Of a DNA stretch of 62,934 bases, positions 1 through 62,934 are shown one piece after another. Every line of letters begins with the position of its first letter. Position 1 is the stretch's first letter. The stretch spans positions 1 through 62,934 of the forward strand of contig JADFZK010000012.1 in assembly GCA_015232565.1 (NCBI GenBank). The letters are read 5' to 3'. Origin of the DNA: Candidatus Omnitrophota bacterium (GTDB taxonomy: Bacteria > Omnitrophota > Gorgyraeia > Zapsychrales > Fredricksoniimonadaceae). Under the pieces are notes generated by a model. The model saw only the letters and a program-made list of their open reading frames with translations. It did no database searches and had not been told where the DNA came from. The position numbers were made by a program, and so were the translations under genes.

Positions 1-261
1 CGCTCTGGCGGAGACGAATTTTGCGTGCTTTTGCCCGAGTGCGGCCGGCAGGAAGCTTACTTGCTGGCTAATGCTTTTGTGGAGTTGATCGCGAAACGCA
101 CTATGGTACTGCGGCGGGAAATAACCAGTATCACGGTGTCGGCCGGAGTGGCCGGCTTTCCGGATGATGCCGGGGCGCGCGACGAGCTTATCCAAAAGGC
201 CGACGCCGCGCTTTATGAAGCCAAAAAGAAAGGCCGTAACCGCGTATGCCTATCGGCGTAA
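1..261 (+). CDS. Diguanylate cyclase, C-terminal part (5' truncated by window edge)
   Basis: Frame 1 reads RSGGDEFCVLLP...SITVSAGVA...ADAALYEAKKKGRNRV: intact GGDEF motif and typical GGDEF C-terminus. Confidence 0.9.
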   Translation, partial: RSGGDEFCVLLPECGRQEAYLLANAFVELIAKRTMVLRREITSITVSAGVAGFPDDAGARDELIQKADAALYEAKKKGRNRVCLSA

Positions 262-1256
262 TGTTCTTTTTGATGGCGGCTTTTGTGGTGGCGGTGATCT
301 ATTTCACCAAGGCCGCGGTACTCCAGCTGGAACAGCAGGTGGATGCGGATGTTTTTAAGGTCAAGGAGTCCTACCTGGGGATCATCCGCCAGAAGGATGA
401 ACAGGCGGCCGAGAAAGAACGCCTGCAGGAAGCCACCCGGCGGATCTATAACCTTTATGACCTGATGCGCGAACTTACCAAAGCCGCCGACGTCGCGGAA
501 GCGTTCGGGATATTCAAGGAGCATTTGCACCGCGAGCTGGTGGTTGAAGATTGCCAGCTGGTGGAACACTCCCCGAAAGACCTCGCGAAATTCCCTTCTT
601 TCAAGGATTACCGTTTCTTCCCGCTGAAAGCCAAGAAAATGGTGCTGGGCGAGCTGGCGTATAAAGGCGGGCAGGTGGATGAGGAAGCGTTCACGATCCT
701 GGCCCAGCAGTTTGCGTTGGCGCTCCGCCGTATCCGTTTGTGCAAGGAGCTGGAAGACATGGCTATTACCGACGGGTTAACGCATTTGCATACCCGGCGT
801 TACCTGATGGAGAGGTTTCAGGAAGAATTCCAGCGGGCCCGGCTCAAGGGGCTGGCTTTGTCGATGTTGATGATCGACGTGGATTTCTTCAAGCGTATCA
901 ATGATCAGAACGGCCATTTGGCGGGAGACCTGGTATTACGGGAAGTGGGCCGTTTTATTACCCAGCATACCCGCGAGATCGATATCACCGGCCGTTACGG
1001 CGGCGAAGAGTTTTGTGTTATTCTGCCCGATACCGATAAAACGGGCGCCCTGGTGGCCGCCGAGCGTATTCGCGCCGCAGTGCAGGCCGGACGGGTCTTG
1101 GCCAATGATGCCGAGCTGTGTGTTACCGTAAGTATCGGGGTAGCTACTTTTGCCGAAGATGCCCAGCAAATGGAAGAATTGCTGGATAAGGCCGATTGGG
1201 CCTTGTATCGCGCCAAAAAGAACGGCCGCAACCGGGTCATGGGGTTTAAAGTTTAG
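246..1256 (+). CDS. Diguanylate cyclase (N-terminal TM, coiled coil, GAF-like region, GGEEF domain)
   Basis: DGLTHL, DVDFFKRINDQNGHLAGD, RYGGEEF with upstream REID (RxxD I-site), ADWALYRAKKNGRNRV. Confidence 0.92.
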   Translation: MPIGVMFFLMAAFVVAVIYFTKAAVLQLEQQVDADVFKVKESYLGIIRQKDEQAAEKERLQEATRRIYNLYDLMRELTKAADVAEAFGIFKEHLHRELVVEDCQLVEHSPKDLAKFPSFKDYRFFPLKAKKMVLGELAYKGGQVDEEAFTILAQQFALALRRIRLCKELEDMAITDGLTHLHTRRYLMERFQEEFQRARLKGLALSMLMIDVDFFKRINDQNGHLAGDLVLREVGRFITQHTREIDITGRYGGEEFCVILPDTDKTGALVAAERIRAAVQAGRVLANDAELCVTVSIGVATFAEDAQQMEELLDKADWALYRAKKNGRNRVMGFKV

Positions 1257-1296
1257 CAAACAGACAGGCTTGATCTAATGAGAATGCGTTCATTTA

Positions 1297-1420
1297 GCGC
1301 GAGTGAGCGAGCGGGTGACGCCGTCGGCGGGTTCCCTATTTTCTAAAATGGGTTAGGGTCCCATTTTAAAAATAGGGTGCCAAAGGCGGCAGGACCCGTG
1401 AGCGAGTGTAGCGCACGAGG
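1297..1420. repeat. Long intergenic palindrome/hairpin
   Basis: CCCTATTTT(C)TAAAATGGG (1334-1352) pairs with CCCATTTTAAAAATAGGG (1360-1377); outer arms CGGGT/ACCCG and GCCGTC/GGCGGC. Confidence 0.75.
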
Positions 1421-1492
1421 AGTATTGCAAAGTTCTGGCAGGCTCCTGGTTAGCCGGGGCGTTTTTCGCATTGCCAGATAATTACAAAAAAA

Positions 1493-1521
1493 TTGAACAT
1501 CGAATATGTTTCGTGTAGAAT
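1493..1521 (+). promoter_or_regulatory. Candidate sigma70 promoter for glk-lptD-ugd operon
   Basis: TTGAAC-17nt-TAGAAT, 45 nt upstream of the ROK gene ATG. Confidence 0.5.
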
Positions 1522-1566
1522 ACACGCCTCTTAAGGTTTTTTTATTTAACACATAACCCGTTTACT

Positions 1567-2496
1567 ATGAAACACTTTGTTGTCGGCGTTGATATTGGTG
1601 GTACCAACGTTAAGCTGGGTATTGTTGATCCTTCCGGGAAGATGGTTGCCCGCTCTGCTTTCTCTACCAAAGACTTTATCCGTTCTCCCAGGGCTTTGAT
1701 CGATGCTGTTTGCGCGAATGTGCTGGCTTTGCTGGCCCAGGAAGGCATTGCAAAGGCTCGGGTGGCGGGGGTGGGAATTGGTTTGCCGGGCCTGGTGGAT
1801 GTTAAAAAAGGCGTGGTGCGGATCTTGCCTAATATCCCCGGCTGGTCGGAGGTGCCGCTTAAACGGGTGCTGGAGAAAAAGCTCGGATTGGCGGTTCAGC
1901 TTGAGAACGACGTGAATATGATCACGCTCGGCGAATGGGTTTACGGCGCCGGTAAAGGTATGAATGATCTGATCTGCATGACCCTGGGCACCGGGGTAGG
2001 CGCCGGTTTGATCCTGGATGGCCGGATCTATCGCGGCCCGGGGTTTGCGGCCGGCGAGATAGGGCATGTGCCGATGACTGAAGATAGAAGTGCCATATGC
2101 GGGTGCGGCAGTTGGGGTTGTTTTGAGCGTTATGTGGGCAACCAGAGCTTGCAGGAAGAGGCAGCCCGGTTGTTTGATCGGGCGAATATTTCGCTGGAAG
2201 AGGTTTCCAGTAAAGCAGTTAAGGGCGAGAAAAAAGCGCTTGGTTTCTGGGCCGCGGTGGGAGAAAAAGTGGCTTTGGGATTGATCGGGCCAATAAATAT
2301 TTTAAATCCCCGTTGTGTGATAATAGGCGGCGGGGTGGCGCGCAGTTTTGCTTTGATGAAGCCGGCAATAGAAAAAGTAATTAAAAGTCGTTGTATGAAG
2401 ACCCAGGCAGAAATGGTGCGGTTCGTCAAGGCCCGTCTCGACGATTCTGCCGGGATAATCGGTGCAGAGGTACTTATCCGTCATGAAAAACGCTAA
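1567..2496 (+). CDS. glk: ROK family sugar kinase (glucokinase)
   Basis: GVDIGGTNVK, ENDVN, LGTGVGAG, GEIGH, zinc motif CGCGSWGCFE. Confidence 0.9.
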   Translation: MKHFVVGVDIGGTNVKLGIVDPSGKMVARSAFSTKDFIRSPRALIDAVCANVLALLAQEGIAKARVAGVGIGLPGLVDVKKGVVRILPNIPGWSEVPLKRVLEKKLGLAVQLENDVNMITLGEWVYGAGKGMNDLICMTLGTGVGAGLILDGRIYRGPGFAAGEIGHVPMTEDRSAICGCGSWGCFERYVGNQSLQEEAARLFDRANISLEEVSSKAVKGEKKALGFWAAVGEKVALGLIGPINILNPRCVIIGGGVARSFALMKPAIEKVIKSRCMKTQAEMVRFVKARLDDSAGIIGAEVLIRHEKR

Positions 2497-4753
2497 GCTG
2501 TTATTAAATTTCGTGTTGATTCTGGCTGCCGCGGCTTTGCTGGCGTGCGGCATGACGGCGTTGGCCAATGCGGAAGTGGCGGCCAAGGCCGTGGCGGAAA
2601 AGACCGTGGGCGGCAAGCCGGCTGGTAATTCGGCCAGCAAGAATTCCACTGGCGTTAAAGCGGCCGGCGCCGAACAGACTGCTGCGGTCGGGGCGCCGTC
2701 GGAAAGCGTTACGCAACAGCCGGTGGAGCTTAACGGCGATAATGTGGAATATAAAGCCGATGAAGGCAAATTTGTGGCTTCCGGTAATGTAGTGGTGCAT
2801 CAGCAGGACGGGGCCACTCTTTATTGCGACCGGATCGAATTCTACCGCGACCGTCAGGAAGGCCGCGCCGACGGCAATGTGGTGCTGGATTCCGACAAGG
2901 GTTCGGTGTGGGCCGAGAAAGCTTTTTACAATTTCAAGACCAAAAAAGGCGAGTTCACCAACGCGCGGATCATGAGCCATCCGGTTTTTGCCCGGGGCGC
3001 TACGATCTCCAAGATCCGCGACAATTACTATGTGATGTCCAACGGTTATTTTACCACCAGCGATTACGATGATCCTGAATGGCGCGTGAAGAGTCGGCAT
3101 ATTGAGGTTTTTCTGGGCGACAAGGCTATAGCGCGGAATTCCACAATGTACCTGGGCGGTGTACCGGTGATGTACATGCCGAAATATGTGCAGGACCTGC
3201 GTAAGAATCGGCCGCATTTCAGTGTGATACCCGGTTACAGCAAGGCCTGGGGCGGCTTCCTGCTGACTAAATATCGGGTTTATCCGGCGGAGGGCGTGGA
3301 GACGGTTTATCATCTGGATTACCGCGAGCGTAAGGGCTGGGGTTACGGCCTGGACGTGGCTCTCACTACTTTGCCGGTAGGGGAAACTCTGGTAAAGAGT
3401 TATTTTCTTAACGAACGGACGATAGGCGCCAAACATATGTGGCAGCCCAAGACCCAGCCCACGCTTTTACGCGAGCGCTATCGCGCCGAGTGGCGGCACA
3501 AGTGGGATATTAATCCTCAAACCAACCTGATACTTCAGTATTATAAATTAAGCGACAGCACTATCCTGAAAGATTACTTTGAGCGGCAGTACCTCGCTGA
3601 ATCCGGGCCGGCTACTTATGGCTTGTTGTCGCATTCCACGGGCACCTCCACAGTTATGTTGAGGATGGACAAGCGCGTTAATCGTTTTGAATCCGCGGTG
3701 GAGCGTTTGCCGGAAGTTTCCTATTCCTGGAACAATCAGCCGATAGGCGATACCGGCTTCTATTTCAAGAGCACGGATGCGGTGGTTCAGCTGGAGCATC
3801 GTATCCCGGGCCCGACCGACCGCGACCATCAGACCGTGCGTTTGGTCTCGGGTAATGAAGTGTCGCGGCCGTTCAAGTTCGGCATTTTGGAATTGCGCCC
3901 TTATACCGGGGCCGAGCATACTTATTACACGCGTACCCTGGACGAACGGAACAATGGCAGTGTGCGCGGGGTCTGGAAGGCGGGGTCCGACCTGAGCACC
4001 AAGTTCTACCGTGTTTACAATGTGCAATTCAACCGGTTCGGTATCGAGGTTAATAAATTACGCCATGTGCTTACGCCCACGGTGGCGTATCAATACCAGC
4101 ATATGCCTACTTTGCCCTCGGAGAAACTGTATCAGTTTGACAGCGTGGATTCGCGCGCCATTGTTAACCGGTTCGCCCTGGGCCTGGAGAGCAAGTTCCA
4201 GACCAAGCGCGAGGGGAAAAGTGTAGACCTTATTCGTTCGCTGTTATCCAGTAATTTTCGTATGCGGGACGATCCCTCCGGCGCCAGTTTCGGCGATGTG
4301 GTGCTGGATAATGAGTTTTACGTCAACAAGTACGTCAAGACTTCGCATGATATAACGTATAACCCTGATACCCAGCGCTTGACTTCGGCCAATATGGAGC
4401 TTAACCTTACCGATACCAATCGCTGGATCTTCGACGTCAGCCGTCGTTATGTGCTGAATTCCGACGATATCGTGACCACCCAGTTGCAGTACAAGTTAAA
4501 TCCGAAATGGCGCACGGTGCTTTATGACCGCTGGAACGCTGACAACGGGCTTCTACAGGAACAGCAGTATTCCCTGGTGCGCGACCTGCATTCCTGGGAG
4601 GTCGAGTTCTCTTATAAAACCTTGAGAGGTTATACCAATTCCGGTTCCGAGGTGTGGGTGATCTTCACGCTCAAGGCTTTCCCGTCGGTAGCTTTTGATG
4701 GCGGTAAAGGTTTTCAGCAAAGAAAAGCCGGGTCGCAGACGCCCGAACTTTAA
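2483..4753 (+). CDS. lptD: LPS-assembly protein LptD (OstA-like N-domain + beta-barrel)
   Basis: Signal peptide; beta-jellyroll-like N-part (GNVV..QQDGATLYCDRIEFY, FTTSDYDDPEWRVKSRHI); long amphipathic beta-strand C-part (YSLVRDLHSWEV). Start placed at ATG 2483. Confidence 0.8.
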   Translation: MKNAKLLLNFVLILAAAALLACGMTALANAEVAAKAVAEKTVGGKPAGNSASKNSTGVKAAGAEQTAAVGAPSESVTQQPVELNGDNVEYKADEGKFVASGNVVVHQQDGATLYCDRIEFYRDRQEGRADGNVVLDSDKGSVWAEKAFYNFKTKKGEFTNARIMSHPVFARGATISKIRDNYYVMSNGYFTTSDYDDPEWRVKSRHIEVFLGDKAIARNSTMYLGGVPVMYMPKYVQDLRKNRPHFSVIPGYSKAWGGFLLTKYRVYPAEGVETVYHLDYRERKGWGYGLDVALTTLPVGETLVKSYFLNERTIGAKHMWQPKTQPTLLRERYRAEWRHKWDINPQTNLILQYYKLSDSTILKDYFERQYLAESGPATYGLLSHSTGTSTVMLRMDKRVNRFESAVERLPEVSYSWNNQPIGDTGFYFKSTDAVVQLEHRIPGPTDRDHQTVRLVSGNEVSRPFKFGILELRPYTGAEHTYYTRTLDERNNGSVRGVWKAGSDLSTKFYRVYNVQFNRFGIEVNKLRHVLTPTVAYQYQHMPTLPSEKLYQFDSVDSRAIVNRFALGLESKFQTKREGKSVDLIRSLLSSNFRMRDDPSGASFGDVVLDNEFYVNKYVKTSHDITYNPDTQRLTSANMELNLTDTNRWIFDVSRRYVLNSDDIVTTQLQYKLNPKWRTVLYDRWNADNGLLQEQQYSLVRDLHSWEVEFSYKTLRGYTNSGSEVWVIFTLKAFPSVAFDGGKGFQQRKAGSQTPEL

Positions 4754-4766
4754 AACAAAGGATAAT

Positions 4767-6092
4767 ATGGATATAGCGATAGTCGGTTCGGGATATGTTG
4801 GCCTGGTCACGGGAGTTTGCCTGGCGCATATCGGGCACAATGTGGTCTGTTGCGATAATAACAAGGAGAAGATCAAGGTTCTGCTGGCCGGCGGTATGCC
4901 GATCTACGAGCCGGGGCTGGATGCGTTACTGTTGAAATACCGGAAAGCGGGACGCATTACCTTTACCAGCTCCATAGCCGAAGCCGCGCAGAAAGCGACG
5001 GTCATTTTTATCGCCGTGGGGACGCCTTCCAAAAAGAACGGCGATGCCGACCTTACCTATATAGAGAACGTGGCCCGCGAAGTGGCGCAGAACATGGATT
5101 CCTACAAACTTCTGGTCGAGAAGTCCACGGTGCCGGCCATGACGGGGGACCGCATTGCCCGCACTATCCGCCTGAACCTGCCGGCGAAATACAAGCCGGG
5201 CAGTAAGAACGCGCTGGAGTTCGATGTGGCCTCCAATCCCGAATTCTTGCGGGAAGGTTCGGCGGTGGAGGATTTTATGGACCCCGACCGTATTGTTATC
5301 GGGGTCGAATCCAAGCGTGCCGAACAGCTTTTGCGCGAGATCTACAAACCGCTTAAAGCTACTATAGTGGTGACCAATCTGGCCACTGCCGAGATGATCA
5401 AGCATGCGTCCAATTCGTTTCTGGCCACTAAGATATCCTTTATTAATTCGGTCTCCCAGATCTGCGAGCGGGTTGGGGCGGATGTGGAAAAGGTTGCCGA
5501 AGGCATGGGTTACGACAAGCGTATCGGCCGGGCTTTTCTGAACGCCGGCATTGGTTACGGCGGCAGTTGTTTTCCCAAGGACGTGGACGCTTTTGTGCGC
5601 CTGGCCGAGAAAAGCGGGTATGATTTCAAGATCCTCAAGAGTGTCCGCGAGGTCAATGAAGACCAGAAGTCCTGGTTCACCCGGCACATTGAGGACAAAC
5701 TGTGGATAGTCAAGGACAAGGTTATTGCGGTCTGGGGCCTGGCTTTTAAGCCGGATACCGACGATATGCGCAGTGCCGCGGCGCTAACGATCATTGAGGC
5801 TTTGCAGGACGAGGGTGCCCGCATCCAGGTTTACGATCCCCAGGCCATGCCCAACGCTAAGAAGCTGTTGAAGGGCGTCAAGTTCTGTGCCGATCCGTAT
5901 GCTGCGGCCAAGGGCGCGGATTGCCTTTTGTTGATCACTGAATGGGCGGAGTTTAAAAAGGCGGATTTTGCTAAAACCCGCGATCTTATGCGCCAGGCGG
6001 TAGTTTTTGATGGACGGAATTTTCTGGATGCCAAACGCTTGAGGGAGTTGGGTTATGAATATCACGGTATCGGGCGGGGCGGAAATGCGTAA
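4767..6092 (+). CDS. ugd: UDP-glucose 6-dehydrogenase
   Basis: IAIVGSGYVG, EKSTVP, SNPEFLREGSA, GYGGSCFPKD, WGLAFKPDTDDMR; start at ATG 4767. Confidence 0.92.
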   Translation: MDIAIVGSGYVGLVTGVCLAHIGHNVVCCDNNKEKIKVLLAGGMPIYEPGLDALLLKYRKAGRITFTSSIAEAAQKATVIFIAVGTPSKKNGDADLTYIENVAREVAQNMDSYKLLVEKSTVPAMTGDRIARTIRLNLPAKYKPGSKNALEFDVASNPEFLREGSAVEDFMDPDRIVIGVESKRAEQLLREIYKPLKATIVVTNLATAEMIKHASNSFLATKISFINSVSQICERVGADVEKVAEGMGYDKRIGRAFLNAGIGYGGSCFPKDVDAFVRLAEKSGYDFKILKSVREVNEDQKSWFTRHIEDKLWIVKDKVIAVWGLAFKPDTDDMRSAAALTIIEALQDEGARIQVYDPQAMPNAKKLLKGVKFCADPYAAAKGADCLLLITEWAEFKKADFAKTRDLMRQAVVFDGRNFLDAKRLRELGYEYHGIGRGGNA

Positions 6093-7386
6093 AAGCCTGC
6101 TGGCCGGGATCCGTTCACGTAAAGCGCGTATAGCCGTAATTGGCCTGGGTTATGTGGGCCTGCCGCTGGCTTTGGGGTTTGCCGCCCGGGGTTTTAAAAC
6201 TTACGGGATCGACACTAATCCGGTGCGTGTTAAAAAGTTGCTGGACGGCGAAAGCTTTATCACTGATGTTACGGATGCGGCAATAGCCGGGCCGGTCAAG
6301 AAGGGCTTGTTCGTGCCGTCTTTGGACGAGGCTCTTATTGGCGCTTGTCAGGTGGCGATCATTTGTGTGCCGACTCCTATTAAACGCCGGTATACTCCGG
6401 ATATCTCCTTTATAATCTCTGCAGTGCGGGCGGTGACCCGTAATCTGGCCAAAGGTACCCTGGTGGTACTGGAAAGCACTACTTATCCGGGCACTACCGA
6501 GGAGCTTATTTTGCCCGAACTGGAAAAGAGCGGGCTGAAAGCAGGCAAGGATTTCTTTCTGGCTTTCTCGCCGGAACGTGTTGATCCGGGTAATGCCAGC
6601 CATAGCGTTACGCAGATCCCCAAGGTGGTGGGCGGCCTGACCCCGGCGTGTAATGAGGTGACGGCGGCGCTTTACGGGAGCATTATCAAGCAGATCCATT
6701 TGGTTTCTTCCCCGCGAGCGGCCGAGATGACCAAACTGCTGGAGAACACTTTCCGGCTGATCAATATCGGCTGGGTTAATGAAGCGGCCATGATGTGCCA
6801 GGCCTTCAAGATCGATGTATGGGAGGCTATTGATGCGGCCGGCACCAAGCCGTTCGGCTTTATGCCTTTTTATCCCGGGCTGGGCGTGGGCGGGCATTGT
6901 ATCCCTGAGGACCCGATCTATCTGTACTGGAAAGCCAAACAGCATGGTTATGCTTCGCGGTTCATCAAGCTGTCGGCTGATATCAATTCGGCCATGCCGG
7001 GGTATGCGGCGGAGCGTATTGGCGCTATCCTCAAGAAGCGCGGAAAAAAGTTGTCCGGCGCGCGGGTACTGGTGCTGGGCGTAACATATAAGAAAGACGT
7101 CAAAGACCTGCGCAAATCGCCATCGGTCAAGCTTATCGAGGTTCTGCGCCGGCAGGGGGCTGAGGTTTCTTTTTATGATCCGTTGATACCGTTTTTGAAT
7201 ATCGACGGGTTACAGATGGAGGGTGCGGCGTTTAGTCCCAGGATATTGGCCGCGCAGGATTGTGTGGCAGTGGCGGTGGATCACTCAAAAGTGGACTACG
7301 CTCTGGTGTTAAAACACGCCCGGGCGGTCTTCGATATAAGGAATGTGTACCGCGGTAAAGTTTCGCCCAAGATCACCAGGCTGTAG
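6085..7386 (+). CDS. Nucleotide-sugar dehydrogenase (WbpA/TviB/WecC-type UDP-GlcNAc/ManNAc 6-dehydrogenase)
   Basis: IGLGYVGLPLA, ESTTYPGTTEE, FSPERVDPGN, KLLENTFR, GVGGHCIP, GVTYKKDVKDLR. Confidence 0.9.
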   Translation: MRKSLLAGIRSRKARIAVIGLGYVGLPLALGFAARGFKTYGIDTNPVRVKKLLDGESFITDVTDAAIAGPVKKGLFVPSLDEALIGACQVAIICVPTPIKRRYTPDISFIISAVRAVTRNLAKGTLVVLESTTYPGTTEELILPELEKSGLKAGKDFFLAFSPERVDPGNASHSVTQIPKVVGGLTPACNEVTAALYGSIIKQIHLVSSPRAAEMTKLLENTFRLINIGWVNEAAMMCQAFKIDVWEAIDAAGTKPFGFMPFYPGLGVGGHCIPEDPIYLYWKAKQHGYASRFIKLSADINSAMPGYAAERIGAILKKRGKKLSGARVLVLGVTYKKDVKDLRKSPSVKLIEVLRRQGAEVSFYDPLIPFLNIDGLQMEGAAFSPRILAAQDCVAVAVDHSKVDYALVLKHARAVFDIRNVYRGKVSPKITRL

Positions 7387-7543
7387 TGTGGTGATTTGAA
7401 TATTTTTTTACATTTGAATCACCACACTGGAGCAATGGAGCAATCGAAAATGGAGAAATAATAAAACATTTGGCTCCATTGCGGTCTATTTTCGATTTTC
7501 TATTGCTCTGCAAATGTAAGGAAGCGTTAGACGCACCATACTG
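7384..7543. mobile_element. 160-bp MITE-like element, copy 1
   Basis: Reverse complement matches 61894-62053 over its full 160 bp; ~10-bp imperfect TIRs (TAGTGTGGTG ... CACCATACTG); internal 12-bp IR AGTGTGGTGATT/AATCACCACACT with 20-nt spacer. Confidence 0.75.
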
Positions 7544-7619
7544 GCGGGGTGATTTATCAGGCTCACCATATTAGTGTTGAGCATTTTTTGCAGAATGTGT
7601 TTATATAAAGGGATATAAA

Positions 7620-8570
7620 ATGAGCGTGAAGAAAGTGGTCTTGATCTCCGGCGGTGCCGGGTTTTTGGGCAGTCATATTTGCGACCAGCTGATAGCCGGC
7701 GGTTACCGGGTGGTCTGCCTGGATAATTTTCTAACCGGCAAGAAGGCGAATATCGCGCACTTGCTGAAGAATAAGGATTTTGCATTCATTAAACAGGATG
7801 TGTCGGTGCCGTTCAAGGTGGCCGGCAAGGTCCATTATGTGATGCACTGTGCTTCTCCGGCCAGTCCGGTGGATTACTACAAGTATCCTGTTGAGACCAT
7901 GCTGGTGGGCTCGGCCGGGACTTACAACATGTTGGAGTTGGCCCGGGCCCGGAAAGCGGTCTTTCTGCTTACCTCCACCTCGGAAGTGTACGGCGATCCA
8001 AAGGTTCATCCGCAGACGGAAGATTATTGGGGCAATGTTAACCCTATCGGTCCGCGCAGTGTTTACGACGAAGCCAAGCGCTACGCCGAGGCTTTGACCT
8101 TTGCCTATCGCCGCACTTTTAAGGTGGATACGCGCGTGGTGCGTATCTTTAACACGTATGGGCCGCGGATGAATATTAACGACGGGCGGGTAGTGCCCAA
8201 TTTTATTTATCAGGCTTTAAAAGGTTTGCCCATTACAATTTATGGCGACGGTAAACAAACCCGTTCTTTCTGTTATGTTTCTGATGAGGCCGCTGGCATC
8301 CTTAAATTGTTGTTCTCCACGGAGCCGGGGCCGGTGAATATTGGTAATCCGCGTGAGTTCAATATGATCGAATTCGCCAAAATAGTGCTGGAATTGACCG
8401 GCGGCAAAAGCCGGCTGGTTTATGAGCCTCTGCCGGAAGACGACCCCAAACAGCGCAAGCCGAATATTGCACTGGCGCGTGCCAAACTGGGTTGGGAACC
8501 GAAAGTGGAACTGCGCGAGGGGCTGGCGAAGACCATTGCCTGGTTCAGGGACAACATTGGCAAGGATTAA
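7620..8570 (+). CDS. UDP-glucuronate decarboxylase (UDP-xylose synthase)-like SDR
   Basis: [54 protein letters not shown]. Confidence 0.88.
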
Positions 8571-8581
8571 TAAGGGGCGGC

Positions 8582-9199
8582 ATGGTTAACTATACTAAAG
8601 AAGAATTGACGGCTTTTGAGAATGAGATCGCCGGGATATTTGCCCAGGGGCTTATAAAAGCGCCGGTCCATTTGCGCGCCGGGCGTGAGGAAGATCTTAT
8701 ACGTATTTTTAGCAAATATGCTATTGGCCCCGAGGATTATGTTTTCGGGTTCTGGGATTCGCATGAACTGTGCCTGCTGAAAGGCGTACCGCGCGAGCAG
8801 GTAAAACAGGAAATAGTCGAGGGGCGCAGTATTGCCTTGTGTTTTCCGGAGCATAAAGTTTTTTGCAGTGGTATCGTGGGCAGTTTAATGGGCACGGCTA
8901 CCGGAGCGGCCTGGGCGCTGAAGAAAAAAGGCTCCAAAGGCCGGGCGTTTCTTTTTTGCGGCGATATGTCCTCGGAAACCGGCATTTTTCACGAAGCGGT
9001 CAAGTACGCGGTTAATTTCGACCTGCCGGCGGTGTTCGTGGTGAGCGATAATGGCCTGAGCGTGATGACCGATACCCGGGCGGCCTGGGGTTCGTCCGAG
9101 CCGTGGTTCAAGGGTACGCGCTTTGAAAGCAAGATTGAATATTTTCGCTACAAGAACGCCTGGCCGCATTCCGGTCTGGGCAAGTTGATAAAATTCTAA
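8582..9199 (+). CDS. Short TPP-dependent dehydrogenase E1 alpha-like subunit
   Basis: PVHL, SGIVG, TPP-binding-like GDMSSETG...VVSDNG; only ~205 aa; start at ATG 8582 with GGGG RBS. Confidence 0.75.
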   Translation: MVNYTKEELTAFENEIAGIFAQGLIKAPVHLRAGREEDLIRIFSKYAIGPEDYVFGFWDSHELCLLKGVPREQVKQEIVEGRSIALCFPEHKVFCSGIVGSLMGTATGAAWALKKKGSKGRAFLFCGDMSSETGIFHEAVKYAVNFDLPAVFVVSDNGLSVMTDTRAAWGSSEPWFKGTRFESKIEYFRYKNAWPHSGLGKLIKF

Positions 9200-9217
9200 T
9201 TCCACACCGAGGTCAAT

Positions 9218-9754
9218 GTGAAATATTTTGATGAATTAAAACGCACCATGGAATGGCTGGCCCAAAAGCCGGACACTTTGTTCGTCGGGCAGACGGCCGG
9301 GGTGCCGGGCACTTTCATGTTCCAGACCCTGCGGGATGTGCCGCCGGAGAAAGCCCTGGAGTTCCCGGTGAATGAAAGTTTTCAGATGCAATTCTCTTTG
9401 GGGCTGGCGCTGGAAGGTTATGTGCCGATCTCGGTATATCCCCGGCAGAACTTCCTTCTGCTGGCGCTGGGCGATATGTCGAACATGATCGACAAGCTCA
9501 ATGCCATGAGCGGCGGGACGGTCAAGCCGCGGATCATTATCCGGGCGGCTACCGGACCGTACAAGCCGGTGCATCCCGGGCATCAGCATATCGGGAACTT
9601 TGCCGACGGTTTTCGCCGGATCTTCGACTGGATCGAGGTCGTGGAGGTTAATGAGCCCGGGGAGATATTCCCGGCTTATCAGAAAGCTTACGAGCGCCCT
9701 GATCGCCGCCCGACCTTGTTGATCGAGGACGGTAACTTTTATAACGAGAAATAA
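9218..9754 (+). CDS. Short E1 beta/transketolase pyrimidine-binding domain protein
   Basis: LFVGQ, LEFPVNESFQMQFSLGLALEG, HPGHQH; lacks the usual C-terminal domain (178 aa). Confidence 0.75.
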   Translation: MKYFDELKRTMEWLAQKPDTLFVGQTAGVPGTFMFQTLRDVPPEKALEFPVNESFQMQFSLGLALEGYVPISVYPRQNFLLLALGDMSNMIDKLNAMSGGTVKPRIIIRAATGPYKPVHPGHQHIGNFADGFRRIFDWIEVVEVNEPGEIFPAYQKAYERPDRRPTLLIEDGNFYNEK

Positions 9755-9767
9755 CCTGGAAGTGGTC

Positions 9768-10679
9768 ATGCCCAAAGGTTCTTCGTTGCTCATAGTAGGC
9801 CATCTGGATTGTGTGGAGAATGGCCTTTTTGCGGAATTTTCGTCGGCCGGTTTTGAAGTTACTTCGTCGGCCCGCGCGGGGTTGGACGTACTGGACCGCC
9901 CGCAGGTCGAGGCTTTCTTTGCCAAACAGCGCCCCGAATATGTGGTTTTGGCTTCGGTGCGTTCGGGTGGTATTGGTGTTAACCAGGCCCTGCCGGCCGA
10001 AATGATCTTCGAGAATATCCAGGCCCAGGCCAATATAATTGATGTGGCGTTCCATTGCGGAGTGAAGAAATTGCTTTTTCTGGCCGCTTCCTGTATCTAC
10101 CCCAAGGATTGCCCCCAGCCGATGGCCGAAGCGCATTTTCTGACCGGGCGTATGGAACCTACCAGTGAGCCGTATTCCATGGCCAAGGCCGCTGGGGTAA
10201 TTATGTGCCAGGCTTACCGCAAGCAGCATGGTTTTCCCGCTATTGTCGGTGTGCCGGCCACTGTTTATGGCCCGGGCGGAGCGGAAGATCCGAAAGATGC
10301 GCATGTGCTGGGCAGTATGACCGCCCGCTTCCGCGAGGCGATCAAAGCCGGCGCGCCCGAGGTTTCTTTCTGGGGGACGGGTGCTCCCCGGCGCGAGTTT
10401 ATTTATTCGGGTGATTTTGCCGAAGCCTGCCGTTTTCTGCTGGAAAATTATGACCGGCCGGAAATGGTGAATATCGGCTCGGGTAGTGATATCTCGATCC
10501 AGGACCTGGCTTCCCTGATCGCGGATGTGTATGGTTATGAGGGCCGGATCGTTTGGGACACTGCCAAGCCCGACGGTGCTCTCCGGAAACTGCTCGATAT
10601 TTCCCGGCTTTCGGCCCTGGGCTGGAAGCCTGGCGTGACCCTGCGCGAAGGCGTAACGATCTGTGCCCGCAGTTCCTAG
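9768..10679 (+). CDS. GDP-L-fucose synthase (Fcl/WcaG/ColC)-like epimerase-reductase, divergent
   Basis: SCIYPK, EPYSMAK, WGTGAPRREF, NIGSGSDISI, WDTAKPDG; degenerate Gly-rich motif and Ser107->Ala. Confidence 0.8.
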   Translation: MPKGSSLLIVGHLDCVENGLFAEFSSAGFEVTSSARAGLDVLDRPQVEAFFAKQRPEYVVLASVRSGGIGVNQALPAEMIFENIQAQANIIDVAFHCGVKKLLFLAASCIYPKDCPQPMAEAHFLTGRMEPTSEPYSMAKAAGVIMCQAYRKQHGFPAIVGVPATVYGPGGAEDPKDAHVLGSMTARFREAIKAGAPEVSFWGTGAPRREFIYSGDFAEACRFLLENYDRPEMVNIGSGSDISIQDLASLIADVYGYEGRIVWDTAKPDGALRKLLDISRLSALGWKPGVTLREGVTICARSS

Positions 10680-10689
10680 AGGGAAATTA

Positions 10690-12069
10690 ATGTCCTGGTT
10701 GCGCATTGTTCCTTTCTGCTGTCTGCCTTTCTATTGGGCCTGGTTGGCGCTCAATACTCAACCACTTATCATTTATGACGCCATCGGTTATGAGGCCGCT
10801 GGCCGCCTTATTGCGGCCCAGGGCCTGGGGGCGTATTTTCATGAACTGGGCCGTGAGCCGCTTTTCCCGTATCTGGTATCCCGCGCGATGCTTTTGGAAC
10901 AGGCCTGGGGTCCGCATTATCAATATTTCCTAAAGCCGATATTGTTGGTGTTTCTGGCCTTGACGCTGACGGGCATATACCGGCTGGCGCGCCTGCTGGG
11001 AGCCAGGCGGTCTTGGGCGGGCGCGGGGGTTTTCTACGCTGGGGTATCGCCGATAATCCTTAATTCAACTTTGTGGTTATGGTCGGAAGCCGCCGCTTTG
11101 CCCTGGGCGGTGTGGGGCGTTTTCTTTTGCCTGAAGGCCTGGCGGGCGGCCGGTGATAAACGTGATCCGCTGCGCGCGGCGGGGCTGGCGTTCATGGCCG
11201 GGGTAATGTTCACTGGTTTGTTGATGGTAAAGGCGGCGGTATCGGTGGTGGTGATGATATACGGCCTGCCGTTCCTGTTGGCCGGAGTGGTTTTTCTTTT
11301 TCGCCGCGACCGCGGCCGGGCGACAGCATTTATTGCGGCCGGGAGCGTTTTTCTGGTGATCTTTCTGGCTGCGGTAGAAGGTTATAAGGCGCTCAATTAT
11401 CGGATGAATGGCAACTATGCCATCACCTCGCGTTATCACTGGGCTTTGTATGGCAACACCGCCCGCAGGTTAATGCCGCTTACCAAAGAGCGTATAGCGC
11501 AGGCAGTGCTGTCGGTCCCCAGGCTGGGCCTTTGCGAGAAAGTATATGGCCGGGAATGCGGCTTTTGGACGTATCAGATGTCGGATAATATCAGTAACGA
11601 GGCCACGGCATATTGTAATTCGCAAGGCTTCTCGGAAGAACAGCAACGGCAGTTTCTGTTAAATAATTCTTTTCAGCTGATGGCCCGGCATCCTTTTCAG
11701 CAGGCGGCCATGTCGGTAGTGGAAGGCACCAAGATGTTGTTCTGGGAGAACCGGAATTATTTTGTGCGTTATCCGGCGTGGCTGGCCGGTTTGTACAGTC
11801 AGAGTATCCTGGTCTGTATTTTGTGTTTTGGCTGGGCCGCCTTAAGTTTGGCGGCGCTGGTGTATGCGTTTATCCGCTGGTCGGCCGGTTCCCTGTTGAC
11901 TGCTTCTTTTGTGTTGTGGTTCATTGCCGTTCACGCCATATTCTTTATAGATATGCGTTATGCTTTACCCATAGCGCCGCTGTTCATAGTTTTGACCGTA
12001 GTAATGCTGCAGGCGGGGTTCAGGAAGATCTCTGCCGCCAGATCACGAAAGGCCGCGGTTGATAAATAA
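10690..12069 (+). CDS. Polytopic membrane protein, putative GT-C (ArnT/PMT-like) glycosyltransferase
   Basis: IYDAIGY...GREPLFPY after first TM, ~10 hydrophobic segments, RYALP near C-terminus. Confidence 0.55.
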   Translation: MSWLRIVPFCCLPFYWAWLALNTQPLIIYDAIGYEAAGRLIAAQGLGAYFHELGREPLFPYLVSRAMLLEQAWGPHYQYFLKPILLVFLALTLTGIYRLARLLGARRSWAGAGVFYAGVSPIILNSTLWLWSEAAALPWAVWGVFFCLKAWRAAGDKRDPLRAAGLAFMAGVMFTGLLMVKAAVSVVVMIYGLPFLLAGVVFLFRRDRGRATAFIAAGSVFLVIFLAAVEGYKALNYRMNGNYAITSRYHWALYGNTARRLMPLTKERIAQAVLSVPRLGLCEKVYGRECGFWTYQMSDNISNEATAYCNSQGFSEEQQRQFLLNNSFQLMARHPFQQAAMSVVEGTKMLFWENRNYFVRYPAWLAGLYSQSILVCILCFGWAALSLAALVYAFIRWSAGSLLTASFVLWFIAVHAIFFIDMRYALPIAPLFIVLTVVMLQAGFRKISAARSRKAAVDK

Positions 12070-12721
12070 CAGGGTCAGGATCCTTATAGCCGACGACGAA
12101 CCCGAGATCTGCGATATCGTAAAAAGATATCTCGGCAAGCGGTTGGAGGCCGATATTTTCACCGTGGACTCTGGTGAGCAGGCTTTGGCCCTGGCGCGGG
12201 ACATCAAGCCCGACCTGTTGTTTCTGGACGTTTCTCTGGTCGGTAATTTGAATGGCTGGCAGGTGGTGGAGGAACTGCGCAAGTTCGATCCGCAGGTGCG
12301 GATCGTGGTGGTAAGCGGTTATGGCAATATACCGGAGCCATTCGCGGGGCTGGCCGCCCGGGAAGTGACGGAGTATTTGCGTAAACCGGTGTGCATAGAC
12401 GACCTTTATCGGGTCGCTTTAAAGGCGCTGGGCGAGAAGGCGCGGTACACCCAGGAGTTGTTTGTGCCTGCGCCCAAACCGGGTGACGATAAACCGCTTC
12501 TGGAACGCCTGGCCCACGACCTGAGCAATGTGCAAATGACCATCCAGATGCATTGCGCGCATTTTCTGGTGAGTCGGCAGGACGGATATTACCGGCAAGC
12601 TTCGTCCGAGGCGATCCTCAAGGACGCCGCCGAGAGTTTTGAGACCATTCAAAAGAAATGCGCCGAGCTGGAAAAGATCATCCTGGCCTTGCGTGCGGCT
12701 GACGCGGAGCCTAGTAGTTAG
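12059..12721 (+). CDS. Response regulator receiver + C-terminal HisKA-like (H-box) helix pair, no HATPase domain
   Basis: ILIADDEP...DLLFLDV...VVSG...RKP; then RLAHDLSN; TTG start. Confidence 0.7.
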   Translation: MINNRVRILIADDEPEICDIVKRYLGKRLEADIFTVDSGEQALALARDIKPDLLFLDVSLVGNLNGWQVVEELRKFDPQVRIVVVSGYGNIPEPFAGLAAREVTEYLRKPVCIDDLYRVALKALGEKARYTQELFVPAPKPGDDKPLLERLAHDLSNVQMTIQMHCAHFLVSRQDGYYRQASSEAILKDAAESFETIQKKCAELEKIILALRAADAEPSS

Positions 12722-12797
12722 CGATAAATCAACGGTTTCAGGGATTGCCCTTATAAGTGCTATGGGCTGTTTAATATGTGGACAAATGGAGGCGGGT

Positions 12798-13451
12798 ATG
12801 GGTAGTTTCCGGGATACATATCATTCTTTAGGCGGCAAGCTCAATCGGATCATAATGGGCATAGGCATTACCAAGGGGTACTTGACTGCGCTCAAAGGCC
12901 GGGAAGGCGAACAAACCATTATTAACGACTGTGTGCATAATTGCATTGTCATAGAAGAAGGAGCTCTTCAGCTGGAGCAGGAGCTGGCCTACTTGAAGAA
13001 GTTGTCTTATCGCCTGATGGATCCCGACCGCGACCTGGGTGAGCTCACCGCCGCTATTGAGGCCGAGAACCATAACCTGCGCATTTTGGTGGTGGATGAC
13101 GACGAGAGCCTTTGTGACATAATCCGGCAGGCCTATATGCGTAAAGGTTTTCAGGTCGATTCCGCCAGCACCAAAGACGCCGCCTTGAAACAGCTGGCGG
13201 CCGTTCGGCCGGACATTGTTATTCTGGACCTCTATTTTCAGGAAGGCCGGGAAGGTTTGGATATTTTGCGGGCTATCAAGGCCTTGAACAGCAACATTAA
13301 GACTGTCGTTATTACCAGCGAGGACCAGGAAGACAAATTGCGCGCGGTCCGTGCCCTTGGGCCCGAAGAGTTGCTCCTTAAGCCGGTAAGAGGGGAACAG
13401 CTGGAAGCCAAGATCAACGGACTTATAGCTTTGTTAACAAAGCTGAATTGA
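12798..13451 (+). CDS. N-terminal DHp-like helical domain + response regulator receiver
   Basis: GGAGG RBS before ATG 12798; N-terminal YHSLGGKLN; ILVVDDDE...DIVILDL...VITS...LLKP. Confidence 0.7.
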   Translation: MGSFRDTYHSLGGKLNRIIMGIGITKGYLTALKGREGEQTIINDCVHNCIVIEEGALQLEQELAYLKKLSYRLMDPDRDLGELTAAIEAENHNLRILVVDDDESLCDIIRQAYMRKGFQVDSASTKDAALKQLAAVRPDIVILDLYFQEGREGLDILRAIKALNSNIKTVVITSEDQEDKLRAVRALGPEELLLKPVRGEQLEAKINGLIALLTKLN

Positions 13452-13499
13452 AACGGTGGTGGCATTGTGAGCCACCAAGCTTGTTTCCGGTACATTCGG

Positions 13500-13528
13500 T
13501 TGCTTTTCTTTCTCCGTGGAAGTATAAT
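13500..13528 (+). promoter_or_regulatory. Candidate sigma70 promoter
   Basis: TTGCTT-17nt-TATAAT, preceded by a small GGTGGC/GCCACC hairpin after the upstream stop. Confidence 0.6.
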
Positions 13529-13570
13529 TTCACATTAAAAAATTAATAATATTTAAAAGGGGCGAGGAAT

Positions 13571-14503
13571 ATGAAGATATTGATCACTGGTGGCGCGGGA
13601 TATTTGGGTGCGGTGATGGTTCCCAGGCTTTTGGCGGCCGGGCATCAGGTGAGCGTGCTGGATAATTTTATGTACGGCCAGTCGCCTTTGCTGGACCTGT
13701 GCCATGAACCCAAGCTGGAAGTGGTGCGCGGGGATGCCCGGGACAAGAAAGTGGTGGAACGCCTGATGAAGGGCGCGGATGCGATTTTTCCGCTGGCTTG
13801 TTTGACCGGCGCGCCTTTATGCGCCAAGGATCCTGTTGGTGCCCAGACTATTCTGGTTGATGCGGTCAAGTTGATAGCTGACCTGTCCTCCAAAGATCAG
13901 CGCCTGATATATCCCACTACCAATAGCGGTTACGGCATAGGCGAAAAGGGCAAGTTCTGCACGGAAGAGACGCCCTTGCGGCCCATATCCATATATGGCA
14001 AGCTTAAGTGCGATGCCGAAAAGATCGTTTTGGACAGTGGCCATGGTATTACTCTGCGACTGGCCACTGCCTTTGGCGCCAGCCCGCGTATGCGGCTGGA
14101 CCTTTTGGTGAACGATTTTGTTTACCGGGCCGTTTACGACCGGTTCATTGTGCTTTTTGAGGCGCATTTCAAGCGTAATTTTATCCATACACGCGATGTG
14201 GCCAAGGCTTTTATGCATTCGTTGAATAACTTTGAGGCCATGAAGAACGAGCCGTATAACGTGGGCCTGTCGGATGCCAATTTGAGCAAACAGGAATTGT
14301 GTGAAGAGATCAAGAAACAGGTGCCGGATTTTTATTTCGTGGAGGCCGCGGTGGGCGAAGACCCGGACAAGCGGGACTATATAGTTTCCAATGCCAAGAT
14401 TGAAAAGGCCGGGTTCAAGCCGGACATGACCCTTTCCGCCGGTATTGCCGAGCTGGTCAAGGCGTACAGCATCATTAAACGTAATCAGTACGCCAATATC
14501 TAA
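13571..14503 (+). CDS. NAD-dependent epimerase/dehydratase (SDR)
   Basis: ITGGAGYLG, TTNSGYG, YGKLK (YxxxK), LRLATAFG, DPDKRDY. Confidence 0.88.
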   Translation: MKILITGGAGYLGAVMVPRLLAAGHQVSVLDNFMYGQSPLLDLCHEPKLEVVRGDARDKKVVERLMKGADAIFPLACLTGAPLCAKDPVGAQTILVDAVKLIADLSSKDQRLIYPTTNSGYGIGEKGKFCTEETPLRPISIYGKLKCDAEKIVLDSGHGITLRLATAFGASPRMRLDLLVNDFVYRAVYDRFIVLFEAHFKRNFIHTRDVAKAFMHSLNNFEAMKNEPYNVGLSDANLSKQELCEEIKKQVPDFYFVEAAVGEDPDKRDYIVSNAKIEKAGFKPDMTLSAGIAELVKAYSIIKRNQYANI

Positions 14504-14504
14504 A

Positions 14505-15740
14505 ATGCCTACGGTCTTTGTAAAACCTAACGATAAAAAGCGGCAATACAGCCGGGTTCAGCATTTGTCGGCTATCGAGATGCCGGCCTGGCTTTCTTTT
14601 ATGGCCAAGGCGCAGGGCGACAGTTTGATCGTGGATATGGAGGCCGAGGATCTCGATGAGATGGGCCTCATCCTGCGTTTAAAGGACTTTGCGGTTGACG
14701 AAGTGGTCCTGCTGGCCACCGGTTCGCATCCTTCGGCGCATATTCAGCAGTCGGAAGCGGCCGACCGCCTGAAGAAAGGCGTGGAGGCTATCTTTGCAGT
14801 GCCGGTGCGGGTGGAGAACCGGTTGTATTTCGACCCTACATTAATGGGTGTTATTCCTTACGATAAACTTCCGGTCAAGCTTTACCGGGCGCATAACTGG
14901 CATTCCTGGGGGCGGCCGGACCGTTCTTACGGGGTAACTTTCTCCAGCATCTCCTGTCCTTTCAAGTGTGACTTTTGTTGTGTAAAGGATTTTTACCATT
15001 CTGATTACCGTCAGCGCGATCCGCGGCTGGTGGTGGAAGATGTAAAAGCGCTGGTCGCCAAAGGTGTTACCAATATCAAGATGATGGACGAGCTTTTTGC
15101 CATCGACAATAAAGGCACGCGTGCGGTTTGTGAATTATTAAAAGCCGAAGGCCTGGGCGAGTTGATAAATATCTGGGCCTATGCGCGTATTGACACCGTG
15201 AGCGCCAGCCTGCTGAAATCTTTGCGCGGGGCCGGCGTACGCTGGCTGGCTTATGGTATTGAGTCGGGAAATGAAGCCATCCGTGCGGGGACCATGAAAG
15301 GCAAATTCACCAATGCGCATGTGCAGTCGGTGATCCAGATGACCAAGGACCATGATATCAGTATTGTTGGTAATTATATGTTCGGTTTCTGGGAAGACGG
15401 TATTGCCTCTATGCGAGAAACGCTGGACCTGGCCAAAGCCCTGAATTGTGAGTACTCCAACTTCTATTGCATGAGTGTGTACCCGGGCAGCCGCCTCTAT
15501 GATGAAATGAAGTCCCGGGGAGTGGCCCTGCCTTTAACCAGCGAGGAGTTCGCGCAGATGAGCCCGAACTTTAAACCGGTGCCGACTAAAACTTTGGATG
15601 GGCGATTCGTAATGGCGTTTCGGGATGCCGCTTTTAATGAATATTTCCGGGATCCCGGGTATCTGGCCATGATGGGAGCGCGGTTTGGCGCCAAGGCGGT
15701 GGAGGAGATAAAAGCCATGACCAGTATCGAGATCCGCTGA
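14505..15740 (+). CDS. Radical SAM protein with shortened B12-binding-like N-domain
   Basis: SISCPFKCDFC (CxxxCxxC), MDELF, YARIDT, GIESGN, GNYMFG. Confidence 0.82.
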   Translation: MPTVFVKPNDKKRQYSRVQHLSAIEMPAWLSFMAKAQGDSLIVDMEAEDLDEMGLILRLKDFAVDEVVLLATGSHPSAHIQQSEAADRLKKGVEAIFAVPVRVENRLYFDPTLMGVIPYDKLPVKLYRAHNWHSWGRPDRSYGVTFSSISCPFKCDFCCVKDFYHSDYRQRDPRLVVEDVKALVAKGVTNIKMMDELFAIDNKGTRAVCELLKAEGLGELINIWAYARIDTVSASLLKSLRGAGVRWLAYGIESGNEAIRAGTMKGKFTNAHVQSVIQMTKDHDISIVGNYMFGFWEDGIASMRETLDLAKALNCEYSNFYCMSVYPGSRLYDEMKSRGVALPLTSEEFAQMSPNFKPVPTKTLDGRFVMAFRDAAFNEYFRDPGYLAMMGARFGAKAVEEIKAMTSIEIR

Positions 15741-16966
15741 TGGCTACCAGGTTCTTTATTGCAGGGTTGATCTTTATAAGCGTAGCGGTCTGCGGACTGA
15801 AAGTCGCCGGTCAGAAACTTTTGTGGAACGACGAGCTTTTTACCCAGGTCGAGACCATTGATCGCCTGGGTTTTCCGGAGATCATTCAGGCGAAGTTCCC
15901 GGAAGGCAATCTGAGCCCGCTTTTCTATCTGGGACAGAAATGGATCTGCGCTCTGGCGGATTATCGCCTGCCGGTGAAGTGGCGCGGCGAGTTTTGTATA
16001 TATGAACCGCACGGGCAGGTGTTATTGCGTATATTGCCGGTGGTATGCATGGCGCTGGCGATGGCTTTGATCTTCTGGTATTTTGCCGTTCGTTTTTCTT
16101 TTGGGACTGGTTTCCTAAGCTTGGCGGTGACTCTTTCGGGATTCAGTTTCTGGGCTTTTATGCCGGAAGCCCGGCCGTATGCTTTGTGGGTTTTGCTTTG
16201 TGCCTTGCAGTGTATGCTTTTTTGGGAGATCGTCGGCGGCCAGAACGCCGGCAAGCGTTGGCCGTGGTTGGGGCTGGCGCTGGTTAATATCCTGCTGGCG
16301 TTTACGATATTTTTTTCCGCGTTTTCCGTTATAGCGGTCGCAGTAGTGTTGTTCTGCTACCAGCGTCGGCAGTATCTTTGGTACAGTTTTCTGGTGACGG
16401 TCCTTCCGCTGGCAATATGTGCAATGTATTATTTCCTTGCCAAGAGGACCTATGCCAATCTGGCCCAGGATCCGGGCAGTATTCTTTTATTGATTAAAAG
16501 CGGGTTGGCGCTGGTACTGTCGGGCGCTTTATTCGCGCAAAGAGACCTGATATTGACCAATGTGTCGCCGTTCTGGTTTTATTTCCTGGCGGTTGGCGCT
16601 GGCGTGATCGGGTGGCGGTATGTTGCGGGCCGGAGCGCGTCTTGCCATTGTTCACTCGAGGAAAAGGGGTTTTGGGGTTTGCTGGGCGCTTTTGTTCTGA
16701 TGCTGGCCATGGCATTGACCGTGATCTTCTGGTTCCTGGGCTGGAAGGCGAGCGGGAACTTTGCCGTAGCGGAGCGATATTTTATTTTTCTCACGCCTTT
16801 TGCGGTTTTCCTGGTGGTATTGACCGCGCGCCTGTTATGGCGCCGGGCGCAAGAAGACGCCGGGTGCCGCTTGATGGTGGTGGTGGGCACCGGGTCGGTT
16901 ATAGCGTTAACAAGTTTATGGACCCATATCCAGTTAATGAAATGGGGGCCGTTTTGGTCGGTGTGA
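15740..16966 (+). CDS. Polytopic membrane protein, putative GT-C glycosyltransferase
   Basis: LWNDELFT, SPLFY, EARPYAL, ERYFIF motifs in a multi-TM protein. Confidence 0.55.
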   Translation: MATRFFIAGLIFISVAVCGLKVAGQKLLWNDELFTQVETIDRLGFPEIIQAKFPEGNLSPLFYLGQKWICALADYRLPVKWRGEFCIYEPHGQVLLRILPVVCMALAMALIFWYFAVRFSFGTGFLSLAVTLSGFSFWAFMPEARPYALWVLLCALQCMLFWEIVGGQNAGKRWPWLGLALVNILLAFTIFFSAFSVIAVAVVLFCYQRRQYLWYSFLVTVLPLAICAMYYFLAKRTYANLAQDPGSILLLIKSGLALVLSGALFAQRDLILTNVSPFWFYFLAVGAGVIGWRYVAGRSASCHCSLEEKGFWGLLGAFVLMLAMALTVIFWFLGWKASGNFAVAERYFIFLTPFAVFLVVLTARLLWRRAQEDAGCRLMVVVGTGSVIALTSLWTHIQLMKWGPFWSV

Positions 16967-17664
16967 ACCTTTCCTGCAGGGCGACGGTGATCAGGGCGCT
17001 GGTATTCCTGGCCATTGTTTTTGCGGCGGCGTTCTCCTGGTGGTCATTGTGGCGGGAATACCCGAATGCGCGGGAAGGGCTTTACTCGCGGAGGATCGAC
17101 AGTTATCTGCCGGACCTGGGCGCGCTGGGCCCGGAGTTACTGCGCAGTGGCAAGGAAAGCTCCCGGTTCCTGGCGTATTATCATTTGATCGAACGGCAGA
17201 GTATGGGCACCGCCGGCGTTAACGAAATGCTGGGGTATTGTTACTACTATTCCGGGAATGCCCGAAAGGCGGTGGAGTATTTCGAACGTGCTTTGCGCTC
17301 CGCGCCGGGTTCGTTCATTGCCCGCTATAATCTGGGGGTTATTTATTTTCGTAAGAAAGACCTGGAAAAGGCTTTGGTTTATTTTCAGCAGGCGGTGGGG
17401 ATACCGGAAGGTCTGGCCTTAAGTTATGTTGTCCGCTCGAAGGTGTTTTCCCAATTTCGGGTGGTCAGGCGGATAGCGCCGCGGGAATCTTTGCTGATAT
17501 TGCAGGCCGAATATGGTGACGCTAAACGGTTCATAAGGACCGCTCTGGAACAGTTGGGCCGCACCCGGGACTTGTTTTTTCTGGGTGCGCGGTATAATGA
17601 CTTGCGAAAAGTTTGGGCCGAGAATGGCGGAGCGCCGTTTTCGACGGAGTTGATCATTTTCTAA
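16963..17664 (+). CDS. Membrane-anchored TPR protein
   Basis: N-terminal TM then LGYCYYYSGNARKAVEYFERAL and YNLGVIYFRKKDLEKALVYFQQAV; GTG start overlapping the upstream TGA. Confidence 0.7.
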   Translation: MNLSCRATVIRALVFLAIVFAAAFSWWSLWREYPNAREGLYSRRIDSYLPDLGALGPELLRSGKESSRFLAYYHLIERQSMGTAGVNEMLGYCYYYSGNARKAVEYFERALRSAPGSFIARYNLGVIYFRKKDLEKALVYFQQAVGIPEGLALSYVVRSKVFSQFRVVRRIAPRESLLILQAEYGDAKRFIRTALEQLGRTRDLFFLGARYNDLRKVWAENGGAPFSTELIIF

Positions 17665-17678
17665 GACGGGGAAATCAG

Positions 17679-18677
17679 ATGATAATTTCAAGGACGCCTT
17701 TTCGGATCTCGTTCTTCGGCGGTGGTACGGATTATCCGGCCTGGTTCAAAGACCATCCGGGCGCGGTGCTGGCGACTACAATAGATAAATACTGTTATCT
17801 GACGGTGCGCTATTTGCCGCCGTTCTTTGAACATCGTTCCCGGATCATTTATTCCAAAATGGAGCATGTGCAGGGGGTGGATGAGATCGACCATCCTTCC
17901 GTGCGTGAAACTTTGCGTTATTTAAATATCAATGAAGGCATCGAGATCCATCATGACGGCGATCTGCCCGCGCGCACCGGCCTGGGGTCCAGCTCGGCAT
18001 TTACCGTGGGCCTGCTGAATGTGCTTTACGCCTTGAAAGGCGCCATGACCACCAAACAGCAGTTGGCCGAACAGGCGATCCATATTGAACAGGACCTGAT
18101 CGGTGAGAATGTAGGTTCCCAGGACCAGACGTTGGCGGCTTTCGGCGGTTTTAATCACATTGAGTTCGGCGGAGACGGCCGGATGAATGTGCGGCAGTTG
18201 ACTTTGCCAAATGAGCGTATGCGCGGTTTGCAGGACCATATGATGTTGTTCTTCACGGGTTTCTCCCGGACGGCTTCCCTGATAGCGGCGCATCAGATCC
18301 AGAATATCCCCAAGCGCCATAAAGAACTCGCCGAGATGTATGGTTTTGTGCAAGAGGGGCTGAAATGTTTGAATAATAACGATCTGAAAGGTTTTGGGGT
18401 TTTACTGAACGAGAGTTGGAAACTTAAGCGTACGCTTTCTGACAAGATCACGACCGACGCGATCGACGATATTTACGCCCGGGCTATTAAGGCCGGAGCC
18501 CTGGGTGGTAAATTGCTCGGTGCGGGTGGCGGCGGTTTTGTGCTTATTTACGCTGAGCCCGACCGGAAGTCCGCGGTGCGCCAGGCGTTGGGTGGTTTTC
18601 TGGAGATCCCTTTTAAGTTCGAGGGGCTGGGCAGTCAGATCATTTTTTATCAGCCCAACAGCGGAGTGGTGGCATGA
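17679..18677 (+). CDS. hddA: D-glycero-D-manno-heptose 7-phosphate kinase (GHMP family)
   Basis: TPFRISFFGGGTD, LPARTGLGSSS, VGSQDQ, GKLLGAGGGG. Confidence 0.85.
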   Translation: MIISRTPFRISFFGGGTDYPAWFKDHPGAVLATTIDKYCYLTVRYLPPFFEHRSRIIYSKMEHVQGVDEIDHPSVRETLRYLNINEGIEIHHDGDLPARTGLGSSSAFTVGLLNVLYALKGAMTTKQQLAEQAIHIEQDLIGENVGSQDQTLAAFGGFNHIEFGGDGRMNVRQLTLPNERMRGLQDHMMLFFTGFSRTASLIAAHQIQNIPKRHKELAEMYGFVQEGLKCLNNNDLKGFGVLLNESWKLKRTLSDKITTDAIDDIYARAIKAGALGGKLLGAGGGGFVLIYAEPDRKSAVRQALGGFLEIPFKFEGLGSQIIFYQPNSGVVA

Positions 18678-19375
18678 ACGCGGATTTCCTTTTGTTATGC
18701 GGCGGGTTGGGGACGCGCCTGCGGTCGGTAACGGGTGATGCGCCCAAGGTAATGGCCGAGGTCCAGGGAGAGCCGTTTCTGGATTTCTTGATCCGTTATC
18801 TTATGCGGCAGGGTGCCCGGCGGATCATTTTGTGCGCCGGATACCGGGCCGAGTCGCTGGCCGGGCATTATCGGGACAAGTTCCGGGAGATCGAGGTATT
18901 GATGTCGATCGAGCCTGAGCCTTTGGGTACGGGCGGCGCATTCAAGAATGCCAGCGCCCTGGTCAAGAGCGAACTGGTCTTCGGCCTTAATGGCGATTGT
19001 TTTACGCCGCTGGATTATCCGGCCATGCTGGCCGCGCACCATAACAAGGGCGCGCTTATAACCCTGGCCGGAGTGCGGGTGGAAGGCAACCAGGATTTTG
19101 GCACTATTGTAATGAATGAACGGGATGAAATAACCGAGTTTAAGGAAAAGTTCGTTACCAAAGATGTGCAGTACATAAGCGCCGGTATCTACTGTTTTAA
19201 CCGGGAGCTTTTTGCTATGATGCCGCAGGGTAAATTCTCTATTGAGTACGATCTTTTTCCGGGCTTGATCGGAAAAGGTTTTTATGGAGTCAAGGTGGAC
19301 GCGCCATTTATTGATATTGGCACGCCGGAGCGTTTTGAATGGGCCAAAAAGAATCTGGGGAGCATGCTGAAATGA
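18674..19375 (+). CDS. hddC: Heptose-1-phosphate guanylyltransferase-like nucleotidyltransferase
   Basis: LCGGLGTRL, EPLGTGGA, LNGD, FIDIGTPE; directly follows hddA. Confidence 0.72.
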   Translation: MNADFLLLCGGLGTRLRSVTGDAPKVMAEVQGEPFLDFLIRYLMRQGARRIILCAGYRAESLAGHYRDKFREIEVLMSIEPEPLGTGGAFKNASALVKSELVFGLNGDCFTPLDYPAMLAAHHNKGALITLAGVRVEGNQDFGTIVMNERDEITEFKEKFVTKDVQYISAGIYCFNRELFAMMPQGKFSIEYDLFPGLIGKGFYGVKVDAPFIDIGTPERFEWAKKNLGSMLK

Positions 19376-20532
19376 AGATCCAGTCAGGGCAGGAGGCCAA
19401 GAAGGCCGGGTATAAAGTGCCTTTCGGGACGGTATCCATTACCGCCCAAGCGCGTACGCTTATCGACACGGCGCTGGAGTCCCGTTGGGTTACCAAGGGT
19501 AAATATGTCAAGGAATTCGAGGAGCAGTTTGCGGCTCTTTTCGGGGTGAGATACGGCGTGGCGGTCTCCAGCGGGACGGATGCCGATGCGCTGGCTTGTG
19601 CATCCCTATATGATCATGGCGCCCGGCGCGGGGACGAGATAATCGTGCCGGCTTTGTCTTTTGTGGCTACTGGCAACGCGGTCTTTCAGGCCGGTTTTAC
19701 GCCGGTTTTCGTGGATGTCAAACGGACTACGCTTAACATCGACCCCGACCTGATCGAGGCCCGGATCACGCCGCGTACCCGGGCTATCATGCCGGTGCAT
19801 TTGATGGGCAAGCCGGCCGAAATGGACCGGATCTGTGCTATAGCGAAAAAGCATCAGTTAAAGATCATTGAAGACGCCGCCGAGGCGCATGGCGCGGAAT
19901 ATCGCGGGCGCAAGATCGGCGCTATCGGGGATATGGCGTGTTTCAGCCTGTATGCCGCGCATATCGTGACCACGATCGAAGGCGGGATAATCATAACCGA
20001 TTGTGAGAATACCGCCGAGGCCCTGCGTTCCCTGCGGAACCATGGCATGACGGGCAAGTTCACTTTTGAGCGTATCGGGTTTTCGGCCAAGATGAACGAG
20101 ATCGAGGCCGCGGTGGGGCTGGGGAATATTGCTATCTTTCAGGATATCCTGAATGCCCGTCGGCGGAATATGCTGTATCTGATAGAAAAGTTCGCCCGGT
20201 TCGACCGGTTCTTTATTACCCTTAAAGAAGAAGCGCATGAAAAACTGGGGCCGCATGCTTTCTCGATCATTCTGCGGGAAGGGGTGAATTTCAGCAAAGA
20301 TGAATTCGTGGCTTATATTGAATCCCGGGGAGTGGATTCGCGCAATCTGTTCTATTCGATGCCTACGCAATGTCCCAGCTACGCTTTCCTGGGGTACAAG
20401 CTGGGGGATTTCCCCGAAGCCGAGTATTGTTCCGACCATGGAACGCACATCGGTATTCATCAGGATATTGATATCGGCCAGCTGGATTATGTGGTCAGTG
20501 TGGTCGATGACTTCCTGAAAACGAGAGCTTAA
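19372..20532 (+). CDS. DegT/DnrJ-fold PLP enzyme with His in place of the Schiff-base Lys (ColD-type 3-dehydratase)
   Basis: SSGTDA, PVHLMG, EDAAEAHG, FSLYAAHIVTTIEGG (His at 19960-19962). Confidence 0.75.
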   Translation: MKIQSGQEAKKAGYKVPFGTVSITAQARTLIDTALESRWVTKGKYVKEFEEQFAALFGVRYGVAVSSGTDADALACASLYDHGARRGDEIIVPALSFVATGNAVFQAGFTPVFVDVKRTTLNIDPDLIEARITPRTRAIMPVHLMGKPAEMDRICAIAKKHQLKIIEDAAEAHGAEYRGRKIGAIGDMACFSLYAAHIVTTIEGGIIITDCENTAEALRSLRNHGMTGKFTFERIGFSAKMNEIEAAVGLGNIAIFQDILNARRRNMLYLIEKFARFDRFFITLKEEAHEKLGPHAFSIILREGVNFSKDEFVAYIESRGVDSRNLFYSMPTQCPSYAFLGYKLGDFPEAEYCSDHGTHIGIHQDIDIGQLDYVVSVVDDFLKTRA

Positions 20533-20543
20533 GGAGAGAAATT

Positions 20544-22340
20544 TTGAACGAATATCTGCGGATGTTGTATTTGGCCAGGCGGAACTGGCAGTATCTGGTG
20601 GGGGGCATCCTGGCGATGATCGGGTGTGCCGGGTTCGAAGGCGCGCAATTCGGCGCTATTGTGCCGCTGGCGGACCGGATATTCACTAACAAGCCTATTG
20701 TATTGCCGACCGGCCTGCCGCCTTTTCTGGTGCGTTACGCCGAACAGCTGAATAATATGGACCGCACTTCGTTATTTTGGAGCGTAGTGTTCATTATTCC
20801 CGCTTTTTATCTGGTTAAGGGCGGGTTGGTTTATTTGCGTGGTTTGTTCATGAACACTCTTGCCCAGCGCTCGGTAACCGATGTGCGCGGCGACCTCTTC
20901 CGTAAGTACCAGGACCTTTCACTGGACTTTTACAGCCAGAAACGCCAGGGCGAGCTGATGAGCCGTATTACCAACGACGCCGGGTTTATTGGCCATGCGA
21001 TCTCGTTCGGGCTCACCGATATTTTCTATCAGTCTATCTTGGCGGTGATGTTTGCGGTCATCGCGCTGACCATCAGCTGGAAGATGGTGCTTATCATCCT
21101 GGTGGTGTTCCCGGCGAATGCCTGGTTCATTCATGTGATCGGCAAGACCATCAAGAAGCAGTCCATTCAGTCCCAGGAATCCATGGCCGACCTTAATTCC
21201 ATTCTGGCCGAGACCAACCAGGGAGTTTCCATTGTTAAGGCTTTCTCGCGCGAGAAACATGAGATAGAACGGTTCGATGTTTTGAACAAGAAGTTTTACC
21301 GGGCGATCATCAAGGGTATTCGCCGCAGCCTGGTTTTGTCGCCCATTACCGAGTTCCTGGCAGCGCTGGCGATAATGGTGGTCTTTCTTATCGGCGGGCA
21401 GGCGGTGCTGGCGGGCAAGATGTCTTTTGGTGTGTTTGCGCTTTTTATCAGTTCGCTTATAAGTATTCAACGGCCCATCAAGAAACTGGCCGAAGTTTAC
21501 AGCATTAACCAGCAGGCCCTGGCATCGTCAAAACGGGTATACGATTTCCTGGACTGGAAGACTCTTATCACCGACGCGCCGGGGGCCAAAGAATGCGCGG
21601 CTCCGGGTAATGCTATTCGGTTTGCGGATGTCTCTTTCCGTTACGATAAAGACCAGGCCGGCCTGGTGATCAAGAATTTCACTCATAATTTCGAGATCGG
21701 CAAAATGACCGCGCTGGTGGGCCCCACGGGTTGCGGCAAGACCACTATCATGAACCTGATACTGCGTTTCTACGACGTGGATTCGGGGGTGGTAAGTTTT
21801 GACGGGCAGAATATCCGCGAAGTCACGGTGTCTTCCTTGCGCAGTCATGTAGGGCTGGTTACCCAGGACATGATCCTTTTTAACGAGTCCATCCGCGAGA
21901 ACCTGCGTTACGGCAAGCTGGATGCTACCGACGAAGAAGTGCTGGAAGCCGCCCGCCAGGCCATGGCTCTGGAGTTCATTGAACGCATGCCCGAGGGGCT
22001 GGATACTATAGTCGGCGACCGGGGCATGAAGCTTTCCGGCGGGCAAAAACAGCGTTTGTGCATAGCGCGGGCGATCCTTAAGGATCCGCGGATCCTGCTG
22101 CTGGACGAAGCCACCTCGGCGCTTGACCCGCAGAGCGAACATATGGTCCAGCAGGCGCTGGACAATCTGATGAAAGACCGCACGGTAATTGTGATAGCGC
22201 ATCGCCTGTCTACCATCCGCCATGCTGATTGCATTCTGGTAATGGAGAACGGCCGTATCATGCAAAAGGGTATTCACGATGACCTGCTGAACACATCCGA
22301 GCTGTACGCCAGATTGGCGAGTTACCATTTTAACCAGTGA
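20544..22340 (+). CDS. MsbA-like ABC exporter (TMD+NBD)
   Basis: 6 TM region; GPTGCGKTT, LSGGQKQR, LLLDEATSALD, IAHRLST. Confidence 0.88.
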   Translation: MNEYLRMLYLARRNWQYLVGGILAMIGCAGFEGAQFGAIVPLADRIFTNKPIVLPTGLPPFLVRYAEQLNNMDRTSLFWSVVFIIPAFYLVKGGLVYLRGLFMNTLAQRSVTDVRGDLFRKYQDLSLDFYSQKRQGELMSRITNDAGFIGHAISFGLTDIFYQSILAVMFAVIALTISWKMVLIILVVFPANAWFIHVIGKTIKKQSIQSQESMADLNSILAETNQGVSIVKAFSREKHEIERFDVLNKKFYRAIIKGIRRSLVLSPITEFLAALAIMVVFLIGGQAVLAGKMSFGVFALFISSLISIQRPIKKLAEVYSINQQALASSKRVYDFLDWKTLITDAPGAKECAAPGNAIRFADVSFRYDKDQAGLVIKNFTHNFEIGKMTALVGPTGCGKTTIMNLILRFYDVDSGVVSFDGQNIREVTVSSLRSHVGLVTQDMILFNESIRENLRYGKLDATDEEVLEAARQAMALEFIERMPEGLDTIVGDRGMKLSGGQKQRLCIARAILKDPRILLLDEATSALDPQSEHMVQQALDNLMKDRTVIVIAHRLSTIRHADCILVMENGRIMQKGIHDDLLNTSELYARLASYHFNQ

Positions 22341-22349
22341 TCGGCCTGA

Positions 22350-23339
22350 ATGTTCGGGGTTTTTAATCAAACGGCACCCATGCGCAAGATCCTTCTTATC
22401 AGAAACGACCGTTTCGGTGAGTTCCTGCTGAATATTCCCGCGTTCCGGGCGGTGAAAGACACCTATCCGGCGGCGGAGTTGCATATTGCCGTGGCTCCGG
22501 GAGTTGCCGAACTTGCGCGTGCCGTGCCCGGTGTAGATAAGGTTTTGGTCCTGCCGGTCGAAGGCGGGTCTTTCTTTGAACGTATGCTGGCGGTCGCTAC
22601 CATGCGCCGGGAGAAATACGATGCGGCCATGGTGCTTAATCCCACGGCGTGGGCGCATCAAATGCTTTTTTGGTCCGGCATCCCGGTGCGGGTGGGTTAT
22701 GACCGTAAGCATTCGTTCTTCCTGACGCGCAAATTAAAAGATGTAAAAGGCCTGGGCCGAAAGCACGAAGTGGAAAATAACCTGGACCTGGCCGCAGTAT
22801 TGGGCTGTTCCACAGTGGATTGTTCTTTGGCTTTGAATATCCCTGAAGATTTACAAGAGCATGTTATTAGAAAATGGGGGTTGGATCCGCTGGATGTGGC
22901 CGGTAAGCCGGTGCGTTACGTGGCCGTGCATCCCTGGACCAGTGATCCGGTCAAGCAGTGGCCGCTGGATAATTTTGCGCAGGTAGTCAGCCGGCTGGCG
23001 GCGGACAATTCGTGCAAAGTGGTGATAATCGGCCGGGAAGAAGCCTGGCACAAGAAATTTACGCTGGCGGCACTGCCTGGGGTAATTGACCTGCGGGGCC
23101 GGACAACTTTGCTCGAAGCCGCCGCGGTGCTTAAGCAATGTGCGGTGCTGCTGTCCTGCGACAGCGGTCCGGTGCATTTGGCTGCCTGCGTGGGCACGCC
23201 GGTGGTGGCGCTATTCCGTAACGATATGCCCGGCAAGAACCCCGAACGCTGGGGCCCCTGGGGCCGGGATCATAAGGTTATCCAGAAACCGCGGCTGGCG
23301 GACATAACGGTGGATGAGGTTTGCGGGCAAATATTGTGA
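22350..23339 (+). CDS. GT9 family (heptosyltransferase-like) glycosyltransferase
   Basis: IRNDRFGEFLL, HEVENNL, KQWP, DSGPVHLA, PERWGP; start could be ATG 22380. Confidence 0.85.
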   Translation: MFGVFNQTAPMRKILLIRNDRFGEFLLNIPAFRAVKDTYPAAELHIAVAPGVAELARAVPGVDKVLVLPVEGGSFFERMLAVATMRREKYDAAMVLNPTAWAHQMLFWSGIPVRVGYDRKHSFFLTRKLKDVKGLGRKHEVENNLDLAAVLGCSTVDCSLALNIPEDLQEHVIRKWGLDPLDVAGKPVRYVAVHPWTSDPVKQWPLDNFAQVVSRLAADNSCKVVIIGREEAWHKKFTLAALPGVIDLRGRTTLLEAAAVLKQCAVLLSCDSGPVHLAACVGTPVVALFRNDMPGKNPERWGPWGRDHKVIQKPRLADITVDEVCGQIL

Positions 23340-23434
23340 GGTGACTTATTTGCTGGTTGGATGAGAAAACTCGCGAGTTTGTTGGCACAATGTAGTAGTT
23401 TACCACGTGAAACTTTTGAAAGGTTCATGCTTGT

Positions 23435-24439
23435 ATGAAGATCCCGTTGCCGTTACAGGTGTTAAATAACAGCTGGGCATATTACTTGTTGAAGTATGGC
23501 TTGATGCAAAAGGCTGGCTTGTCTTTTCGTACCAGTCCGGATCAGCTTAAGCTGGAGTTCAGTAAAGATGAACTGCTGTCGCAATGGGAGCCAGTGAAAC
23601 AGTTGTTGAAACTGATCGTTGCTTCCGAGTTTGAATATTATGCCGCAAAGAAGGAGATGGTGATCGTTTCGGCTAAGGGGGAGCGGCGCCGGGAGAAATT
23701 CGATCTTTCTTGTATCGCTTCATTGCGGTTCGCTTTGGATAACAAAATGATCCTGGAGAACACCACGGACAAAAGATTCTTTCTGGTAAGGGCTTCGCCG
23801 AACAGCAATCCCTTTTTTGTGCGTAGGGCTAATCCTTCTGATCTGGCGACGGTTAAGGTGGTATGTGAAGAAGATGAGTATGGTTTTCTTTATCCATATT
23901 TGCCAGGCAAGGTGGTGGTGGATGTGGGGGCTAATATTGGGGATACTGCGGTCCTTTTTGCGAGTAAAGGCGCGGCGTTAATTGAGGCCTATGAGATCCA
24001 CCCGGTATTGCATGATGTGGCGCGGCGGAACATTGAGTTGAATGGTTTAAACGCCAAAGTGCGGCTTTATGATTGTGGCATTGGCGGTACGGATGGCGAG
24101 ATGTGTATGCGGAACGACAGCGCCCTGGGGCCGACTGCCGGCTTTGGTTCTAAGGAAGCCAGGCATGGCCAGGATATCCGGGTAAAGCTGGTTTCAATGA
24201 AAAGCGTTATTGCCCGGCTTGGCAAGATCGACGTCCTTAAAATGGATTGTGAAGGTGCGGAGTTCGATATATTTGCCAGCCTGGCAGTTGAGGACTTGCA
24301 AAAGATCCAGGTGATCGGTCTGGAATATCATCGGGATCCCGGGCCTTTGCTGGACAAGTTACGGTCGGCGGGGTTTAAGGTTGAGATAGTCACTCAATAT
24401 ACTCCGTCGCTGGGGATCCTGCTGGCATTAAGGTTTTAA
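23435..24439 (+). CDS. FkbM family methyltransferase with extended N-terminus
   Basis: VVDVGANIGD, YEIHP, LKMDCEGAEF, LEYH. Confidence 0.82.
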   Translation: MKIPLPLQVLNNSWAYYLLKYGLMQKAGLSFRTSPDQLKLEFSKDELLSQWEPVKQLLKLIVASEFEYYAAKKEMVIVSAKGERRREKFDLSCIASLRFALDNKMILENTTDKRFFLVRASPNSNPFFVRRANPSDLATVKVVCEEDEYGFLYPYLPGKVVVDVGANIGDTAVLFASKGAALIEAYEIHPVLHDVARRNIELNGLNAKVRLYDCGIGGTDGEMCMRNDSALGPTAGFGSKEARHGQDIRVKLVSMKSVIARLGKIDVLKMDCEGAEFDIFASLAVEDLQKIQVIGLEYHRDPGPLLDKLRSAGFKVEIVTQYTPSLGILLALRF

Positions 24440-24471
24440 AAGGAGCTTGGATAACCGGGAGGGTTTTTCAA

Positions 24472-25248
24472 ATGCCATTGATCACGGCTGTTATTATTGT
24501 TAAAGATGAAGAAGAGCGAGTGGTTAAAGCCATTGCCTCGGCCCGGGCTGTGGCGGATGAGATTATTGTCGTGGATGATCATTCCACCGACCGCACGGCT
24601 GAGGTAGCTCGCGGGTTAGGGTGTAAGGTGGTAATTCGCGCTCTGAATGACGCTTTTGGTGCCCAGCGCAACGCGGGTGCCGCACTGGCAAGGAATGACT
24701 GGATCTTGATGATCGACGCGGATGAGGTTATACCGGATAAGTCCTTGGAAGAGATCCGGCGCTTGTTTGCGAATGAGGTGGATTCTGACGCGCTGTCGGT
24801 CAGGATTGTCAATGTGATGTTTGGTCAGCCGCTTTATTACAGTACTGGTAATTGCCGATATACAAGGTTGTACCGCCGGTCGCGTTGTTCTTTTACCGGC
24901 GATGTTCATGAACGGCTGGGTATTGAGGGCAAAGTGATGTCTGTTAACGTGGAGATATGGAATGATATTGCTAAAAGTATGGATCATATCTTTGTTAAAA
25001 CTTTGCGCTATACAGAGATCGAAGCGCGCAGGTATTGTGATTCGGTACCATCGGTAAGTGAGCGGATGATCCGTTATGAACTCACCTGGAGGTCGCTAAA
25101 GCGGTTTTGGAAACATTATGTTAAACATAAAGGGTTCAAGGATGGTTTTTCCGGGTTTATCTTGTCGATAATGAATACTATTGGGCCGCAAATCCGCATG
25201 CTGAAGGTCTGGGAACAGGCTAAGCGGCAGGGAAAGCTGGTTCCGTAA
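24472..25248 (+). CDS. GT2 glycosyltransferase (WaaE/KdtX-like)
   Basis: IIVKDEE, DDHSTDRT, QRN, IDADE, VHE. Confidence 0.85.
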   Translation: MPLITAVIIVKDEEERVVKAIASARAVADEIIVVDDHSTDRTAEVARGLGCKVVIRALNDAFGAQRNAGAALARNDWILMIDADEVIPDKSLEEIRRLFANEVDSDALSVRIVNVMFGQPLYYSTGNCRYTRLYRRSRCSFTGDVHERLGIEGKVMSVNVEIWNDIAKSMDHIFVKTLRYTEIEARRYCDSVPSVSERMIRYELTWRSLKRFWKHYVKHKGFKDGFSGFILSIMNTIGPQIRMLKVWEQAKRQGKLVP

Positions 25249-25266
25249 CGTTGGGAGAAATTGTTT

Positions 25267-26688
25267 ATGTTTAATAAAGTTTTGTTAATAAATCCCCCTG
25301 AGAGCAGTCAGGGGCGTTCGACGGCCGCTCCCATGGGCTTGATGTATATTGCCGGAGTCTTGCAGAAAGCTGGAGTTGCGGTGCGGATTCTGGATGCCTG
25401 CCTGGACGGATGGGATTCAGTGGTTAGCGCTCTTAATGATTTTCATCCTGATCTGGTGGGGATTGCTTGTCCTACTTATGCGCGTGTTCAGGCATTCAAG
25501 ATCGCCCGTATGGTCAAGAGTTGCGATGTCAGAATTAAAACAATACTGGGCGGGCACCATCCAACCCTTATGCCGCGGCAGATACTGGAACATTATCCTG
25601 AGGTCGACCTGGTTTGTTCCGGTGAAGGAGAGGCTTTAATCCTGGAGCTTTGTCAGGGGGTGCCACTGGTTGATATATTGGGCCTGGGGTTTCGCAGGGA
25701 TCAGGAGGTCATTCTTAATGCTCGACGTAAGCAGTGTGTTAATTTGGACGATTTGCCTATGCCGGCTTGGAATCTGATCGAGCCCAGGCGTTATACTACT
25801 AATAGTGAGGTTGTTGTTGATGGCATAGATTTAAGTAAAGAGATCGGCGCTAATATTACATTCTCCCGCGGTTGTATCGGACGGTGCAGTTTTTGCTCCA
25901 ATTATCAGATGTGGAAGGAGTGGAAGTATCGGTCGCCTAAAAACACGGTTGATGAGATCGAATATTTGTATCGAAATTACGGAATCAAATGTTTTCAGTT
26001 CAATGATGATTGTTTCTCTGTTAATAAAAAAGCCGCATTGGAATTATGCCGGATAATATTGGAACGAGGATTAAAGATATATTTTTGTTGTGTTACCCGC
26101 ACTGATTGTGTGGATTATGAGATCCTGCGGGCTTTAAAAGATGCGGGTTGTTATTCAATTTGTTTCGGGATCGAGACAGCTTCAGCGCGTCTTCTGAAAA
26201 CCATGCACAAGCCCATAAAGATCGAGCAATCTCTGGAGGCAATCCGGCTGGTCAATGAGTTCGGCATCAGGAGTGTCGCTTTGATTATTGCCGGAAGCCC
26301 GGGAGAGAGCTGGGAGACTATTAATGAGACGATAGATTTTCTTGTTCGGGCCAAGCCGGGAGCAATTGGCGTGGCGAATGGTTTGATGCTTTTCCCGGGG
26401 ACCGAGGTTTACCGTCAAGCAGTGAAAAAAGGGTTTATCAACGATGATTTCTGGTTGACGGATTATAACTGGAAGGTTGACACCTCGGAGAATTCCAGGC
26501 TCAGGTTGAATATTTTCGTTGAGGCGATCAATGCACGAAGAAAACTGTCGCGGTTTTTTGTGCTCAACATGTTTCGGTATCACAAGTTTGCCACCAAAGA
26601 GGTGGAGATCTTTGTTAAAGATTTGTTATTGCGCTTAGGGTTGCGAGGTGAAAAGATCAGGAAGTATAAACCGAAATTGGGCAACTAA
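25267..26688 (+). CDS. B12-binding radical SAM protein (class B methylase-like)
   Basis: PMGLMYIAG, GGHHPT, GEGE, SRGCIGRCSFC, FNDDCF, GIETAS. Confidence 0.85.
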   Translation: MFNKVLLINPPESSQGRSTAAPMGLMYIAGVLQKAGVAVRILDACLDGWDSVVSALNDFHPDLVGIACPTYARVQAFKIARMVKSCDVRIKTILGGHHPTLMPRQILEHYPEVDLVCSGEGEALILELCQGVPLVDILGLGFRRDQEVILNARRKQCVNLDDLPMPAWNLIEPRRYTTNSEVVVDGIDLSKEIGANITFSRGCIGRCSFCSNYQMWKEWKYRSPKNTVDEIEYLYRNYGIKCFQFNDDCFSVNKKAALELCRIILERGLKIYFCCVTRTDCVDYEILRALKDAGCYSICFGIETASARLLKTMHKPIKIEQSLEAIRLVNEFGIRSVALIIAGSPGESWETINETIDFLVRAKPGAIGVANGLMLFPGTEVYRQAVKKGFINDDFWLTDYNWKVDTSENSRLRLNIFVEAINARRKLSRFFVLNMFRYHKFATKEVEIFVKDLLLRLGLRGEKIRKYKPKLGN

Positions 26689-26698
26689 TGGAGAGTAG

Positions 26699-27859
26699 AT
26701 GAGGGTTGGTATAGATGCGCGAATTCTAGCTTATCCCCGTTCTGGTATTGCGGCTTATTTGGTCGGCTTGCTTGAGGAACTCCGTTCTATTGCCGAGCTT
26801 GATCTGGTGCTCTTTAGTGACCGGCCGCTTCTGGCCGATTATGCTTCGGCGATCCAGGGCCTCGAACAGGTTGTTTTTGGCTTCTCAAAGCGGCGTTACT
26901 GGGCTAATTGGCTTTTGGCTTCGAAACTAAAAGAATGTCGTATTGATCTTTATCACGCTATTTGGGACGCCGGCATCCCGTTCTTTGCGCACTGTCCTAG
27001 CCTTTTGACGTTGCATAGCATTACTCCATTCCAGCGGCCGCCTTATGTGACCGTTGATATGATCGGGAATCCGAAGAAAAGATTGTTTTATCGTTTGATC
27101 TTTGAGATTGAGCGCCGAATCGCGCGGAAGATCATTGTTACCTCGGAATATATGCGGCAGTATATCCATCAGCATGCCGGCGTTCCTTTGCCGGCGATGG
27201 AGGTTGTTTACCTGGGTGTTGATCGTATGTTCACACGGATCACAGAAGACCAGCGCCTTTCTCTGGTGAGCCGGAAATATGGGTTGGCAGGCCGGAAGTT
27301 CTTCCTGGCGGTGCCGTCGAGGATCATGGAAGAACGCAAGAATATGCCGATGATCATTAAGGGGTTCAATTCATTTTGCGAACAAAGGCCCGGCTGTGAT
27401 ATTCCACTGGTTGTGGTTGGTGAGTTCTTAGCCGATCGGTCAGAGGCTGAAGAAAGACTTTTTGCCGGTTTGGGGGCGGCGGTCAGGGAGAAGGTCCTGT
27501 TTTTGGGGCATGTTCCGCGGGAGGAGTTGGCGGTTTTGTTGAATTTATGCGAGGCCCTGGTTTATCCGTCGTTTTATGAGGGTTTTGGTTTGCCTTTGGT
27601 GGAGGCTTTTGCTTGCGGAGCTCCGGTTCTAGCGGCTAATAATTCCTGTATTCCCGAAGTGACGGGTGGAGCCGCCTTGCTGGTGGATCCTTTTGATTTT
27701 CGGGCCCTGGCTGGCGGGTTGATACAATTTCTTGAACAGCCAGATTTCAAAGAGAGTTTGCGGAAGAAGGGCGCGGCACGAGCTTGTTTGTTTTCCTGGA
27801 AGAATAATGCCCAAAGAACATACGCTATGTACAGGAGCCTTTGTGCGCACAAGAAATAG
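26699..27859 (+). CDS. GT4 glycosyltransferase
   Basis: IDARIL..SGI, RKN, YPSFYEGFGLPLVEAFACG. Confidence 0.9.
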   Translation: MRVGIDARILAYPRSGIAAYLVGLLEELRSIAELDLVLFSDRPLLADYASAIQGLEQVVFGFSKRRYWANWLLASKLKECRIDLYHAIWDAGIPFFAHCPSLLTLHSITPFQRPPYVTVDMIGNPKKRLFYRLIFEIERRIARKIIVTSEYMRQYIHQHAGVPLPAMEVVYLGVDRMFTRITEDQRLSLVSRKYGLAGRKFFLAVPSRIMEERKNMPMIIKGFNSFCEQRPGCDIPLVVVGEFLADRSEAEERLFAGLGAAVREKVLFLGHVPREELAVLLNLCEALVYPSFYEGFGLPLVEAFACGAPVLAANNSCIPEVTGGAALLVDPFDFRALAGGLIQFLEQPDFKESLRKKGAARACLFSWKNNAQRTYAMYRSLCAHKK

Positions 27860-28997
27860 ATCCCGGATCTTGTTGGCGATAGGCACCCGGCCGGAGGCTA
27901 TCAAGATGGCGCCGCTGGTTTACGCTTTGCGCCGGGAACGTTCCTGTCAGGTCCTGGTTTGCAATACTGCCCAGCATCGGCAGATGGTTGATGAGGTGCT
28001 GGAGCTCTTTAATATTAAGAGTGATTTTGATCTGGATGTGATGCGGCATGATCAGACGATCATTTATGTTCAGAACACGATCCTGGAGCGGTTCAGCCTG
28101 GTGATTGGCAAGTGCCGGCCGGATATGGTGGTGGTGCAGGGGGATACTACTACTGCTTTAACGGCCGCTTTGGCGGCGTTTTACCAAAAAGTCCCGGTGG
28201 CTCATGTGGAGGCCGGTTTGCGGACTTTTGATAAAAGGAACCCGTTTCCCGAGGAGATTAATCGTCGGGTAATTTCTGTAGTGGGGGACCTTCATTTTGC
28301 GCCTACTGAAACATCCCGCCGGCATTTATTGCGGGAAGGGATTAAGGGCGATGCAATTCATGTGGTGGGAAACACGGTTGTGGATGCGCTCGAGTTGATG
28401 CTCAAGAGGCTGCGCGGATCGGCTGGCCGGGAGTTGCGTGCCAAGTCCTTGTGGCCTAAAAAGGCTCGTTACGTGGTGCTGGTTACGGCACATCGTCGTG
28501 AGAACTGGGGTGAGCCTATGATGGAATTGTGTGCCGCGTTAAAGTGCCTGGTCAGGGATAATCCCGAGGTGGTTATATTATGGCCGGTGCATCCTCATCC
28601 GCAGGTCAGGAAAACTGTCATGGGCGAACTGGCGGGTATTGAGAATATTTCTTTACTGGATCCGGTACGGTATGATGAATTTGTATATTTGCTTAATAAG
28701 GCCTATTTGGTGGTAACTGATTCCGGCGGTATCCAGGAAGAGGCCGCATCGTTGGGCAAGCCGGTTTTGGTGTTTCGTGAAACGACTGAACGTCCGGAGG
28801 TCATCAAAAGCGGCGTGGGGGAGCTGGTACCTTGTTCTCGTGAGCCATTGTACAAACGTATTGCGGCGGTATTGGCGGATAAGGGCCGGTATGCCCGTAG
28901 ATGCCGGCGGTCGTCTGTTTTTGGTGATGGTCAGGCGGCAAAACATATAGCTCGGATCATGGTCGCTTTCTTGAAAGAATACAGGAAGCATGTATAA
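27843..28997 (+). CDS. wecB: UDP-N-acetylglucosamine 2-epimerase (non-hydrolysing)
   Basis: GTRPEAIKMAP, QGDTTT, HVEAGLR, TAHRREN, TDSGGIQEEA; start approximate (GTG 27843). Confidence 0.9.
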   Translation: MRTRNRSRILLAIGTRPEAIKMAPLVYALRRERSCQVLVCNTAQHRQMVDEVLELFNIKSDFDLDVMRHDQTIIYVQNTILERFSLVIGKCRPDMVVVQGDTTTALTAALAAFYQKVPVAHVEAGLRTFDKRNPFPEEINRRVISVVGDLHFAPTETSRRHLLREGIKGDAIHVVGNTVVDALELMLKRLRGSAGRELRAKSLWPKKARYVVLVTAHRRENWGEPMMELCAALKCLVRDNPEVVILWPVHPHPQVRKTVMGELAGIENISLLDPVRYDEFVYLLNKAYLVVTDSGGIQEEAASLGKPVLVFRETTERPEVIKSGVGELVPCSREPLYKRIAAVLADKGRYARRCRRSSVFGDGQAAKHIARIMVAFLKEYRKHV

Positions 28998-29019
28998 AGG
29001 GTTTAATAACAGGGGGCAT

Positions 29020-29514
29020 ATGAAAATTCTGGATGTGGGTTGTTCCAAGAACAAGGTTCAGGGTGCGGTGGGGCTGGATATCGACCCGAATTCAGACGCG
29101 GATATACTTTGCGACCTGACCAAGCGGTTGCCGATCGAAGATAAGGAATATGACTTGATCTATTGCAAGCATTTGCTCGAGCATCTGGAGCGCCCGGATG
29201 ACGTTATCCATTTGGTCGGCGAGATCTTCCGGGTATGCAAGCCCGGCGGAAGAGTTGTCCTTGAGGTGCCGCATTTTTCTTCTTATATTGCTTACGCCGA
29301 TGTGACGCATCGCCGGTATTTCTCCTGGTTCATGCTTAATGGCCTTTTGAACAAGCTGCCGCACGAAACAGTAAAGAAAGAGCTTAAGTTCTACAAAGTA
29401 TACCGGGCGATCGGTGTCAAGTTCCTGGCGAATCGTTTTGTGGAGGCTTACGAGCGTTTCTGGACATACCTGTTCCCGGCTGAAACGTTGTGGTTCGAAA
29501 TTATCAAAAAATAA
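29020..29514 (+). CDS. Small class I SAM-dependent methyltransferase
   Basis: ILDVGC, HLLEHL, KPGG, VPHF. Confidence 0.8.
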   Translation: MKILDVGCSKNKVQGAVGLDIDPNSDADILCDLTKRLPIEDKEYDLIYCKHLLEHLERPDDVIHLVGEIFRVCKPGGRVVLEVPHFSSYIAYADVTHRRYFSWFMLNGLLNKLPHETVKKELKFYKVYRAIGVKFLANRFVEAYERFWTYLFPAETLWFEIIKK

Positions 29515-29544
29515 CTGGTTGTAGCAGTCTAATAGAAAGGAAAC

Positions 29545-30291
29545 ATGGCATCCGAAAAACGAAATTATCTGCTGGAGCAAGTGGTGGCGGTGGTGGTCTC
29601 CGGGCCGCAGGGCAAGGTCCTCGACCTGGGATGCGGGAATGGCCGGACTGGTAAAATGATAGCCGACCGCGGTTTTCCGGTTGAAGCGTGCGATATGGAT
29701 TCCGACCGGTTCGAGTTCCATAATGTGATCCCCTTCCGGCAGGGCAATCTGGACAGCCGCCTGCCTTATGATGATCAGACCTTTGACTGTGTGATATTGA
29801 TGGAAGTCATCGAGCATGTGTATAATCCCGGCTTCGTGATCGGCGAGATCAGCCGCATTCTGAAACCCGGCGGCCGGCTGGTCTTGTCGACGCCGAACAT
29901 TCTTAATATCAGCTCAAGGTTAAGGTTTTTGTTTGAAGGCAGTTTTGATTTCTTCCGCGAACCCACGCTGGATTACGCCAAATGTTTTCCGGTGGCGATC
30001 CAGAATATGCACGTTATTCCCTGGCGGTATCAGGACCTGGAATATTTGCTGGCCCGTAACGGCCTGGAGGCCGGGCGGGTCCTGGCCGACAAGAGAAAAA
30101 TGGCATTGTTGTTCCCTTTGTTACTGGTTATGCCGATGATCCTGATCCAGAGTTTGACCAAGGTGACCCGGGGCCGGGCGAAGGGCGGAGTGGATTATGT
30201 GCGGATGAGCACGATATTATTGTCCCCGGACATGTTGCTGGGCCGACACCTGATCGTAGAAAGCATCAAAAAAGCGCCGGCTATTCCATAA
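29545..30291 (+). CDS. Class I SAM-dependent methyltransferase
   Basis: VLDLGCGNG, EVIEHV, LKPGGRLVLSTPN. Confidence 0.88.
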   Translation: MASEKRNYLLEQVVAVVVSGPQGKVLDLGCGNGRTGKMIADRGFPVEACDMDSDRFEFHNVIPFRQGNLDSRLPYDDQTFDCVILMEVIEHVYNPGFVIGEISRILKPGGRLVLSTPNILNISSRLRFLFEGSFDFFREPTLDYAKCFPVAIQNMHVIPWRYQDLEYLLARNGLEAGRVLADKRKMALLFPLLLVMPMILIQSLTKVTRGRAKGGVDYVRMSTILLSPDMLLGRHLIVESIKKAPAIP

Positions 30292-30331
30292 GGCAATGTA
30301 AATTTAATTTTGCCCGGGTTAATTACCGCAG

Positions 30332-30387
30332 TTGACAGCCAAACTTTTTCGTAGTACACTCCGAATTGGTCAGACTAATTCGTAGCG
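30332..30387 (+). promoter_or_regulatory. Near-consensus sigma70 promoter plus downstream palindrome; direct-repeat copy 1
   Basis: TTGACA-17nt-TACACT followed by CGAATT-N9-AATTCG; 49/56 identical to 31628-31683. Confidence 0.75.
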
Positions 30388-30395
30388 AGGTACAT

Positions 30396-31553
30396 ATGGA
30401 AAACATCGTTCGCACGCTTAAGATCAAGCTTCCTCCCAGGCAATCTGCATTTTTGTGGGGGCCGCGCAAGACGGGAAAGTCTACATTCCTGAAGCAGGCC
30501 TTTCCGGACAGCCTGGTCTATGATCTGTTGCAGAAAGATCTTTATTTGGAAGTAGTCAAGAATCCTTCGGTATTGCGTGAGCGGATCCTGGCCAAAGACC
30601 CGGCGCTTTTGAAGTTTCCCATTATTCTGGATGAAGTGCAGAAGGTCCCCGAACTGCTGGATGAAGTGCATTGGATGATCGAGAACAAGGGCCTGCAGTT
30701 CGTTATGTGTGGTTCCAGCGCCCGCAAGTTAAAGCGCGGTCAGGCCAATCTTTTGGGCGGCCGGGCCTGGCGGTTTGAATTATTCCCGCTGGTTTCGGCT
30801 GAACTGGAACATTTCGACCTTAAAAGGGTGCTTAACCACGGTCTTTTGCCGTCTCATTATTTGCAGGACAATGCCGCGCGGTCGATCCGGGCGTATGTGC
30901 AGGATTATCTTAAGGAAGAAGTTTTTGAAGAGGGTATCGTGCGGAGTATTCCGGCGTTCTCGCGCTTTTTCGATGCCATGTCGTATTCCCTGGGCGAGAT
31001 CGTTAATTATTCCAACATCTCCCGGGATTGCGGAGTGGGCTCCAAGACGGTAAAAGAATATTATCAGATCCTGGTGGATATGTTGCTGGGGTCTTTTGTT
31101 GAACCGTATAAGAAGCGCCAGAGCCGGAGCGTTATCCTTAAAGCCCCCAAATTCTATTTCTTCGATGTGGGCGTGGCGGCGGCTATTGCCCGGCGTCCGG
31201 TCCTCGAGGAGCGAGGAGAATTCTTTGGCCGGGCTTTGGAAAACCTGATCTTTATGGAGTTAAATGCGTATCGGAGTTATAAAGAGCGGGACTTCGAGAT
31301 AAATTACTGGCGGACCAAGTCGGGCATCGAGGTTGATTTTATCCTGAATGATGGCCAGGTGGCAATAGAGGTTAAAGGCGCCGCCAGAGTGGACGGGGCG
31401 GAGTTAACGGGCTTAAAGGCTTTTATTGATGAATATAAGCCGCAGAAGGCGATCGTGGTCAGTAATGAGCGGGAATCACGGGTGGCGGGTGATATTCGAA
31501 TAATGCCCTGGCGGGATTTCCTTGCCCGGTTGTGGCTTGGAGAAATTGTTTAG
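30396..31553 (+). CDS. COG1373-type AAA+ ATPase (AAA_14 + DUF4143)
   Basis: GPRKTGKS, ILDEVQK, CGSS, KFYFFDVG, C-terminal EVDFIL...IEVK; GAGG RBS before ATG 30396. Confidence 0.88.
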   Translation: MENIVRTLKIKLPPRQSAFLWGPRKTGKSTFLKQAFPDSLVYDLLQKDLYLEVVKNPSVLRERILAKDPALLKFPIILDEVQKVPELLDEVHWMIENKGLQFVMCGSSARKLKRGQANLLGGRAWRFELFPLVSAELEHFDLKRVLNHGLLPSHYLQDNAARSIRAYVQDYLKEEVFEEGIVRSIPAFSRFFDAMSYSLGEIVNYSNISRDCGVGSKTVKEYYQILVDMLLGSFVEPYKKRQSRSVILKAPKFYFFDVGVAAAIARRPVLEERGEFFGRALENLIFMELNAYRSYKERDFEINYWRTKSGIEVDFILNDGQVAIEVKGAARVDGAELTGLKAFIDEYKPQKAIVVSNERESRVAGDIRIMPWRDFLARLWLGEIV

Positions 31554-31627
31554 GCGTGTGTGTTATTTGGAGTTGGCAATTCCATTAAACAGTGTAGATT
31601 GGAGTTTGTTCGGGCAAATTACAATGT

Positions 31628-31683
31628 TTGAGAGCCAAACTTTTTCGTAGCATACTCCGAAATAGTCAGACCAATTCGGAGCG
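31628..31683 (+). promoter_or_regulatory. Direct-repeat copy 2 of the promoter block, upstream of GT4 gene
   Basis: TTGAGA-17nt-CATACT with identical spacer GCCAAACTTTTTCGTAG. Confidence 0.65.
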
Positions 31684-31762
31684 CACTCCGGGATAGTTAG
31701 ACAAGATTTATGTAGATGGAGTTAATGTTATTCATGGAATTATTAACTAAGAGGGGTTTTTA

Positions 31763-32911
31763 ATGCGCATTGGATTCGACGCGAACGTGTTAACCAAAGA
31801 GAAAAGTGCCGGGGCGTATTATCTGGGACAGCTGGTTCGCGGGCTGGTAAAGTGTAATCCCCGGCTGGAGATATTCTTGTTCTCGGCCGACAAGGTTTGT
31901 GTGGATTACGATCATTACATCCATTTCCCTCAGGTGACCCGCGTAACACTCGACTTGCCGCGCGAGGCGCGCAAGGGCTGGCCGGGGAAGTATATTCCGG
32001 CCTTGCTGAAAAAGCACCGTATTGACGTGTTCCATTCGCCATGCCAGGACGGGGCGGCTTTGTTCCATCCCGGATGCCCGACCGTGGTGACCGTTATGGG
32101 TTTGGGCGACTGGATCATGGCCGGTTCTTTTCCGGGCTGGTGGGAGAAAAAAGGCTATCAGTTCCGGCACCTGGCCTGGAGCCGGCTTGCCGCCCGCACT
32201 ATTACTCTTTCGGAAACGACCCGCCGGGACCTCATGCGTTTTTGCCGTGTTTCGGGGGAAAGCATTGCGGTAACGTTCCCGGGAGCCGGGTCGGACGAGC
32301 TGTTTTCGCTTTCCCAGGGCGAGGCGGAAGCCGTGGTTGGGCAGTACGGTTTGGCGGGCCAGGACTACATTATCAACGCCTCGGGCTTGAGCGACAAGCG
32401 CCACAACCTGAACTTTGTGCTGGAAGGTTTTGCCCAGTACCTCCGGCATGCTGCCGGCGACGTAAAGCTGGTGGTGACCGGCAGTGTGAATTACGAGGGC
32501 GCCTATGCCCGGGCGGTGCGCAAGATGGAGATGCTGGGTATCAAGGACAAGGTTATTCTGACCGGGTTTATTTCGGACCGTTCTTTTTATGCTTTATTGC
32601 GTAATGCCGGCGCGGCTATTGTTTCGTCCATGTATTCCGGAATGTCTTTTGCCCTGACCGAGTGTTTTGCGGCCGGGGTTCCGGTGATCGCTTCCGATCG
32701 CGGAGCTTTTCCCGAGATAGCGGGTGAGGCGGCTATTATGGTGGATATGTACGACATCGGCAGTCTGGCCGAGTCTTTGCGTCGTTTGCTGGAGAACCAG
32801 GTAGAGCATGACCTTTACGTGGAGAAAGGCGTGACCCGGGTGAAAGAATTCAGCTGGGAACGCATGGCGCAGGAAACCCTGGCGGTTTATCAGGGTATCG
32901 TGAAAGAATAG
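31763..32911 (+). CDS. GT4 glycosyltransferase
   Basis: IGFDAN, DVFHSP, KRHN, SMYSGMSFALTECFAAG (degenerate EGFG motif), FSWERMA. Confidence 0.8.
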   Translation: MRIGFDANVLTKEKSAGAYYLGQLVRGLVKCNPRLEIFLFSADKVCVDYDHYIHFPQVTRVTLDLPREARKGWPGKYIPALLKKHRIDVFHSPCQDGAALFHPGCPTVVTVMGLGDWIMAGSFPGWWEKKGYQFRHLAWSRLAARTITLSETTRRDLMRFCRVSGESIAVTFPGAGSDELFSLSQGEAEAVVGQYGLAGQDYIINASGLSDKRHNLNFVLEGFAQYLRHAAGDVKLVVTGSVNYEGAYARAVRKMEMLGIKDKVILTGFISDRSFYALLRNAGAAIVSSMYSGMSFALTECFAAGVPVIASDRGAFPEIAGEAAIMVDMYDIGSLAESLRRLLENQVEHDLYVEKGVTRVKEFSWERMAQETLAVYQGIVKE

Positions 32912-32912
32912 C

Positions 32913-33968
32913 ATGTTTGAGCCCCGGCGTGTCCTTATTGTTAATCCTTTTGGCATCGGGGATATGCTTTTCTCCATGCCGCTGGTGGGCGCGCTGAAAG
33001 CCAGTTTCCCGTCGGTATCCATAAGTTATATCGGCAATGCCCGCACGGCGCCGATCCTCGGGAACGATCCCCGCCTGGATAAAGTATTCAGTTATGAACG
33101 GGACGAGTTCGTGGCGGTCTATAAAAGATCTCCGCTCGCCTTTGTGAATAAATGGTTAAACCTGGTCCGCGATCTGCGCGCCGGTGGGTTCGATACTGCC
33201 TACGATCTTTCGCTGGGTTCTCCTTTGGCCCTGGCGCTGGCTCTGGCGGGAATACCGCGCCGTATCGGTTATGATTTTAAAGGCCGGGGCCGCTGGTTGA
33301 CGCATAAAGTGCCTTTGCCTGGTTACGAGGGGCGCCACGCGGCGGAATATTACCTGGCTTTGCTGGATCAAGATCATCGCGGGAAAATGGCGATCTTTCC
33401 TTCTCCGGCGGACCAGGCCTGGGCGCGGGAATTCATGCTCAGATATAAGTTGAGCGCTAAAGAGTTCATTGTTATTCATCCCGGCGGCGGGGCCAGTTGG
33501 GGGAAGGGCGCCGGCCTCAAGCGTTGGCCCGCCGTGAATTTTGCCAAATTAGCGGACAAAATGATTGAAAAGAGAGCTTGCCCGATTATACTTGTTGGTG
33601 ATAAAAATGAGGTGGCTCTTTGTACGGAAGTGGCCCAAGCCATGCGGCAGCGGGTGGTTGTAGCGGCCGGGGAAATGAATGTCCTGCAGGCCGCGGCTTT
33701 AATGCAGGCCGCGCGGCTGGTGGTGGCCAATGATGGCGGTCCTTTGCATGTGGCGGTAGCGGCGGGCGCGGTTACAGCGTCGATCTTTGGCCCGGTGGAC
33801 CCCAAAGTTTACGGGCCTTATCCGGCCGAGGGGCATATAGTTATTCAAAAAGGGCTGGCTTGCCAGCCGTGTTACCGGAATTTCCGGATGTCCGATTGCG
33901 GGCATCAGTCCTGTTTAAAGAGCCTTTCCGCCGATGAAGTGTTCAATAACATTACGAGGTTATTATGA
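32913..33968 (+). CDS. GT9 family heptosyltransferase-like protein
   Basis: PFGIGDML, HPGGG, KRWP, NDGGPLHVA, CQPC...C...C. Confidence 0.85.
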   Translation: MFEPRRVLIVNPFGIGDMLFSMPLVGALKASFPSVSISYIGNARTAPILGNDPRLDKVFSYERDEFVAVYKRSPLAFVNKWLNLVRDLRAGGFDTAYDLSLGSPLALALALAGIPRRIGYDFKGRGRWLTHKVPLPGYEGRHAAEYYLALLDQDHRGKMAIFPSPADQAWAREFMLRYKLSAKEFIVIHPGGGASWGKGAGLKRWPAVNFAKLADKMIEKRACPIILVGDKNEVALCTEVAQAMRQRVVVAAGEMNVLQAAALMQAARLVVANDGGPLHVAVAAGAVTASIFGPVDPKVYGPYPAEGHIVIQKGLACQPCYRNFRMSDCGHQSCLKSLSADEVFNNITRLL

Positions 33969-35062
33969 GTGTGCAATTTATTGATTTCGCAAAACAGAAT
34001 ACGGCTATCCAGCCGGAGGTCGATGCTGGCTGGGCGGCAGTTATCGCAAAGTCAGCTTTTATAATGGGCCCGCAGGTCAAGGCTTTCGAGGCCGAATTTG
34101 CCAGCTATTGCGGGGTCAAATATGCTTTGGGGGTTAATTCCGGCACCGACGCGCTGTATTTGGCCCTGTCCGCGCTGGATATTGGCCCGGGCGACGAAGT
34201 TATCCTGCCCACGCATACCTTTATTGCCACCGCTTTGTGTGTGTCTTACACCGGCGCGGCGGTCAAGTTTGTGGATGTGGAAGAGGTAACTTATAATATC
34301 GATCCCGCCAAACTGGCTAAAGTTATTACCAATAAAACCAAAGCCATAATACCGGTGCATTTATACGGCCAGATGGCTGATATGGCCGGGATCATGGCTA
34401 TTGCCGACAAGCACGGCATAGCGGTGATCGAGGATGCCTGCCAGGCGCACGGAGCGCGGTATAAGGGTGTACGCAGCGGCGCGGTCGGGCGGGCGGGTTG
34501 TTTTAGTTTTTATCCCACCAAAGGCCTGGGGGCCTGGGGCGACGGCGGCGCGGTGATAACTAACGACGAGAAGATCAAGTATATGGTGGAAATGCTGCGT
34601 GATTACGGCCGGACCGACCGTTATTCGCACAAGATGAAGGGCTTTAATTCCCGTCTGGATACTATGCAGGCGATCGTGTTATCGGCCAAGCTTAAGCATT
34701 TGGATGAATGGAACAAAATGCGTCAGCAGGTTGCCGCCGTTTATGCCGTGGAGCTGGGCAAGATCGGGGTGGCTGTGCCGCAAACAGTGGCCGATCGTGA
34801 CCATGTTTATCAAACTTACGCTATCCGGGTCAAGAGTCGCGAGAAGGTCATGGAGAGCCTTAAGGCCCAGGGCATCCCGTCGTTGATCCATTATCCGATC
34901 CCGATTCATTTGCAGGAAGCCTACATTGACGCCGGGTATAAGGCCGGGGATTTTCCGGTCTCCGAGAAGATCGCCTCCGAGATCCTTTCTTTACCAATGT
35001 TCCCGCATATGACCGCGGATCAGGTGAAGGAAGTGGTTAACGCCTTGCAGAAGGCGCTGTAG
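33965..35062 (+). CDS. DegT/DnrJ/EryC1/StrS sugar aminotransferase
   Basis: NSGTDAL, PVHLYGQ, EDACQAHG, FSFYPTKGLGAWGDGG (Lys retained), NSRLD. Confidence 0.9.
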   Translation: MSVQFIDFAKQNTAIQPEVDAGWAAVIAKSAFIMGPQVKAFEAEFASYCGVKYALGVNSGTDALYLALSALDIGPGDEVILPTHTFIATALCVSYTGAAVKFVDVEEVTYNIDPAKLAKVITNKTKAIIPVHLYGQMADMAGIMAIADKHGIAVIEDACQAHGARYKGVRSGAVGRAGCFSFYPTKGLGAWGDGGAVITNDEKIKYMVEMLRDYGRTDRYSHKMKGFNSRLDTMQAIVLSAKLKHLDEWNKMRQQVAAVYAVELGKIGVAVPQTVADRDHVYQTYAIRVKSREKVMESLKAQGIPSLIHYPIPIHLQEAYIDAGYKAGDFPVSEKIASEILSLPMFPHMTADQVKEVVNALQKAL

Positions 35063-35107
35063 GACGGGCCGTATCCAGTTGGTGGCAACTTTTATAAATC
35101 GCGAAGA

Positions 35108-35881
35108 ATGGATCCTATGAATATTTCGGTAGTAATTATTGCCCGCAATGAAGAAGATAATATGGACGCCTGCCTGGCCAGCGTGAAGGGCTGGGCGGAT
35201 GAGATAGTGGTAGTGGACGACCGTTCCACTGACCGCACGGTCGAGATAGCGCTAAAGTATACTTCGGCCGTTTATCATCGCCAGATGGATAACGAAGGCA
35301 TCCATCGCAACTGGGCGGCGGCACAGGCCAAGAACGAATGGGTGTTGTATCTCGACGCTGACGAGCGGGTCACGCCCGAATTGCAAAAAGAGGTCAGCGC
35401 GGTCCTGCCTGCTACCACGCACGTGGCTTTTGCCATTCCGTTCCGTACTTATATCGGCACCTATTGGGTAAATCATTCCGGCTGGTATCCGGGCCCCAAG
35501 ACCCGCCTGGTGCGTAAAAGCAAATTCAGATATGAAGAAGTGCCGGTGCATCCGCGGGTTTTTCACGAGGGTACCTGCGGGGTACTGACCGGGGACATTA
35601 TTCATTACGGTTATCCCGACCTGGCGCACTTTCTGGCCAGCCTTAATCGCCAGACCACGCTGGAAGCCGAGAAATGGGTTACCGACCGGCGCAGTATGCC
35701 GCTGATCAAAGGGCTGTACCGGGGAGTGGACCGGTTCTTTCGTTCGTATGTTGGCAAGTCCGGCTGGAAGGGCGGGTTCATGGGTTTCGTGATCGCATAT
35801 TTTGCTTCGCTTTACCAGTTCATGAGCTACATCAAATATTACGAGATCACACAAGGTATCAAGGGCGGTAAAAAAGCATGA
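35108..35881 (+). CDS. GT2 glycosyltransferase (WaaE/KdtX-like)
   Basis: ARNEE, DDRSTDRT, LDADERV, WYP, VH. Confidence 0.87.
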   Translation: MDPMNISVVIIARNEEDNMDACLASVKGWADEIVVVDDRSTDRTVEIALKYTSAVYHRQMDNEGIHRNWAAAQAKNEWVLYLDADERVTPELQKEVSAVLPATTHVAFAIPFRTYIGTYWVNHSGWYPGPKTRLVRKSKFRYEEVPVHPRVFHEGTCGVLTGDIIHYGYPDLAHFLASLNRQTTLEAEKWVTDRRSMPLIKGLYRGVDRFFRSYVGKSGWKGGFMGFVIAYFASLYQFMSYIKYYEITQGIKGGKKA

Positions 35882-36477
35882 AGGTGGTTTTTCTCGACCG
35901 TGACGGCGTTATCAACGAATTTCCGGGCAATGGTTTGTATGTTACCCGGGTGAGTTCTTTCCATTTCCTGCCGCGCACGCTTAAGGCCATCAAGCTGTTG
36001 TCGGAAGCCGGGTATCATGTTTTTGTTATTTCTAACCAGGCGGGGGTGGGCAAGGGCGTTTTCTCCCAGGATAAACTTAACAAGATCACCGCGCGCATGC
36101 TTAAAGGCGTGCAGGCGGCCGGCGGCCGGATCGACGATGTTTTCTACTGCACCTGCAAATCTTCTGCCGGTTGTCATTGCCGCAAGCCGCGCATAGGCAA
36201 TATTATCAAGGCTTTAAAGTCGATCGACAAGCCTATCGACGCCGCCCGTCATGCCTGGTTCGTGGGCGATACCGAAGGCGATATCAAGACCGGCAAGAAT
36301 GCCGGGTGCCGCACTATCTTTACCCTCTCGGGCCGCGAAGACCAGGAGTATATGAACCGTTGGGATGTCCGTCCTGACCATGTAGCGGAGGACCTTTATG
36401 ACGCCGTCCAGTTCATCCTTGAACAAGATTCTCATCCTGCACGCGAACGCGGGCGCCGGGCACCGCAAGGCCGCTGA
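35878..36477 (+). CDS. gmhB: D-glycero-D-manno-heptose 1,7-bisphosphate phosphatase (HAD IIIA)
   Basis: FLDRDGVIN, SNQAGV, CTCKSSAGCHCRKP, VGD..DI. Confidence 0.82.
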   Translation: MKVVFLDRDGVINEFPGNGLYVTRVSSFHFLPRTLKAIKLLSEAGYHVFVISNQAGVGKGVFSQDKLNKITARMLKGVQAAGGRIDDVFYCTCKSSAGCHCRKPRIGNIIKALKSIDKPIDAARHAWFVGDTEGDIKTGKNAGCRTIFTLSGREDQEYMNRWDVRPDHVAEDLYDAVQFILEQDSHPARERGRRAPQGR

Positions 36478-37507
36478 AGCGGTCTTTAACGGTTTAAAAG
36501 CGCGCGGTTTTGCCAATGCGGCTATTGCCGACGCCCTGGAGCATACCAATCCCTTCTTCAAGAAAGCCTATCCGGCCGGTTACGAGTTCATGGTAGGTAA
36601 ATTGCCCAAATTATGGGCGACCTTTTTTGAGCTTACCGACCAGGTCTGGTTCCAGCCGGTTTTTCAGGGCGTGCGCCGGGTCTATAACGGGCTGAATTCT
36701 TTTCCGCTGGTTAAGATGGTTAAAGAAGGCGGGTATGACACCATAGTTACCGCGCATTTCCTGTCTACCGAGGTGGTCGGCGAACTGCGCGCCACGGGGC
36801 AATTGCCGAATACCCGGCTGGTTACGATCGTTACCGATTACGATGTGCACAAGATCTGGTTTTCCCGCGGAGTGGACCTGTATCTGGTGGCGGGTGAATA
36901 TACCAAAAGCCGCCTGGCCGCGCTGGGCGTGCCCGAGGACCGTATAGCCGTTACCGGTATTCCGCTGGACGAGAAATTTACCGTGACGCGCGACCGGGCC
37001 GCAGTGGCGGCGAAGCTGGGTTTGCAGGCGGATACTTTTACGGTGTTGTTATCCACCAGTTCTTTCGGCTTTGGGCCCATCGAAGAGCTGGCCGATCTGC
37101 TTAAGGACCAGCAATTGATAATTATTACCGGGAATAATAAAGCCTTGTTCGCCCGGCTGAAAGCGAAAGTGAACCCGTTGCACAAGGTGTACGGGTTCGT
37201 GGATAATATGGAAGAGCTGATGGCGGTGGCGGACGTGATGCTCACCAAGCCCGGCGGGTTGTCTATCACCGAGGCGCTGGCGAACAGTTTGCCGTTGATC
37301 TTCTTTAGCGCGATTCCCGGCCAGGAAGCGGGTAATGTGCGGGTGCTGGCCCGGCATGGTGTGGGTTTGAGCGACCAGCCTCTGCCGGACATAGCCGCCG
37401 CTATTAAAGCTTTTGCGGCCGATCCCGCCAAACTGGCCGCCGCGCGCGCGGCGTCTAGGGCCCTGGCGCGCCCGAATTCCGTGGCCCAGATAATCAAGCA
37501 TTTGTAG
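36398..37507 (+). CDS. MGDG synthase/UgtP-like GT28 diacylglycerol glycosyltransferase
   Basis: GAGHRKAA, VTDY, TGIP, GFVDNM, TKPGGLSITEA, PGQEAGN. Confidence 0.82.
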   Translation: MTPSSSSLNKILILHANAGAGHRKAAEAVFNGLKARGFANAAIADALEHTNPFFKKAYPAGYEFMVGKLPKLWATFFELTDQVWFQPVFQGVRRVYNGLNSFPLVKMVKEGGYDTIVTAHFLSTEVVGELRATGQLPNTRLVTIVTDYDVHKIWFSRGVDLYLVAGEYTKSRLAALGVPEDRIAVTGIPLDEKFTVTRDRAAVAAKLGLQADTFTVLLSTSSFGFGPIEELADLLKDQQLIIITGNNKALFARLKAKVNPLHKVYGFVDNMEELMAVADVMLTKPGGLSITEALANSLPLIFFSAIPGQEAGNVRVLARHGVGLSDQPLPDIAAAIKAFAADPAKLAAARAASRALARPNSVAQIIKHL

Positions 37508-37586
37508 AATGTTCAGTGGCGTGCATGGTCAGGGAATTATTCGCTGAAACAAAGCGTACACTGTTCGCTGGATAACGTGCAAAGAG

Positions 37587-37823
37587 GCAGCGGAAAAGCC
37601 TGTTGGGTCGCATATGAGCCCCGCCACTGTGTTTTCATGAGCGTTCATGAATTTAGAATGGCGCGGAGGATATGGCTAACGCGTAGGATCTTCTACAACT
37701 ATTGCCATCCGACTCAATCCCCGTTGAATGTTAAAATGACGGTTGGTTTATCCGGAGCGACGTTCTAAATTCTATGAACGCGGCGGAAAGGCTCATCCGC
37801 GACCCAACAGGCTTTTCCGATGC
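37587..37823. ncRNA. Candidate structured ncRNA or palindromic element (rod-like hairpin)
   Basis: Perfect 21-bp IR 37591-37611/37799-37819 plus successive internal stems (ATGAGCC/GGCTCAT, GCGTTCAT/ATGAACGC, GAATTTAGAA/TTCTAAATTC, GGATA/TATCC). Confidence 0.5.
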
Positions 37824-37853
37824 ATCACTATACATTACAGGCCGCGAATAATT

Positions 37854-39539
37854 ATGCCGATCGCTCACGTTGTATTCCCAGTCCCGGTTGACAATCATTT
37901 TGATTATTTGATCCCCGGGCATTTGTCTGGCCAGGTGGCGGTGGGGTGCCGGGTGCAGGTGGTCTTTGCCCGCAAGAAGTGCGTGGGAGTGGTGGTGGGC
38001 CTGGCGGAACATTCCGGTTATAAGGACCTTATAACGATCATTAAGATACTCGACGCAGTTCCGGTGTTCTCGGCCGCCATGCTGGCTTTTGCCCGGAATT
38101 TCGCGGAGCATAATGCCTGTTCTTTCGGTGAAGCATTGTTCCTGGCTTTGCCGGCGTATTTACGCAAGGCGGGCGACAGAAAGAAACCGGCTGCCGGCTG
38201 GCCGGCCGCAACGGAAGTGGCCAAGCCGGAAGCGGTGCACCGTCTTATATTCGATCCCCTCTTTGAAAAACGCTGGGAGATCCTTCTGCCAATAATGCGC
38301 GCCGAGCTGGCGGCCGGGCGGGGCGTGCTGGTCCTGGTGCCGGAAAGTTCGTACCTGGAGGAAGTGCTGCCGCATCTGGGGCCGTTGGCGGCCGTGGAGA
38401 ACCGGGTGCTGTTGCGCCAGGATGCCGGCAAGGACGAATACGCGCGCTGGCTAAGAGTGCGTTCCGGCGAGGTAAAACTGGCGGTGGGTTTTCTTTCGGC
38501 GGTCTTTGCGCCGGTGCAGTCTTTGGGGCTGATCGTTATTGTCGACGAGGAAAGTCGGTTCTACAAGAACGACCAGACCCCGTTCTATCATGCCCGGGAG
38601 GCGGCTTTCCTGCGGGCGGAGCAGGAAAAAGCGGCGGTGGTTTGTATTTCTTCGGCCCCCTCGGTTGAGCTGTGGCGCCAGGTGGTGGCGGGCGGGGTGG
38701 CTTTCGAGAAGGCGGTCGAGCCTTTGCCGGGGGTACGGTTTTTGGATATTTCGAATTTCAAGATGAAGAAAGGCAGTTTGCTTTCGCCGGGACTGCGTTT
38801 GCATCTGGAGAAGGTTTTAAAAGAAGGCGGTAAAGCCCTGCTTTATGTGCCGGCGGCCAAAGGCGTGGGTTATGTGCTGGAGGAGCTGGCGAAATATTTG
38901 CCCCAGGCCCGGGCCGCGGGGTACGAACAGTCTTCCGGCGCGCGGCCATTGGTGGATATTCTGGTGGCCACCCAGGCGGTATTCCGTTTTCGCGGGCGGG
39001 TAACCTTTGATTTTGCGGCCGCGCTGGATATCGACTATGAATTCCATAAGGCCGATCATCGCGCGGCGCATGCGGCTTTTGCTTTGGTACAGTATTTGCG
39101 GCAAATGGCGCGCAAGTCGGTGTTGTTACAGACCCGGGAATCCCGCAGTCCGCAATTGCATGCCATTGCCGACGACAGCCATGAAAAGTTTTATGCCCAG
39201 GAATTGCCGGCGCGGGAAGAGACCGGCCTGCCGCCTTTTGGCACGCTGGCCGCCCTGGTTATTCGTTCCGCCGACCCCGAACTTGCTTGCGCGGAAGCCA
39301 AAAGGCTTTATGATGTGATACTGGCGGCGCTGGGAGAGCCGGCCGATAGTGCGGAGGATCCCGGTATAAATGTCATGGAGCCCCAGCAGGATCGCAGTGC
39401 TATTTTGCGCGGCAAGTTCCGCTGGTGTGTGGTTATGCAGGGGCGCGGTCGGGCGGCGGTCGTGAAAGCGGCGCGCGGTGCGGCGTTTAAATTCCGTGGT
39501 AAAAAAGACACCATTCTAACAGTGAATATCGACCCATGA
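37854..39539 (+). CDS. priA: Degenerate PriA (primosomal protein N') lacking Walker A and Cys-rich region
   Basis: N-terminal FDYLIP..VGCRVQVVFA..GVVV; VLVLVPE, SAVFAP, DEES..YK...PFYHAREAA, LPPF, KFRW; next to fmt. Confidence 0.72.
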   Translation: MPIAHVVFPVPVDNHFDYLIPGHLSGQVAVGCRVQVVFARKKCVGVVVGLAEHSGYKDLITIIKILDAVPVFSAAMLAFARNFAEHNACSFGEALFLALPAYLRKAGDRKKPAAGWPAATEVAKPEAVHRLIFDPLFEKRWEILLPIMRAELAAGRGVLVLVPESSYLEEVLPHLGPLAAVENRVLLRQDAGKDEYARWLRVRSGEVKLAVGFLSAVFAPVQSLGLIVIVDEESRFYKNDQTPFYHAREAAFLRAEQEKAAVVCISSAPSVELWRQVVAGGVAFEKAVEPLPGVRFLDISNFKMKKGSLLSPGLRLHLEKVLKEGGKALLYVPAAKGVGYVLEELAKYLPQARAAGYEQSSGARPLVDILVATQAVFRFRGRVTFDFAAALDIDYEFHKADHRAAHAAFALVQYLRQMARKSVLLQTRESRSPQLHAIADDSHEKFYAQELPAREETGLPPFGTLAALVIRSADPELACAEAKRLYDVILAALGEPADSAEDPGINVMEPQQDRSAILRGKFRWCVVMQGRGRAAVVKAARGAAFKFRGKKDTILTVNIDP

Positions 39540-40483
39540 GAATTGTATTCTTTGGTTGTGACGATTTTGCGGTGGTTAATCTTAAGCGTTTGGTCGCCGA
39601 GGGGCATACTATCGCCGCGCTGGTAACCCAGCCCGATAAACCTAAAGGCCGCGGGTTACATACGGTCTACTCGCCCACTAAAGCACTGGCGTTGCAGTTA
39701 TCGGTTGAGGTTATTCAGCCGGTTGACCTTAAAGATCCGGCAGTGGTCAGTCAATTAAGAAGTTATAACGCCGACGTGTTTGTGGTGGTGGCTTACGGCA
39801 AGTTCTTGCCGGAGGCGGTCTTGAAGCTCCCGCAATATTTCTGCGTAAATGTGCATCCTTCGCTCTTGCCCCGCTATCGTGGGGCTGCGCCGGTAAACTG
39901 GGCAGTAATTAACGGCGACCGGGAGACCGGGGTGACTTTAATAAAGATGGACACGGCCATGGACGGCGGAGATATCCTGGCGCAGGAGAAATATCCGCTG
40001 TCGGCCGCTATGAATTCGGCGGTATTGCGTGAACAGCTGGCGGTTCTGGGAGCGGATATGCTGGCGCGTGTTTTACCGTCTATTCCTGAAGGCAGGTTCA
40101 CTTTGTTAAAACAGGACGGCAGTCTGGCGACCCGGGCGCCCAAGCTGCCCAAAGAGCTGGGGCACATTCAGTGGGGATGGCCGGCCGAAAAGATTTATGA
40201 CCTGGTGCGGGGCACCCAGCCCTGGCCGGGAGCGTATACGTTCTTAAAAGGCGCTTTGCTCAAGATATTGGAGGTGGTGCCGGTTGAGCCCGGCGTGGCG
40301 GGCGGGCCGGCCGCGGCGGCTCGTGCGGGTGAGATAATCGAATTACATAAAGACGGTTTCTCGGTGCAGGCTGGCGACCGGGCTTTGTTAATAAAACGGG
40401 TGCATCCGGCCGGCGGCAAGCCGATGGACGCCCGCCAGTTCCTGGCCGGGCATAAATTGCAGGCCGGCGATATTCTTGGTTAA
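39536..40483 (+). CDS. fmt: Methionyl-tRNA formyltransferase
   Basis: RIVFFG, VTQPDKPKGRG, VVAYG, NVHPSLLPRYRGAAP, MDGGD, PWPGAY. Confidence 0.95.
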   Translation: MRIVFFGCDDFAVVNLKRLVAEGHTIAALVTQPDKPKGRGLHTVYSPTKALALQLSVEVIQPVDLKDPAVVSQLRSYNADVFVVVAYGKFLPEAVLKLPQYFCVNVHPSLLPRYRGAAPVNWAVINGDRETGVTLIKMDTAMDGGDILAQEKYPLSAAMNSAVLREQLAVLGADMLARVLPSIPEGRFTLLKQDGSLATRAPKLPKELGHIQWGWPAEKIYDLVRGTQPWPGAYTFLKGALLKILEVVPVEPGVAGGPAAAARAGEIIELHKDGFSVQAGDRALLIKRVHPAGGKPMDARQFLAGHKLQAGDILG

Positions 40484-40499
40484 TCCTGGAGGGTTCTTC

Positions 40500-42011
40500 A
40501 TGTTGCAGAAGGCGGTCTTGATAGTAAAGGTGCTTTGCGCGGCTTTGTTGCTGGTTATTGCGGCGCAATTGCTGGCCTACCATTACCGGTTCATTGTTTA
40601 TCCTTTTCCGAATGAATATCGGGAAGGGGCGGTTATGACCACGACTGCCGGCCTGGTGCGCGGGGTGAACCCTTACGACCTGGGCAATCAGCCGCAGTAC
40701 ATGAACGACTATGGTATTTTCTATTCCATTGTGGCTTATCCTTTCGCGAAAGTGTTTGGCGTTACCATGCTGGTGCACCGGCTGGTGACGGCGTTCTTCA
40801 TTTTTGCTTGTTGCGGGTTGATGTTGTGGGTAATGCGCCGCCGGGGGGCCGACTGGTTGCTGAGCGCGGTGGCGCTGGTGATCTTTTACGCCGGGTGTGT
40901 GTATCCGGGCACGACCACGCCCATGGCGAACCCTTCCTCGCTGGGGGTCTTTATTTTTCTATGCGCTTTGTTCGTGCCGTGGTCCCGGGGGTTCTCGTAT
41001 CCAACCTTGTTCCTGAGCGCGGCTTTAGGTATTCTGGGTTATTACACCAAACCGTATTGCCTGTTAAGCGTGCCGATGATGGCTTTGTATCTTTTTCTTT
41101 TCGTGTCGAAAAGGAAGGCGTGCGTTTTTTCCGCGGCCGTAGCCGTGCTGGGGGTTCTGAGTATTCTGTTCGTGGACCGGGTCTGGAACTGTTATTTTGC
41201 CAATTGCTTCTTTCTGCATACCAATCCGGGCTGGATGTCCTGGCGGCATTCAGTGGTACAGCTAAAGGCATTTATTAATTTGAATAATATGGTGCTTTGG
41301 GCCTCGGGGGCGGCTTTGGCGGCGCAGGTGTTTCTGGTGCGGCAGGATCTGCTTAAGATCTGGCGTGAGCGCCGGCCGTTCTCGTTTGTGCTGTATTGCG
41401 CCCTCATCTGTTCTTTAGTGCTGATATTTTTTCTGGGTAAGCATGAAGAAGCTTATTTGTGGTATTACTTTCATCTGGTGTCGCCCTTCCTTTTGATCTG
41501 CATGGCGGTTACCTTGAGCCGGCATATGTCGTGGGCTTGGATCTTTCTGCCTATGTTGTTGTGGAACTGCTGGACGTTCAGCCGTGCGCCTTTGAATATT
41601 CAGTTCGACGCCAACGACCAGAATTGGCTGAATATGAGGGAATTGATCAAGTCGCATAAGGACATTCTTAACTCGCCTCTTATTGCCCCGCTCCTGGTTG
41701 AGAATAACCTGCCGGTGTACGACAACGGTTTATCGGAATATTTCAAGAAGGGCGCGTTCCGGGAAAACGAGCTGGTTAAGATATTCTCCAAAGGCGATCC
41801 CCGGATCATGATGCGGTATTACGTTTATTTAAACGAAGTGCGGGGGAAGATCAAACGGCGCGAGTTCGACCTGGCTATCCTGGCTTTCGATTACTCGCCG
41901 CTGGTGCCGGGCGAGCTGACCCAGTACTATCGTCCGCTGGGCCAGGTGGTCCTTAAAGCGCCGTCGATCGGCGATTGGAAAATGAGCGTGTGGGTGCCGA
42001 ATGACAAATGA
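40500..42011 (+). CDS. Polytopic membrane protein, putative GT-C glycosyltransferase
   Basis: EYREG, YGIFY, TKPY motifs; ~11 TM segments and a soluble C-terminal domain. Confidence 0.5.
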   Translation: MLQKAVLIVKVLCAALLLVIAAQLLAYHYRFIVYPFPNEYREGAVMTTTAGLVRGVNPYDLGNQPQYMNDYGIFYSIVAYPFAKVFGVTMLVHRLVTAFFIFACCGLMLWVMRRRGADWLLSAVALVIFYAGCVYPGTTTPMANPSSLGVFIFLCALFVPWSRGFSYPTLFLSAALGILGYYTKPYCLLSVPMMALYLFLFVSKRKACVFSAAVAVLGVLSILFVDRVWNCYFANCFFLHTNPGWMSWRHSVVQLKAFINLNNMVLWASGAALAAQVFLVRQDLLKIWRERRPFSFVLYCALICSLVLIFFLGKHEEAYLWYYFHLVSPFLLICMAVTLSRHMSWAWIFLPMLLWNCWTFSRAPLNIQFDANDQNWLNMRELIKSHKDILNSPLIAPLLVENNLPVYDNGLSEYFKKGAFRENELVKIFSKGDPRIMMRYYVYLNEVRGKIKRREFDLAILAFDYSPLVPGELTQYYRPLGQVVLKAPSIGDWKMSVWVPNDK

Positions 42012-42726
42012 TACTCCCGGAGCGTCACTGTCGGTGGTAATGCCGGTTTTTAACGAGGAGCAGTCCCTGGAGCTGGCTTTGCGGCGGACTTTGGAATCTT
42101 TGCAAGCCTTGAAAATTGTCCATGAGGTGGTGATCGTTAACGACGCCAGCCGCGACCGGACTCTGGTGCTGGCCCGGCAGTTGGCTAACCGGTATCGTAA
42201 TGTAAAAGTGGTGGACCATCAGTTCAATATGGGGATCGGCCGGGCGTTTCGTACCGGAGTGGAGCACGCCGTGCTGGATTATGTGATCCTGATCCCCGCC
42301 GATAATCCGCCTCAGCCGCAGGACATCGCGCCTTTCTTGCCGGGCATGGGCCGGTTTGATATCATTGCCGGCTACCGTGAACGGCGGGAGGGGTATTCGC
42401 CTTTACTGGCTTTCTTGTCTTTTTCCTATAATCGCCTGCTGGTCCCGTTGTTGTTCGGGTTGAATTTAAGGGACGTTAACTGGATCCAGGCTTATCGCCG
42501 CAAGATATTCACCGAGGGCGGTATAAAGATCGAGCATGCCGGCATTTTCTTCTTTGTGGAGGTGCTGGTAAAGGCCCGGCGCCGTAAATTCACTATTTGC
42601 GAGGTGCCTTCCCGGATGCAGAAAAGGCTGTACGGCCGGCCGACCATTTCCCGTTTGCCGGTCATAATGAAGATCTTCCGCGACGCGGTGGTGTTTTTCT
42701 TCAAGAATCTGACCACTCGGGGATAG
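42001..42726 (+). CDS. GT2 glycosyltransferase (DPM1/polyprenol-phosphate sugar synthase-like)
   Basis: VVMPVFNEE, VNDASRDRT, NMGIG, PAD, DVN. Confidence 0.85.
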   Translation: MTNDTPGASLSVVMPVFNEEQSLELALRRTLESLQALKIVHEVVIVNDASRDRTLVLARQLANRYRNVKVVDHQFNMGIGRAFRTGVEHAVLDYVILIPADNPPQPQDIAPFLPGMGRFDIIAGYRERREGYSPLLAFLSFSYNRLLVPLLFGLNLRDVNWIQAYRRKIFTEGGIKIEHAGIFFFVEVLVKARRRKFTICEVPSRMQKRLYGRPTISRLPVIMKIFRDAVVFFFKNLTTRG

Positions 42727-42788
42727 CCGGATGCCGGGCTAATAATTAATGGGGTCAGAATGATCATCAATCCGAAGGAGGCGAGCTT

Positions 42789-43208
42789 ATGTTGAACCTG
42801 CCGATCAGTGAGATCATGAACGACCATCCTATCAAGGTTAAGTCGGATGTGACGGTGCGGAATGTGGCGCATTTGTTATTGCGCATCCGCATTAACGGGA
42901 TCCTGGTGATGGATGTTAATGAACCCGATAAATTGATCGGGGTTTTTACCATGCGGGACCTTTTGCATTTGATGGGCGATTCCCTGGCCAAACGCAGTCA
43001 GAAAATGCAGGCCTTGCACGACGTGGGCGGCCAACCGGTGGGTAATTTCATCAAGGACGAACTGTTAACCCTCGAGGCCAGCGACAATGCCGCCAAAGCA
43101 GTGGCGCTGATGCACAAGAAAGACGCCATTACCATTCCGGTCATGGCCAACGGCAAACTGGTAGGAGTGATCGGCCGGCACGATATAATCAATATAGCTT
43201 TTGCCTAA
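42789..43208 (+). CDS. CBS domain-pair protein
   Basis: ISEIM...VLVM...LIGVFTMRDLL and IPVMANGKLVGVIGRHDII. Confidence 0.85.
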   Translation: MLNLPISEIMNDHPIKVKSDVTVRNVAHLLLRIRINGILVMDVNEPDKLIGVFTMRDLLHLMGDSLAKRSQKMQALHDVGGQPVGNFIKDELLTLEASDNAAKAVALMHKKDAITIPVMANGKLVGVIGRHDIINIAFA

Positions 43209-43234
43209 AATGTAAGAGAACGCGACAATTGATT

Positions 43235-43440
43235 GACGTCGCCCAATGCTATGCCAACCGGGGGACATGATGCCCCGCCGCGGACAGCAATGAGCGGGGC
43301 TTCGTGTCCCCCCTAAAGGGGCCAGGGCCAAGCCGCCTGACAACCCCTCTACCAACGAATGTGAAAGCGACCCAGGTCTCAACCCCAACGCCAAACGCCC
43401 CAAACAACGCCAAACACCCCCAAACACCCCCAAACACCCC
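43235..43440. repeat. Palindromic repeat element, intergenic copy with (CAAACACCCC)n tail
   Basis: Matches 44241-44385 and 62867-62934; hairpin GGGACATGATGCCCCGC/GCGGGGCTTCGTGTCCC; three exact CAAACACCCC units at 43411-43440. Confidence 0.8.
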
Positions 43441-43599
43441 ATACGTCTATATATTTAAATTAATACCACAGACCACAGCGACGGAGCGAGAAACTGTTTC
43501 TCGTTTTCTTTCCGCCCCCTTGATTTTCTCCATAATATATTCAATACTTGGCAAAAGAGCCTCGGTGTTTTGGGGTCTGGCAATTTTATAAAGGCGGAA

Positions 43600-46500
43600 A
43601 TGCGCAAGATCATTGTATTTATAACTTTGCTGTGTTTTATGTTCACCGGGAGCGGTGTGCCCGTGGTTCTTGGTGCGCAGGGTAATGTTTTGCCTGCGCC
43701 CGGCCAGATCATGCAATTAAGCCCCGAGTTCCGTCCCGCTGTACTAAAAGGCCTGAAAGTTTATCCGAACTCACCTTTGCGCCTGGACTTTATTGAGGAC
43801 TCCGGTGATCATCGTGAACTGGCGGGGGAGGAAGGTGCGCTGGCCCGCAAGAACGAATCGGCCCGGCTGGTGCAGTATTTTCTGGCCGCTTTGACTACTC
43901 CCGAGAAAGACCTGTGGGTTAATTTGTCGCCGTATGAAGCCGAGCGGATAATTCCGGAGGCCTTCGGCCAGACGGCCATGGGGCGGGATCTGCTGGAGCA
44001 GGATAATGTGCTTAAGCAGATAACCGCGTCTTTGCTTTATCCCGAAGGAGACACGGGCAAGGTCTTCTGGCAGAAAGTGTATGCCGCGGCATACGCTAAA
44101 TATGGCACCACCGACATGCCGTTCGATACCTTCAACAAAGTCTGGATCGTACCACAATATGCGAAAGTTTATGAGCATGGTGACACCGCCTTCATAGTGA
44201 ATGCCAAATTAAAATTAATGCTGGAGAAAGACTATTTAGCGACGTCGACCAATGCTATGCCAACCCTGGGACATGATGCCCCGCCAGCGGATACCAATGA
44301 GCGGGGCTTCGTGTCCCAAAGCCGGCTGCCAACCCCTCAACCAACGAATGTGAAAGCAACCCAGGTCTCAACCCCAACGCCCAACCACCCAAGTGCCCCA
44401 AGTACCCCAAACCAACAAAACGACATTGCCCGGGACGTCCTGCGCGAGGTTGTGATCCCGGTACTGGAACATGAGGTTAATGAGGGCGCTAATTTTGCCC
44501 CTTTGCGTCAGGTGTACGCCTCGCTGATCCTGGCCCTGTGGTACAAACAGCGCATGAGGCACGACCTCCTGGGCCGGGAATATGCCGACCGGAATAAAGT
44601 TTCCGGCATCGAGATCGGGGAGAAAGACGCTAAATCCCGGGTTTATCAAAGCTATCTGCAGGCTTTTCGGCAGGGTGTTTATAACTACATAAAAGAAGAG
44701 GCCGATCCGGGTACCGGTGAGATTATTCCGCGCAAATATTTCTCCGGCGGGTTTCTGGTTCCTACGGGCTTTAACATTGACCTGGACGCCAGTGCGGCCG
44801 GCAATGATATGCGCGTAAAAGCCGGCCAGCTTCTGGTAGTTGATCTGGGGACCGATAACGGTCCGGGCGTTGAGGAACAACCGGCAAGAGCCGCACGATC
44901 GCTAAGGCCCTGGGGTCTCATCAGGCGGGTAAGGTCCGGCAAAGAGACGGCTGAGCAGCGCGATAATGCCGCGTTCTCGGAAGAGGCCTTGACGCATCCT
45001 TTGGCCAAGGAAATTTACGGCAAGATAAAAGAAGCGGTGGGCGGGTTGGCGCAAGATGCTTTGGTGAAAGGTCCGCTGGCGGATCTGCAGGAGTTGTTTC
45101 AGTCTATGACGGACAATGAGTGGCGTTTGCTGGCAGGTGTGCCGGATTATTTTCGGGAGCATTTATATTCCAGCGATTCTGTTCCGCAGGATGTTTCTGC
45201 GGATGGTGTTGCTCTGGACCTGAGAACGCTATTGGAGGCTATGGGGACTGCTTTTGACCGGCTGACGACCTTGGAGAATTCGGGGGTATTCTCTGGCGAG
45301 ATACAGGCTTTCTTCGACCGGAATGTGGCGTTAGATGTTTATGTGCGGGCAGAAGACCTTGAGCAGGAAGTAATGCATGCCGGACGACGTATTCTGGGCA
45401 TGTATGTTAAAGGCAAGATCAATTTAGCGGAAGCCGAGCTATTGCTTCAGGAATGGACCAATAAGCTTTACCGGAATCGTCAGCAACTAGGCGCTGTTTT
45501 ACAAGCTCTGGATCTGCCGGGAACTTCGGTTACTAAAGAGATCCGCCAGCTTACGGTGCGAGTATTGGGGTTTGCCGATGAAAAACAGATAATTATTGCT
45601 CCGAGTGTATCCGGTTTGGCCTGGTTCTTGTGGTCGGGCTTGGATATTGATCATAAGCATCAGGGAAGCGCTTTTAGCCTGATGGATGAACAGGGAAGGA
45701 GTGTGCCGGTTGCGGTGGTGGCGGGTGATCAAAGGCCTTTTCATTTAGCCAGGGTCATAATTCATGAGGCATCCCATATGGAGTCGGATAAAAGAGAGGA
45801 AATGAATACGGAATTTGAGCGTGTTTTAAATGAGGGTTTTCAGGCCTACCGGGAATATGCTATTTGGAAAAAGGTCATGGAAGCGGCAGGTGAGGACTTG
45901 AGGGTCAATATGCTTGAGATGATCAATGCCGAGTATAAGGTAAAAACTGCTGGTCAGAGTGGCTATCCAATTGTGCGAATAGCTTTGTCTAAACTTGCTG
46001 TGTTATTGCAGAATACTTCCTATGTATGGGAGAACAGGATCGTGCGGCAGCTCTTGACGTTTATTATTCAGAAGCCGCAAATAAGCCTTGAGGGAGGAGC
46101 GGACAACCCGGAGCTTAAGGCGGTCTTTTTGAAAAGAGATTTTGGAAGATTGCGCGCCGCACTGGGGCCTAACCGGTTTGAGGTTATAAGTTCTATTGTT
46201 AATCGCTGGGCACCTGCGGTGTCGAGTAATGGCGGCATAAGGAGCTTTGTGATGAGTGAATGGGTGTTAAGTTCGGCGTTGTTGGTCCCGGGCGAAGATG
46301 TTTCTGAGGAAATAGCCGCCAAAATATCTAAAGTCAGAATGGTTTTAGGTGAGGAATTCAATTCGCCCAAGGTTCCTTTTAAAGGACCGTATGTAGTAGA
46401 TAAAGTAAAGTGGCCGGCGGATCTGGTGAAGGAATTTGTGGCGGTAACCAGCCGCTATCTGACCGATGAGATTACATTGGACCAATGTCGGGCATTGTTC

Positions 46501-46776
46501 GTGCAGATCCGGGACCGGTCCCAGGCGGCCGATCCTTCGGCGGTTGCTGGCCAGCCGGGCGCCCTGGACAGTGCGGCCGATATGCGTTTGGAGAAAGGCG
46601 GTATCGACTTCTCCGCGGAGCGTACCAGGCTGGACGTGAGTTCTGACCCTGCCGGGAGTGGCCGGTTATTCAACCCGGAGGCTTTACCGGAGGTTGGAAT
46701 CGACCGTCTTTACATCAAGAGTATTAACGTCCGTCCTTTGGTAAATCTGCCGCAAATGTTAGGCCTGCCGGGATAA
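43600..46776 (+). CDS. Modular exported protein A (conserved N-domain + gluzincin-like cargo + GGID C-module)
   Basis: Signal-like N-terminus; LWVNLSPYE, MGRDLLEQD, FNKVWIVP, IPRKYFSGG; HEASH-x18-E (LNEGF); GGIDF. Confidence 0.85.
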   Translation: MRKIIVFITLLCFMFTGSGVPVVLGAQGNVLPAPGQIMQLSPEFRPAVLKGLKVYPNSPLRLDFIEDSGDHRELAGEEGALARKNESARLVQYFLAALTTPEKDLWVNLSPYEAERIIPEAFGQTAMGRDLLEQDNVLKQITASLLYPEGDTGKVFWQKVYAAAYAKYGTTDMPFDTFNKVWIVPQYAKVYEHGDTAFIVNAKLKLMLEKDYLATSTNAMPTLGHDAPPADTNERGFVSQSRLPTPQPTNVKATQVSTPTPNHPSAPSTPNQQNDIARDVLREVVIPVLEHEVNEGANFAPLRQVYASLILALWYKQRMRHDLLGREYADRNKVSGIEIGEKDAKSRVYQSYLQAFRQGVYNYIKEEADPGTGEIIPRKYFSGGFLVPTGFNIDLDASAAGNDMRVKAGQLLVVDLGTDNGPGVEEQPARAARSLRPWGLIRRVRSGKETAEQRDNAAFSEEALTHPLAKEIYGKIKEAVGGLAQDALVKGPLADLQELFQSMTDNEWRLLAGVPDYFREHLYSSDSVPQDVSADGVALDLRTLLEAMGTAFDRLTTLENSGVFSGEIQAFFDRNVALDVYVRAEDLEQEVMHAGRRILGMYVKGKINLAEAELLLQEWTNKLYRNRQQLGAVLQALDLPGTSVTKEIRQLTVRVLGFADEKQIIIAPSVSGLAWFLWSGLDIDHKHQGSAFSLMDEQGRSVPVAVVAGDQRPFHLARVIIHEASHMESDKREEMNTEFERVLNEGFQAYREYAIWKKVMEAAGEDLRVNMLEMINAEYKVKTAGQSGYPIVRIALSKLAVLLQNTSYVWENRIVRQLLTFIIQKPQISLEGGADNPELKAVFLKRDFGRLRAALGPNRFEVISSIVNRWAPAVSSNGGIRSFVMSEWVLSSALLVPGEDVSEEIAAKISKVRMVLGEEFNSPKVPFKGPYVVDKVKWPADLVKEFVAVTSRYLTDEITLDQCRALFVQIRDRSQAADPSAVAGQPGALDSAADMRLEKGGIDFSAERTRLDVSSDPAGSGRLFNPEALPEVGIDRLYIKSINVRPLVNLPQMLGLPG
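44241..44415 (+). repeat. Palindromic repeat element inserted in frame in protein A
   Basis: Encodes ATSTNAMPTLGHDAPPADTNERG...PTNVKATQVSTPTPN, absent from paralogues B and C. Confidence 0.8.
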
Positions 46777-46819
46777 TTTCACATTTATTTTTAGCCTTTT
46801 TTCCTTCACAGCGACGAGC

Positions 46820-46837
46820 CGGGAAAGCGCTTTCCCG
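46820..46837. other. 18-bp perfect palindrome between paralogues A and B (terminator or operator)
   Basis: CGGGAAAGCGCTTTCCCG followed by TTTT. Confidence 0.5.
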
Positions 46838-46902
46838 TTTTGCCCCAAACGCCCTTCTCAAATGCCATTTTGTAGTAAATACTTGTTACGGGAGTGGATA
46901 CT

Positions 46903-49900
46903 ATGGCTAAACGGACGTTAAGGTCACAGGGTGCTTTTGATCCGGATCGTTTTATTGCCAGATCCGGTTTTGATCGGCTGCGTTTTGCCCGGCTGGTCCT
47001 GGGTTGGCTTTTTCTTTTTCAGGCTTTTTGTCCGCCTGGTTTGGCCGGAGCGGCTGGTGTGCCGGCGCTGACTTTGCCGGCAGTTACCCTGGCCGGGGGC
47101 GTAAAGCCGTTTGAACCTTGTCGGCTTAAGGGCCTGCGCATTCATCAGGACAATGCTTTTCGCCTGGACTTCCTTATTGATACCGGCAGTTCCACAGCGC
47201 CCAATGATATTAACGAAGAGAAAATATCCCGGCAGGTGCGCTATTTTATGGCGGCGCTGACCATGCCTCAGCGCGAGCAGTGGGTGAACCTATCCCCGTA
47301 TGAGCAGGAACGGATAATGCCGGAAGCTTTTTCCCTTACCGAAATGGGCCGTGATCTGCTGGAACAGGATTATTTGCTTAAAAAGATCACCGCGTCCTTG
47401 CATGATCCCAAGAGTGAGGCCGGCAAGATCTTTTGGCAGAAAGTTTATGCCCGGGTCTTTGACAAGTATGGCACTACCGATATCCCGCTGGATACTTTTA
47501 ACAAGGTCTGGATAGTGCCGGACCTGGCGGTGGTCGAGGAAAAAGGATTTGTGGCTGTTATTAAGGAAAGCCACCTGAAGGTCCTGCTGGAAACAGATTA
47601 CGTCAAGCTGGGCCTGGGCGGAGCCGTAAACCATCCGGAAGAAAATATTGCTGACCTTACGCCCGGCATTGTGCGCGATGTGGCACGCGAGGTGCTTATT
47701 CCCATGATCGAGGAAGAAGTGAACCGCGGTGCGGCGTTTGCTCTTTTGCGTCAGGTGTATAGTTCTATGATCCTGGCGGTTTGGTATAAGGAAGTGATGT
47801 TGCAGAGGCTTCTGGGTCGGGATTATGTGGATCGGCAGAAAGTGAGTGGGATAGACCAGGTCGAGCCCGAGGCCAAGCAGGCGATCTATGAGCGTTATAT
47901 AGAATTATTTAAAAAAGGCGTGGTGAACATGGTGCAGGAGGAATACGACCCGTTTACCAGCGAGATGATTCCGCGCAAGTATTTCTCCGGCGGTTTTGAT
48001 CCATCCCAAATGTCATTAAAACGTATAGCCGCTTCGGCGCTGTCTTTGGGGTTGGTGGGGGCGGCTTTAGTGGCGCGCTTTGATTTAAGTTCGCAAAAAT
48101 CCGGCCAGAGCGGGCCGGCAGCTAAGCCGGCATCGGTAGCGTCGGTAACAAATATGCCGGCCATGACTCCGGAACAGGAGCGTCAGGTAGAAGTTTTTCA
48201 TGATGAGTTGTTAAAGATGCAGGGTGATGTACGGGCCATCGATTGGGGGCGGGATATTATTCTCCGTCCGGGGGTGGCGCCGCAGTACAAGGTGATAGCG
48301 TTCAAGATGTTGTGTGCTGTTATCCTTTCCCAGTCGGAAAGCATTAGCGGGGTGGGTGGTAAAATGCTGGGGCCGATCGAGGCGCTGGACGATAGTATCA
48401 GTCGGCAGGCTTTGGCCCGGGTGATGGATATCCTGGCGCGTAACGACCCGTTATTGTATGAACACGCCACGGAACATGTTGTTTACGTGATGCAATATCT
48501 TCATGATAATAACCCGGCGCTGTTGCGGTCATTTTTTGAGAAGATCGAGCTTAAGAATGTGGTGCATTTGATAGCCAAAGGCAACGGGCTCTACGCGATG
48601 GATTTCCGGACTACTTACAAATTGTATCATGACAGCCTGCAAAAATGGACTCGCTTGAACGGGACGCGGACACTGGGAGTGGAAGAATTCCTGAATAGCG
48701 TGGGCCTGCAGGGCATGGACATGGTGCCTTTTGTGGCCAATCTGGCGGCGTATGGATATTTGGATGATCTGATAAGCGACTCTCCGCTGGTTTTTGTGAA
48801 GGCCTTGCCGGGTTTGTGTTCCAAAGCGAACGAGAAAAGTTTTATCCTCGCCGCTCCGGCTTTGCAGAAAATGCTGCGTACGGAACGGGACGGGCGGATA
48901 AAAGGGATCCTTTGGCAGGTTTATGCCCGTTTGGGAACCAATGTGCCGGAAGCATTAAAGCAATTTATGCGCCTGAATGCGGACGTGTTCTTTGCCGGCG
49001 CGCCGGTGAAAGAGCGCACCGGACCGCTGGCCGAAATACAAGCCGGGGTGTCCCAGGCCGAGCTGGATTCGTTCCAGAAGGTGCCGTACTGGCAGATAGT
49101 AAATAAAGGGGTAATAAATGTCGGGGTGGCTTTTCAGGAATCTTCTTTGGCATATATCGAGCTGTTGAAGAAGCAAATGATAGCGCAGGGCTTCTCGGTG
49201 ACCCCGGGAAAGAAAAAACAGCAGTTCGAGGCGCGCTGGAAAGGCAAGATGTATTCCCTGCGGGTGATAGTGGGCAATGTGGATACTATTGTTGATTCAG
49301 AGCGGGCCGGTGTGTCGTTTGGCGTTGTATCTGCGCGGGGGCATTCTACCGAGATCAAGGATACAATGGAGGCGCTGTTTGGGCTTAAGAATGAGCGCGT
49401 TTTTGTTGGGGCGCCGGGGTCTTGCGCCAGCCGAAAGGTTTTGTATGATCTGTTGCATTCTTATCCCAATTCCCAATGGATAGTGCGTTCGGGACCAGAT
49501 AATGGTAATGACGCCAATTATTTGCTGGCGGGAACAAGCAAACGGAAGGGGGTCTTGCAAGCCCTGGCCGATGGGGTTCCAACATGGAAAGCCGCCAGTG
49601 AACAGTATTTGCCGCAGAACAGGTTTTCGTCGTATACGGATCCGGTGGCTTATTTGACCAGCCAGGCCAATAGCAAAGCGCCTTTGCCGCGTCTGTTGAC
49701 TGCTAATAATTATCCTTCAGACCATGGCCAGCTGACCCCCGGTGGTATCGACCTTAATCCGGCGACCCTGGCTCTTCAGCGGCAGGGTAATCTGAATTCT
49801 GCCGAGATCAGTCCGGCCATGGATAATGCCATGAATGTAGAAAGTTTGTACCCGGTCATGGTGGAAATGTACCCGCTGGGCGCGCAGTCTTTCGGGCAGA

Positions 49901-49908
49901 ATCCATGA
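46903..49908 (+). CDS. Modular exported protein B (conserved N-domain + putative His/Cys peptidase-like cargo + GGID C-module)
   Basis: GGAG RBS; TM/signal; WVNLSPYE, MGRDLLEQDY, FNKVWIVP, IPRKYFSGG; ARGHS...PGSCAS; GGIDL. Confidence 0.85.
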   Translation: MAKRTLRSQGAFDPDRFIARSGFDRLRFARLVLGWLFLFQAFCPPGLAGAAGVPALTLPAVTLAGGVKPFEPCRLKGLRIHQDNAFRLDFLIDTGSSTAPNDINEEKISRQVRYFMAALTMPQREQWVNLSPYEQERIMPEAFSLTEMGRDLLEQDYLLKKITASLHDPKSEAGKIFWQKVYARVFDKYGTTDIPLDTFNKVWIVPDLAVVEEKGFVAVIKESHLKVLLETDYVKLGLGGAVNHPEENIADLTPGIVRDVAREVLIPMIEEEVNRGAAFALLRQVYSSMILAVWYKEVMLQRLLGRDYVDRQKVSGIDQVEPEAKQAIYERYIELFKKGVVNMVQEEYDPFTSEMIPRKYFSGGFDPSQMSLKRIAASALSLGLVGAALVARFDLSSQKSGQSGPAAKPASVASVTNMPAMTPEQERQVEVFHDELLKMQGDVRAIDWGRDIILRPGVAPQYKVIAFKMLCAVILSQSESISGVGGKMLGPIEALDDSISRQALARVMDILARNDPLLYEHATEHVVYVMQYLHDNNPALLRSFFEKIELKNVVHLIAKGNGLYAMDFRTTYKLYHDSLQKWTRLNGTRTLGVEEFLNSVGLQGMDMVPFVANLAAYGYLDDLISDSPLVFVKALPGLCSKANEKSFILAAPALQKMLRTERDGRIKGILWQVYARLGTNVPEALKQFMRLNADVFFAGAPVKERTGPLAEIQAGVSQAELDSFQKVPYWQIVNKGVINVGVAFQESSLAYIELLKKQMIAQGFSVTPGKKKQQFEARWKGKMYSLRVIVGNVDTIVDSERAGVSFGVVSARGHSTEIKDTMEALFGLKNERVFVGAPGSCASRKVLYDLLHSYPNSQWIVRSGPDNGNDANYLLAGTSKRKGVLQALADGVPTWKAASEQYLPQNRFSSYTDPVAYLTSQANSKAPLPRLLTANNYPSDHGQLTPGGIDLNPATLALQRQGNLNSAEISPAMDNAMNVESLYPVMVEMYPLGAQSFGQNP

Positions 49909-50015
49909 TCTGAGGACAATTTTTTTTCGCCGCAAATTGGCAAAGTGGCGTTTTATGTTCTATACTTGCGCATAAGCTTGCATCTTTGGCTATCCAACAA
50001 TAACCTGAGGGGAAT

Positions 50016-53000
50016 ATGGACACAATTAAACGCTTTATTGCTGTATTAATTTTGGTGCCGTTTTTGCTGACCACGGTTACTCCGGTGGCAATGTCGGCGG
50101 ACTTGCCCTGGATGCCCCAGCCGGGCGCTATGGTGGGTTTGAGCGCGCCTTTTGTGCCGGCTCATCTTTGGGGCATGACCATCAAGCCCAATGAGCCTTT
50201 TAAGTTCGATTTTCTGGTTAAAAAAGGCGATGTGCTTCTTAATGAGGAGCAGAAACGAAGTGAATATTCCCGGCTCATCAAGTATTTCCTGGCCGCCCTG
50301 GCCATTCCGGATACCGATCAATGGGTGAACCTTTCGCCGTATGAACAAAACCGGATCGTTCCTGACAATTTCGGCCTTACCGAGATGGGCCGTGATCTTT
50401 TGGCGCAGGATTATCTGTTAAAACAGCTTTCTTCGTCTCTGACCGATCCGGGCAGTGAGTTGGGCCAGAAGTTTTGGGCTAATGTGTATGAGGAAGCTCA
50501 TAAGCGTTTCGGTACCACCGATGTGCCCGCCGATATGTATAGCAAGGTTTGGATAACTCCCGACAAAGCGGTGGTTTATGAAAAGAATAATACTGTTTAT
50601 ATACTGGAAAGTCATTTGAAGGTCATGACCGAGCAAGATTACCTGGCTGCTCAGCACAATAGCGCGGTCTCGCCGGCGGTCGTGCCCGATTCCCAGGCCA
50701 GGGAGTTGGCCGATATTTCTTCCCGGGTCTTGAAAGAGGTGATCATTCCCGCTATTGAGAAAGAAGTGAACGAGGGCAAAAGTTTTGCGCCTTTACGGCA
50801 GGTTTACAGCGGGATGCTTTTGGCTACCTGGTACAAGAAGGCCTTGAAAGAGTCAATTCTGGGCAAGCTATACGCCGACCGGAGTAAAGTTAAGGGCGTC
50901 GACCAGGATCCCCGTGCCAACCAGGAAATTTACGGCAAGTATGTTGAAGCGTTCAAAAAAGGCGTCTTTAACCTGATAAAAGAAGATGTGGACCGCAATA
51001 CCCAGGAAGTAATTCCGCGGAAGTATTTTTCCGGTGGATTTGACAATGCTTCGGCGGCGGTTATGAGCAAGGCAGACAATGTTGCGATAGTTGATCAAGC
51101 GCTTTCTAACGCCAGAGGAGGAAACACCGAGGTCGTGGAAGCCGATCTGGCGCGGGCCAATCAATTGGAGTGGAAGAGGCTTTACGGACGGCTTAATGGG
51201 TTAACGCCAGGCTCCAGGGTGAGTTTTAATTATGAAATGAAATACGGAACAGGAGAGACTGCGAGCGCTAAAGTTTCTGGTCAGGTGGTGGCTATTAATC
51301 CGGATAATGCTTTGCAGTTGAGAGTGACGAAAAGGGGTTCAAAGAGAACGGAATTGGAATGGTATAATTTCAGTAGAATTCAAGATAGTGTTTTGACTTT
51401 TGGAGTTCCCGGAGCGTCAGACGTGCCTAATGTGCCAGCCTCTGCAAATGACGGAGCGGCGGCGGTGTCGTTGTCGGACCGAATGATGGATGTGCCCCCG
51501 AGGGTTACAGTAATATCGGAAGCCATTCGTATTTTCAAGCGGTTGCCGGGTGCGCGTGGTTCGGACTTGAGCGTGGAGTTTCCTGCAAAATATAAGGGAG
51601 TTACGATTGAAGATGTTGGCGGCGTTTCGTACCTGATGTGGCGTAATAAAAAAGGAATACCGGAGAGGCTGGGGCAAGTTAAGTTTGGAAGATACGATAC
51701 TGAGGTTCATTCATATGTTCCCGATATGCTTTTAAGCGCCAGATTAAACAGGTCGGTTAAAAGCCGGGTTTTGTTGTCTGGGCAGGGAAGTCCGCTTAGG
51801 AAGACTTTGGCGCAACAGTGGTTAATGGAGCCGCAGGTATTGAAAAATGATGAGCCGATCGAGCACCGTTTGGGAGTAACGAAAGGACAGGGCGTGCGGT
51901 ATCTTTTTGAACTTCCTCCTGGCTATACGGATGGGAGAGTTCAACACGAGGATGATAAAGAATACATTATGGCCACCGATCCGCGGGGTATTCGCCGGAC
52001 CATGGGCTGGATAAGTGCTCATTTGGGGTCGGTGGAGGCGGTGCATTCCAATGTTAATGGCTTGCTTTGGGCGGCCCGGGCTAATGATACCGGCAAGACC
52101 AGTTTTAGCGTTCTGCCCAGCATGTTTGATAGAGATGAGAGGTCGTTAAAAAAGAGGCTTGCTCAGGAGTGGTTGTTTGAGCCGAAGTGGTATATTATGA
52201 ATGATGGTTATTCTGATCTACGGGTTGGAAAAGAAATTGTGGAGCAGATAGTTGAGCTTCCTTTGGGTTATTCCGACGGACGCATTGATATTAATGAATT
52301 TAATCTGCCTGTTGTGAGCGCGCGTTACAAAGGCGGCAAGCGTAGCGTCGTGGCTATATTTGAGTCTGGGGACATAATCAAGTTTAAGTCTATGATCGCT
52401 CACCTTGTTGTGGCGGCCAGAATTGTTAAGACCGGCAAGAGCCGGGTAGTTTTGGCTGGTAAAGATCGTCCATTAAGTCAGAGGATGTCCAGGGAGTGGC
52501 ATACGGAGCCGCAACAGGTTGGCTCGAATAAGACTGAGTGGGTTGCCACAAGAGTGCGCAGATGGCCAGGGATTGAGGTAGTGATTGAGGTTCCGGACTT
52601 ATATAGCGAACCGTTTCTAGTTAGCAACAAAAGCTTGGAAGGCGGATCATTTATCAAAGCATATAACAAGGCGGGAAGAATTGTTCCTTTGGGTCGGATC
52701 AACCTTACACGAACCAAACATCTTATGGTGCATTCATATGTTGAAGGCTTGATTTTTGCGATCAAGGATACTACTGAAACCAAGAATGTTAATGTGGTTT
52801 TGCAGTCCAGCGATAAGGCCGCGGGTGATGCAGATGCGGCAGTCACGACGGTGGCCGCCAAGGCGCCTACCGGCGGTATCGACCTGGCGCAATCCGCTTT
52901 GAGTATGCAGATCAAACGCGACGGGGCGGGCGTACCCCTGCCGGTCAGTCAGCAAGACCTGGACAGTATTCATATCGAAGGCCTGGTACCGGTGATCACC

Positions 53001-53048
53001 GGCATCCGGTCGGCCGTCAACGCGCCGCAGTTCTCGGCCTTGCCGTAA
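50016..53048 (+). CDS. Modular exported protein C (conserved N-domain + 4x ~112-aa repeat cargo + GGID C-module)
   Basis: Signal peptide; WVNLSPYE, MGRDLLAQDY, KVWITP, IPRKYFSGG; internal repeats; GGIDL. Confidence 0.85.
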   Translation: MDTIKRFIAVLILVPFLLTTVTPVAMSADLPWMPQPGAMVGLSAPFVPAHLWGMTIKPNEPFKFDFLVKKGDVLLNEEQKRSEYSRLIKYFLAALAIPDTDQWVNLSPYEQNRIVPDNFGLTEMGRDLLAQDYLLKQLSSSLTDPGSELGQKFWANVYEEAHKRFGTTDVPADMYSKVWITPDKAVVYEKNNTVYILESHLKVMTEQDYLAAQHNSAVSPAVVPDSQARELADISSRVLKEVIIPAIEKEVNEGKSFAPLRQVYSGMLLATWYKKALKESILGKLYADRSKVKGVDQDPRANQEIYGKYVEAFKKGVFNLIKEDVDRNTQEVIPRKYFSGGFDNASAAVMSKADNVAIVDQALSNARGGNTEVVEADLARANQLEWKRLYGRLNGLTPGSRVSFNYEMKYGTGETASAKVSGQVVAINPDNALQLRVTKRGSKRTELEWYNFSRIQDSVLTFGVPGASDVPNVPASANDGAAAVSLSDRMMDVPPRVTVISEAIRIFKRLPGARGSDLSVEFPAKYKGVTIEDVGGVSYLMWRNKKGIPERLGQVKFGRYDTEVHSYVPDMLLSARLNRSVKSRVLLSGQGSPLRKTLAQQWLMEPQVLKNDEPIEHRLGVTKGQGVRYLFELPPGYTDGRVQHEDDKEYIMATDPRGIRRTMGWISAHLGSVEAVHSNVNGLLWAARANDTGKTSFSVLPSMFDRDERSLKKRLAQEWLFEPKWYIMNDGYSDLRVGKEIVEQIVELPLGYSDGRIDINEFNLPVVSARYKGGKRSVVAIFESGDIIKFKSMIAHLVVAARIVKTGKSRVVLAGKDRPLSQRMSREWHTEPQQVGSNKTEWVATRVRRWPGIEVVIEVPDLYSEPFLVSNKSLEGGSFIKAYNKAGRIVPLGRINLTRTKHLMVHSYVEGLIFAIKDTTETKNVNVVLQSSDKAAGDADAAVTTVAAKAPTGGIDLAQSALSMQIKRDGAGVPLPVSQQDLDSIHIEGLVPVITGIRSAVNAPQFSALP

Positions 53049-53074
53049 ACTGGACGTTATTTTTTGAAGTAGCA

Positions 53075-53131
53075 AAAAGTCCTTTCTTTAACCCGGATTT
53101 TGCATTAGTCCGTGAAAGAGAAAGGACTTTT
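53075..53131. terminator. Probable intrinsic (possibly bidirectional) terminator
   Basis: AAAAGTCCTTTCT / AGAAAGGACTTTT 13-bp arms with inner CGGA/TCCG stem, just after protein C stop. Confidence 0.6.
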
Positions 53132-53201
53132 GTGTTACAATTGCCCGATATGAGGCCAGAGGCCTGTTAATCTCTTTTATCCCGGGGCAATAACGGCAAG
53201 C

Positions 53202-54719
53202 ATGTCGATAGTACTCATTAACCCGAATCTGGTGGTGCAAAAGAGCGATCCGCTTACTACGGGTGTGGTGTATATGCCAGTCACGCTGGCGTATACTGCG
53301 GGCGCTTTGCGCGGGGCGGGCGTGCCGTTTAAAGTGATCGATAGTTATGGCCTGGCGCCGCTTAAGGCGCGCGCTGTCGGCGCTTTCTGGTGGTTCGGGC
53401 TTTCAGCCGCGGATATACTGGCTCGCCTGCCGTCGGACCCCACGGCGTTCATTCTCTACGCTATTAATCTTACTAATCATTTATCCACAGTTGCTATCGC
53501 CCGCAGTTTAAAGCAAGCTTTCCCGCAGGTGCCTTTGGTCATCCTGGAGAATCCGCACGCGGTTACTGCTTATTCCTTGAATGAAGTGAAGGCCGAGTTC
53601 TTTGCGGCCGGGGCGGATTTTATTCTGACCGGAAATTCCGAACGCTCGGCCGTGGAGCTGGCCCATTGCTGGTCGGGCGCTCTGCCGGTTGACAGCTACC
53701 GGGAGATCGCTGGATTGGGCACGCGCGAGTTTTATAATCCGCCGCGTCCGGCTTATGAGCTTGACGCTTTGCCCTATCCGGCCTGGGAGCTTTTCCCTTT
53801 GGCAAATTATTGGCGCTTGCGTTTTGCGCATGGGCCATTGACCGGCCGCCGATATTTGCCATTACTAACTTCCCGCGGCTGTCCGTATGCCTGCCGTTTT
53901 TGTGTTACGCCTGCGGTGGCGGAGCGGCACTGGCTGGGGCGGGAAGCGGCGGCGGTGGTTGACGAGATGGGCCACTGGCAAAAGACCCTGGGTGTGGACG
54001 AGTTCCATATTGAAGACCTTAATCCGACGGTATCCGAGGAGCGGATCCGCACTATGTGCCAGGCGATCATTGACCGGGGGCTTAAGCTCACCTGGAAGCT
54101 GGTGGCGGGCACCAAGGCCGAGACTATTAAAAGCGCCGCTACCGTGGAGCTCATGGCCCGGGCCGGTTGTCGTTATGTTTCCATATCGCCGGAAACGGGT
54201 TCCCCGCGGGTTTTACAAGCTATGAATAAACCTTTTGATGTGCCGCATGCCCTGGGTCTTTTAGGGTGGTTGCGGGCGGCGGGCATATTTTCCCAGGTGT
54301 GTTTTGTGATCGGCTTTCCCGGGGAGGAAGATGCCGACCGGGAGCTTACTGCGGCCCTGGTGCGGACCGCCGTGCGCCAGGGCGCGGATGAGATCGCGCT
54401 GTTTCTGGCCACTCCGGTGCCGGGCTCCGCGATATTTAAGGAATTAAATGGCTATCGCTCGCTTTCGGAGTTAAACTTTTCTCCGGTTTGGCGTGCGGAT
54501 TATGCCCGCTTGAATGCTTTTCGCGGACGGTTGTATTTGCGTTTTCTGTGGTGGAAGTTTTGGTGCCGTCCGGGCGCTTTGCTCGTACAGCCCGGGCGTT
54601 TTCTGGCGCGGCGGTTCGCGACCAAGATGGAAATGGTGCCGTATCGCGCTATCGTGCTGGCTGTGGCCGGCCGATGGGGGCATTTTATTGCAAGCCTTAA
54701 AGGAGAAAAGGCGTTATGA
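53202..54719 (+). CDS. B12-binding radical SAM protein
   Basis: YMPVTLAY, TSRGCPYACRFC, IEDLN, SPETGS, GFPGE. Confidence 0.85.
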   Translation: MSIVLINPNLVVQKSDPLTTGVVYMPVTLAYTAGALRGAGVPFKVIDSYGLAPLKARAVGAFWWFGLSAADILARLPSDPTAFILYAINLTNHLSTVAIARSLKQAFPQVPLVILENPHAVTAYSLNEVKAEFFAAGADFILTGNSERSAVELAHCWSGALPVDSYREIAGLGTREFYNPPRPAYELDALPYPAWELFPLANYWRLRFAHGPLTGRRYLPLLTSRGCPYACRFCVTPAVAERHWLGREAAAVVDEMGHWQKTLGVDEFHIEDLNPTVSEERIRTMCQAIIDRGLKLTWKLVAGTKAETIKSAATVELMARAGCRYVSISPETGSPRVLQAMNKPFDVPHALGLLGWLRAAGIFSQVCFVIGFPGEEDADRELTAALVRTAVRQGADEIALFLATPVPGSAIFKELNGYRSLSELNFSPVWRADYARLNAFRGRLYLRFLWWKFWCRPGALLVQPGRFLARRFATKMEMVPYRAIVLAVAGRWGHFIASLKGEKAL

Positions 54720-55612
54720 GCCAGCGTATCGTGGTGGCGATCCCTTGTTACAATGAAGAAGCGGCGATCGTGAATGTTATTGCCGACTTTCAGTTCAATC
54801 TGCCCGAGGCGGAAATACACGTGTTTAACAACGCGTCTACCGACCGCAGTGCGGAGCTGGCGGCCGGGGCGGGCGCGGTAGTCCACGAGGTTTGCCGCCG
54901 CGGCAAGGGCAATGTGATGCGCCAGATCCTGAATACTTTTATGGCCGACGCGATTATTATTGTGGACGGTGACGGCACTTATCTGGCCAAGGACGCGCGG
55001 CGCCTGCTGGCGCCGGTGCTGGCGGCTAAGGCCGATATGGCCGTGGGCAGCCGTCTGGAGAATGCCGATCCTACGGCGCTGGTGCAAATGCATCGTTTTG
55101 GCAATGAGGTTATTGTTTCGGCGATCAACCTGGCTTTTGGTACTTCTTTCGAGGATGTGCTTTCCGGTTATCGCTGTTTAAGCCGGCGCTTTGTGGAAGA
55201 GGTACCGCTGTTGACCCCGGGTTTTGAGACCGAGGTGGAGCTGACCCTGCAGGCCCTGGAGGACGATATGGAGATCGTCGAGATCCCGATATCTTACCGC
55301 AGCCGGGCCGCCAACAGCCATTCCAAGCTGAGGCCTTTTGCCGACGGCTGGCGGATAATCATCACTATTGCCATGTTATTAAGGGACCATTACCCCCTGC
55401 GGTTCCATTTTGGGGCCGGCGGGTTTTTGTTCATTCTGGCCGCGGCGCTGTTGCTGGGCCAGCAGGTCCTGATGGCGGCGTTCCTGGGCCTGGTGGGCTT
55501 TATGGTCATCGGGCAGGGTTTCTTGTTGAACACTATCGGAACCCGGTTCCGTGAATATAAACAGGTGGATCTACGTTTAAGGAGGTTCGAAGATGAGCGC
55601 AGGCGCAAATGA
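54716..55612 (+). CDS. GT2 glycosyltransferase with two C-terminal TMs
   Basis: IPCYNEE, NASTDRS, RGKG, VDGDGTY, DVLSGYR, GFETEVE. Confidence 0.88.
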   Translation: MSQRIVVAIPCYNEEAAIVNVIADFQFNLPEAEIHVFNNASTDRSAELAAGAGAVVHEVCRRGKGNVMRQILNTFMADAIIIVDGDGTYLAKDARRLLAPVLAAKADMAVGSRLENADPTALVQMHRFGNEVIVSAINLAFGTSFEDVLSGYRCLSRRFVEEVPLLTPGFETEVELTLQALEDDMEIVEIPISYRSRAANSHSKLRPFADGWRIIITIAMLLRDHYPLRFHFGAGGFLFILAAALLLGQQVLMAAFLGLVGFMVIGQGFLLNTIGTRFREYKQVDLRLRRFEDERRRK

Positions 55613-56510
55613 TTGTTTTGAGGCGGTCCCTTGCGGCGTCTGCGGGGCGGATGATTTCTCAATTGTTTATCCGGCGGATAATAAGGCCGGCCGGGTGGAG
55701 AATGTAGCGGAGACTTTCCGTTCTTCCGGCGATGAAAAACTTACCGACCAGCTGGTGCGTTGCCGGGTTTGCGGTTTTCAGTATTTGAATCCGCGCCTGA
55801 AGGCCAGCCTGGTCCTGGAGGGATATTCGGCCGGCGAGGATGCAACTTTTGTTTCCCAGGCAGTGTCGCGGGAAGAGACTTTTTTCGACGCTCTGGCCGC
55901 TATTGAAAGCATGGCACCAGCCAAGGGGCGGGTGCTGGACGTGGGCACGGCCGGCGGGTCTTTTCTGGCCGCCGCGCGCCGGCGGGGCTGGGAAACGGCC
56001 GGTTGCGAGCCCAATCGCTGGTTATGCGAGTGGGCCGGGAAAAGTTATGGCCTGCAGGTGACTCCCGGTACTATATTCGACATGAGCCTGGCGGAGGCTT
56101 CTTTCGACCTGGTAACTTTATGGGATGTGCTCGAGCATACTCCGGACCCGCGCAAGGTATTAACTGAATGCCGCCGGGTGCTCAAGCCCGGCGGGTTACT
56201 GGTGGTGAATTATCCCGATATCGGTTCGGCGGTGGCCCGGATGATGGGGCGGCGCTGGGTTTTTCTTTTGTCGGTGCATTTGTATTATTTCGATCAAAAG
56301 GCCATGGCGCGGATCCTTAATGAAACCGGCTTTACAGTTTTACAAAGCCGGCCGCATTGGCAAAAACTGGAACTGGATTATATTTTGTTCCGTATGCAGG
56401 CTTATATTCCGGTGGTCCCGGCTTTCTTCCGCAAGGTCTTTGCCGCGGTCGGCCTGAAGAACCTGAATGTCCCCTATTGGATGGGTCAGACCCTGGTAAT
56501 TGCAAAATAA
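55593..56510 (+). CDS. Class I SAM methyltransferase with N-terminal zinc ribbon
   Basis: CGVCG...CRVCG, VLDVGTAGG, WDVLEH, LKPGG. Confidence 0.85.
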   Translation: MSAGANDCFEAVPCGVCGADDFSIVYPADNKAGRVENVAETFRSSGDEKLTDQLVRCRVCGFQYLNPRLKASLVLEGYSAGEDATFVSQAVSREETFFDALAAIESMAPAKGRVLDVGTAGGSFLAAARRRGWETAGCEPNRWLCEWAGKSYGLQVTPGTIFDMSLAEASFDLVTLWDVLEHTPDPRKVLTECRRVLKPGGLLVVNYPDIGSAVARMMGRRWVFLLSVHLYYFDQKAMARILNETGFTVLQSRPHWQKLELDYILFRMQAYIPVVPAFFRKVFAAVGLKNLNVPYWMGQTLVIAK

Positions 56511-56517
56511 GGCGGTT

Positions 56518-57927
56518 ATGGCACAAAAAAAGAACGTGGTGGTTTTGGGCGGCGGTGTGGCGGGTTTGGCCGTGGCGTATTATTTGTTGAAAAGCGGCGG
56601 GTTTTCCGTGACGGTATTGGAGCGCGAGCCGGTGACGGGCGGCGTGTGCGGCAGTTTTGAACACGACGGCTTTGTGCTGGATTATGGCGCGCATAAAATG
56701 TATTCGGTCATTCCGGGAGTAATGGACGAGTTCCGCGACCTTATGGGTTCGGGCCTTCTGGAAGTCCGTAAAAAGAACCGGATCTATTTGCGCGGCCGTT
56801 TGCTGGATTATCCGTTAAAACTGGGCAATGTGCTGGCAGTCCTGGGGGCAAAAGATTTTCTGCGCCTGGGCCTGGGGTATGCCTGGTCGTCGTTAAAAGG
56901 TTTGCTGGGCAGTCCGGCGGCCCGGTCGTATGAAGATTATATGCAGAGGGTCTTCGGCTCGGCGGCGTATGCACTTATTTTCCGTCCTCTGGCGGACAAG
57001 GTGTGGGGTGAGCCGGCAACTTTGCACAGCGAGATGGGCCGCACCCGGGTGCCGTCTTCCAACGCCCTGGAAGTGGCTTTAAAACTGCTGGGCTTAAAGA
57101 AGGAAACCAGCGCTACTAACGCGGAATATTTCCTTTATCCCGCCGCCGGCTTTCGGGCTTTTCCGGATGCCCTGGCGCGGGAGATCGTTCGCAAGCGCGG
57201 CGTAATATATACCAATGCCCGGATCGCGGCTTTGCCGCTGGTTAATGGCCGGGTGAGCGCGGTAAAGTTTACTGTCGACGGCCAGGAACGGGAGTTGCCT
57301 TGTGATACGCTGGTTTCCACTATTCCTTTAAAGTCCCTGGACCGGTTGCTGGGCCTCGGACGGCCTTCCCCGGTGGATAAATTGCAGCCCCGGCATGTGG
57401 TGCTGGTTTATCTTGTGATCAACAAGCCGTTGGTTTTGCAGGACCAATGGTTGTTCTTTCCCGAAGAGAAATATATCTTCAGCCGGATCTTTGAACAGAA
57501 ACAGATGTTGGCGGCGCTGGGGGCGCCGGAGCGCACGGTGATCTGCTGTGACTTTACCTGTGATGCCGCCAGCCCCAAATGGACTGCGGCGGATACGGCT
57601 TTGGCCAGTCGTTGTGCGGACGACCTGGCGGCTGCCGGGTTTGTGCAGCGCGGGGATATCACCGGTAGTGTGGTGCGGCGGTTTACCGACTTCTATCCCC
57701 GCTACGACCTGCGTTACCAGGAAACGCTGGGGCAGGTATTCGACCGTTTCGCCGGCGTGCCGGATCTGGTTTTGACCGGGCGTTTGGGGATGTACAATTA
57801 TAATAATGCCGACCATTGCCTGGATATGGGGCGGGTGGTGGCAGAAGGTCTGTACGCCGGCCGGCCGGCGGCGGAGGTGATGGCTACACTCAAGGAAAGG
57901 GCGGCGGGGTACCGGATCGTCGACTAG
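56518..57927 (+). CDS. FAD-dependent oxidoreductase (protoporphyrinogen oxidase/Glf-like family)
   Basis: VLGGGVAGL, LERE..TGG, DYGAH, FYPRY, GRLGMYNYNNADHC. Confidence 0.8.
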   Translation: MAQKKNVVVLGGGVAGLAVAYYLLKSGGFSVTVLEREPVTGGVCGSFEHDGFVLDYGAHKMYSVIPGVMDEFRDLMGSGLLEVRKKNRIYLRGRLLDYPLKLGNVLAVLGAKDFLRLGLGYAWSSLKGLLGSPAARSYEDYMQRVFGSAAYALIFRPLADKVWGEPATLHSEMGRTRVPSSNALEVALKLLGLKKETSATNAEYFLYPAAGFRAFPDALAREIVRKRGVIYTNARIAALPLVNGRVSAVKFTVDGQERELPCDTLVSTIPLKSLDRLLGLGRPSPVDKLQPRHVVLVYLVINKPLVLQDQWLFFPEEKYIFSRIFEQKQMLAALGAPERTVICCDFTCDAASPKWTAADTALASRCADDLAAAGFVQRGDITGSVVRRFTDFYPRYDLRYQETLGQVFDRFAGVPDLVLTGRLGMYNYNNADHCLDMGRVVAEGLYAGRPAAEVMATLKERAAGYRIVD

Positions 57928-57934
57928 GTTTTTT

Positions 57935-58594
57935 ATGAAAGATATCCAGGGTCGGCTTGAGGTGCGCTGGGACACTTACTGGTCGGGGTTCATGAATTCA
58001 CCTTTAATTGAATTTGTGCGTTTCCGCCTGGTGGCGGGCGCCTACGACCGGCTGGTTCGGCATTTGCCGGCTACGGTTGAAATCAAGCGTATTTGCGAGC
58101 TGGGGGCGGGGACCGGGACCATGAGCAAATATTTGGCCCGGCGTTATTCTTCGGCGGTGGTCCTGGTGGACAGTAATGCCGAGGCTTTGCGTTTAAGCGG
58201 CGAGCTCTTCGAAGGCCAGGCCGTTTCCTGCCAGCGGGTCGAGAAAGACGTCTTCGACCTGGAAGCCTTGCACGGTGCTTTCGACCTGGTGCATTCGGGC
58301 GGCCTTATCGAGCATTTTATTGGTGCAGCCCGCCGGGAGATCGTGCCGGTGCACTGCCGGCTGGCGGGGCCGGGCGGGCGAGTGATCATTTTGGTGCCGG
58401 TGCGCAACTGGTTTTACCGCTTATTGAACGAAGGTGTATTTCGGGCTTTCAAGCTTTTGCAGGATATTCCGGAAGTGCCCTGGTCGCTGGCCGAGCTGGA
58501 AGAGGCTTTGCGGCTGTGCGGTTTTCGTATTGTTGCCCGGACCATGGTGCTGACCGAGCTGGGGGTTTTGGCGGAACGTATTGCCGGAGACTAA
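57935..58594 (+). CDS. Class I SAM methyltransferase
   Basis: ELGAGTG, VD, HSGGLIEHF, GGRVIILVP. Confidence 0.82.
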   Translation: MKDIQGRLEVRWDTYWSGFMNSPLIEFVRFRLVAGAYDRLVRHLPATVEIKRICELGAGTGTMSKYLARRYSSAVVLVDSNAEALRLSGELFEGQAVSCQRVEKDVFDLEALHGAFDLVHSGGLIEHFIGAARREIVPVHCRLAGPGGRVIILVPVRNWFYRLLNEGVFRAFKLLQDIPEVPWSLAELEEALRLCGFRIVARTMVLTELGVLAERIAGD

Positions 58595-58596
58595 AA

Positions 58597-59766
58597 TTGC
58601 AATTCTTCAGGGATCGTTTTCAGAATTCCTCGGTGCATTTTCAGGTGGCTTTGCAGTTTTTTCGGTTTAGCCCCAAAGCGGTATGGCGGTCGGTAGTGAG
58701 CGGCTGGAAGATGTATCGCGGCGGGAAGCGAGCAGGCAAACCGGTTTTTCTGCATCTGGAACCCACCGGTGCATGTAATCTGCAGTGTCAAATGTGTCCT
58801 CGTACCACCTCGATCACGCGTGACCTTCAGGCGATGCCTTTTGATCTTTTTACCCGGATCGTCCGGGAAGTTGACCCCTTGATCCTGGCTTTGGTGGGTT
58901 TTGGCGAGCCCTTGCTGCATCCCCGCCTTTTGGATATGGTGCGTTACGCCGTACGCCGGGGCATAACGGTGCGGGTGTCGACGAATGCCACGTTATTGAC
59001 TTCGGAGAAGGCCGCCGGCCTGCTGGACGCCGGGCTGCAGCAGATCTGGTTCTCGGTCGACAGCCCCGACCCGGAGCATTTTGAAAGCATTCGTCAGGGC
59101 GCTTCTTTTAAAGATACCATGGGCAATATCAAGGGTTTTATGGCGGCCGTCAGCCAGCGGCGGAGGCCGGTGGCCGCTACGGTCAATTGTACCCTGACCG
59201 CCCGTAATGTGGGTGAGGCCGCGGCCATGGTCCGCTTCTGCCACGACGAGCTTAAGGTCAAGCCCACTTTTGCCCGTTCTTATGGTTATGGTTTGGAGGC
59301 GCATTCCGCGGACCTTCTGCAAAACACTCCCGCAGTGCGCGGGGCACTGGAAGCGGCGCTGACTGCCGCTTGGGAAGTGGGCTGGAAAGAAACGGCTTTG
59401 AATCTGCAGACTATCCTGGTAGACCTGGCGGCTCCGCTGGATGGTAAAGGGCCGTGTTATTTTCCTTATTATGCGGCGGCGGTATCCTGGGACGGCCGCC
59501 TGAGCCCGTGTTGCCTGTATTACGATTACCAGTTTAAGGCCGGTAAAATTGGACCGGCGGATTTTTCGTCTTTATGGAACGGCCCGGAGTTCCAGCGGTT
59601 TCGTCAGGCTCTGCTGGCCGACCGCAGTGCGGTGCCGGTATGCCGTAACTGCCCGTTAAGCGACGTGTCTATTCATAACATTCTGCATGGTATTTCCCGG
59701 GCGCCGCTGTTAGGGCGTTTTGCCGGCCGGGAATATAATTTTATCGACCGGGAAATAAAGCGATGA
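58597..59766 (+). CDS. Radical SAM/SPASM (twitch) domain protein
   Basis: EPTGACNLQCQMC, GFGEPLLHP, STNA, C-terminal CYFP...WDG..SPCC...C..C; start uncertain (TTG 58597 or GTG 58633). Confidence 0.82.
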   Translation: MQFFRDRFQNSSVHFQVALQFFRFSPKAVWRSVVSGWKMYRGGKRAGKPVFLHLEPTGACNLQCQMCPRTTSITRDLQAMPFDLFTRIVREVDPLILALVGFGEPLLHPRLLDMVRYAVRRGITVRVSTNATLLTSEKAAGLLDAGLQQIWFSVDSPDPEHFESIRQGASFKDTMGNIKGFMAAVSQRRRPVAATVNCTLTARNVGEAAAMVRFCHDELKVKPTFARSYGYGLEAHSADLLQNTPAVRGALEAALTAAWEVGWKETALNLQTILVDLAAPLDGKGPCYFPYYAAAVSWDGRLSPCCLYYDYQFKAGKIGPADFSSLWNGPEFQRFRQALLADRSAVPVCRNCPLSDVSIHNILHGISRAPLLGRFAGREYNFIDREIKR

Positions 59767-61901
59767 AGATCCGCGGGCATATTCCGCTTTGCTTATTGGG
59801 CGCGGTCTTTGCCCTTTGGACCGCCCTGCACTGGAGTAGTTTTACCGGCAAAGCTTTTTTCTCCGGGGACAACGGGCAATATTTCTACTGGTTGACTTAC
59901 CATTTCGATAATTTAACCCGCGGCGTGTATCCGTTCTGGAACCCTTTCCATGCCTGGGGCTCGGTAGATAATTTCGATGTGCGCTTTCTGGGCGAATTCA
60001 ATCCGTTCTACTGGATCATTCCGTTCCTGGGCTTGTTCCGGGTTTCTGCCGCGGCGGGTTTTCAGGCTTTTATTATTTTGTATTTCTTCCTGGGCTGTTT
60101 GGGCTTCTTTGCCCTGGCGCGCAAGTTGTGCCGCAACGATGGTTTGGCGGTATTGGCCTGTGCCATGCTGTTATTCTCCGCTTTGGGTGAAAGGGTGTTC
60201 ACGCAATTGGCCGTACTTATAACTTTGGTGCCGGCCATCTGGTTCTTTAATGAACTGACGGGTTTTTATCAGGAGGCGGATGGCAAGTTTCAGATCCGCC
60301 GTATATTGGGCTTGTTTTTTTGGACCATGATCATGGCGGTGAGTTATATACCGTTCTTTTTTATTCTGGTCATGCTGGCTTTTCTGGCGGGTTTGTTAAT
60401 ATTCAACCGGAAAGTATTTCCGTTGTTCTTTGGCAAGTTGATCGCTTTCGTCCGGCGGTATCCGTTGATAATCCTGGCCGGGGTGTTAAGTTTGTCGGCG
60501 GCATTGGTGCCGGTCACCCGCTGGTATCTGGCTTCGCGAGACAGCCAGTATGTCCTGCTGGTGGACCGCGCCGAGGTGGCCTCGGCCGACAAGGCGCGGG
60601 TGCCGTTGAGCGGCATAAATGCGGGCAGTTTGTGTGTGGTCACCTCCTGGCCCGAATGGTTTGCCGACCTGGATATTACCCAGCAGACATTTTCTTATGT
60701 AACCAACTTTCTGGTGGTTTTATTGATCCTGGTCGTGGCTACTCGCTGCGCTCCTGCCCAAAGGGTGGTCTTTCTTACCGGCCTGCTGGTTTTTATGGTG
60801 GGAGCGGCGGATGTTTTTCCGTTACATCAGTTTCTTTATGATCATGTGTATATGTTTCAATTGTTCCGGAATTATTATTTTCTCTGGCCGTTCGTCATAG
60901 CGATATTTATTTTGTTCGCCGTCGGCCAGCTGAAGGTCTGGCTGGACGGGCATAAGCCGGCCGGAAGAAGCCGCTGGTTATTCCTGGCTCTTATATTGTT
61001 GGTACACCTGGCTTTAGGCGCGCTACTTTGGGCTGGTGACGGCATTGTGCTTACTTCGTACATTATGCTCGCGCTGAGTGCCCTGGTGTTTAGCGGTTAT
61101 GTTCTGGGCTGGTATGGGCAAGGAAATTGGCTTACTTTCGGGCTTTTGGCGGCCGCTCTGGTTCAGCCTTGTCAGGTACTGCCGGGTTTTCGGATACTGG
61201 CCGATCCGCCCAGGGAGTGGGGTATTCATGAAGCGAAATTCTCGTATGTGCGGCCACGGCCGGGAACGGGTTTTAATGAAGACCACGGTTTCCATTCCCG
61301 CACCAAAATAATGCAGGACGAATCCGGTTTTGTAAAAGCCGGGTACATGGGAGTGAAATATTCTTACGACCTTTCCCAGCATTTGCCTTCGGAGGCGCTG
61401 GCTCCATATGTAAAGAACAAATTTGTGCTGTATAAGGGCGTGAGTTTTCTGGACCCCAATTCTGGCGACTGGGGACGGGTGGAGGCGGTGTTAAGTGGCG
61501 CGCGCGGCTCGGCCCTGGTGTACGACCGCCAGGCTTTACGGGCTGGCGCGAATTCGGGCGCGGCGCGGGTGGTTACCGGCCCGTCGGAGGATTTGCGGGT
61601 GACGGATTTTAATGTGAACGGCCTGACGGTGCAGACCGCGCTGGCCGAGCGGGCTTTTCTGGTTTATAACGACAGTTACCATAAAGACTGGCGGGCTACG
61701 CTGGATGGCCAGGATCTGCCGGTATATCGCGCTAACGCGGCTTTCAAAGGCGTCTGGGTGGAGCCCGGGCGGCATACTATTCGCTGGCAGTTCATGCCGG
61801 GGCCCTGGCAGGCTTTTTATTTGTTCCTGACCTTCCTGTTCGCCGCTTGGAGCGTGGTAGTCCTGCTGACGCGGTTTTCGGCACAGCGGTTGCTAGTGTA
61901 G
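59763..61901 (+). CDS. YfhO-like polytopic membrane protein (putative GT-C glycosyltransferase)
   Basis: YPFWNP after first TM; C-terminal LVYNDSYHKDWRA.LDG....YRAN.AFKGV....GRHTI typical of YfhO. Confidence 0.7.
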   Translation: MKIRGHIPLCLLGAVFALWTALHWSSFTGKAFFSGDNGQYFYWLTYHFDNLTRGVYPFWNPFHAWGSVDNFDVRFLGEFNPFYWIIPFLGLFRVSAAAGFQAFIILYFFLGCLGFFALARKLCRNDGLAVLACAMLLFSALGERVFTQLAVLITLVPAIWFFNELTGFYQEADGKFQIRRILGLFFWTMIMAVSYIPFFFILVMLAFLAGLLIFNRKVFPLFFGKLIAFVRRYPLIILAGVLSLSAALVPVTRWYLASRDSQYVLLVDRAEVASADKARVPLSGINAGSLCVVTSWPEWFADLDITQQTFSYVTNFLVVLLILVVATRCAPAQRVVFLTGLLVFMVGAADVFPLHQFLYDHVYMFQLFRNYYFLWPFVIAIFILFAVGQLKVWLDGHKPAGRSRWLFLALILLVHLALGALLWAGDGIVLTSYIMLALSALVFSGYVLGWYGQGNWLTFGLLAAALVQPCQVLPGFRILADPPREWGIHEAKFSYVRPRPGTGFNEDHGFHSRTKIMQDESGFVKAGYMGVKYSYDLSQHLPSEALAPYVKNKFVLYKGVSFLDPNSGDWGRVEAVLSGARGSALVYDRQALRAGANSGAARVVTGPSEDLRVTDFNVNGLTVQTALAERAFLVYNDSYHKDWRATLDGQDLPVYRANAAFKGVWVEPGRHTIRWQFMPGPWQAFYLFLTFLFAAWSVVVLLTRFSAQRLLV

Positions 61902-62053
61902 TGTCTCTAACGCTTCTTTAAATTTGAAGAGTAATGGAAAATTGAAAATAGACCGCAATGGAGCTAAATGTTTTATTATTTCTCCATTTTCGATTGCTCC
62001 ATTGCTCCAGTGTGGTGATTTAAGTGTAAAGAGATATATCAATCACCACACTA
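61894..62053. mobile_element. 160-bp MITE-like element, copy 2 (inverted relative to copy 1)
   Basis: Bounded by CTAG at both ends (61893-61896, 62051-62054); TIR TAGTGTAGTG...CACCACACTA; same internal IR and 20-nt spacer. Confidence 0.78.
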
Positions 62054-62162
62054 GATGGCTGTTGCCGGTGTCACAATATACGAGTGAAATGATAAAAACT
62101 GGCATAAAATGAGATCATAGTATATATTTGTGGTGCGATTATTAGCTGGCACCCAATTTACT

Positions 62163-62934
62163 ATGATTAAATATAGCTTGTTTACTATATGGCGCAGGGT
62201 GATTGCGTCTTTTGTGCTGGTGGCGTTCCTGGTTAGTAATGGAGCCTGTCCGGTGGCCTTTGTGCATGCGCAGGAAGTTTCGGTCGTAACTCAACCCGGC
62301 AGTCTGGTGGCGTTGAGCCCCGCTTTTACTCCGCCTTTGTTAAAGGGCATCAAGGTTTATCCTTCCGATCCGTTGCGTTTCGATTTTATTCTGGATAAAG
62401 GTGATCTGGCGGGCAATGGCCGCGACCGTTCATTGCCGGACGAATCTTTACGTCTGATCAAATATTTTCTCGCCTCCCTGACCATTTCCGAGAAAGACCT
62501 GTGGGTCAATTTAAGCCCTTATGAGAAAGAGCGTATTGTGCCCGCGGACTTTGGCCGCACCGCAATGGGCCGCGACCTGCTGGAGCAGGATTATCTGCTG
62601 AAACAGGTTACCGCGTCCTTGCTTTATCCGGAAGGTGAGACCGGCAAACTGTTCTGGCAGAAGGTTTACGCCGCCGCGTACCAGAAGTTCGGCAGTATTG
62701 ACATTCCGGTCGACATTTTTAACAAAGTATGGATCGTGCCCGCCAAGGCAGTTATTTACGAGCCGCCAGCCAAGCCGTCCAGCCCGGGAGAAAAAAACAA
62801 CCCGCCGCCCGGCGCCTATGTGCTACAAAGCCGCCTAAAAGTAATGCTGGAAGCCGATTATTTAGCGACGTCGACCAATGCTATGCCAACCAGGGGACAT
62901 GATGCCCCGCCAGCGGATCTCAATGAGCGGGGCT
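62163..62934 (+). CDS. Modular exported protein D, N-terminal part (3' truncated by window edge; missing from ORF track)
   Basis: Manual translation: MIKYSLFTIWRRVIASFVLVAFLVS...LLKGIKVYPSDPLRFDFILD...DLWVNLSPYEKERIVP...MGRDLLEQDY...FNKVWIVP...LKVMLEADYLATSTNAMPTRGHDAPPADLNERG. Confidence 0.85.
   Translation, partial: MIKYSLFTIWRRVIASFVLVAFLVSNGACPVAFVHAQEVSVVTQPGSLVALSPAFTPPLLKGIKVYPSDPLRFDFILDKGDLAGNGRDRSLPDESLRLIKYFLASLTISEKDLWVNLSPYEKERIVPADFGRTAMGRDLLEQDYLLKQVTASLLYPEGETGKLFWQKVYAAAYQKFGSIDIPVDIFNKVWIVPAKAVIYEPPAKPSSPGEKNNPPPGAYVLQSRLKVMLEADYLATSTNAMPTRGHDAPPADLNERG
62867..62934 (+). repeat. Palindromic repeat element in frame in protein D (truncated by window)
   Basis: 64/68 identical to 44241-44308. 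Confidence 0.8.

Follow-up and report, generated by a model that had tools for sequence, protein, structure and literature searches.

Genes 1 to 3 (g1-g3) and a truncated fourth gene (g4) in this DNA are paralogues within an undescribed protein family that spans the phylum Omnitrophota; its members are best read, with moderate confidence, as carrier-cargo proteins exported through Sec. In the window (the whole stretch of DNA analysed, 62,934 nucleotides), g1-g3 each carry the parts that define this family: at the N-terminus a signal peptide and an N-domain with the motifs WVNLSPYE, MGRDLLxQD and IPRKYFSGG, and a GGID module no more than about 75 aa from the C-terminus. Gene 4 is cut by the window end and shows the N part of this definition alone. 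An earlier, sequence-only reading had proposed the order of signal, N-domain, unrelated cargo and C-module as a lineage-specific scaffold with proteases among its cargos. The architecture is real in g1-g3 and family-wide, and the lineage restriction stands with it, but the protease assignment is unsupported. The literature searched contains no description of the two-ended family. Its features in the window are as follows.

43224..43403, + strand: intergenic fragment, 88-91% identical to the g1 loop-insert region
43600..46776, + strand: gene 1 (g1), 1058 aa, type-B N/C pair; ORF start 43570/43600
to 44754, + strand: g1 N-domain, after the signal peptide (sequence, homology)
44230..44392, + strand: in-frame loop insert in the g1 N-domain, NAMPTLGHDAPPADTNERG..., in a variable loop
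44755-46596, + strand: g1 cargo, ORFan (database search)
45763..45849, + strand: HEASH-x18-E (LNEGFQAY) motif in the g1 cargo (sequence motif only)
46597-46773, + strand: g1 C-module (family C-module HMM)
46903..49908, + strand: gene 2 (g2), 1001 aa, type-B N/C pair; ORF start 46894/46903
to 48003, + strand: g2 N-domain, after the signal peptide (sequence, homology)
48004-49740, + strand: g2 cargo (sequence)
48010..48081, + strand: start of the g2 cargo, Met plus signal-peptide-like hydrophobic segment, MSLKRIAASALSLGLVGAALVARF (sequence)
49333..49431, + strand: ARGHS...GSCAS His/Cys motif in the g2 cargo (from sequence alone)
49741-49905, + strand: g2 C-module (family C-module HMM)
50016..53048, + strand: gene 3 (g3), 1010 aa, type-A N/C pair
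to 51041, + strand: g3 N-domain, after the signal peptide (sequence), then the ORFan cargo
51516..52859, + strand: tandem repeats in the g3 cargo, 3-4 x ~115 aa, each ending ...[QE]W[LH]xEP
52872-53045, + strand: g3 C-module (family C-module HMM)
62163..62933, + strand: gene 4 (g4), 5' part; 3'-open ORF, start 62130/62163, cut by the window end

The window N-domains, about 330 aa when complete, are 42-48% identical in pairs (tblastn E ~1e-97 to 1e-100), rising to 58% between g1 and g4 (tblastn), and those of g1-g3 score 419-557 bits against the N-domain HMM. Their closing IPRKYFSGG motif ends at 44751, 47994 and 51038, exactly where the sequence-only reading had put it. In the database, g1 is called from MRKIIVF (43600) and g2 from MAKRT (46903). 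What remains of g4 encodes a signal peptide followed by ~250 aa from the start of the N-domain. The GGID C-modules (~55 aa) start at 46597, 49741 and 52872 and score 48.6, 41.7 and 88.7 bits in g1, g2 and g3, respectively; their mutual likeness is at motif level only, and g3 is the window member nearest the family consensus. The loop insert of the g1 N-domain recurs in g4 and in the fragment upstream of g1, which starts at the DYLA codons and is thus taken as a relic of a family gene.

The middles of g1-g3 (~600 aa) give no cross-match (all E > 0.4) and are not homologous by the comparisons made, as had been claimed. The claim that they are AT-richer survives marginally, for g1 (51.1% vs 53.4% GC) and in the family mean difference (-1.5%), but g2 has no such difference and that of g3 is confined to GC3. 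Exchange of cargo likewise holds at the family level but not visibly among the window paralogues, which are old (42-48% identity), lack clear recombination tracts and include ORFan cargos.

The family is large and phylum-bound. An N-domain profile matched 8,235 representative clusters (6,501 at E <= 1e-30), essentially all from Omnitrophota-labelled MAGs, and the genes occupy at least 588 genomic loci, several per MAG and nearly all Omnitrophota-labelled. More than 3,393 matches to P0003 span only ~35% of it, and the named ones are all Omnitrophica/Omnitrophota. Among the matches listed, the N-domain is single-copy and N-terminal in 150 of 150, and 113 of 119 homologues have one GGID module, placed 40-75 aa before the protein end. 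Of 73 genes whose 3' end is intact, 60 match the C-module HMM, the other 13 being five with a degenerate form, four split genes and four short or truncated ones; no C-module was found without an upstream N-domain gene. Family proteins run from 420 aa up to at least 3,076 aa, and tandem arrays occur in ~25 of 80 loci.

Neither module matches a characterised family, in keeping with the undescribed look first attributed to them. The N-domain and C-module have no match in Pfam, NCBIfam, PADLOC, PHROGs or PDB sequences, and Foldseek with the confident AlphaFold N-domain model finds no relative in PDB or BFVD; by the sequence of both modules and the fold of the N-domain, the family is absent from the known families searched. 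The N-domain is modelled as alpha/beta, with helices and beta-hairpins (pLDDT mostly > 90), and the C-module as three predicted strands (pLDDT mostly 79-95, middle loop ~60). Across the family, the scores of both modules fall into two modes and correlate closely (Spearman 0.85): 164 + 83 pairs are of matched type vs 18 mixed, and types A and B adjoin in five loci, this window among them. The matched subtypes back cooperation between the N-domain and the C-module; common descent alone may explain the pairing.

Export is supported by N-terminal signals and by amino acid composition. A hydrophobic segment preceded by Lys/Arg occurs in 200 of 202 family N-termini, and the placement of Lys/Arg before rather than after the segment gives a signal-peptide-like, N-in/C-out orientation. 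Cysteine content is 0.11% across 242 cargos, 0.07% for the N-domains and 0.01% for the C-modules vs 1.18% in 374 neighbouring ORFs, a ten-fold depletion of the cargos, 130 of which (median 700 aa) contain none; g3 has zero cysteine in 1010 aa. LptD is encoded in the window, which means that the organism possesses an outer membrane. In the carrier-cargo reading, the signal peptide would carry the chain through the inner membrane, after which the constant alpha/beta N-domain and the matching ~55-aa beta-strand C-module would act as a fixed chassis in a post-Sec step, whether outer-membrane passage, anchoring or assembly. The enclosed cargo would be the part that varies and does the work, outside the cytoplasm of the producing cell: on that cell's surface, in the medium or on a partner or prey cell. 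Whole ORFs captured in frame would become cargos and then diverge fast or be replaced, the N and C parts being inherited as a pair. Actual export, the roles of the two modules, cargo activity and junction cleavage are proposed here, as are delivery into prey, surface display and processing. Exactly one hydrophobic segment is found in 27% of cargos, with no even-number bias; if such single segments span the membrane, the side on which the C-module lies would vary among members, which weighs against carrier-cargo export.

The T9SS cargo proteins of Bacteroidota combine an N-terminal Sec signal with a 70-100-aa Ig-like C-terminal domain (TIGR04183/Por_Secre_tail). The window family resembles them in its N-terminal Sec-type signal peptide, supported by sequence and family statistics, in a conserved C-terminal domain on otherwise unrelated proteins, and in the two-step export logic proposed for it. 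T9SS cargo, however, lacks the shared 330-aa N-domain and belongs to another phylum. Por_Secre_tail/TIGR04183 gives no Pfam/NCBIfam match at E <= 1, the predicted C-module has three strands only, and no T9SS machinery gene (PorK/L/M/N, Sov, PorU/V) lies within the 62.9-kb window. Type V secretion (autotransporter or two-partner), which calls for a beta-barrel at either terminus or a TPS beta-helix domain, was rejected, with no Pfam match and a model of helices and beta-hairpins in which there is no barrel, and so was a cellulosome-type dockerin (PF00404, duplicated calcium-binding loops), again with no Pfam match. Resemblance to dockerins is limited to a short internal duplication, NLDMQIKRDG / NLDNIRIDG.

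The cargos range from ORFans to recognisable enzymes. Those of g1 and g3, two of the three in the window, have zero relatives among 5.8 billion proteins. The proteases suggested by the sequence-only reading come down to motifs in g1 and g2: HEASH-x18-E has a spacing like that of the gluzincin zinc-protease signature at the motif level, and ARGHS...GSCAS might, speculatively, be a cysteine-protease-like dyad, but database searches support neither. The suggested repeats are borne out in g3, where R1-R3 reach z = 11-15 against shuffles. In 57 other cargos, Pfam domains are mostly nucleotide-dependent enzymes and signalling domains, with cytoplasm-type examples such as Response_reg, methyltransferases, PPDK_N, NUDIX, PRTase, HD and GT2, and AvrB_AvrC in the cargos of P0050/P0064; in ~80% of cargos no enzyme domain can be recognised. 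The cofactor-dependent, cytoplasm-type enzymes found in many relatives (methyltransferases, NUDIX, PRTase, GT2, receiver domains) could not work in the periplasm or medium, which weighs against the export reading.

A four-residue motif, D-x-A-M, marks many of the cargo boundaries. It occurs 426 times in cargos vs 25 +/- 4 in shuffles (17-fold enriched family-wide), is present in 163 of 242 cargos at a median spacing of 180 aa, often at the N/cargo and cargo/C junctions, and is conserved at the protein level but not at synonymous sites. The g1-g3 cargos have no canonical copy, only the degenerate forms DSAADM, DADAAV and NMPAM. A Sec-, lipoprotein- or Tat-like signal segment directly follows 8-10% of D-x-A-M sites, 3-4 times more commonly than it follows other Met; the Met and signal-like segment at the g2 cargo start have counterparts at the same 8-10% of family junction sites. 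No Shine-Dalgarno-like signal precedes the junction ATG, making internal initiation unlikely.

A stronger version of the carrier-cargo reading, which we consider doubtful, treats the N-domain/GGID-tail pair as the address label of an undescribed, Omnitrophota-specific route of export and delivery. Captured whole ORFs, including cysteine-free cytoplasm-type enzymes, would be strung between the two ends, leave via Sec and a putative second step, pass to prey or host and be freed by cutting at D-x-A-M.

MARTX toxins (multifunctional autoprocessing repeats-in-toxin) of Vibrio and relatives offer a known precedent for bracketed cargo. They carry glycine-rich RTX-type repeats at both ends and an internal cysteine protease domain (Peptidase_C80) that cuts at Leu-X, and they leave by a C-terminal type I secretion signal, without a Sec signal. 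Like the window family, they are cysteine-poor and have conserved N- and C-terminal regions that bracket exchangeable, unrelated cytoplasm-type domains, with short processing sites (putative here) between them; the family cargos are indeed unrelated, some with enzyme domains. Unlike MARTX, the window family has a signal peptide of the Sec type, an N-domain that is globular and alpha/beta, a 55-aa beta-strand tail and D-x-A-M rather than Leu-X as its candidate cleavage site. RTX/HemolysinCabind or related domains give no Pfam/NCBIfam match in g1-g3 and 87 N-domains, Peptidase_C80 gives no Pfam match in g1-g3 (g3 lacks any cysteine), and the signal-like N-termini of 200 of 202 members do not fit type I secretion.

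The proteins might nonetheless be MARTX-like, prey-directed poly-effectors whose N/C modules bring the cargo into prey or host, where the chain is cut at D-x-A-M and the enzymes act, a reading that we consider doubtful. It would account for the cytoplasm-type cargo domains, AvrB_AvrC included, for the enrichment, junction positions and protein-level conservation of D-x-A-M, and for the cysteine avoidance, which fits unfolded translocation; predation or parasitism has been proposed for Omnitrophota (PMC10066038; 10.1101/2023.11.21.568195). The top fold matches, colicin Ia and NheA, are helical pore-forming or translocating toxins, but they are non-significant and at chance level (E >= 0.05, TM <= 0.15). 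The protease domain, translocon and cleavage that this reading needs are putative, ~80% of the cargos offer no recognisable enzyme to deliver, and the g1-g3 cargos carry D-x-A-M in degenerate form only.

Cytoplasm-type enzymes among the cargos would also be expected if the proteins were not exported, the N-terminal helix being a membrane anchor or the chain being cut before export. Such polyprotein-like precursors would release cassettes that act in the cell's own cytoplasm or are re-exported via their own signals. The signal segments after D-x-A-M fit this scheme, since a captured ORF's own signal would need the cytoplasm, and the Met looks like the start of a captured ORF. The scheme is improbable all the same: the Lys/Arg placement points to an N-in/C-out orientation as in a signal peptide, ten-fold cysteine depletion is unexpected for cytoplasmic enzymes, and the junction ATG has no Shine-Dalgarno-like signal before it.

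It is less credible still that the functional protein is N plus C as one two-part unit, with the cargo tolerated as a largely neutral or selfish insert in a permissive position. The ORFan cargos of g1 and g3, the poorly modelled g3 middle (AlphaFold pLDDT < 50), the loop inserts accepted by the N-domain and the matched N and C types agree with it. Open frames of 500-4,000 codons are nevertheless kept in thousands of members, cysteine avoidance runs through the cargo, enzyme domains that are intact and score strongly in Pfam occur in relatives, the g3 repeats can still be made out, and none of the 80 loci has an intact gene without cargo, the smallest cargo being ~160 aa.

A classical polymorphic toxin or contact-dependent inhibition locus with immunity genes is largely refuted: CdiA, Rhs/YD, MafB and LXG proteins likewise form large paralogous families, often in tandem, with a constant N-terminal trafficking part and a hypervariable remainder, but the variable part of the window family is internal and its C-terminal ~55 aa form the conserved GGID module rather than a variable toxin tip, the 107-126 bp gaps between g1-g3 contain no ORF (as the sequence-only reading had noted of immunity-like ORFs), no immunity-like or other conserved partner gene, small or otherwise, was found in 80 loci (top candidate in 9 of 80), and TPS, Rhs/YD, LXG, PAAR and toxin domains give no Pfam/NCBIfam match.

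Giant Omnitrophota proteins ('Archaeovorins', dockerin-type) are the nearest described neighbours of the carrier-cargo family within the phylum. They are described as bearing a signal peptide, TM segments or both, regulatory and metabolic enzyme domains in strings, and N-terminal regions without identifiable domains, and an extracellular or prey-directed role is proposed (10.1101/2023.11.21.568195; 10.64898/2026.06.07.730766; PMC10066038). They share with the window family the phylum, signal peptide or TM segment, enzyme domains, undefined N-terminus and proposed site of action. A term search of the same papers returned no mention of the N-domain, GGID tail or junction motif (10.1101/2023.11.21.568195; 10.64898/2026.06.07.730766; PMC10066038). 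The window members are ~1,000 aa long, in a family spanning the lengths given above. The two-ended family fits the theme of constant module and variable cargo yet fails membership of every named family tested.

This arrangement resembles a carrier with its payload, in proteins that would act outside the cell. Omnitrophota are widespread, uncultivated and ultra-small, and are believed to live on other microbes or to prey on them. The family is a candidate for the interface between these bacteria and their partners because of its more than 8,000 clusters with several copies per genome, the fold of its head, for which no relative is detectable, its strict cysteine avoidance and its middles, which run from ORFans to whole enzymes. 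Two short conserved modules, a four-residue junction motif and matched A/B subtypes provide experimental handles. Should the modules prove to specify a new route of export or delivery, they would represent a secretion principle beyond the numbered systems; otherwise the family would still be a striking case of rapid cargo turnover within a fixed frame.

Listing of table-11 ORFs and their translation place three complete family genes in tandem and the 5' part of a fourth at the end of the window:

43570/43600-46776, + strand, gene 1
46894/46903-49908, + strand, gene 2
50016-53048, + strand, gene 3
62130/62163 to window end, + strand, gene 4, an ORF open at its 3' end

Database gene calls start gene 1 at MRKIIVF (43600) and gene 2 at MAKRT (46903). 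The N-termini of the family proteins in the window carry Lys/Arg, then a hydrophobic stretch and then a small-residue site, the layout of a signal peptide. An N-domain of ~330 aa follows, then a variable middle (the cargo) and a C-module of ~55 aa that opens with GGID. Searching the whole window with the separate parts (tblastn) relates the N-domains to each other at E ~1e-97 to 1e-100 and 42-48% identity, with 58% between genes 1 and 4, and finds no further family copies elsewhere in the window. The sequence-only reading had put the IPRKYFSGG ends of the N-domains at 44751, 47994 and 51038, and these coordinates are reproduced exactly; GGID starts at 46597, 49741 and 52872. The same reading held the middles to be mutually unalignable, as is borne out by tblastn cross-matches among the middles that all lie at E > 0.4. 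The AT-richness that it ascribed to the middles shrinks to a marginal difference in base composition.

A search with the family protein P0003 matches more than 3,393 proteins among 8,000 candidates scored. These are 578 to 1,713 aa long, and each covers only ~35% of the query; among the matches listed, all source names are Candidatus Omnitrophica/Omnitrophota. A profile built from the four N-domains matches 8,235 representative clusters (6,501 at E <= 1e-30) with lengths of 420 to 3,076 aa, and the N-domain is single and N-terminal in 150/150 of the matches listed. Scanning of species genomes yields at least 588 family loci, several of them from the same MAG. Going by the taxon labels given in the database records, the titles are nearly all Omnitrophota/Omnitrophica, the exceptions being some generic 'uncultured Planctomycetales', one Elusimicrobia and one Ca. 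Elulimicrobium. At the other end of the protein, a single GGI[DN][FLM] lies 40-75 aa from the C-terminus in 113/119 homologues. Same-strand tandem arrays occur in ~25 of 80 fetched loci. Of the 73 genes in these loci whose 3' end is intact, 60 carry the C-module by HMM; the other 13 comprise five degenerate GGID tails, four split genes and four ORFs that are truncated or short. Every C-module found in the 80 loci has an N-domain gene upstream of it, and all-against-all clustering of their other ORFs gives no conserved partner gene, the most frequent neighbour candidate being an ABC-F ATPase (9/80 loci).

The two constant ends vary together. HMM scores of the N-domain and of the C-module show two modes each and correlate strongly with one another (Spearman 0.85), with 164 matched pairs of type A, 83 of type B and 18 mixed cases that fall mostly near the thresholds. 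Both types stand side by side in five loci examined, the window included, where genes 1 and 2 are type B and gene 3 is type A. The tails differ accordingly in motif (type A, GGIDFAQSNLDMQIKRDGAGVPLP..IDGLVPVI..I.P.; type B, GGIDL.P..L.L...F.P..L...GF.P.I..I.PL..L..FLGL.). This matching fits a functional pair of N-domain and C-module; common descent alone could yield the same pattern.

Whole proteins have no match in Pfam, NCBIfam, PADLOC or PHROGs. Assignment of 87 N-domains to a known Pfam family at E <= 1 gives scattered noise only (DUF896, 10/87, E >= 0.026), and the N-profile meets only chance matches among PDB sequences (methyl-coenzyme M reductase, E = 0.02). A PDB sequence search with three cargos and two cargo motif regions (genes 1 and 2) likewise returns no match. 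AlphaFold2 modelling of full-length gene 3 with 78 homologues gives pLDDT > 90 over most of residues 30-290, mostly 79-95 in the tail with ~60 in its middle loop, and < 50 in the middle of the protein. The N-domain alone (87 sequences) reaches a mean pLDDT of 80 and a pTM of 0.74; its predicted fold has three beta-hairpins in addition to long hairpins of helices. Its invariant polar residues, numbered as in gene 3, are N105, S107, E110, R126, D132, K136, K177, D208, E250, N252, R261 and K274. Foldseek comparison of the full-length and N-domain models with the PDB, and of the N-domain model with BFVD, detects no significant relative, the best E values being 0.05 (full-length/PDB), 0.06 (N-domain/PDB) and 0.018 (N-domain/BFVD). 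Colicin Ia (E = 0.058), NheA (0.05-0.14) and a WSSV protein (0.018) are rejected as fold relatives, all at TM <= 0.15. The predicted N-domain fold is novel in the sense of being relative-free in the PDB and BFVD libraries. Papers on Omnitrophota describe giant proteins with signal peptides, TM segments and strings of enzymes, and term searches in them find no mention of the head, the tail or the junction motif discussed below (10.1101/2023.11.21.568195; 10.64898/2026.06.07.730766; PMC10066038).

No relatives of the gene 1 and gene 3 cargos are found among 5.8 billion proteins; the gene 3 cargo consists of three to four repeats of ~115 aa. Most of 57 other cargos show no Pfam domain; the domains that do appear are mostly of cytoplasm type, the set comprising receiver, methyltransferases, PPDK_N, GT2/GT5, HD, NUDIX, PRTase, metallo-beta-lactamase, HATPase_c and GH26. 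A junction motif, D-x-A-M, occurs 426 times in the cargos against 25 +/- 4 after shuffling, is present in 163/242 of them at a median spacing of 180 aa, and is frequently close to FSGG (within 60 aa) or to GGID (within 25 aa). Inside the motif, Asp codon usage equals background and the fixed Ala is only mildly shifted towards GCG/GCC. Family-wide, no Shine-Dalgarno-like signal is found upstream of the junction ATG, so an internal translation start at that ATG is rejected and, together with the near-background codon usage, the constraint on the motif is placed at the protein level. A DNA-level recombination site around the cargo fares no better: synonymous sites inside the motif follow background codon usage family-wide, and between genes 1 and 2 the identical-codon rate shows no more than a mild rise where the N-domain ends (11/15) and no tract in other places, which leaves DNA-level recombination boxes unsupported.

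Directly after 8-10% of D-x-A-M sites stands a Sec-, lipoprotein- or Tat-like signal segment, at 3-4 times the rate seen after other Met residues, as if the Met were the start codon of an ORF captured whole. Whole genes for exported proteins thus seem to be captured in frame as cargo cassettes. Among the homologues P0204, P0022, P0048, P0163, P0197 and P0149, textbook-looking lipoprotein (..ALACGAGGC), Sec (..ASA|A) and twin-arginine (SRRDFLRK) signals directly follow the motif. The gene 2 cargo begins with a Met and a signal-like helix (48010-48081). Prey delivery in the manner of MARTX (multifunctional autoprocessing repeats-in-toxin) proteins, in which the cargo would be delivered into a partner cell, is a speculative reading that would best account both for the junction motif and for cargo enzymes of cytoplasm type. 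It is weakest for genes 1 to 3, where the canonical motif is absent and only degenerate forms occur, at the expected seams.

Evidence for export comes from the N-terminus and from amino acid composition. A hydrophobic segment is present in 200/202 full family N-termini, with charges before the segment and not after it. Cysteine is scarce in every part of the protein.

Cysteine content of family parts and of neighbouring ORFs
242 cargos: 0.11%
N-domains: 0.07%
C-modules: 0.01%
374 neighbouring ORFs in the same loci: 1.18%

Cysteine is absent from 130/242 cargos (median 700 aa) and from all 1010 aa of gene 3. Such avoidance is a hallmark of proteins leaving the cytoplasm, above all of chains that have to remain translocation-competent, and speaks against a role confined to the cytoplasm. 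Hydrophobic segments per cargo do not favour even numbers, so this even/odd test gives no topological constraint. A non-exported polyprotein retains some plausibility through the internal signal peptides but is disfavoured by the N-terminal charge distribution and the cysteine avoidance. The reading as a polymorphic toxin/immunity locus is rejected; intergenic gaps (107-126 bp) are free of ORFs in the ORF listing, in agreement with the earlier remark that no small immunity-like ORFs lie there.

The N-domain loop carries an in-frame insert in gene 1 (44230-44392) and gene 4 (62790-62933), to which a fragment in the intergenic stretch before gene 1 (43224-43437) is 88-91% identical. The first codons of the fragment are those of N-domain DYLA, and it includes a long hairpin (GGGACAUGAUGCCCCGCC...GGCGGGGCUUCGUGUCCC); three to four copies of the repeat CCCCAAACAC come next. 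The fragment has the appearance of a relic of a family gene. Because this intergenic copy begins with N-domain codons, a MITE reading of the gene 1 loop insert is rejected in favour of a gene-fragment copy. Between genes 1 and 4 the insert is 93% identical and the flanking domain ~65-70%, a difference that points to gene conversion or to recent copying. The variable loop of the N-domain appears to be a place where insertions are tolerated. Homologues from other genomes (P0073, P0081 and P0096) have different inserts in the same loop, between ...DYLA and ...EVIIP. The P0073 insert is a relative of that in gene 1, and the P0096 loop contains 'VIPAQAGIH', a peptide typical of palindromic repeat elements that are translated.

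A long gene region for envelope glycan and LPS (window 1-43000 and 53200-61900) surrounds the family genes, with these features among others:

2462-4753, LptD
20544-22340, MsbA-like ABC transporter
59763-61901, YfhO-like membrane protein

The region also encodes two UDP-glucose dehydrogenases, several epimerases, a DegT aminotransferase, GT9, GT4, two GT2, five radical-SAM enzymes and an FkbM methyltransferase. From this LptD/LPS context, the organism has an outer membrane, a barrier that proteins bound for the surface or the medium have to pass. Long ORFs without a Pfam match lie on the + strand at 40476-42011 (511 aa), 10663-12069 (468 aa) and 15740-16966 (408 aa); the 511-aa ORF is two genes upstream of gene 1, and its coding strand is very T-rich, as in polytopic membrane proteins. 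A gene for an AAA_14 + DUF4143 ATPase (30366-31553, +) interrupts the biosynthetic gene run.

The best-supported reading of genes 1 to 4 and their relatives is a family of predicted Sec-exported carrier-cargo proteins. The constant, matched head and tail would act at a stage beyond Sec export; the middle would be the fast-changing working part of the protein, which may be displayed, released or delivered into a partner cell. MARTX toxins, type IX secretion (T9SS) cargo and polymorphic toxins are nearest in mode of working, likewise combining constant targeting parts with variable cargo, yet the family fails the defining features of each one. It may be filed as a variation on the constant-targeting/variable-cargo theme with entirely new modules.

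Follow-up and report, generated by a model that had tools for sequence, protein, structure and literature searches.

A probable dispersed, hairpin-bearing repeat family of Omnitrophota, translated in frame within unrelated genes

Copies of the element in the window and their host genes

The window, the whole stretch of 62,934 nucleotides analysed here from the MAG of a Candidatus Omnitrophota bacterium, carries four paralogous genes, A to D. Gene A (43600–46776, forward strand) belongs to an Omnitrophota family of secreted proteins with an N-domain, a cargo region and a GGID tail. Genes B and C lie at 46894–49908 and 50016–53048, and gene D (62130–62934, forward strand), a paralogue of A, is still open at the end of the window. 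No Pfam match was obtained for any of the four genes. The family is very large: 2547 relatives from many MAGs and metagenomes were found at E < 1e-10 with residues 30–212 of gene A as query, and relatives of gene A were mostly 59–67% identical to it among the 120 matches listed.

Gene A is distinguished from B and C by the stretch that follows DYL and precedes the next helix, which spans approximately 61 residues in A and approximately 21–27 residues in B and C, whose linkers are short and unrelated. The extra residues in A, already remarked on in a preliminary description of this DNA, are encoded by a copy of the element at 44241–44395 (forward strand), translated in frame within a loop that we refer to as S1. 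The left arm of the element begins with GACGTC at 44241. An imperfect hairpin, which includes a U.G pair and a U.U mismatch, occupies 44268–44317 (arms at 44268–44284 and 44301–44317, forward strand), and the insert ends in a variable C/A-rich tail at 44396–44424 (forward strand), which encodes HPSAPSTPNQQN and varies in length among paralogues. A covariance model of the element, described below, matched positions 44255–44395 with 83.4 bits (E 1e-20), and the copy can be aligned to copies from other genomes. RNA folding of the segment gave z = -3.0 relative to shuffles, and the hairpin alone was calculated at -36.8 kcal/mol for the sense strand versus -33.0 kcal/mol for the antisense strand.

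A second copy is free and untranslated. It lies at 43235–43406 (forward strand), in the spacer between an upstream 139-aa ORF (42789–43208) and gene A, and was matched by the covariance model with 51.3 bits (E 6e-12). Its hairpin spans 43262–43310 (forward strand; arms at 43262–43278 and 43294–43310), and the region from 43235 to 43440 is characterized by a 1-nucleotide deletion in the loop, 18 extra nucleotides at about 43310–43327 and a decamer tail of approximately (CAAACACCCC)n at 43390–43441 (forward strand). No family-gene sequence adjoins this region, and no promoter or terminator was detected when its surroundings were scanned. A third copy occupies the same S1 site in gene D (62867–62934, forward strand; 5' arm at 62894–62910) and stops at the window end.

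The hairpin arm GGGACATGATGCCCCGC is found at 43262, 44268 and 62894, and its partner arm, with two mismatches, at 43294–43310 and 44301–44317. These five arm matches compare with 0.17 expected in the window, and their positions agree with those given in the preliminary description, as do the recurrence of the hairpin DNA at the same site in gene D and the presence of a free intergenic copy from 43235. With the covariance model, no copies were detected in the window beyond that in gene A, the free one and the truncated one in gene D.

Structure prediction for residues 1–400 of gene A (AlphaFold2, 64-sequence alignment) gave a mean pLDDT of 73.9. Residues 220–268 had pLDDT values below 50 and no secondary structure, and lay between helices predicted with confidence at residues 209–218 and 272–295; the region of a further loop, S2, was also of low confidence. 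The preliminary description had proposed a test for a surface loop, and the insert is predicted by this model to be a disordered loop.

Nucleotide identity within and around the insert

The A and D genes were compared codon by codon, over 170 codons of flanking sequence and over the 23 insert codons that precede the end of the window. In the flank, nucleotide identity was 67% and third-position identity 46%, and only 53% of identical residues were encoded by the same codon. In the insert, by contrast, nucleotide identity was 94%, all 23 third positions were identical, and the same codon was used for all 21 identical residues. The best 23-codon window of the flank reached just 84% nucleotide and 65% third-position identity. 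Silent sites are therefore conserved within the insert and not outside it, as the preliminary description had suggested from the many third-position differences in neighbouring codons.

The similarity extends to other genes of the same genome. A search with residues 210–278 of gene A recovered seven more proteins, all of them family members from the window's MAG with the insert at the same site, bringing the number of paralogues of this genome with the element at loop S1 to at least nine to ten. Compared as peptides, as all same-genome paralogues beyond A and D were, their inserts are 86–90% identical to that of A, versus 52–58% for the flanking N-domains. Two proteins from other MAGs (P0012 and P0013), the closest relatives of A among the matches listed, are 65–70% identical to A in their domains and 64–69% in their inserts, and the hairpin of their inserts is unlike that of A. 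By these sequence comparisons, inserts group with their genome of origin instead of following the gene tree, a pattern of concerted evolution or of recent spread within one genome. Occupancy of S1 by the element is old and common to many lineages of the A-like subfamily; the identity between A and D may therefore stem from gene conversion rather than from fresh insertion.

Copies in other genes and genomes

Searching 1.84 billion representative proteins with a profile built from the insert peptides yielded 120 matches, mostly to family members, with the remainder in unrelated proteins. Insertions occur in three loops of the family, S0 (near residue 80–125), S1 (after DYL) and S2 (before the FKKG motif), and a single family protein can hold up to three copies of the element. 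For a census at the nucleotide level, metagenomes were scanned for two conserved blocks, which gave 92 stretches, and a covariance model built from 92 copies gave 113 matches in 806 kb of loci. Among 108 non-duplicate copies on other Omnitrophota contigs, 72 lie in family genes, 21 in other genes and 15 between genes (86% intragenic), and none is antisense within a gene. Whether copies fall in frame in unrelated genes was one of the checks proposed in the preliminary description; they do, and Pfam assigns the non-family hosts to Aldolase_II (with an SCP2-like second domain), 2-oxoacid dehydrogenase E2 (two different linkers), SMC and ACPS. At one locus (L008), element DNA is found within the linker of a pyruvate-dehydrogenase-type E2. 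One E2 gene contains two copies, of which the linker-1 copy is missing from two orthologues; the filled and empty linkers are too diverged at the nucleotide level to place the junctions of the element.

Free copies also occur elsewhere. Reference-genome contigs, a set that evidently does not include the window's MAG, gave one match when searched with the insert peptides. This match, in a Candidatus Omnitrophus sp. (L001), represents a free copy that has a greA-like gene on one side, a convergently oriented membrane-protein gene on the other, and no flanking family sequence. Its core is present on approximately 9–10 further Logan contigs of similar depth and with unlike flanks (from two runs, the second of which may be the same data filed twice), and these contigs show one stem pair with a compensatory C-G to T-A change. 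A further 15–18 spacer copies were found in other genomes, and the one free copy known in the window's genome is that within the window. A metagenome scan with both arms as they are in the window's MAG (HQL20-type) returned no match, although one metagenome locus (L002) carries them, and the collection is thus incomplete for this purpose. The element is accordingly found well beyond a single inherited site, with an identity between copies that exceeds that of the flanking sequence and with free copies in several genomes.

Most genomes carry an element of approximately 103–140 nucleotides; that of the subfamily in the window's genome is approximately 150–190 nucleotides long and has an extra left arm led by GACGTC. 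The common plan begins with GCCAACC-N-GGGGACATG, followed by a variable and usually self-complementary tip, CGTGTCCCCAAGC, approximately 29 nucleotides, GAAAGCA-N-CCCAGGGAAAC and a C/A-rich end. The same blocks are present in family-member DNA from unrelated metagenomes (L002, L003, L005, L006 and L007), among which the interior of the hairpin varies and one copy has the hairpin neatly deleted. Such hairpin-deleted copies, together with decayed ones, are expected for a repeat family. The nine basal stem pairs are near-invariant, with a handful of single changes in 92 copies and the U.G pair kept in 88 of the 92, while the next two pairs covary (UA 49, GC 30 and AU 8; CG 38, UA 36 and AU 4). 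The search pattern itself required two of the conserved blocks, whose invariance is thus in part built in; it placed no such demand on the left block or the stem. Hairpin tips are far more variable, with 48 distinct versions among 90 copies, most of them self-complementary. Because of the U.G pair, the hairpin is more stable as sense-strand RNA in 84 of 89 copies (-23.0 versus -19.2 kcal/mol). Beyond this one hairpin, the 92-copy alignment yielded no consensus structure, and Rfam covariance models gave only sub-threshold matches to generic hairpins (miRNA). Terminal inverted repeats are absent, the ends GCCAACC... and ...AAACMACC..CGMCWWAC being direct and not inverted.

At least eight frame combinations are used by host ORFs: the left and middle anchors are each read in all three frames, the right anchor in two. 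The left anchor is thus translated as PTRGH, QPGDM or NQGT, the middle anchor as VSPS, CPQA or VPKQ, and the right anchor as KAPQGN or ESTPG. Since different hosts read the element in different frames, it is the DNA or RNA that is conserved and not the peptide. Intragenic copies persist where their host can translate them as disordered stretches rich in Pro, Thr, Ser and Gln, namely in the three loops of the N-domain family, in inter-domain linkers of housekeeping enzymes and in one coiled-coil arm.

The orientation of the element is uniform. Every one of the 93 copies within genes is sense, and each of the 18 spacer copies has co-oriented neighbours whose strand it shares. Antisense frames are free of stop codons in 35–67 of 92 copies, and the sense-only pattern is therefore not due to stop codons. 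The left block of the spacer copies mostly begins 2–10 nucleotides past the stop codon of the upstream gene, these genes being unrelated to one another (two copies lie at a greater distance), and the following gene usually begins within 2–74 nucleotides. Among the other ORFs in element loci, 90% are co-oriented with the element. At two orthologous sites, a spacer between cysD-like and cysN-like genes and a domain junction in an aldolase-like gene, the element is kept and its tip differs. Taken together, the sense-only orientation, the docking behind stop codons and the scarcely varying blocks amount to more order than purely selfish, decaying DNA should show.

Nature of the element and its relation to known repeats

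We consider it probable (roughly 80%) that the segment in gene A is one copy of a dispersed, non-autonomous, hairpin-bearing and strand-specific repeat family of Omnitrophota. At the level of sequence, both the presence or absence of the element in an orthologous gene and the similarity of copies within a genome are directly demonstrated. The original reading, that of a palindromic element translated in frame in the manner of the Rickettsia palindromic elements (RPEs), is supported by the unrelated in-frame hosts, the free copies, the frozen silent sites and the predicted disorder of the insert. Copies would be made or homogenised within the genome, via copy-and-paste or via gene conversion between copies, which would account for the silent-site match between A and D and for inserts that group by genome and not by gene. 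The base of the stem, conserved and asymmetric, could then be the recognition site of a strand-specific enzyme, for which a single-strand-DNA transposase of the HUH/Y1 type is the leading candidate. Two Y1_Tnp (IS200/RAYT-like) genes were found on element-bearing contigs (L072:5095-5769 and L094:189-884). The flanks of both, within approximately 0.8 Mb searched, contained no match to the covariance model and no hairpin; the search for a cognate RAYT/Y1 transposase that the preliminary description had proposed thus linked none to the element. As these genes are not flanked by copies, we assign no enzyme to the element and, for the approximately 0.8 Mb covered, reject a RAYT link.

The most serious alternative is that the element is a functional signal acting at the RNA level or coupled to transcription, with a cis-acting hairpin and C/A-rich tail selected in mRNAs. 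Such a signal might punctuate operons or domains and so determine how mRNAs are processed or stabilized, or where ribosomes pause or termination occurs; alternatively, it might provide a docking site for a factor that binds RNA or ssDNA. The strict sense orientation of genic and spacer copies, for which stop codons do not account, argues for it, as do the conserved U.G pair that favours the sense-strand hairpin, the position of spacer copies just past the stops of unrelated genes, the retention of the element at orthologous sites despite a changed tip, and blocks that are near-invariant across distant genomes (though two of these were imposed by the search). On the other hand, the hosts (secreted proteins, E2, SMC, aldolase and ACPS) have no function in common, there is neither an Rfam match nor a consensus structure past the single hairpin, and 90% of the other ORFs are co-oriented anyway. 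A DNA transposon specific for one replication strand, combined with selection against an antisense peptide rich in Cys, Trp and Leu, could yield the same bias, and template-switch mutation can maintain palindromic tips without selection. We regard such a signal as unlikely, though it would be compatible with a mobile origin.

Two further explanations would dispense with a repeat family altogether. The insert might be an ordinary lineage-specific linker, inherited by duplication and homogenised by gene conversion, with the spacer copy as a stray gene fragment. The window by itself fits this account, since it shows the element only at the same site in two paralogues and once just upstream of one of them; the age and breadth of S1 occupancy in the A-like subfamily and the evident homogenisation within the genome fit it as well. 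It is nevertheless very improbable, because E2, aldolase-like, SMC and ACPS genes carry this DNA in frame and operon spacers of other genomes contain it too, because the family itself has it at three separate loops, because its reading frame varies, and because no family sequence adjoins the spacer copies of the window and of L001. Scarcely credible, finally, is selection at the protein level on the insert as a peptide module (a protease site, glycosylation stretch or binding epitope, for example), to which the hairpin would be incidental. The conservation of GHDAPPADTNERGFVSP..NVKATQVSTPTPN at 86–90% within this genome would be in keeping with such a module, but the same DNA encodes different peptides at all three anchors, silent sites are frozen, untranslated copies exist and the region is predicted to be disordered.

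Several other candidates were rejected. In the template and variable repeats of a DGR, mismatches would be adenine-specific; those that separate the gene A copy from the free one are not. A hammerhead or other ribozyme was dismissed for want of a core motif and of an Rfam match, and a frameshift stimulator for want of a slippery site upstream.

Among described repeats, RPEs resemble the element most closely in behaviour. They are palindromic repeats of approximately 100–150 bp that occur between genes and, with unusual frequency, in frame within unrelated genes (Ogata et al., 2000, Science 290:347, as summarized in PMC10969869). According to that summary, a single conserved peptide is encoded by each RPE family and sits where the fold tolerates it, and there is no known transposase (PMC10969869). 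The Omnitrophota element is likewise a dispersed palindromic repeat of about 100–150 bp (113 model matches in 806 kb), found both between genes and in frame in unrelated genes, at places that the fold tolerates. In contrast to RPEs, it is read in at least eight frame combinations and not as one peptide, it is strictly sense and docks just past stop codons, it combines a fixed stem base with a hypervariable tip, and approximately two thirds of its copies are concentrated in a single huge paralogous family, within three loops. The best reading is that the element is an analogue of RPEs, likened to them by behaviour and not by sequence; its multi-frame reading, its sense-only orientation and the different phylum argue against membership.

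Two other groups of repeats invite comparison. REPs are extragenic elements of 20–40 nucleotides with a 5' GTAG-type tag, and REP, BIME and REPIN elements reportedly go together with RAYT (Y1 HUH) transposases. Like them, the Omnitrophota element has an imperfect hairpin whose stem is conserved, is asymmetric between strands, occurs in many copies per genome and sits past stop codons in operons, and Y1_Tnp genes are present in the organisms that bear it. Unlike REPs, it is a composite unit of 100–190 nucleotides with a conserved, non-palindromic tail of approximately 60 nucleotides and is mostly intragenic, and the two Y1_Tnp genes, unlike RAYT genes, are not flanked by it. The MITEs (ERIC, BOX, Correia/NEMIS and Anabaena MITEs) are small non-autonomous repeats that can fuse in frame with host ORFs and are defined by terminal inverted repeats and target-site duplications (PMC10969869). 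Intragenic MITEs are similar to the element in being small, non-autonomous and in frame with host ORFs; the lack of terminal inverted repeats led us to reject a classical MITE.

A bolder proposal joins mobility to function. The element might be part of an active, strand-aware system, in which the invariant, asymmetric stem base GGGGACAUG/CGUGUCCCC, including its U.G pair, is recognised by a dedicated enzyme or RNA-binding factor that acts either on the transcript or on single-stranded DNA undergoing transcription. Insertions made by this factor would all be in sense orientation, immediately downstream of stop codons or in the linkers between domains, and it would swap tips in situ, so that the element would act as mRNA 'punctuation' (processing, stability or pausing) across Omnitrophota operons and multi-domain genes. 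We put this proposal forward as speculative and rather doubtful.

Full-text literature searches for Omnitrophica or Omnitrophota together with palindromic or repeat elements returned nothing relevant. To our knowledge, protein-coding palindromes are a textbook curiosity, known mainly from Rickettsia. The element would be an independent and abundant case, in a candidate phylum of free-living or predatory bacteria, with features for which RPEs are not known, namely multi-frame reading, sense-only copies and a fixed recognition stem with a fast-changing tip. It would offer a tractable route to how repeat DNA turns into protein sequence, and would allow RNA-level action of hairpins to be tested. 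The element probably accounts for much of the loop-length variation in a very large family of Omnitrophota secreted proteins, and for odd low-complexity inserts in housekeeping genes (E2, SMC and aldolase-like), which annotators and structure predictors are otherwise liable to misread.

Orientation of genes and a recurrent spacer copy

In the loci that were retrieved, 90% of open reading frames (ORFs) were co-oriented with the strand of the element, and in the 63-kb window the + strand carries almost every long ORF (43600-62934 and most of the rest of the window). This indicates that gene-strand bias is very strong in these genomes.

Among the intergenic sites of the element, one is the spacer between the end of a cysD-like gene (..GGLETLRKEGYM*) and the start of a cysN-like GTPase gene (MNVVIVGHVDHGKST), which it fills in different lineages (L065/L075, 7752-7870; L073, 3166-3281). 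The hairpin tips of the L065/L075 and L073 copies are unlike each other.

Other sequences in the S1 loop

At S1, the insertion site that follows the DYL motif in the N-domain of the secreted protein family, members of the family carry several other palindrome types, RADTRSAPT/GADLVSAR and GLVPALDKGRPQGSPL among them. P0011, a member from the same metagenome-assembled genome (MAG) as the window, carries a different translated palindrome in place of the first half of the insert; this reads ..RPTRFARELAASGGDKLRPYAHE..SVGADLVSARQ.., and the 3' half of the element described here is fused to it. The S1 loop of P0016, from the HQL22 MAG, is about 150 residues long and has grown by tandem repeats of roughly SVNGGGSLLSADGQASMNVGGNVSSPSGPA.

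Recombinase genes, transposase genes and further repeats

RAYT-like Y1_Tnp (IS200-like) genes are present on two contigs that also carry the element (L072, 5095-5769, - strand; L094, 189-884, + strand), with no element copy beside the Y1_Tnp gene on either. Three tandem tyrosine-recombinase (Phage_integrase) genes occur near a family member in both L003 (17697-21005) and L004 (13701-16901), immediately 3' of a gene encoding 1164 residues.

Within the window, a hairpin repeat unrelated to the element, CCAGTGTGGTGATT...AATCACCACACTGG, is present in two copies inverted to each other, at 7380-7545, after an ORF that ends at 7386, and at 61892-62055, immediately upstream of gene D, a family member. 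The pair shows up as inverted arms of 162 nucleotides, 88% complementary and separated by 54 kb. The ORF at 30366-31553 is flanked, at 30279-30387 and 31575-31698, by direct repeats of 109 nucleotides (77% identical) and by 44-nucleotide inverted repeats.

What the first reader, a model, noticed from the sequence alone, without database searches (positions are those of the whole stretch)
45763..45843. Cargo of protein A carries a complete gluzincin motif HExxH-x18-E with LNEGF
Seen: VIIHEASHMESDKREEMNTEFERVLNEGF, with exactly 18 residues between the second His and Glu. Known: HExxH-x18-E and the NEG motif are hallmarks of M1-type gluzincins. Inference: an exported zinc protease effector in an otherwise unrecognisable helical domain.
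Basis: partly seen in the sequence, partly recalled or inferred. Interest (0 to 1): 0.65.

Follow-up and report, generated by a model that had tools for sequence, protein, structure and literature searches.

The report
Conserved zinc-protease motif in Omnitrophota cargo
The HExxH...E motif is real and is the best-conserved feature of a rare, uncatalogued domain found only in exported proteins of Omnitrophota bacteria, so it most likely marks a new kind of secreted zinc protease rather than a member of the known M1 aminopeptidase family.

Summary
HEASH lies at 45763-45777, and exactly 18 residues later comes Glu in LNEGF, within gene 43600-46776 (+). The motif is not chance. Nine distant homologues (17-25% identity) share only six invariant columns with protein A, and five of them are H, E, H, E and G of the motif.

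Features specific to M1 are not conserved. The spacer varies (17, 18, 21, 24, 33), the Asn of "NEG" varies, GXMEN is absent, and Pfam Peptidase_M1 scores 12 bits against a cut-off of 27.7. A shuffle control shows that similarity to E. coli PepN is confined to about 38 residues around the motif.

An AlphaFold2 model (pLDDT 72) gives the element order strand, helix, hairpin, HExxH helix, Glu helix. This fits the zincin/gluzincin layout, but Foldseek found no significant match and I had no coordinates to measure clustering of the ligands.

Protein A has a signal peptide and no other hydrophobic segment. Several homologues place the domain directly behind a signal peptide. Protein A is one of about 60 paralogues in a 2.6 Mb Omnitrophota genome that share an N-domain, a variable cargo and a GGID tail.

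Verdict: probably an exported gluzincin-type metallopeptidase of an undescribed family. Its activity, substrate and any "effector" role are untested.

The parts
43600..46776 (+). Gene for protein A. It is 1058 aa from the ATG at 43600. An upstream in-frame TTG at 43570 would give 1068 aa.
   Evidence: ORF list and translation. The database protein P0005 is 1058 aa and 100% identical.
43600..43677 (+). Predicted Sec signal peptide (MRKIIVFITLLCFMFTGSGVPVVLGA). It is the only hydrophobic segment in the protein.
   Evidence: Kyte-Doolittle scan: one peak, at residues 2-20, and none elsewhere. The cleavage site is inferred from the sequence.
43696..44754 (+). Conserved N-terminal domain of the Omnitrophota carrier family (WVNLSPYE ... 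IPRKYFSGGF). It includes a ~60-aa insert that proteins B and C lack.
   Evidence: Alignment of A, B and C. 124 matches in the own genome. 445 confirmed loci in Omnitrophota MAGs. No Pfam, NCBIfam or PDB sequence match.
44755..45372 (+). N-terminal part of the cargo. It is an orphan sequence, predicted helical at low confidence, and contains D-x-A-A-type linker-like motifs (DASAAGNDM at 44785-44811, RDNAAF at 44959-44976).
   Evidence: No paralogue in the own genome. Homologue matches begin around cargo residues 156-228. The single-sequence model has pLDDT 37.7.
45373..46290 (+). Zincin-like domain (306 aa modelled). It is shared with 9 distant homologues, and no curated family covers it.
   Evidence: Homologues. 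Alignments A3 and A5. AlphaFold2 pLDDT 72.2, pTM 0.69. No Pfam or PHROG family for any member.
45586..45723 (+). Predicted strand (model residues 72-75), 'backing' helix (77-88) and beta-hairpin (98-104, 110-117) that precede the active-site helix. It contains the invariant Gly and the conserved Asp (QGSAFSLMDEQG, 45661-45696).
   Evidence: DSSP of the model. G98 is invariant and D105 is conserved in the closer members.
45763..45777 (+). HEASH. These are the two proposed zinc-ligand His residues and the general-base Glu, at the C-terminal end of model helix 122-136.
   Evidence: H131, E132 and H135 are invariant in 10 sequences.
45832..45855 (+). EGFQAYRE. It contains the proposed third zinc ligand (Glu, 45832-45834) on the following helix, and it is the signature of this family.
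   Evidence: E154 and G155 are invariant. Q157 and E161 are conserved in at least 90% of sequences. Helices 147-155 and 157-171.
46018..46056 (+). SYVWENRIVRQLL. This is a conserved Y-x-x-E-x-x-x-V segment in a downstream helix. The Tyr is a candidate transition-state-stabilising residue; this is speculative.
   Evidence: Conserved in A3. hhalign placed it on PepN Tyr381, but the shuffle control shows that part of the alignment is not significant.
46597..46773 (+). C-terminal GGID tail module of the carrier family, preceded by DSAADM (46567-46584).
   Evidence: Alignment of A, B and C. 46 of the 60 family ORFs in the genome have GG[IV]D within the last 90 residues.

Best explanation
The cargo of protein A contains the catalytic domain of an undescribed family of gluzincin-type zinc metallopeptidases. 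By analogy with thermolysin and M1-type enzymes, H732 and H736 on the active-site helix and E755 on the next helix would bind one zinc ion. E733 would activate the zinc-bound water. The beta-hairpin just upstream would hold the substrate as an extra strand.

The protein has a Sec signal peptide and no membrane anchor between the carrier N-domain and the cargo. The protease domain therefore ends up outside the cytoplasm, joined to the N-domain and the GGID tail that about 60 paralogues in this Omnitrophota genome share.

Shown here: the motif, its conservation, the secondary-structure order, the export signal and the family context. Inferred: zinc binding, peptidase activity, and the site of action (periplasm, cell surface, medium or another cell). 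The substrate is unknown.
For: 1. The motif is present exactly as described.
2. An exhaustive HMMER search of 1.84 billion representatives found only 3 homologues of the cargo. A profile search of 401 Omnitrophota genomes found the domain in 8 genomes. A metagenome scan added one more locus.
3. In the 10-sequence alignment (17-25% identity to A) the invariant columns are G98, H131, E132, H135, E154 and G155. Q157 and E161 are conserved in at least 90%.
4. The homology extends over 170-260 residues with E-values of 1e-10 to 1e-33, so it does not rest on the motif alone.
5. AlphaFold2 on that alignment gave pLDDT 72.2 and pTM 0.69. The element order is strand, helix, hairpin, helix carrying HExxH, helix carrying the Glu. 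This is the order described for zincins and gluzincins: backing helix, active-site helix, glutamate helix (PMC9002140).
6. An unbiased hhalign scan of the profile against 2583 ORF pieces of the own genome ranked only zinc peptidases at the top, all aligned on their HExxH. They are M48, an ImmA/IrrE-like protein (identified by eye from its sequence) and Peptidase_MA_2. The best P was 1.3e-5.
7. hhalign against E. coli PepN gave P = 5.9e-4 with HExxH and Glu in register, and P = 4e-4 against a 23-sequence M1 profile.
8. Export: protein A has a single N-terminal hydrophobic segment. Homologues L083, L084 and P0007 carry the domain directly behind a signal peptide.
9. HExxH is about 10-fold enriched in the cargos of the carrier family: 8 observed against 0.8 expected. 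One of these cargos is a Pfam M48 peptidase.
Against: - No significant structural match. The best Foldseek E-value was 1.5 against PDB (aureolysin only at E = 5.8) and 0.14 against BFVD.
- No curated family reaches threshold. Peptidase_M1 gives only 12 bits, and there is no PDB sequence hit.
- The model has only moderate confidence and rests on 10 sequences.
- I had no coordinates, so clustering of His/His/Glu could not be measured.
- The shuffle control shows that similarity to M1 comes almost entirely from a 38-residue window around the motif.
- The weakest candidate homologue (L088, E = 0.007) has QETAY in place of HExxH.
- There are no expression data and no biochemistry.
Confidence: 0.68

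Rival explanations
1. It is a divergent member of the M1 aminopeptidase family. That would make it an exopeptidase with the M1 catalytic apparatus.
For: - This copy has HExxH-x18-E and LNEGF.
- The only Pfam hint is Peptidase_M1, E = 0.12-0.14, on the motif.
- hhalign to PepN and to an M1 profile gives P = 4e-4 to 6e-4, with the catalytic Tyr381 opposite a conserved Tyr.
Against: - GXMEN is absent: the position 22-38 residues upstream reads LMDEQ, and only the Asp is conserved (M1 signature from PMC2241622).
- The spacer is 18 in only 2 of 10 members.
- The Asn of NEG is not conserved.
- Pfam gives 12 bits against a cut-off of 27.7.
- The shuffle control shows nothing significant outside a 38-residue window: 9 of 150 shuffles reach the real score.
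- The M1 N-terminal beta domain and C-terminal helical domain are absent.
- The Pfam M1 model finds nothing in this genome at E <= 1e-5.
Confidence: 0.05
2. The zincin domain is a processing protease for the carrier family itself. It would cut protein A or its paralogues, in cis or in trans, at the short Asp-x-Ala-Ala/Met-like linkers that flank the cargos, as autoprocessing domains do in multidomain toxins. It would not act on foreign substrates.
For: - Linker-like motifs flank the cargo (DASAAGNDM, RDNAAF, DSAADM).
- HExxH modules are enriched in the family's cargos.
- Unchecked notes from earlier agents of this scan describe D-x-A-M linkers between modules in other genomes.
Against: - Only 8 of 60 paralogues carry any HExxH, and this particular domain occurs once in the genome and in 8 of 401 genomes. 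It cannot be a general maturation factor for the family.
- The same domain also occurs as a stand-alone secreted protein without the carrier frame (L084).
Confidence: 0.12
3. It is a zincin-fold domain that binds metal but is not a peptidase. It could be another kind of hydrolase or a metal-dependent binding module.
For: - There is no significant match to any characterised peptidase family or structure.
- The signature residues Q157, Y159, R160 and E161 (EGFQxYRE) have no assigned role.
Against: Complete retention of HExxH plus a downstream Glu is, as far as I know, nearly always associated with peptide-bond hydrolysis. All the top profile hits in the own genome are peptidase families.
Confidence: 0.1
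4. The motif is a chance occurrence in a structural helical domain and has no catalytic meaning.
For: - HExxH occurs 47 times in this genome's long ORFs.
- There is no database family and no fold match.
Against: - Five of the six invariant columns across 10 highly diverged homologues are the motif residues.
- Only 0.0011 occurrences are expected in this protein.
Confidence: 0.04

Closest known systems
Gluzincins, MEROPS clan MA(E): thermolysin-type zinc metallopeptidases in general
   Same: HExxH lies on a helix preceded by a small beta-sheet and a backing helix. An invariant Glu lies on the next helix, 17-33 residues downstream. Both are secreted. This matches the architecture described in PMC9002140 and the model.
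   Different: There is no significant sequence or fold match to any member. The signature after the Glu is EGFQxYRE. The spacer length varies within the family.
Peptidase family M1 (aminopeptidase N / LTA4 hydrolase; Pfam PF01433)
   Same: This copy has HExxH-x18-E and LNEGF, close to the M1 consensus. There is a local profile similarity across the active-site and glutamate helices (P about 5e-4).
   Different: - It has no GXMEN.
- The x18 spacer and the Asn are not conserved among homologues.
- It scores below the Pfam threshold.
- It lacks the flanking M1 domains.
- Similarity outside about 38 residues is not significant.
Peptidase_MA_2 (Pfam PF13485), small secreted 'MA superfamily' peptidases. 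Two are encoded in this genome (contigs C56 and C70).
   Same: Both have HExxH-x18-(E)EG-x-A/Q-x-Y/L-x-E, with the Glu-Gly in register and no gaps. Both are small secreted proteins with a signal peptide.
   Different: There is no Pfam hit. hhalign gives only P = 0.005-0.01 over 35 columns.
Peptidase family M48 (HtpX/BepA-like; Pfam PF01435)
   Same: This is the best profile hit in the own genome: C34, probability 80.6%, P = 1.3e-5, over the active-site helix and the following helix. Another paralogue of the carrier family carries an M48 cargo.
   Different: Only 53 columns align. Our Glu ligand is aligned to Lys in the M48 protein. The M48 upstream NAF..PG and downstream E..AD motifs are absent.
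Giant and very long exported proteins of Omnitrophota with embedded peptidase and other enzyme domains ('Archaeovorins' and related; bioRxiv 10.1101/2023.11.21.568195 and 10.64898/2026.06.07.730766)
   Same: Same phylum. Both are exported multidomain proteins that carry hydrolase or peptidase modules. Homologues of this domain sit inside ORFs of 2807-14636 aa.
   Different: Those papers report C39, S8 and other Pfam-recognised peptidases. In the passages I searched, neither this HExxH...EGFQ domain nor the N-domain/GGID carrier frame is described.

Membership tests
Peptidase family M1 | Zinc-binding signature HEXXH-X18-E | tested here: met
   Present in protein A. Within its own homologue set, however, the spacers are 17, 18, 18, 21 (five times), 24 and 33, so x18 is not a family feature.
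Peptidase family M1 | GXMEN exopeptidase motif 22-38 residues upstream of HEXXH (PMC2241622) | tested here: not met
   The corresponding position reads SLMDEQG. Only the Asp is conserved among homologues, and Gly, Met, Glu and Asn are not.
Peptidase family M1 | Score above the Pfam PF01433 gathering threshold (27.7 bits) | tested here: not met
   12.2-12.4 bits, E = 0.12-0.14, for 1 of 10 members, and only across the motif. The PF01433 search of the own genome found no match at E <= 1e-5.
Peptidase family M1 | Similarity across the whole catalytic domain, including the catalytic Tyr | tested here: inconclusive
   hhalign aligns 102-190 columns with a conserved Tyr opposite PepN Tyr381. However, 9 of 150 shuffles that preserve only the 38-residue motif window reach the real score.
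Gluzincins (clan MA(E)) | HExxH conserved, with a conserved downstream Glu as third ligand | tested here: met
   H131, E132, H135 and E154 are invariant in 10 sequences at 17-25% identity.
Gluzincins (clan MA(E)) | Fold: mixed beta-sheet, backing helix, active-site helix, glutamate helix | tested here: inconclusive
   The order of elements in the AF2 model fits (pLDDT 72). Foldseek gives no significant hit in PDB or BFVD. Only weak local hits to SprT-like and IrrE-like zincins were seen.
Gluzincins (clan MA(E)) | The three ligands converge on one metal site, and zinc is bound | not testable with these tools
There is no biochemistry.
Gluzincins (clan MA(E)) | Zinc-dependent peptide-bond hydrolysis | not testable with these tools
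   This needs expression and an assay.
Peptidase_MA_2 (PF13485) | Score above the Pfam gathering threshold (32.4 bits) | tested here: not met
   No hit for protein A or any homologue. Genuine members in the same genome score 46-55 bits.
Peptidase family M48 (PF01435) | Pfam threshold, and a third ligand in the downstream E..AD region | tested here: not met
   There is no Pfam hit. The hhalign match covers 53 columns only and puts Lys opposite our Glu.
Omnitrophota carrier ('N-domain / cargo / GGID tail') protein family; uncurated | Signal peptide, ~330-360-aa N-domain ending in IPRKYFSGG, variable middle, and a C-terminal GGID module | tested here: met
   All four features are present in protein A. 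There are 60 family ORFs in the own genome, 46 of them with the tail. The family is found in Omnitrophota MAGs.

The most novel reading that the evidence does not exclude
This domain founds a previously unrecognised gluzincin family (HExxH-x17-33-EGFQxYRE) that is essentially restricted to exported and giant proteins of Omnitrophota. In protein A it is one interchangeable 'warhead' of a phylum-specific carrier system (signal peptide, N-domain, cargo, GGID tail). These ultra-small, possibly predatory or host-dependent bacteria would use that system to place proteases and other enzymes on or into other cells.
Probability: 0.25. Interest if true: 0.65.

Novelty: new variant of a known kind. Interest (0 to 1): 0.4.

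Why it matters
If the domain is active, it adds a new family to the zinc metallopeptidases (clan MA). It also gives a first functional handle on one cargo of a very large, uncharacterised exported protein family that takes up roughly 8-9% of this Omnitrophota genome (76,029 aa in 60 ORFs). Omnitrophota are uncultured and are suspected of living on other cells. A secreted protease with a simple E-to-Q control is one of the few parts of this 'dark' proteome that could be tested directly in E. coli. The motif itself is textbook chemistry, so the surprise lies in the family and its context, not in the mechanism.

Tried and rejected
- Pfam and NCBIfam on full proteins A, B and C gave nothing.
- A PDB sequence search with the protein and with profiles gave nothing.
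- The word-indexed protein search with the cargo found only itself. With the 10-sequence alignment it found nothing.
- tblastn of the cargo against the own genome found no paralogue.
- Single-sequence AlphaFold2 gave pLDDT 37.7 and was unusable.
The 5-sequence alignment gave one locus.
- Foldseek against PDB and BFVD gave no significant hits.
- PHROGs gave nothing. Pfam on all 10 members gave only scattered sub-threshold zincin hints: M1, DUF6782, eCIS_core, M50B.
- A search for public sequencing runs found none.
- M1 membership was considered and rejected (see the membership test).
- M48 affinity was considered. It is the best local profile hit, but the Glu ligand is not aligned, so I treat it as generic active-site-helix similarity.
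- I looked for model coordinates to measure ligand distances. None are exposed.
Full report
**1. The observation**

Window 45763-45843 (+) translates to HEASHMESDKREEMNTEFERVLNEGFQ. The opposite strand has a stop codon. The stretch lies in a 1068-codon ORF, 43570-46776. The public protein for this gene starts at the ATG at 43600 and is 1058 aa (P0005).

From the protein's own composition, 0.016 HExxH are expected, and 0.0011 with Glu at +18. This is the only HExxH in 21,622 aa of long + strand ORFs in the window. Genome-wide, ORFs of at least 200 aa hold 47 HExxH and only four HExxH-x18-E. Two of those four are genuine Pfam Peptidase_MA_2 proteins.

**2. Context**

- The window is contig C29 of a 2.64 Mb, 80-contig genome. 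The nearest relatives of the protein's N-terminal domain are all in Omnitrophota MAGs; some are labelled 'uncultured Planctomycetales'.
- Protein A is followed by two paralogues, B (46894-49908) and C (50016-53048). All three share an N-terminal hydrophobic leader, a domain of about 330-360 aa ending in IPRKYFSGGF, and a tail of about 60 aa beginning GGID. Their middles are unrelated.
- The N-domain gives 124 matches in this genome. A signature scan finds 60 ORFs totalling 76,029 aa, 46 of them with the GGID tail.
- None of A, B or C matches any Pfam or NCBIfam model. An N-domain profile finds nothing among PDB sequences.
- Earlier unchecked notes of this scan describe the same carrier family in other Omnitrophota genomes. 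I treat that only as agreement with what I saw here.
- Two preprints on Omnitrophota giant proteins mention embedded peptidases (C39, S8 and others). In the passages I searched, they do not describe this domain or this frame.

**3. Is the motif conserved?**

- The cargo has no paralogue in its own genome and no word-sharing relative among 5.8 billion proteins.
- An exhaustive phmmer search of 1.84 billion representatives found three homologues. They are a 4428-aa protein (E = 9.7e-10, 31% identity), a 642-aa protein and a 545-aa fragment.
- A profile search of 401 Omnitrophota genomes found the domain in 8 genomes. None of them is in the same genus or family. The hits sit in ORFs of 452, 1508, 2807, 3395, 3983, 4432 and 14,636 aa. 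A metagenome scan added one locus.
- The matches cover 170-260 residues with E-values down to 1e-33, so the homology does not rest on the motif alone.
- In the 8- and 10-sequence alignments (17-25% identity to A) the invariant columns are G98, H131, E132, H135, E154 and G155. Q157 and E161 are conserved in at least 90%. Five of the six invariant positions are the proposed catalytic residues. The family signature is HE[AGSVIL][SA]H ... R/K-x3-EG[FYL]Q-x-[YQAN]-x-E.
- The spacer between the second His and the Glu is 17, 18, 18, 21 (five times), 24 and 33. The residue before the Glu is N, I, G, V, I, A, R, L, Y and N across the ten sequences (N only in protein A and L087). So 'exactly 18' and 'NEG' are properties of this copy, not of the family.
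- The weakest candidate (L088, E = 0.007) reads QETAY at the site. It may be a degenerate relative or a false hit.

**4. Structure**

- The single-sequence prediction failed (pLDDT 37.7).
- With the 10-sequence alignment, AlphaFold2 gave pLDDT 72.2 and pTM 0.69 for the 306-residue domain.
- The element order is: four helices; strand 72-75; helix 77-88; strands 98-104 and 110-117; helix 122-136, carrying HExxH at 131-135; helices 147-155 and 157-171, carrying E154; then further helices.
- This order matches the description of zincins and gluzincins: a mixed sheet whose edge strand binds substrate, a backing helix, the active-site helix, and then the glutamate helix that opens the C-terminal subdomain (PMC9002140).
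- The domain is therefore alpha/beta, not purely helical.
- Foldseek found nothing significant in PDB (best E = 1.5; aureolysin at E = 5.8) or in BFVD (best E = 0.14). Several weak local BFVD hits are SprT-like and IrrE-like minimal zincins. I take this as a hint only.
- Model coordinates are not exposed.

**5. Which known family?**

- Pfam gives only a sub-threshold Peptidase_M1 hit on the motif: 12 bits against a cut-off of 27.7, for 1 of 10 members. PHROGs gives nothing.
- hhalign of the family profile against E. coli PepN gives P = 5.9e-4 over 190 columns, with HExxH, the Glu and Tyr381 in register. Against a 23-sequence M1 profile it gives P = 4e-4, probability 35%.
- I ran three shuffle controls on the PepN catalytic segment. 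The real score is 29.4.

| Shuffle | Mean score | SD | Shuffles reaching the real score |
|---|---|---|---|
| Whole segment shuffled | 13.5 | 2.3 | 0 of 150 |
| Only the 7 motif residues kept | 14.2 | 2.8 | 0 of 150 |
| 38-residue motif window kept | 26.6 | 1.4 | 9 of 150 |

- The similarity to M1 is therefore real but local. It covers the active-site and glutamate helices. The rest of the catalytic domain adds nothing significant.
- The M1 signature GXMEN-X22-38-HEXXH-X18-E (PMC2241622) is not met upstream. The position reads LMDEQ, and only the Asp is conserved.
- As an unbiased test, I aligned the profile to all 2583 pieces of ORFs of at least 200 aa in the own genome.
  - The best non-self hit is an M48 peptidase (P = 1.3e-5, probability 80.6%, 53 columns).
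  - Eleven of the twelve best non-self hits align on an HExxH. Those I inspected include a second and third M48 protein, an ImmA/IrrE-like protein, and two Peptidase_MA_2 proteins (Pfam confirmed for the best M48 hit and both Peptidase_MA_2 proteins; the others were identified by eye from their sequences).
  - In the M48 alignment our Glu faces a Lys. In the Peptidase_MA_2 and PepN alignments it faces the ligand Glu without gaps.
- My reading is that the domain belongs with the clan MA gluzincins. Its zinc-site signature is most like M1 and Peptidase_MA_2, but it is not a member of any curated family.

**6. Localisation and likely role**

- Protein A has one hydrophobic segment, the N-terminal leader, and none between the N-domain and the cargo. 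The cargo therefore follows the N-domain across the cytoplasmic membrane.
- In L083, L084 and P0007 the same domain sits directly behind a signal peptide. In L084 it is essentially a stand-alone secreted protein of about 445 aa.
- HExxH is about ten times more frequent in the family's cargos than composition predicts: 8 observed against 0.8 expected. One of these cargos is a Pfam M48 peptidase. Zinc-protease modules are thus a recurrent cargo type.
- The most likely mechanism is a secreted, zinc-dependent endopeptidase. H732, H736 and E755 would hold the metal, and E733 would act as general base.
- Whether it acts on environmental proteins, on prey or host surfaces, or on the carrier proteins themselves is not known. 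The word 'effector' is not supported by any evidence here.

**7. Verdict**

The domain looks like a new, rare family within a well-known kind of enzyme, so its interest is moderate. The surrounding carrier family is the more unusual feature, and it is the subject of other findings.

Noticed in passing
G000 contigs; many contig ends, e.g. C31:45, C9:41, C34:42, C39:36, C60:47 and C24, C15, C68, C47, C27, C61, C45, C72, C14: More than 20 contigs of this assembly begin or end inside the carrier N-domain at the same position (query residues 74-76, the WVNLSPYE region). The roughly 60 paralogues share a DNA stretch conserved enough to break the assembly there. The copy number is therefore a lower bound, and some listed ORFs are halves of one gene.
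   Followed up: no
window 48025-48081 (protein B residues 378-396): Protein B has a strongly hydrophobic, TM-like segment (IAASALSLGLVGAALVARF) immediately after its N-domain. A and C have none. In the genome, 19 family members have at least one such segment after the N-domain and 32 have none. The cargos of different paralogues may therefore lie on different sides of a membrane.
   Followed up: partly
L089 (metagenome contig Ga0182027_10000146), frame 1, residues about 196, 524 and 1062 of the locus translation: One long ORF carries three separate HExxH modules. The middle one belongs to the family studied here (HEASH-x21-EGFQRYREY). The other two (LAHELGHVW and AVHELAHIL) are different zincin-like motifs.
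   Followed up: no
G000 contigs C12, C43, C62, C65, C78 (cargos of other carrier-family paralogues): HExxH motifs with the typical hydrophobic lead-in (LLFHEFQHLF, FAVAHEMAHWW, GIIFHEMRHIM, NMHEMRHVA, VILLHEQPHFL) occur in five other cargos. Only the C62 cargo is recognised by Pfam, as Peptidase_M48 with E = 2.2e-5. The others may be further uncatalogued zincin modules.
   Followed up: partly
window 44785-44811, 44959-44976, 46567-46584: Short Asp-x-Ala-Ala-type motifs (DASAAGNDM, RDNAAF, DSAADM) sit just after the N-domain, inside the early cargo, and just before the GGID tail. Protein C has similar ones (DNASAAVM, DADAAV). Earlier unchecked notes of this scan call such motifs module linkers or possible cleavage sites.
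   Followed up: no
P0006 = G078:C3, ORF of 4432 aa (L081): The closest homologue of the domain lies at residues about 3450-3700 of a 4428-aa signal-peptide-bearing protein. That protein has no Pfam match at E <= 0.01 anywhere along its length.
   Followed up: no
L088 (G362:C56), residues about 590-610 of the locus ORF: The weakest candidate homologue (E = 0.007) has QETAY where the others have HExxH. It is either a degenerate, non-catalytic relative or a false positive.
   Followed up: partly
window 43259-43423: An intergenic fragment upstream of gene A matches residues 191-239 of the query used for protein A's N-domain (67% identity) and contains an in-frame TGA. That query stretch corresponds to the insert that A has and that B and C lack. 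Another finding of this scan treats it as a repeat element.
   Followed up: no
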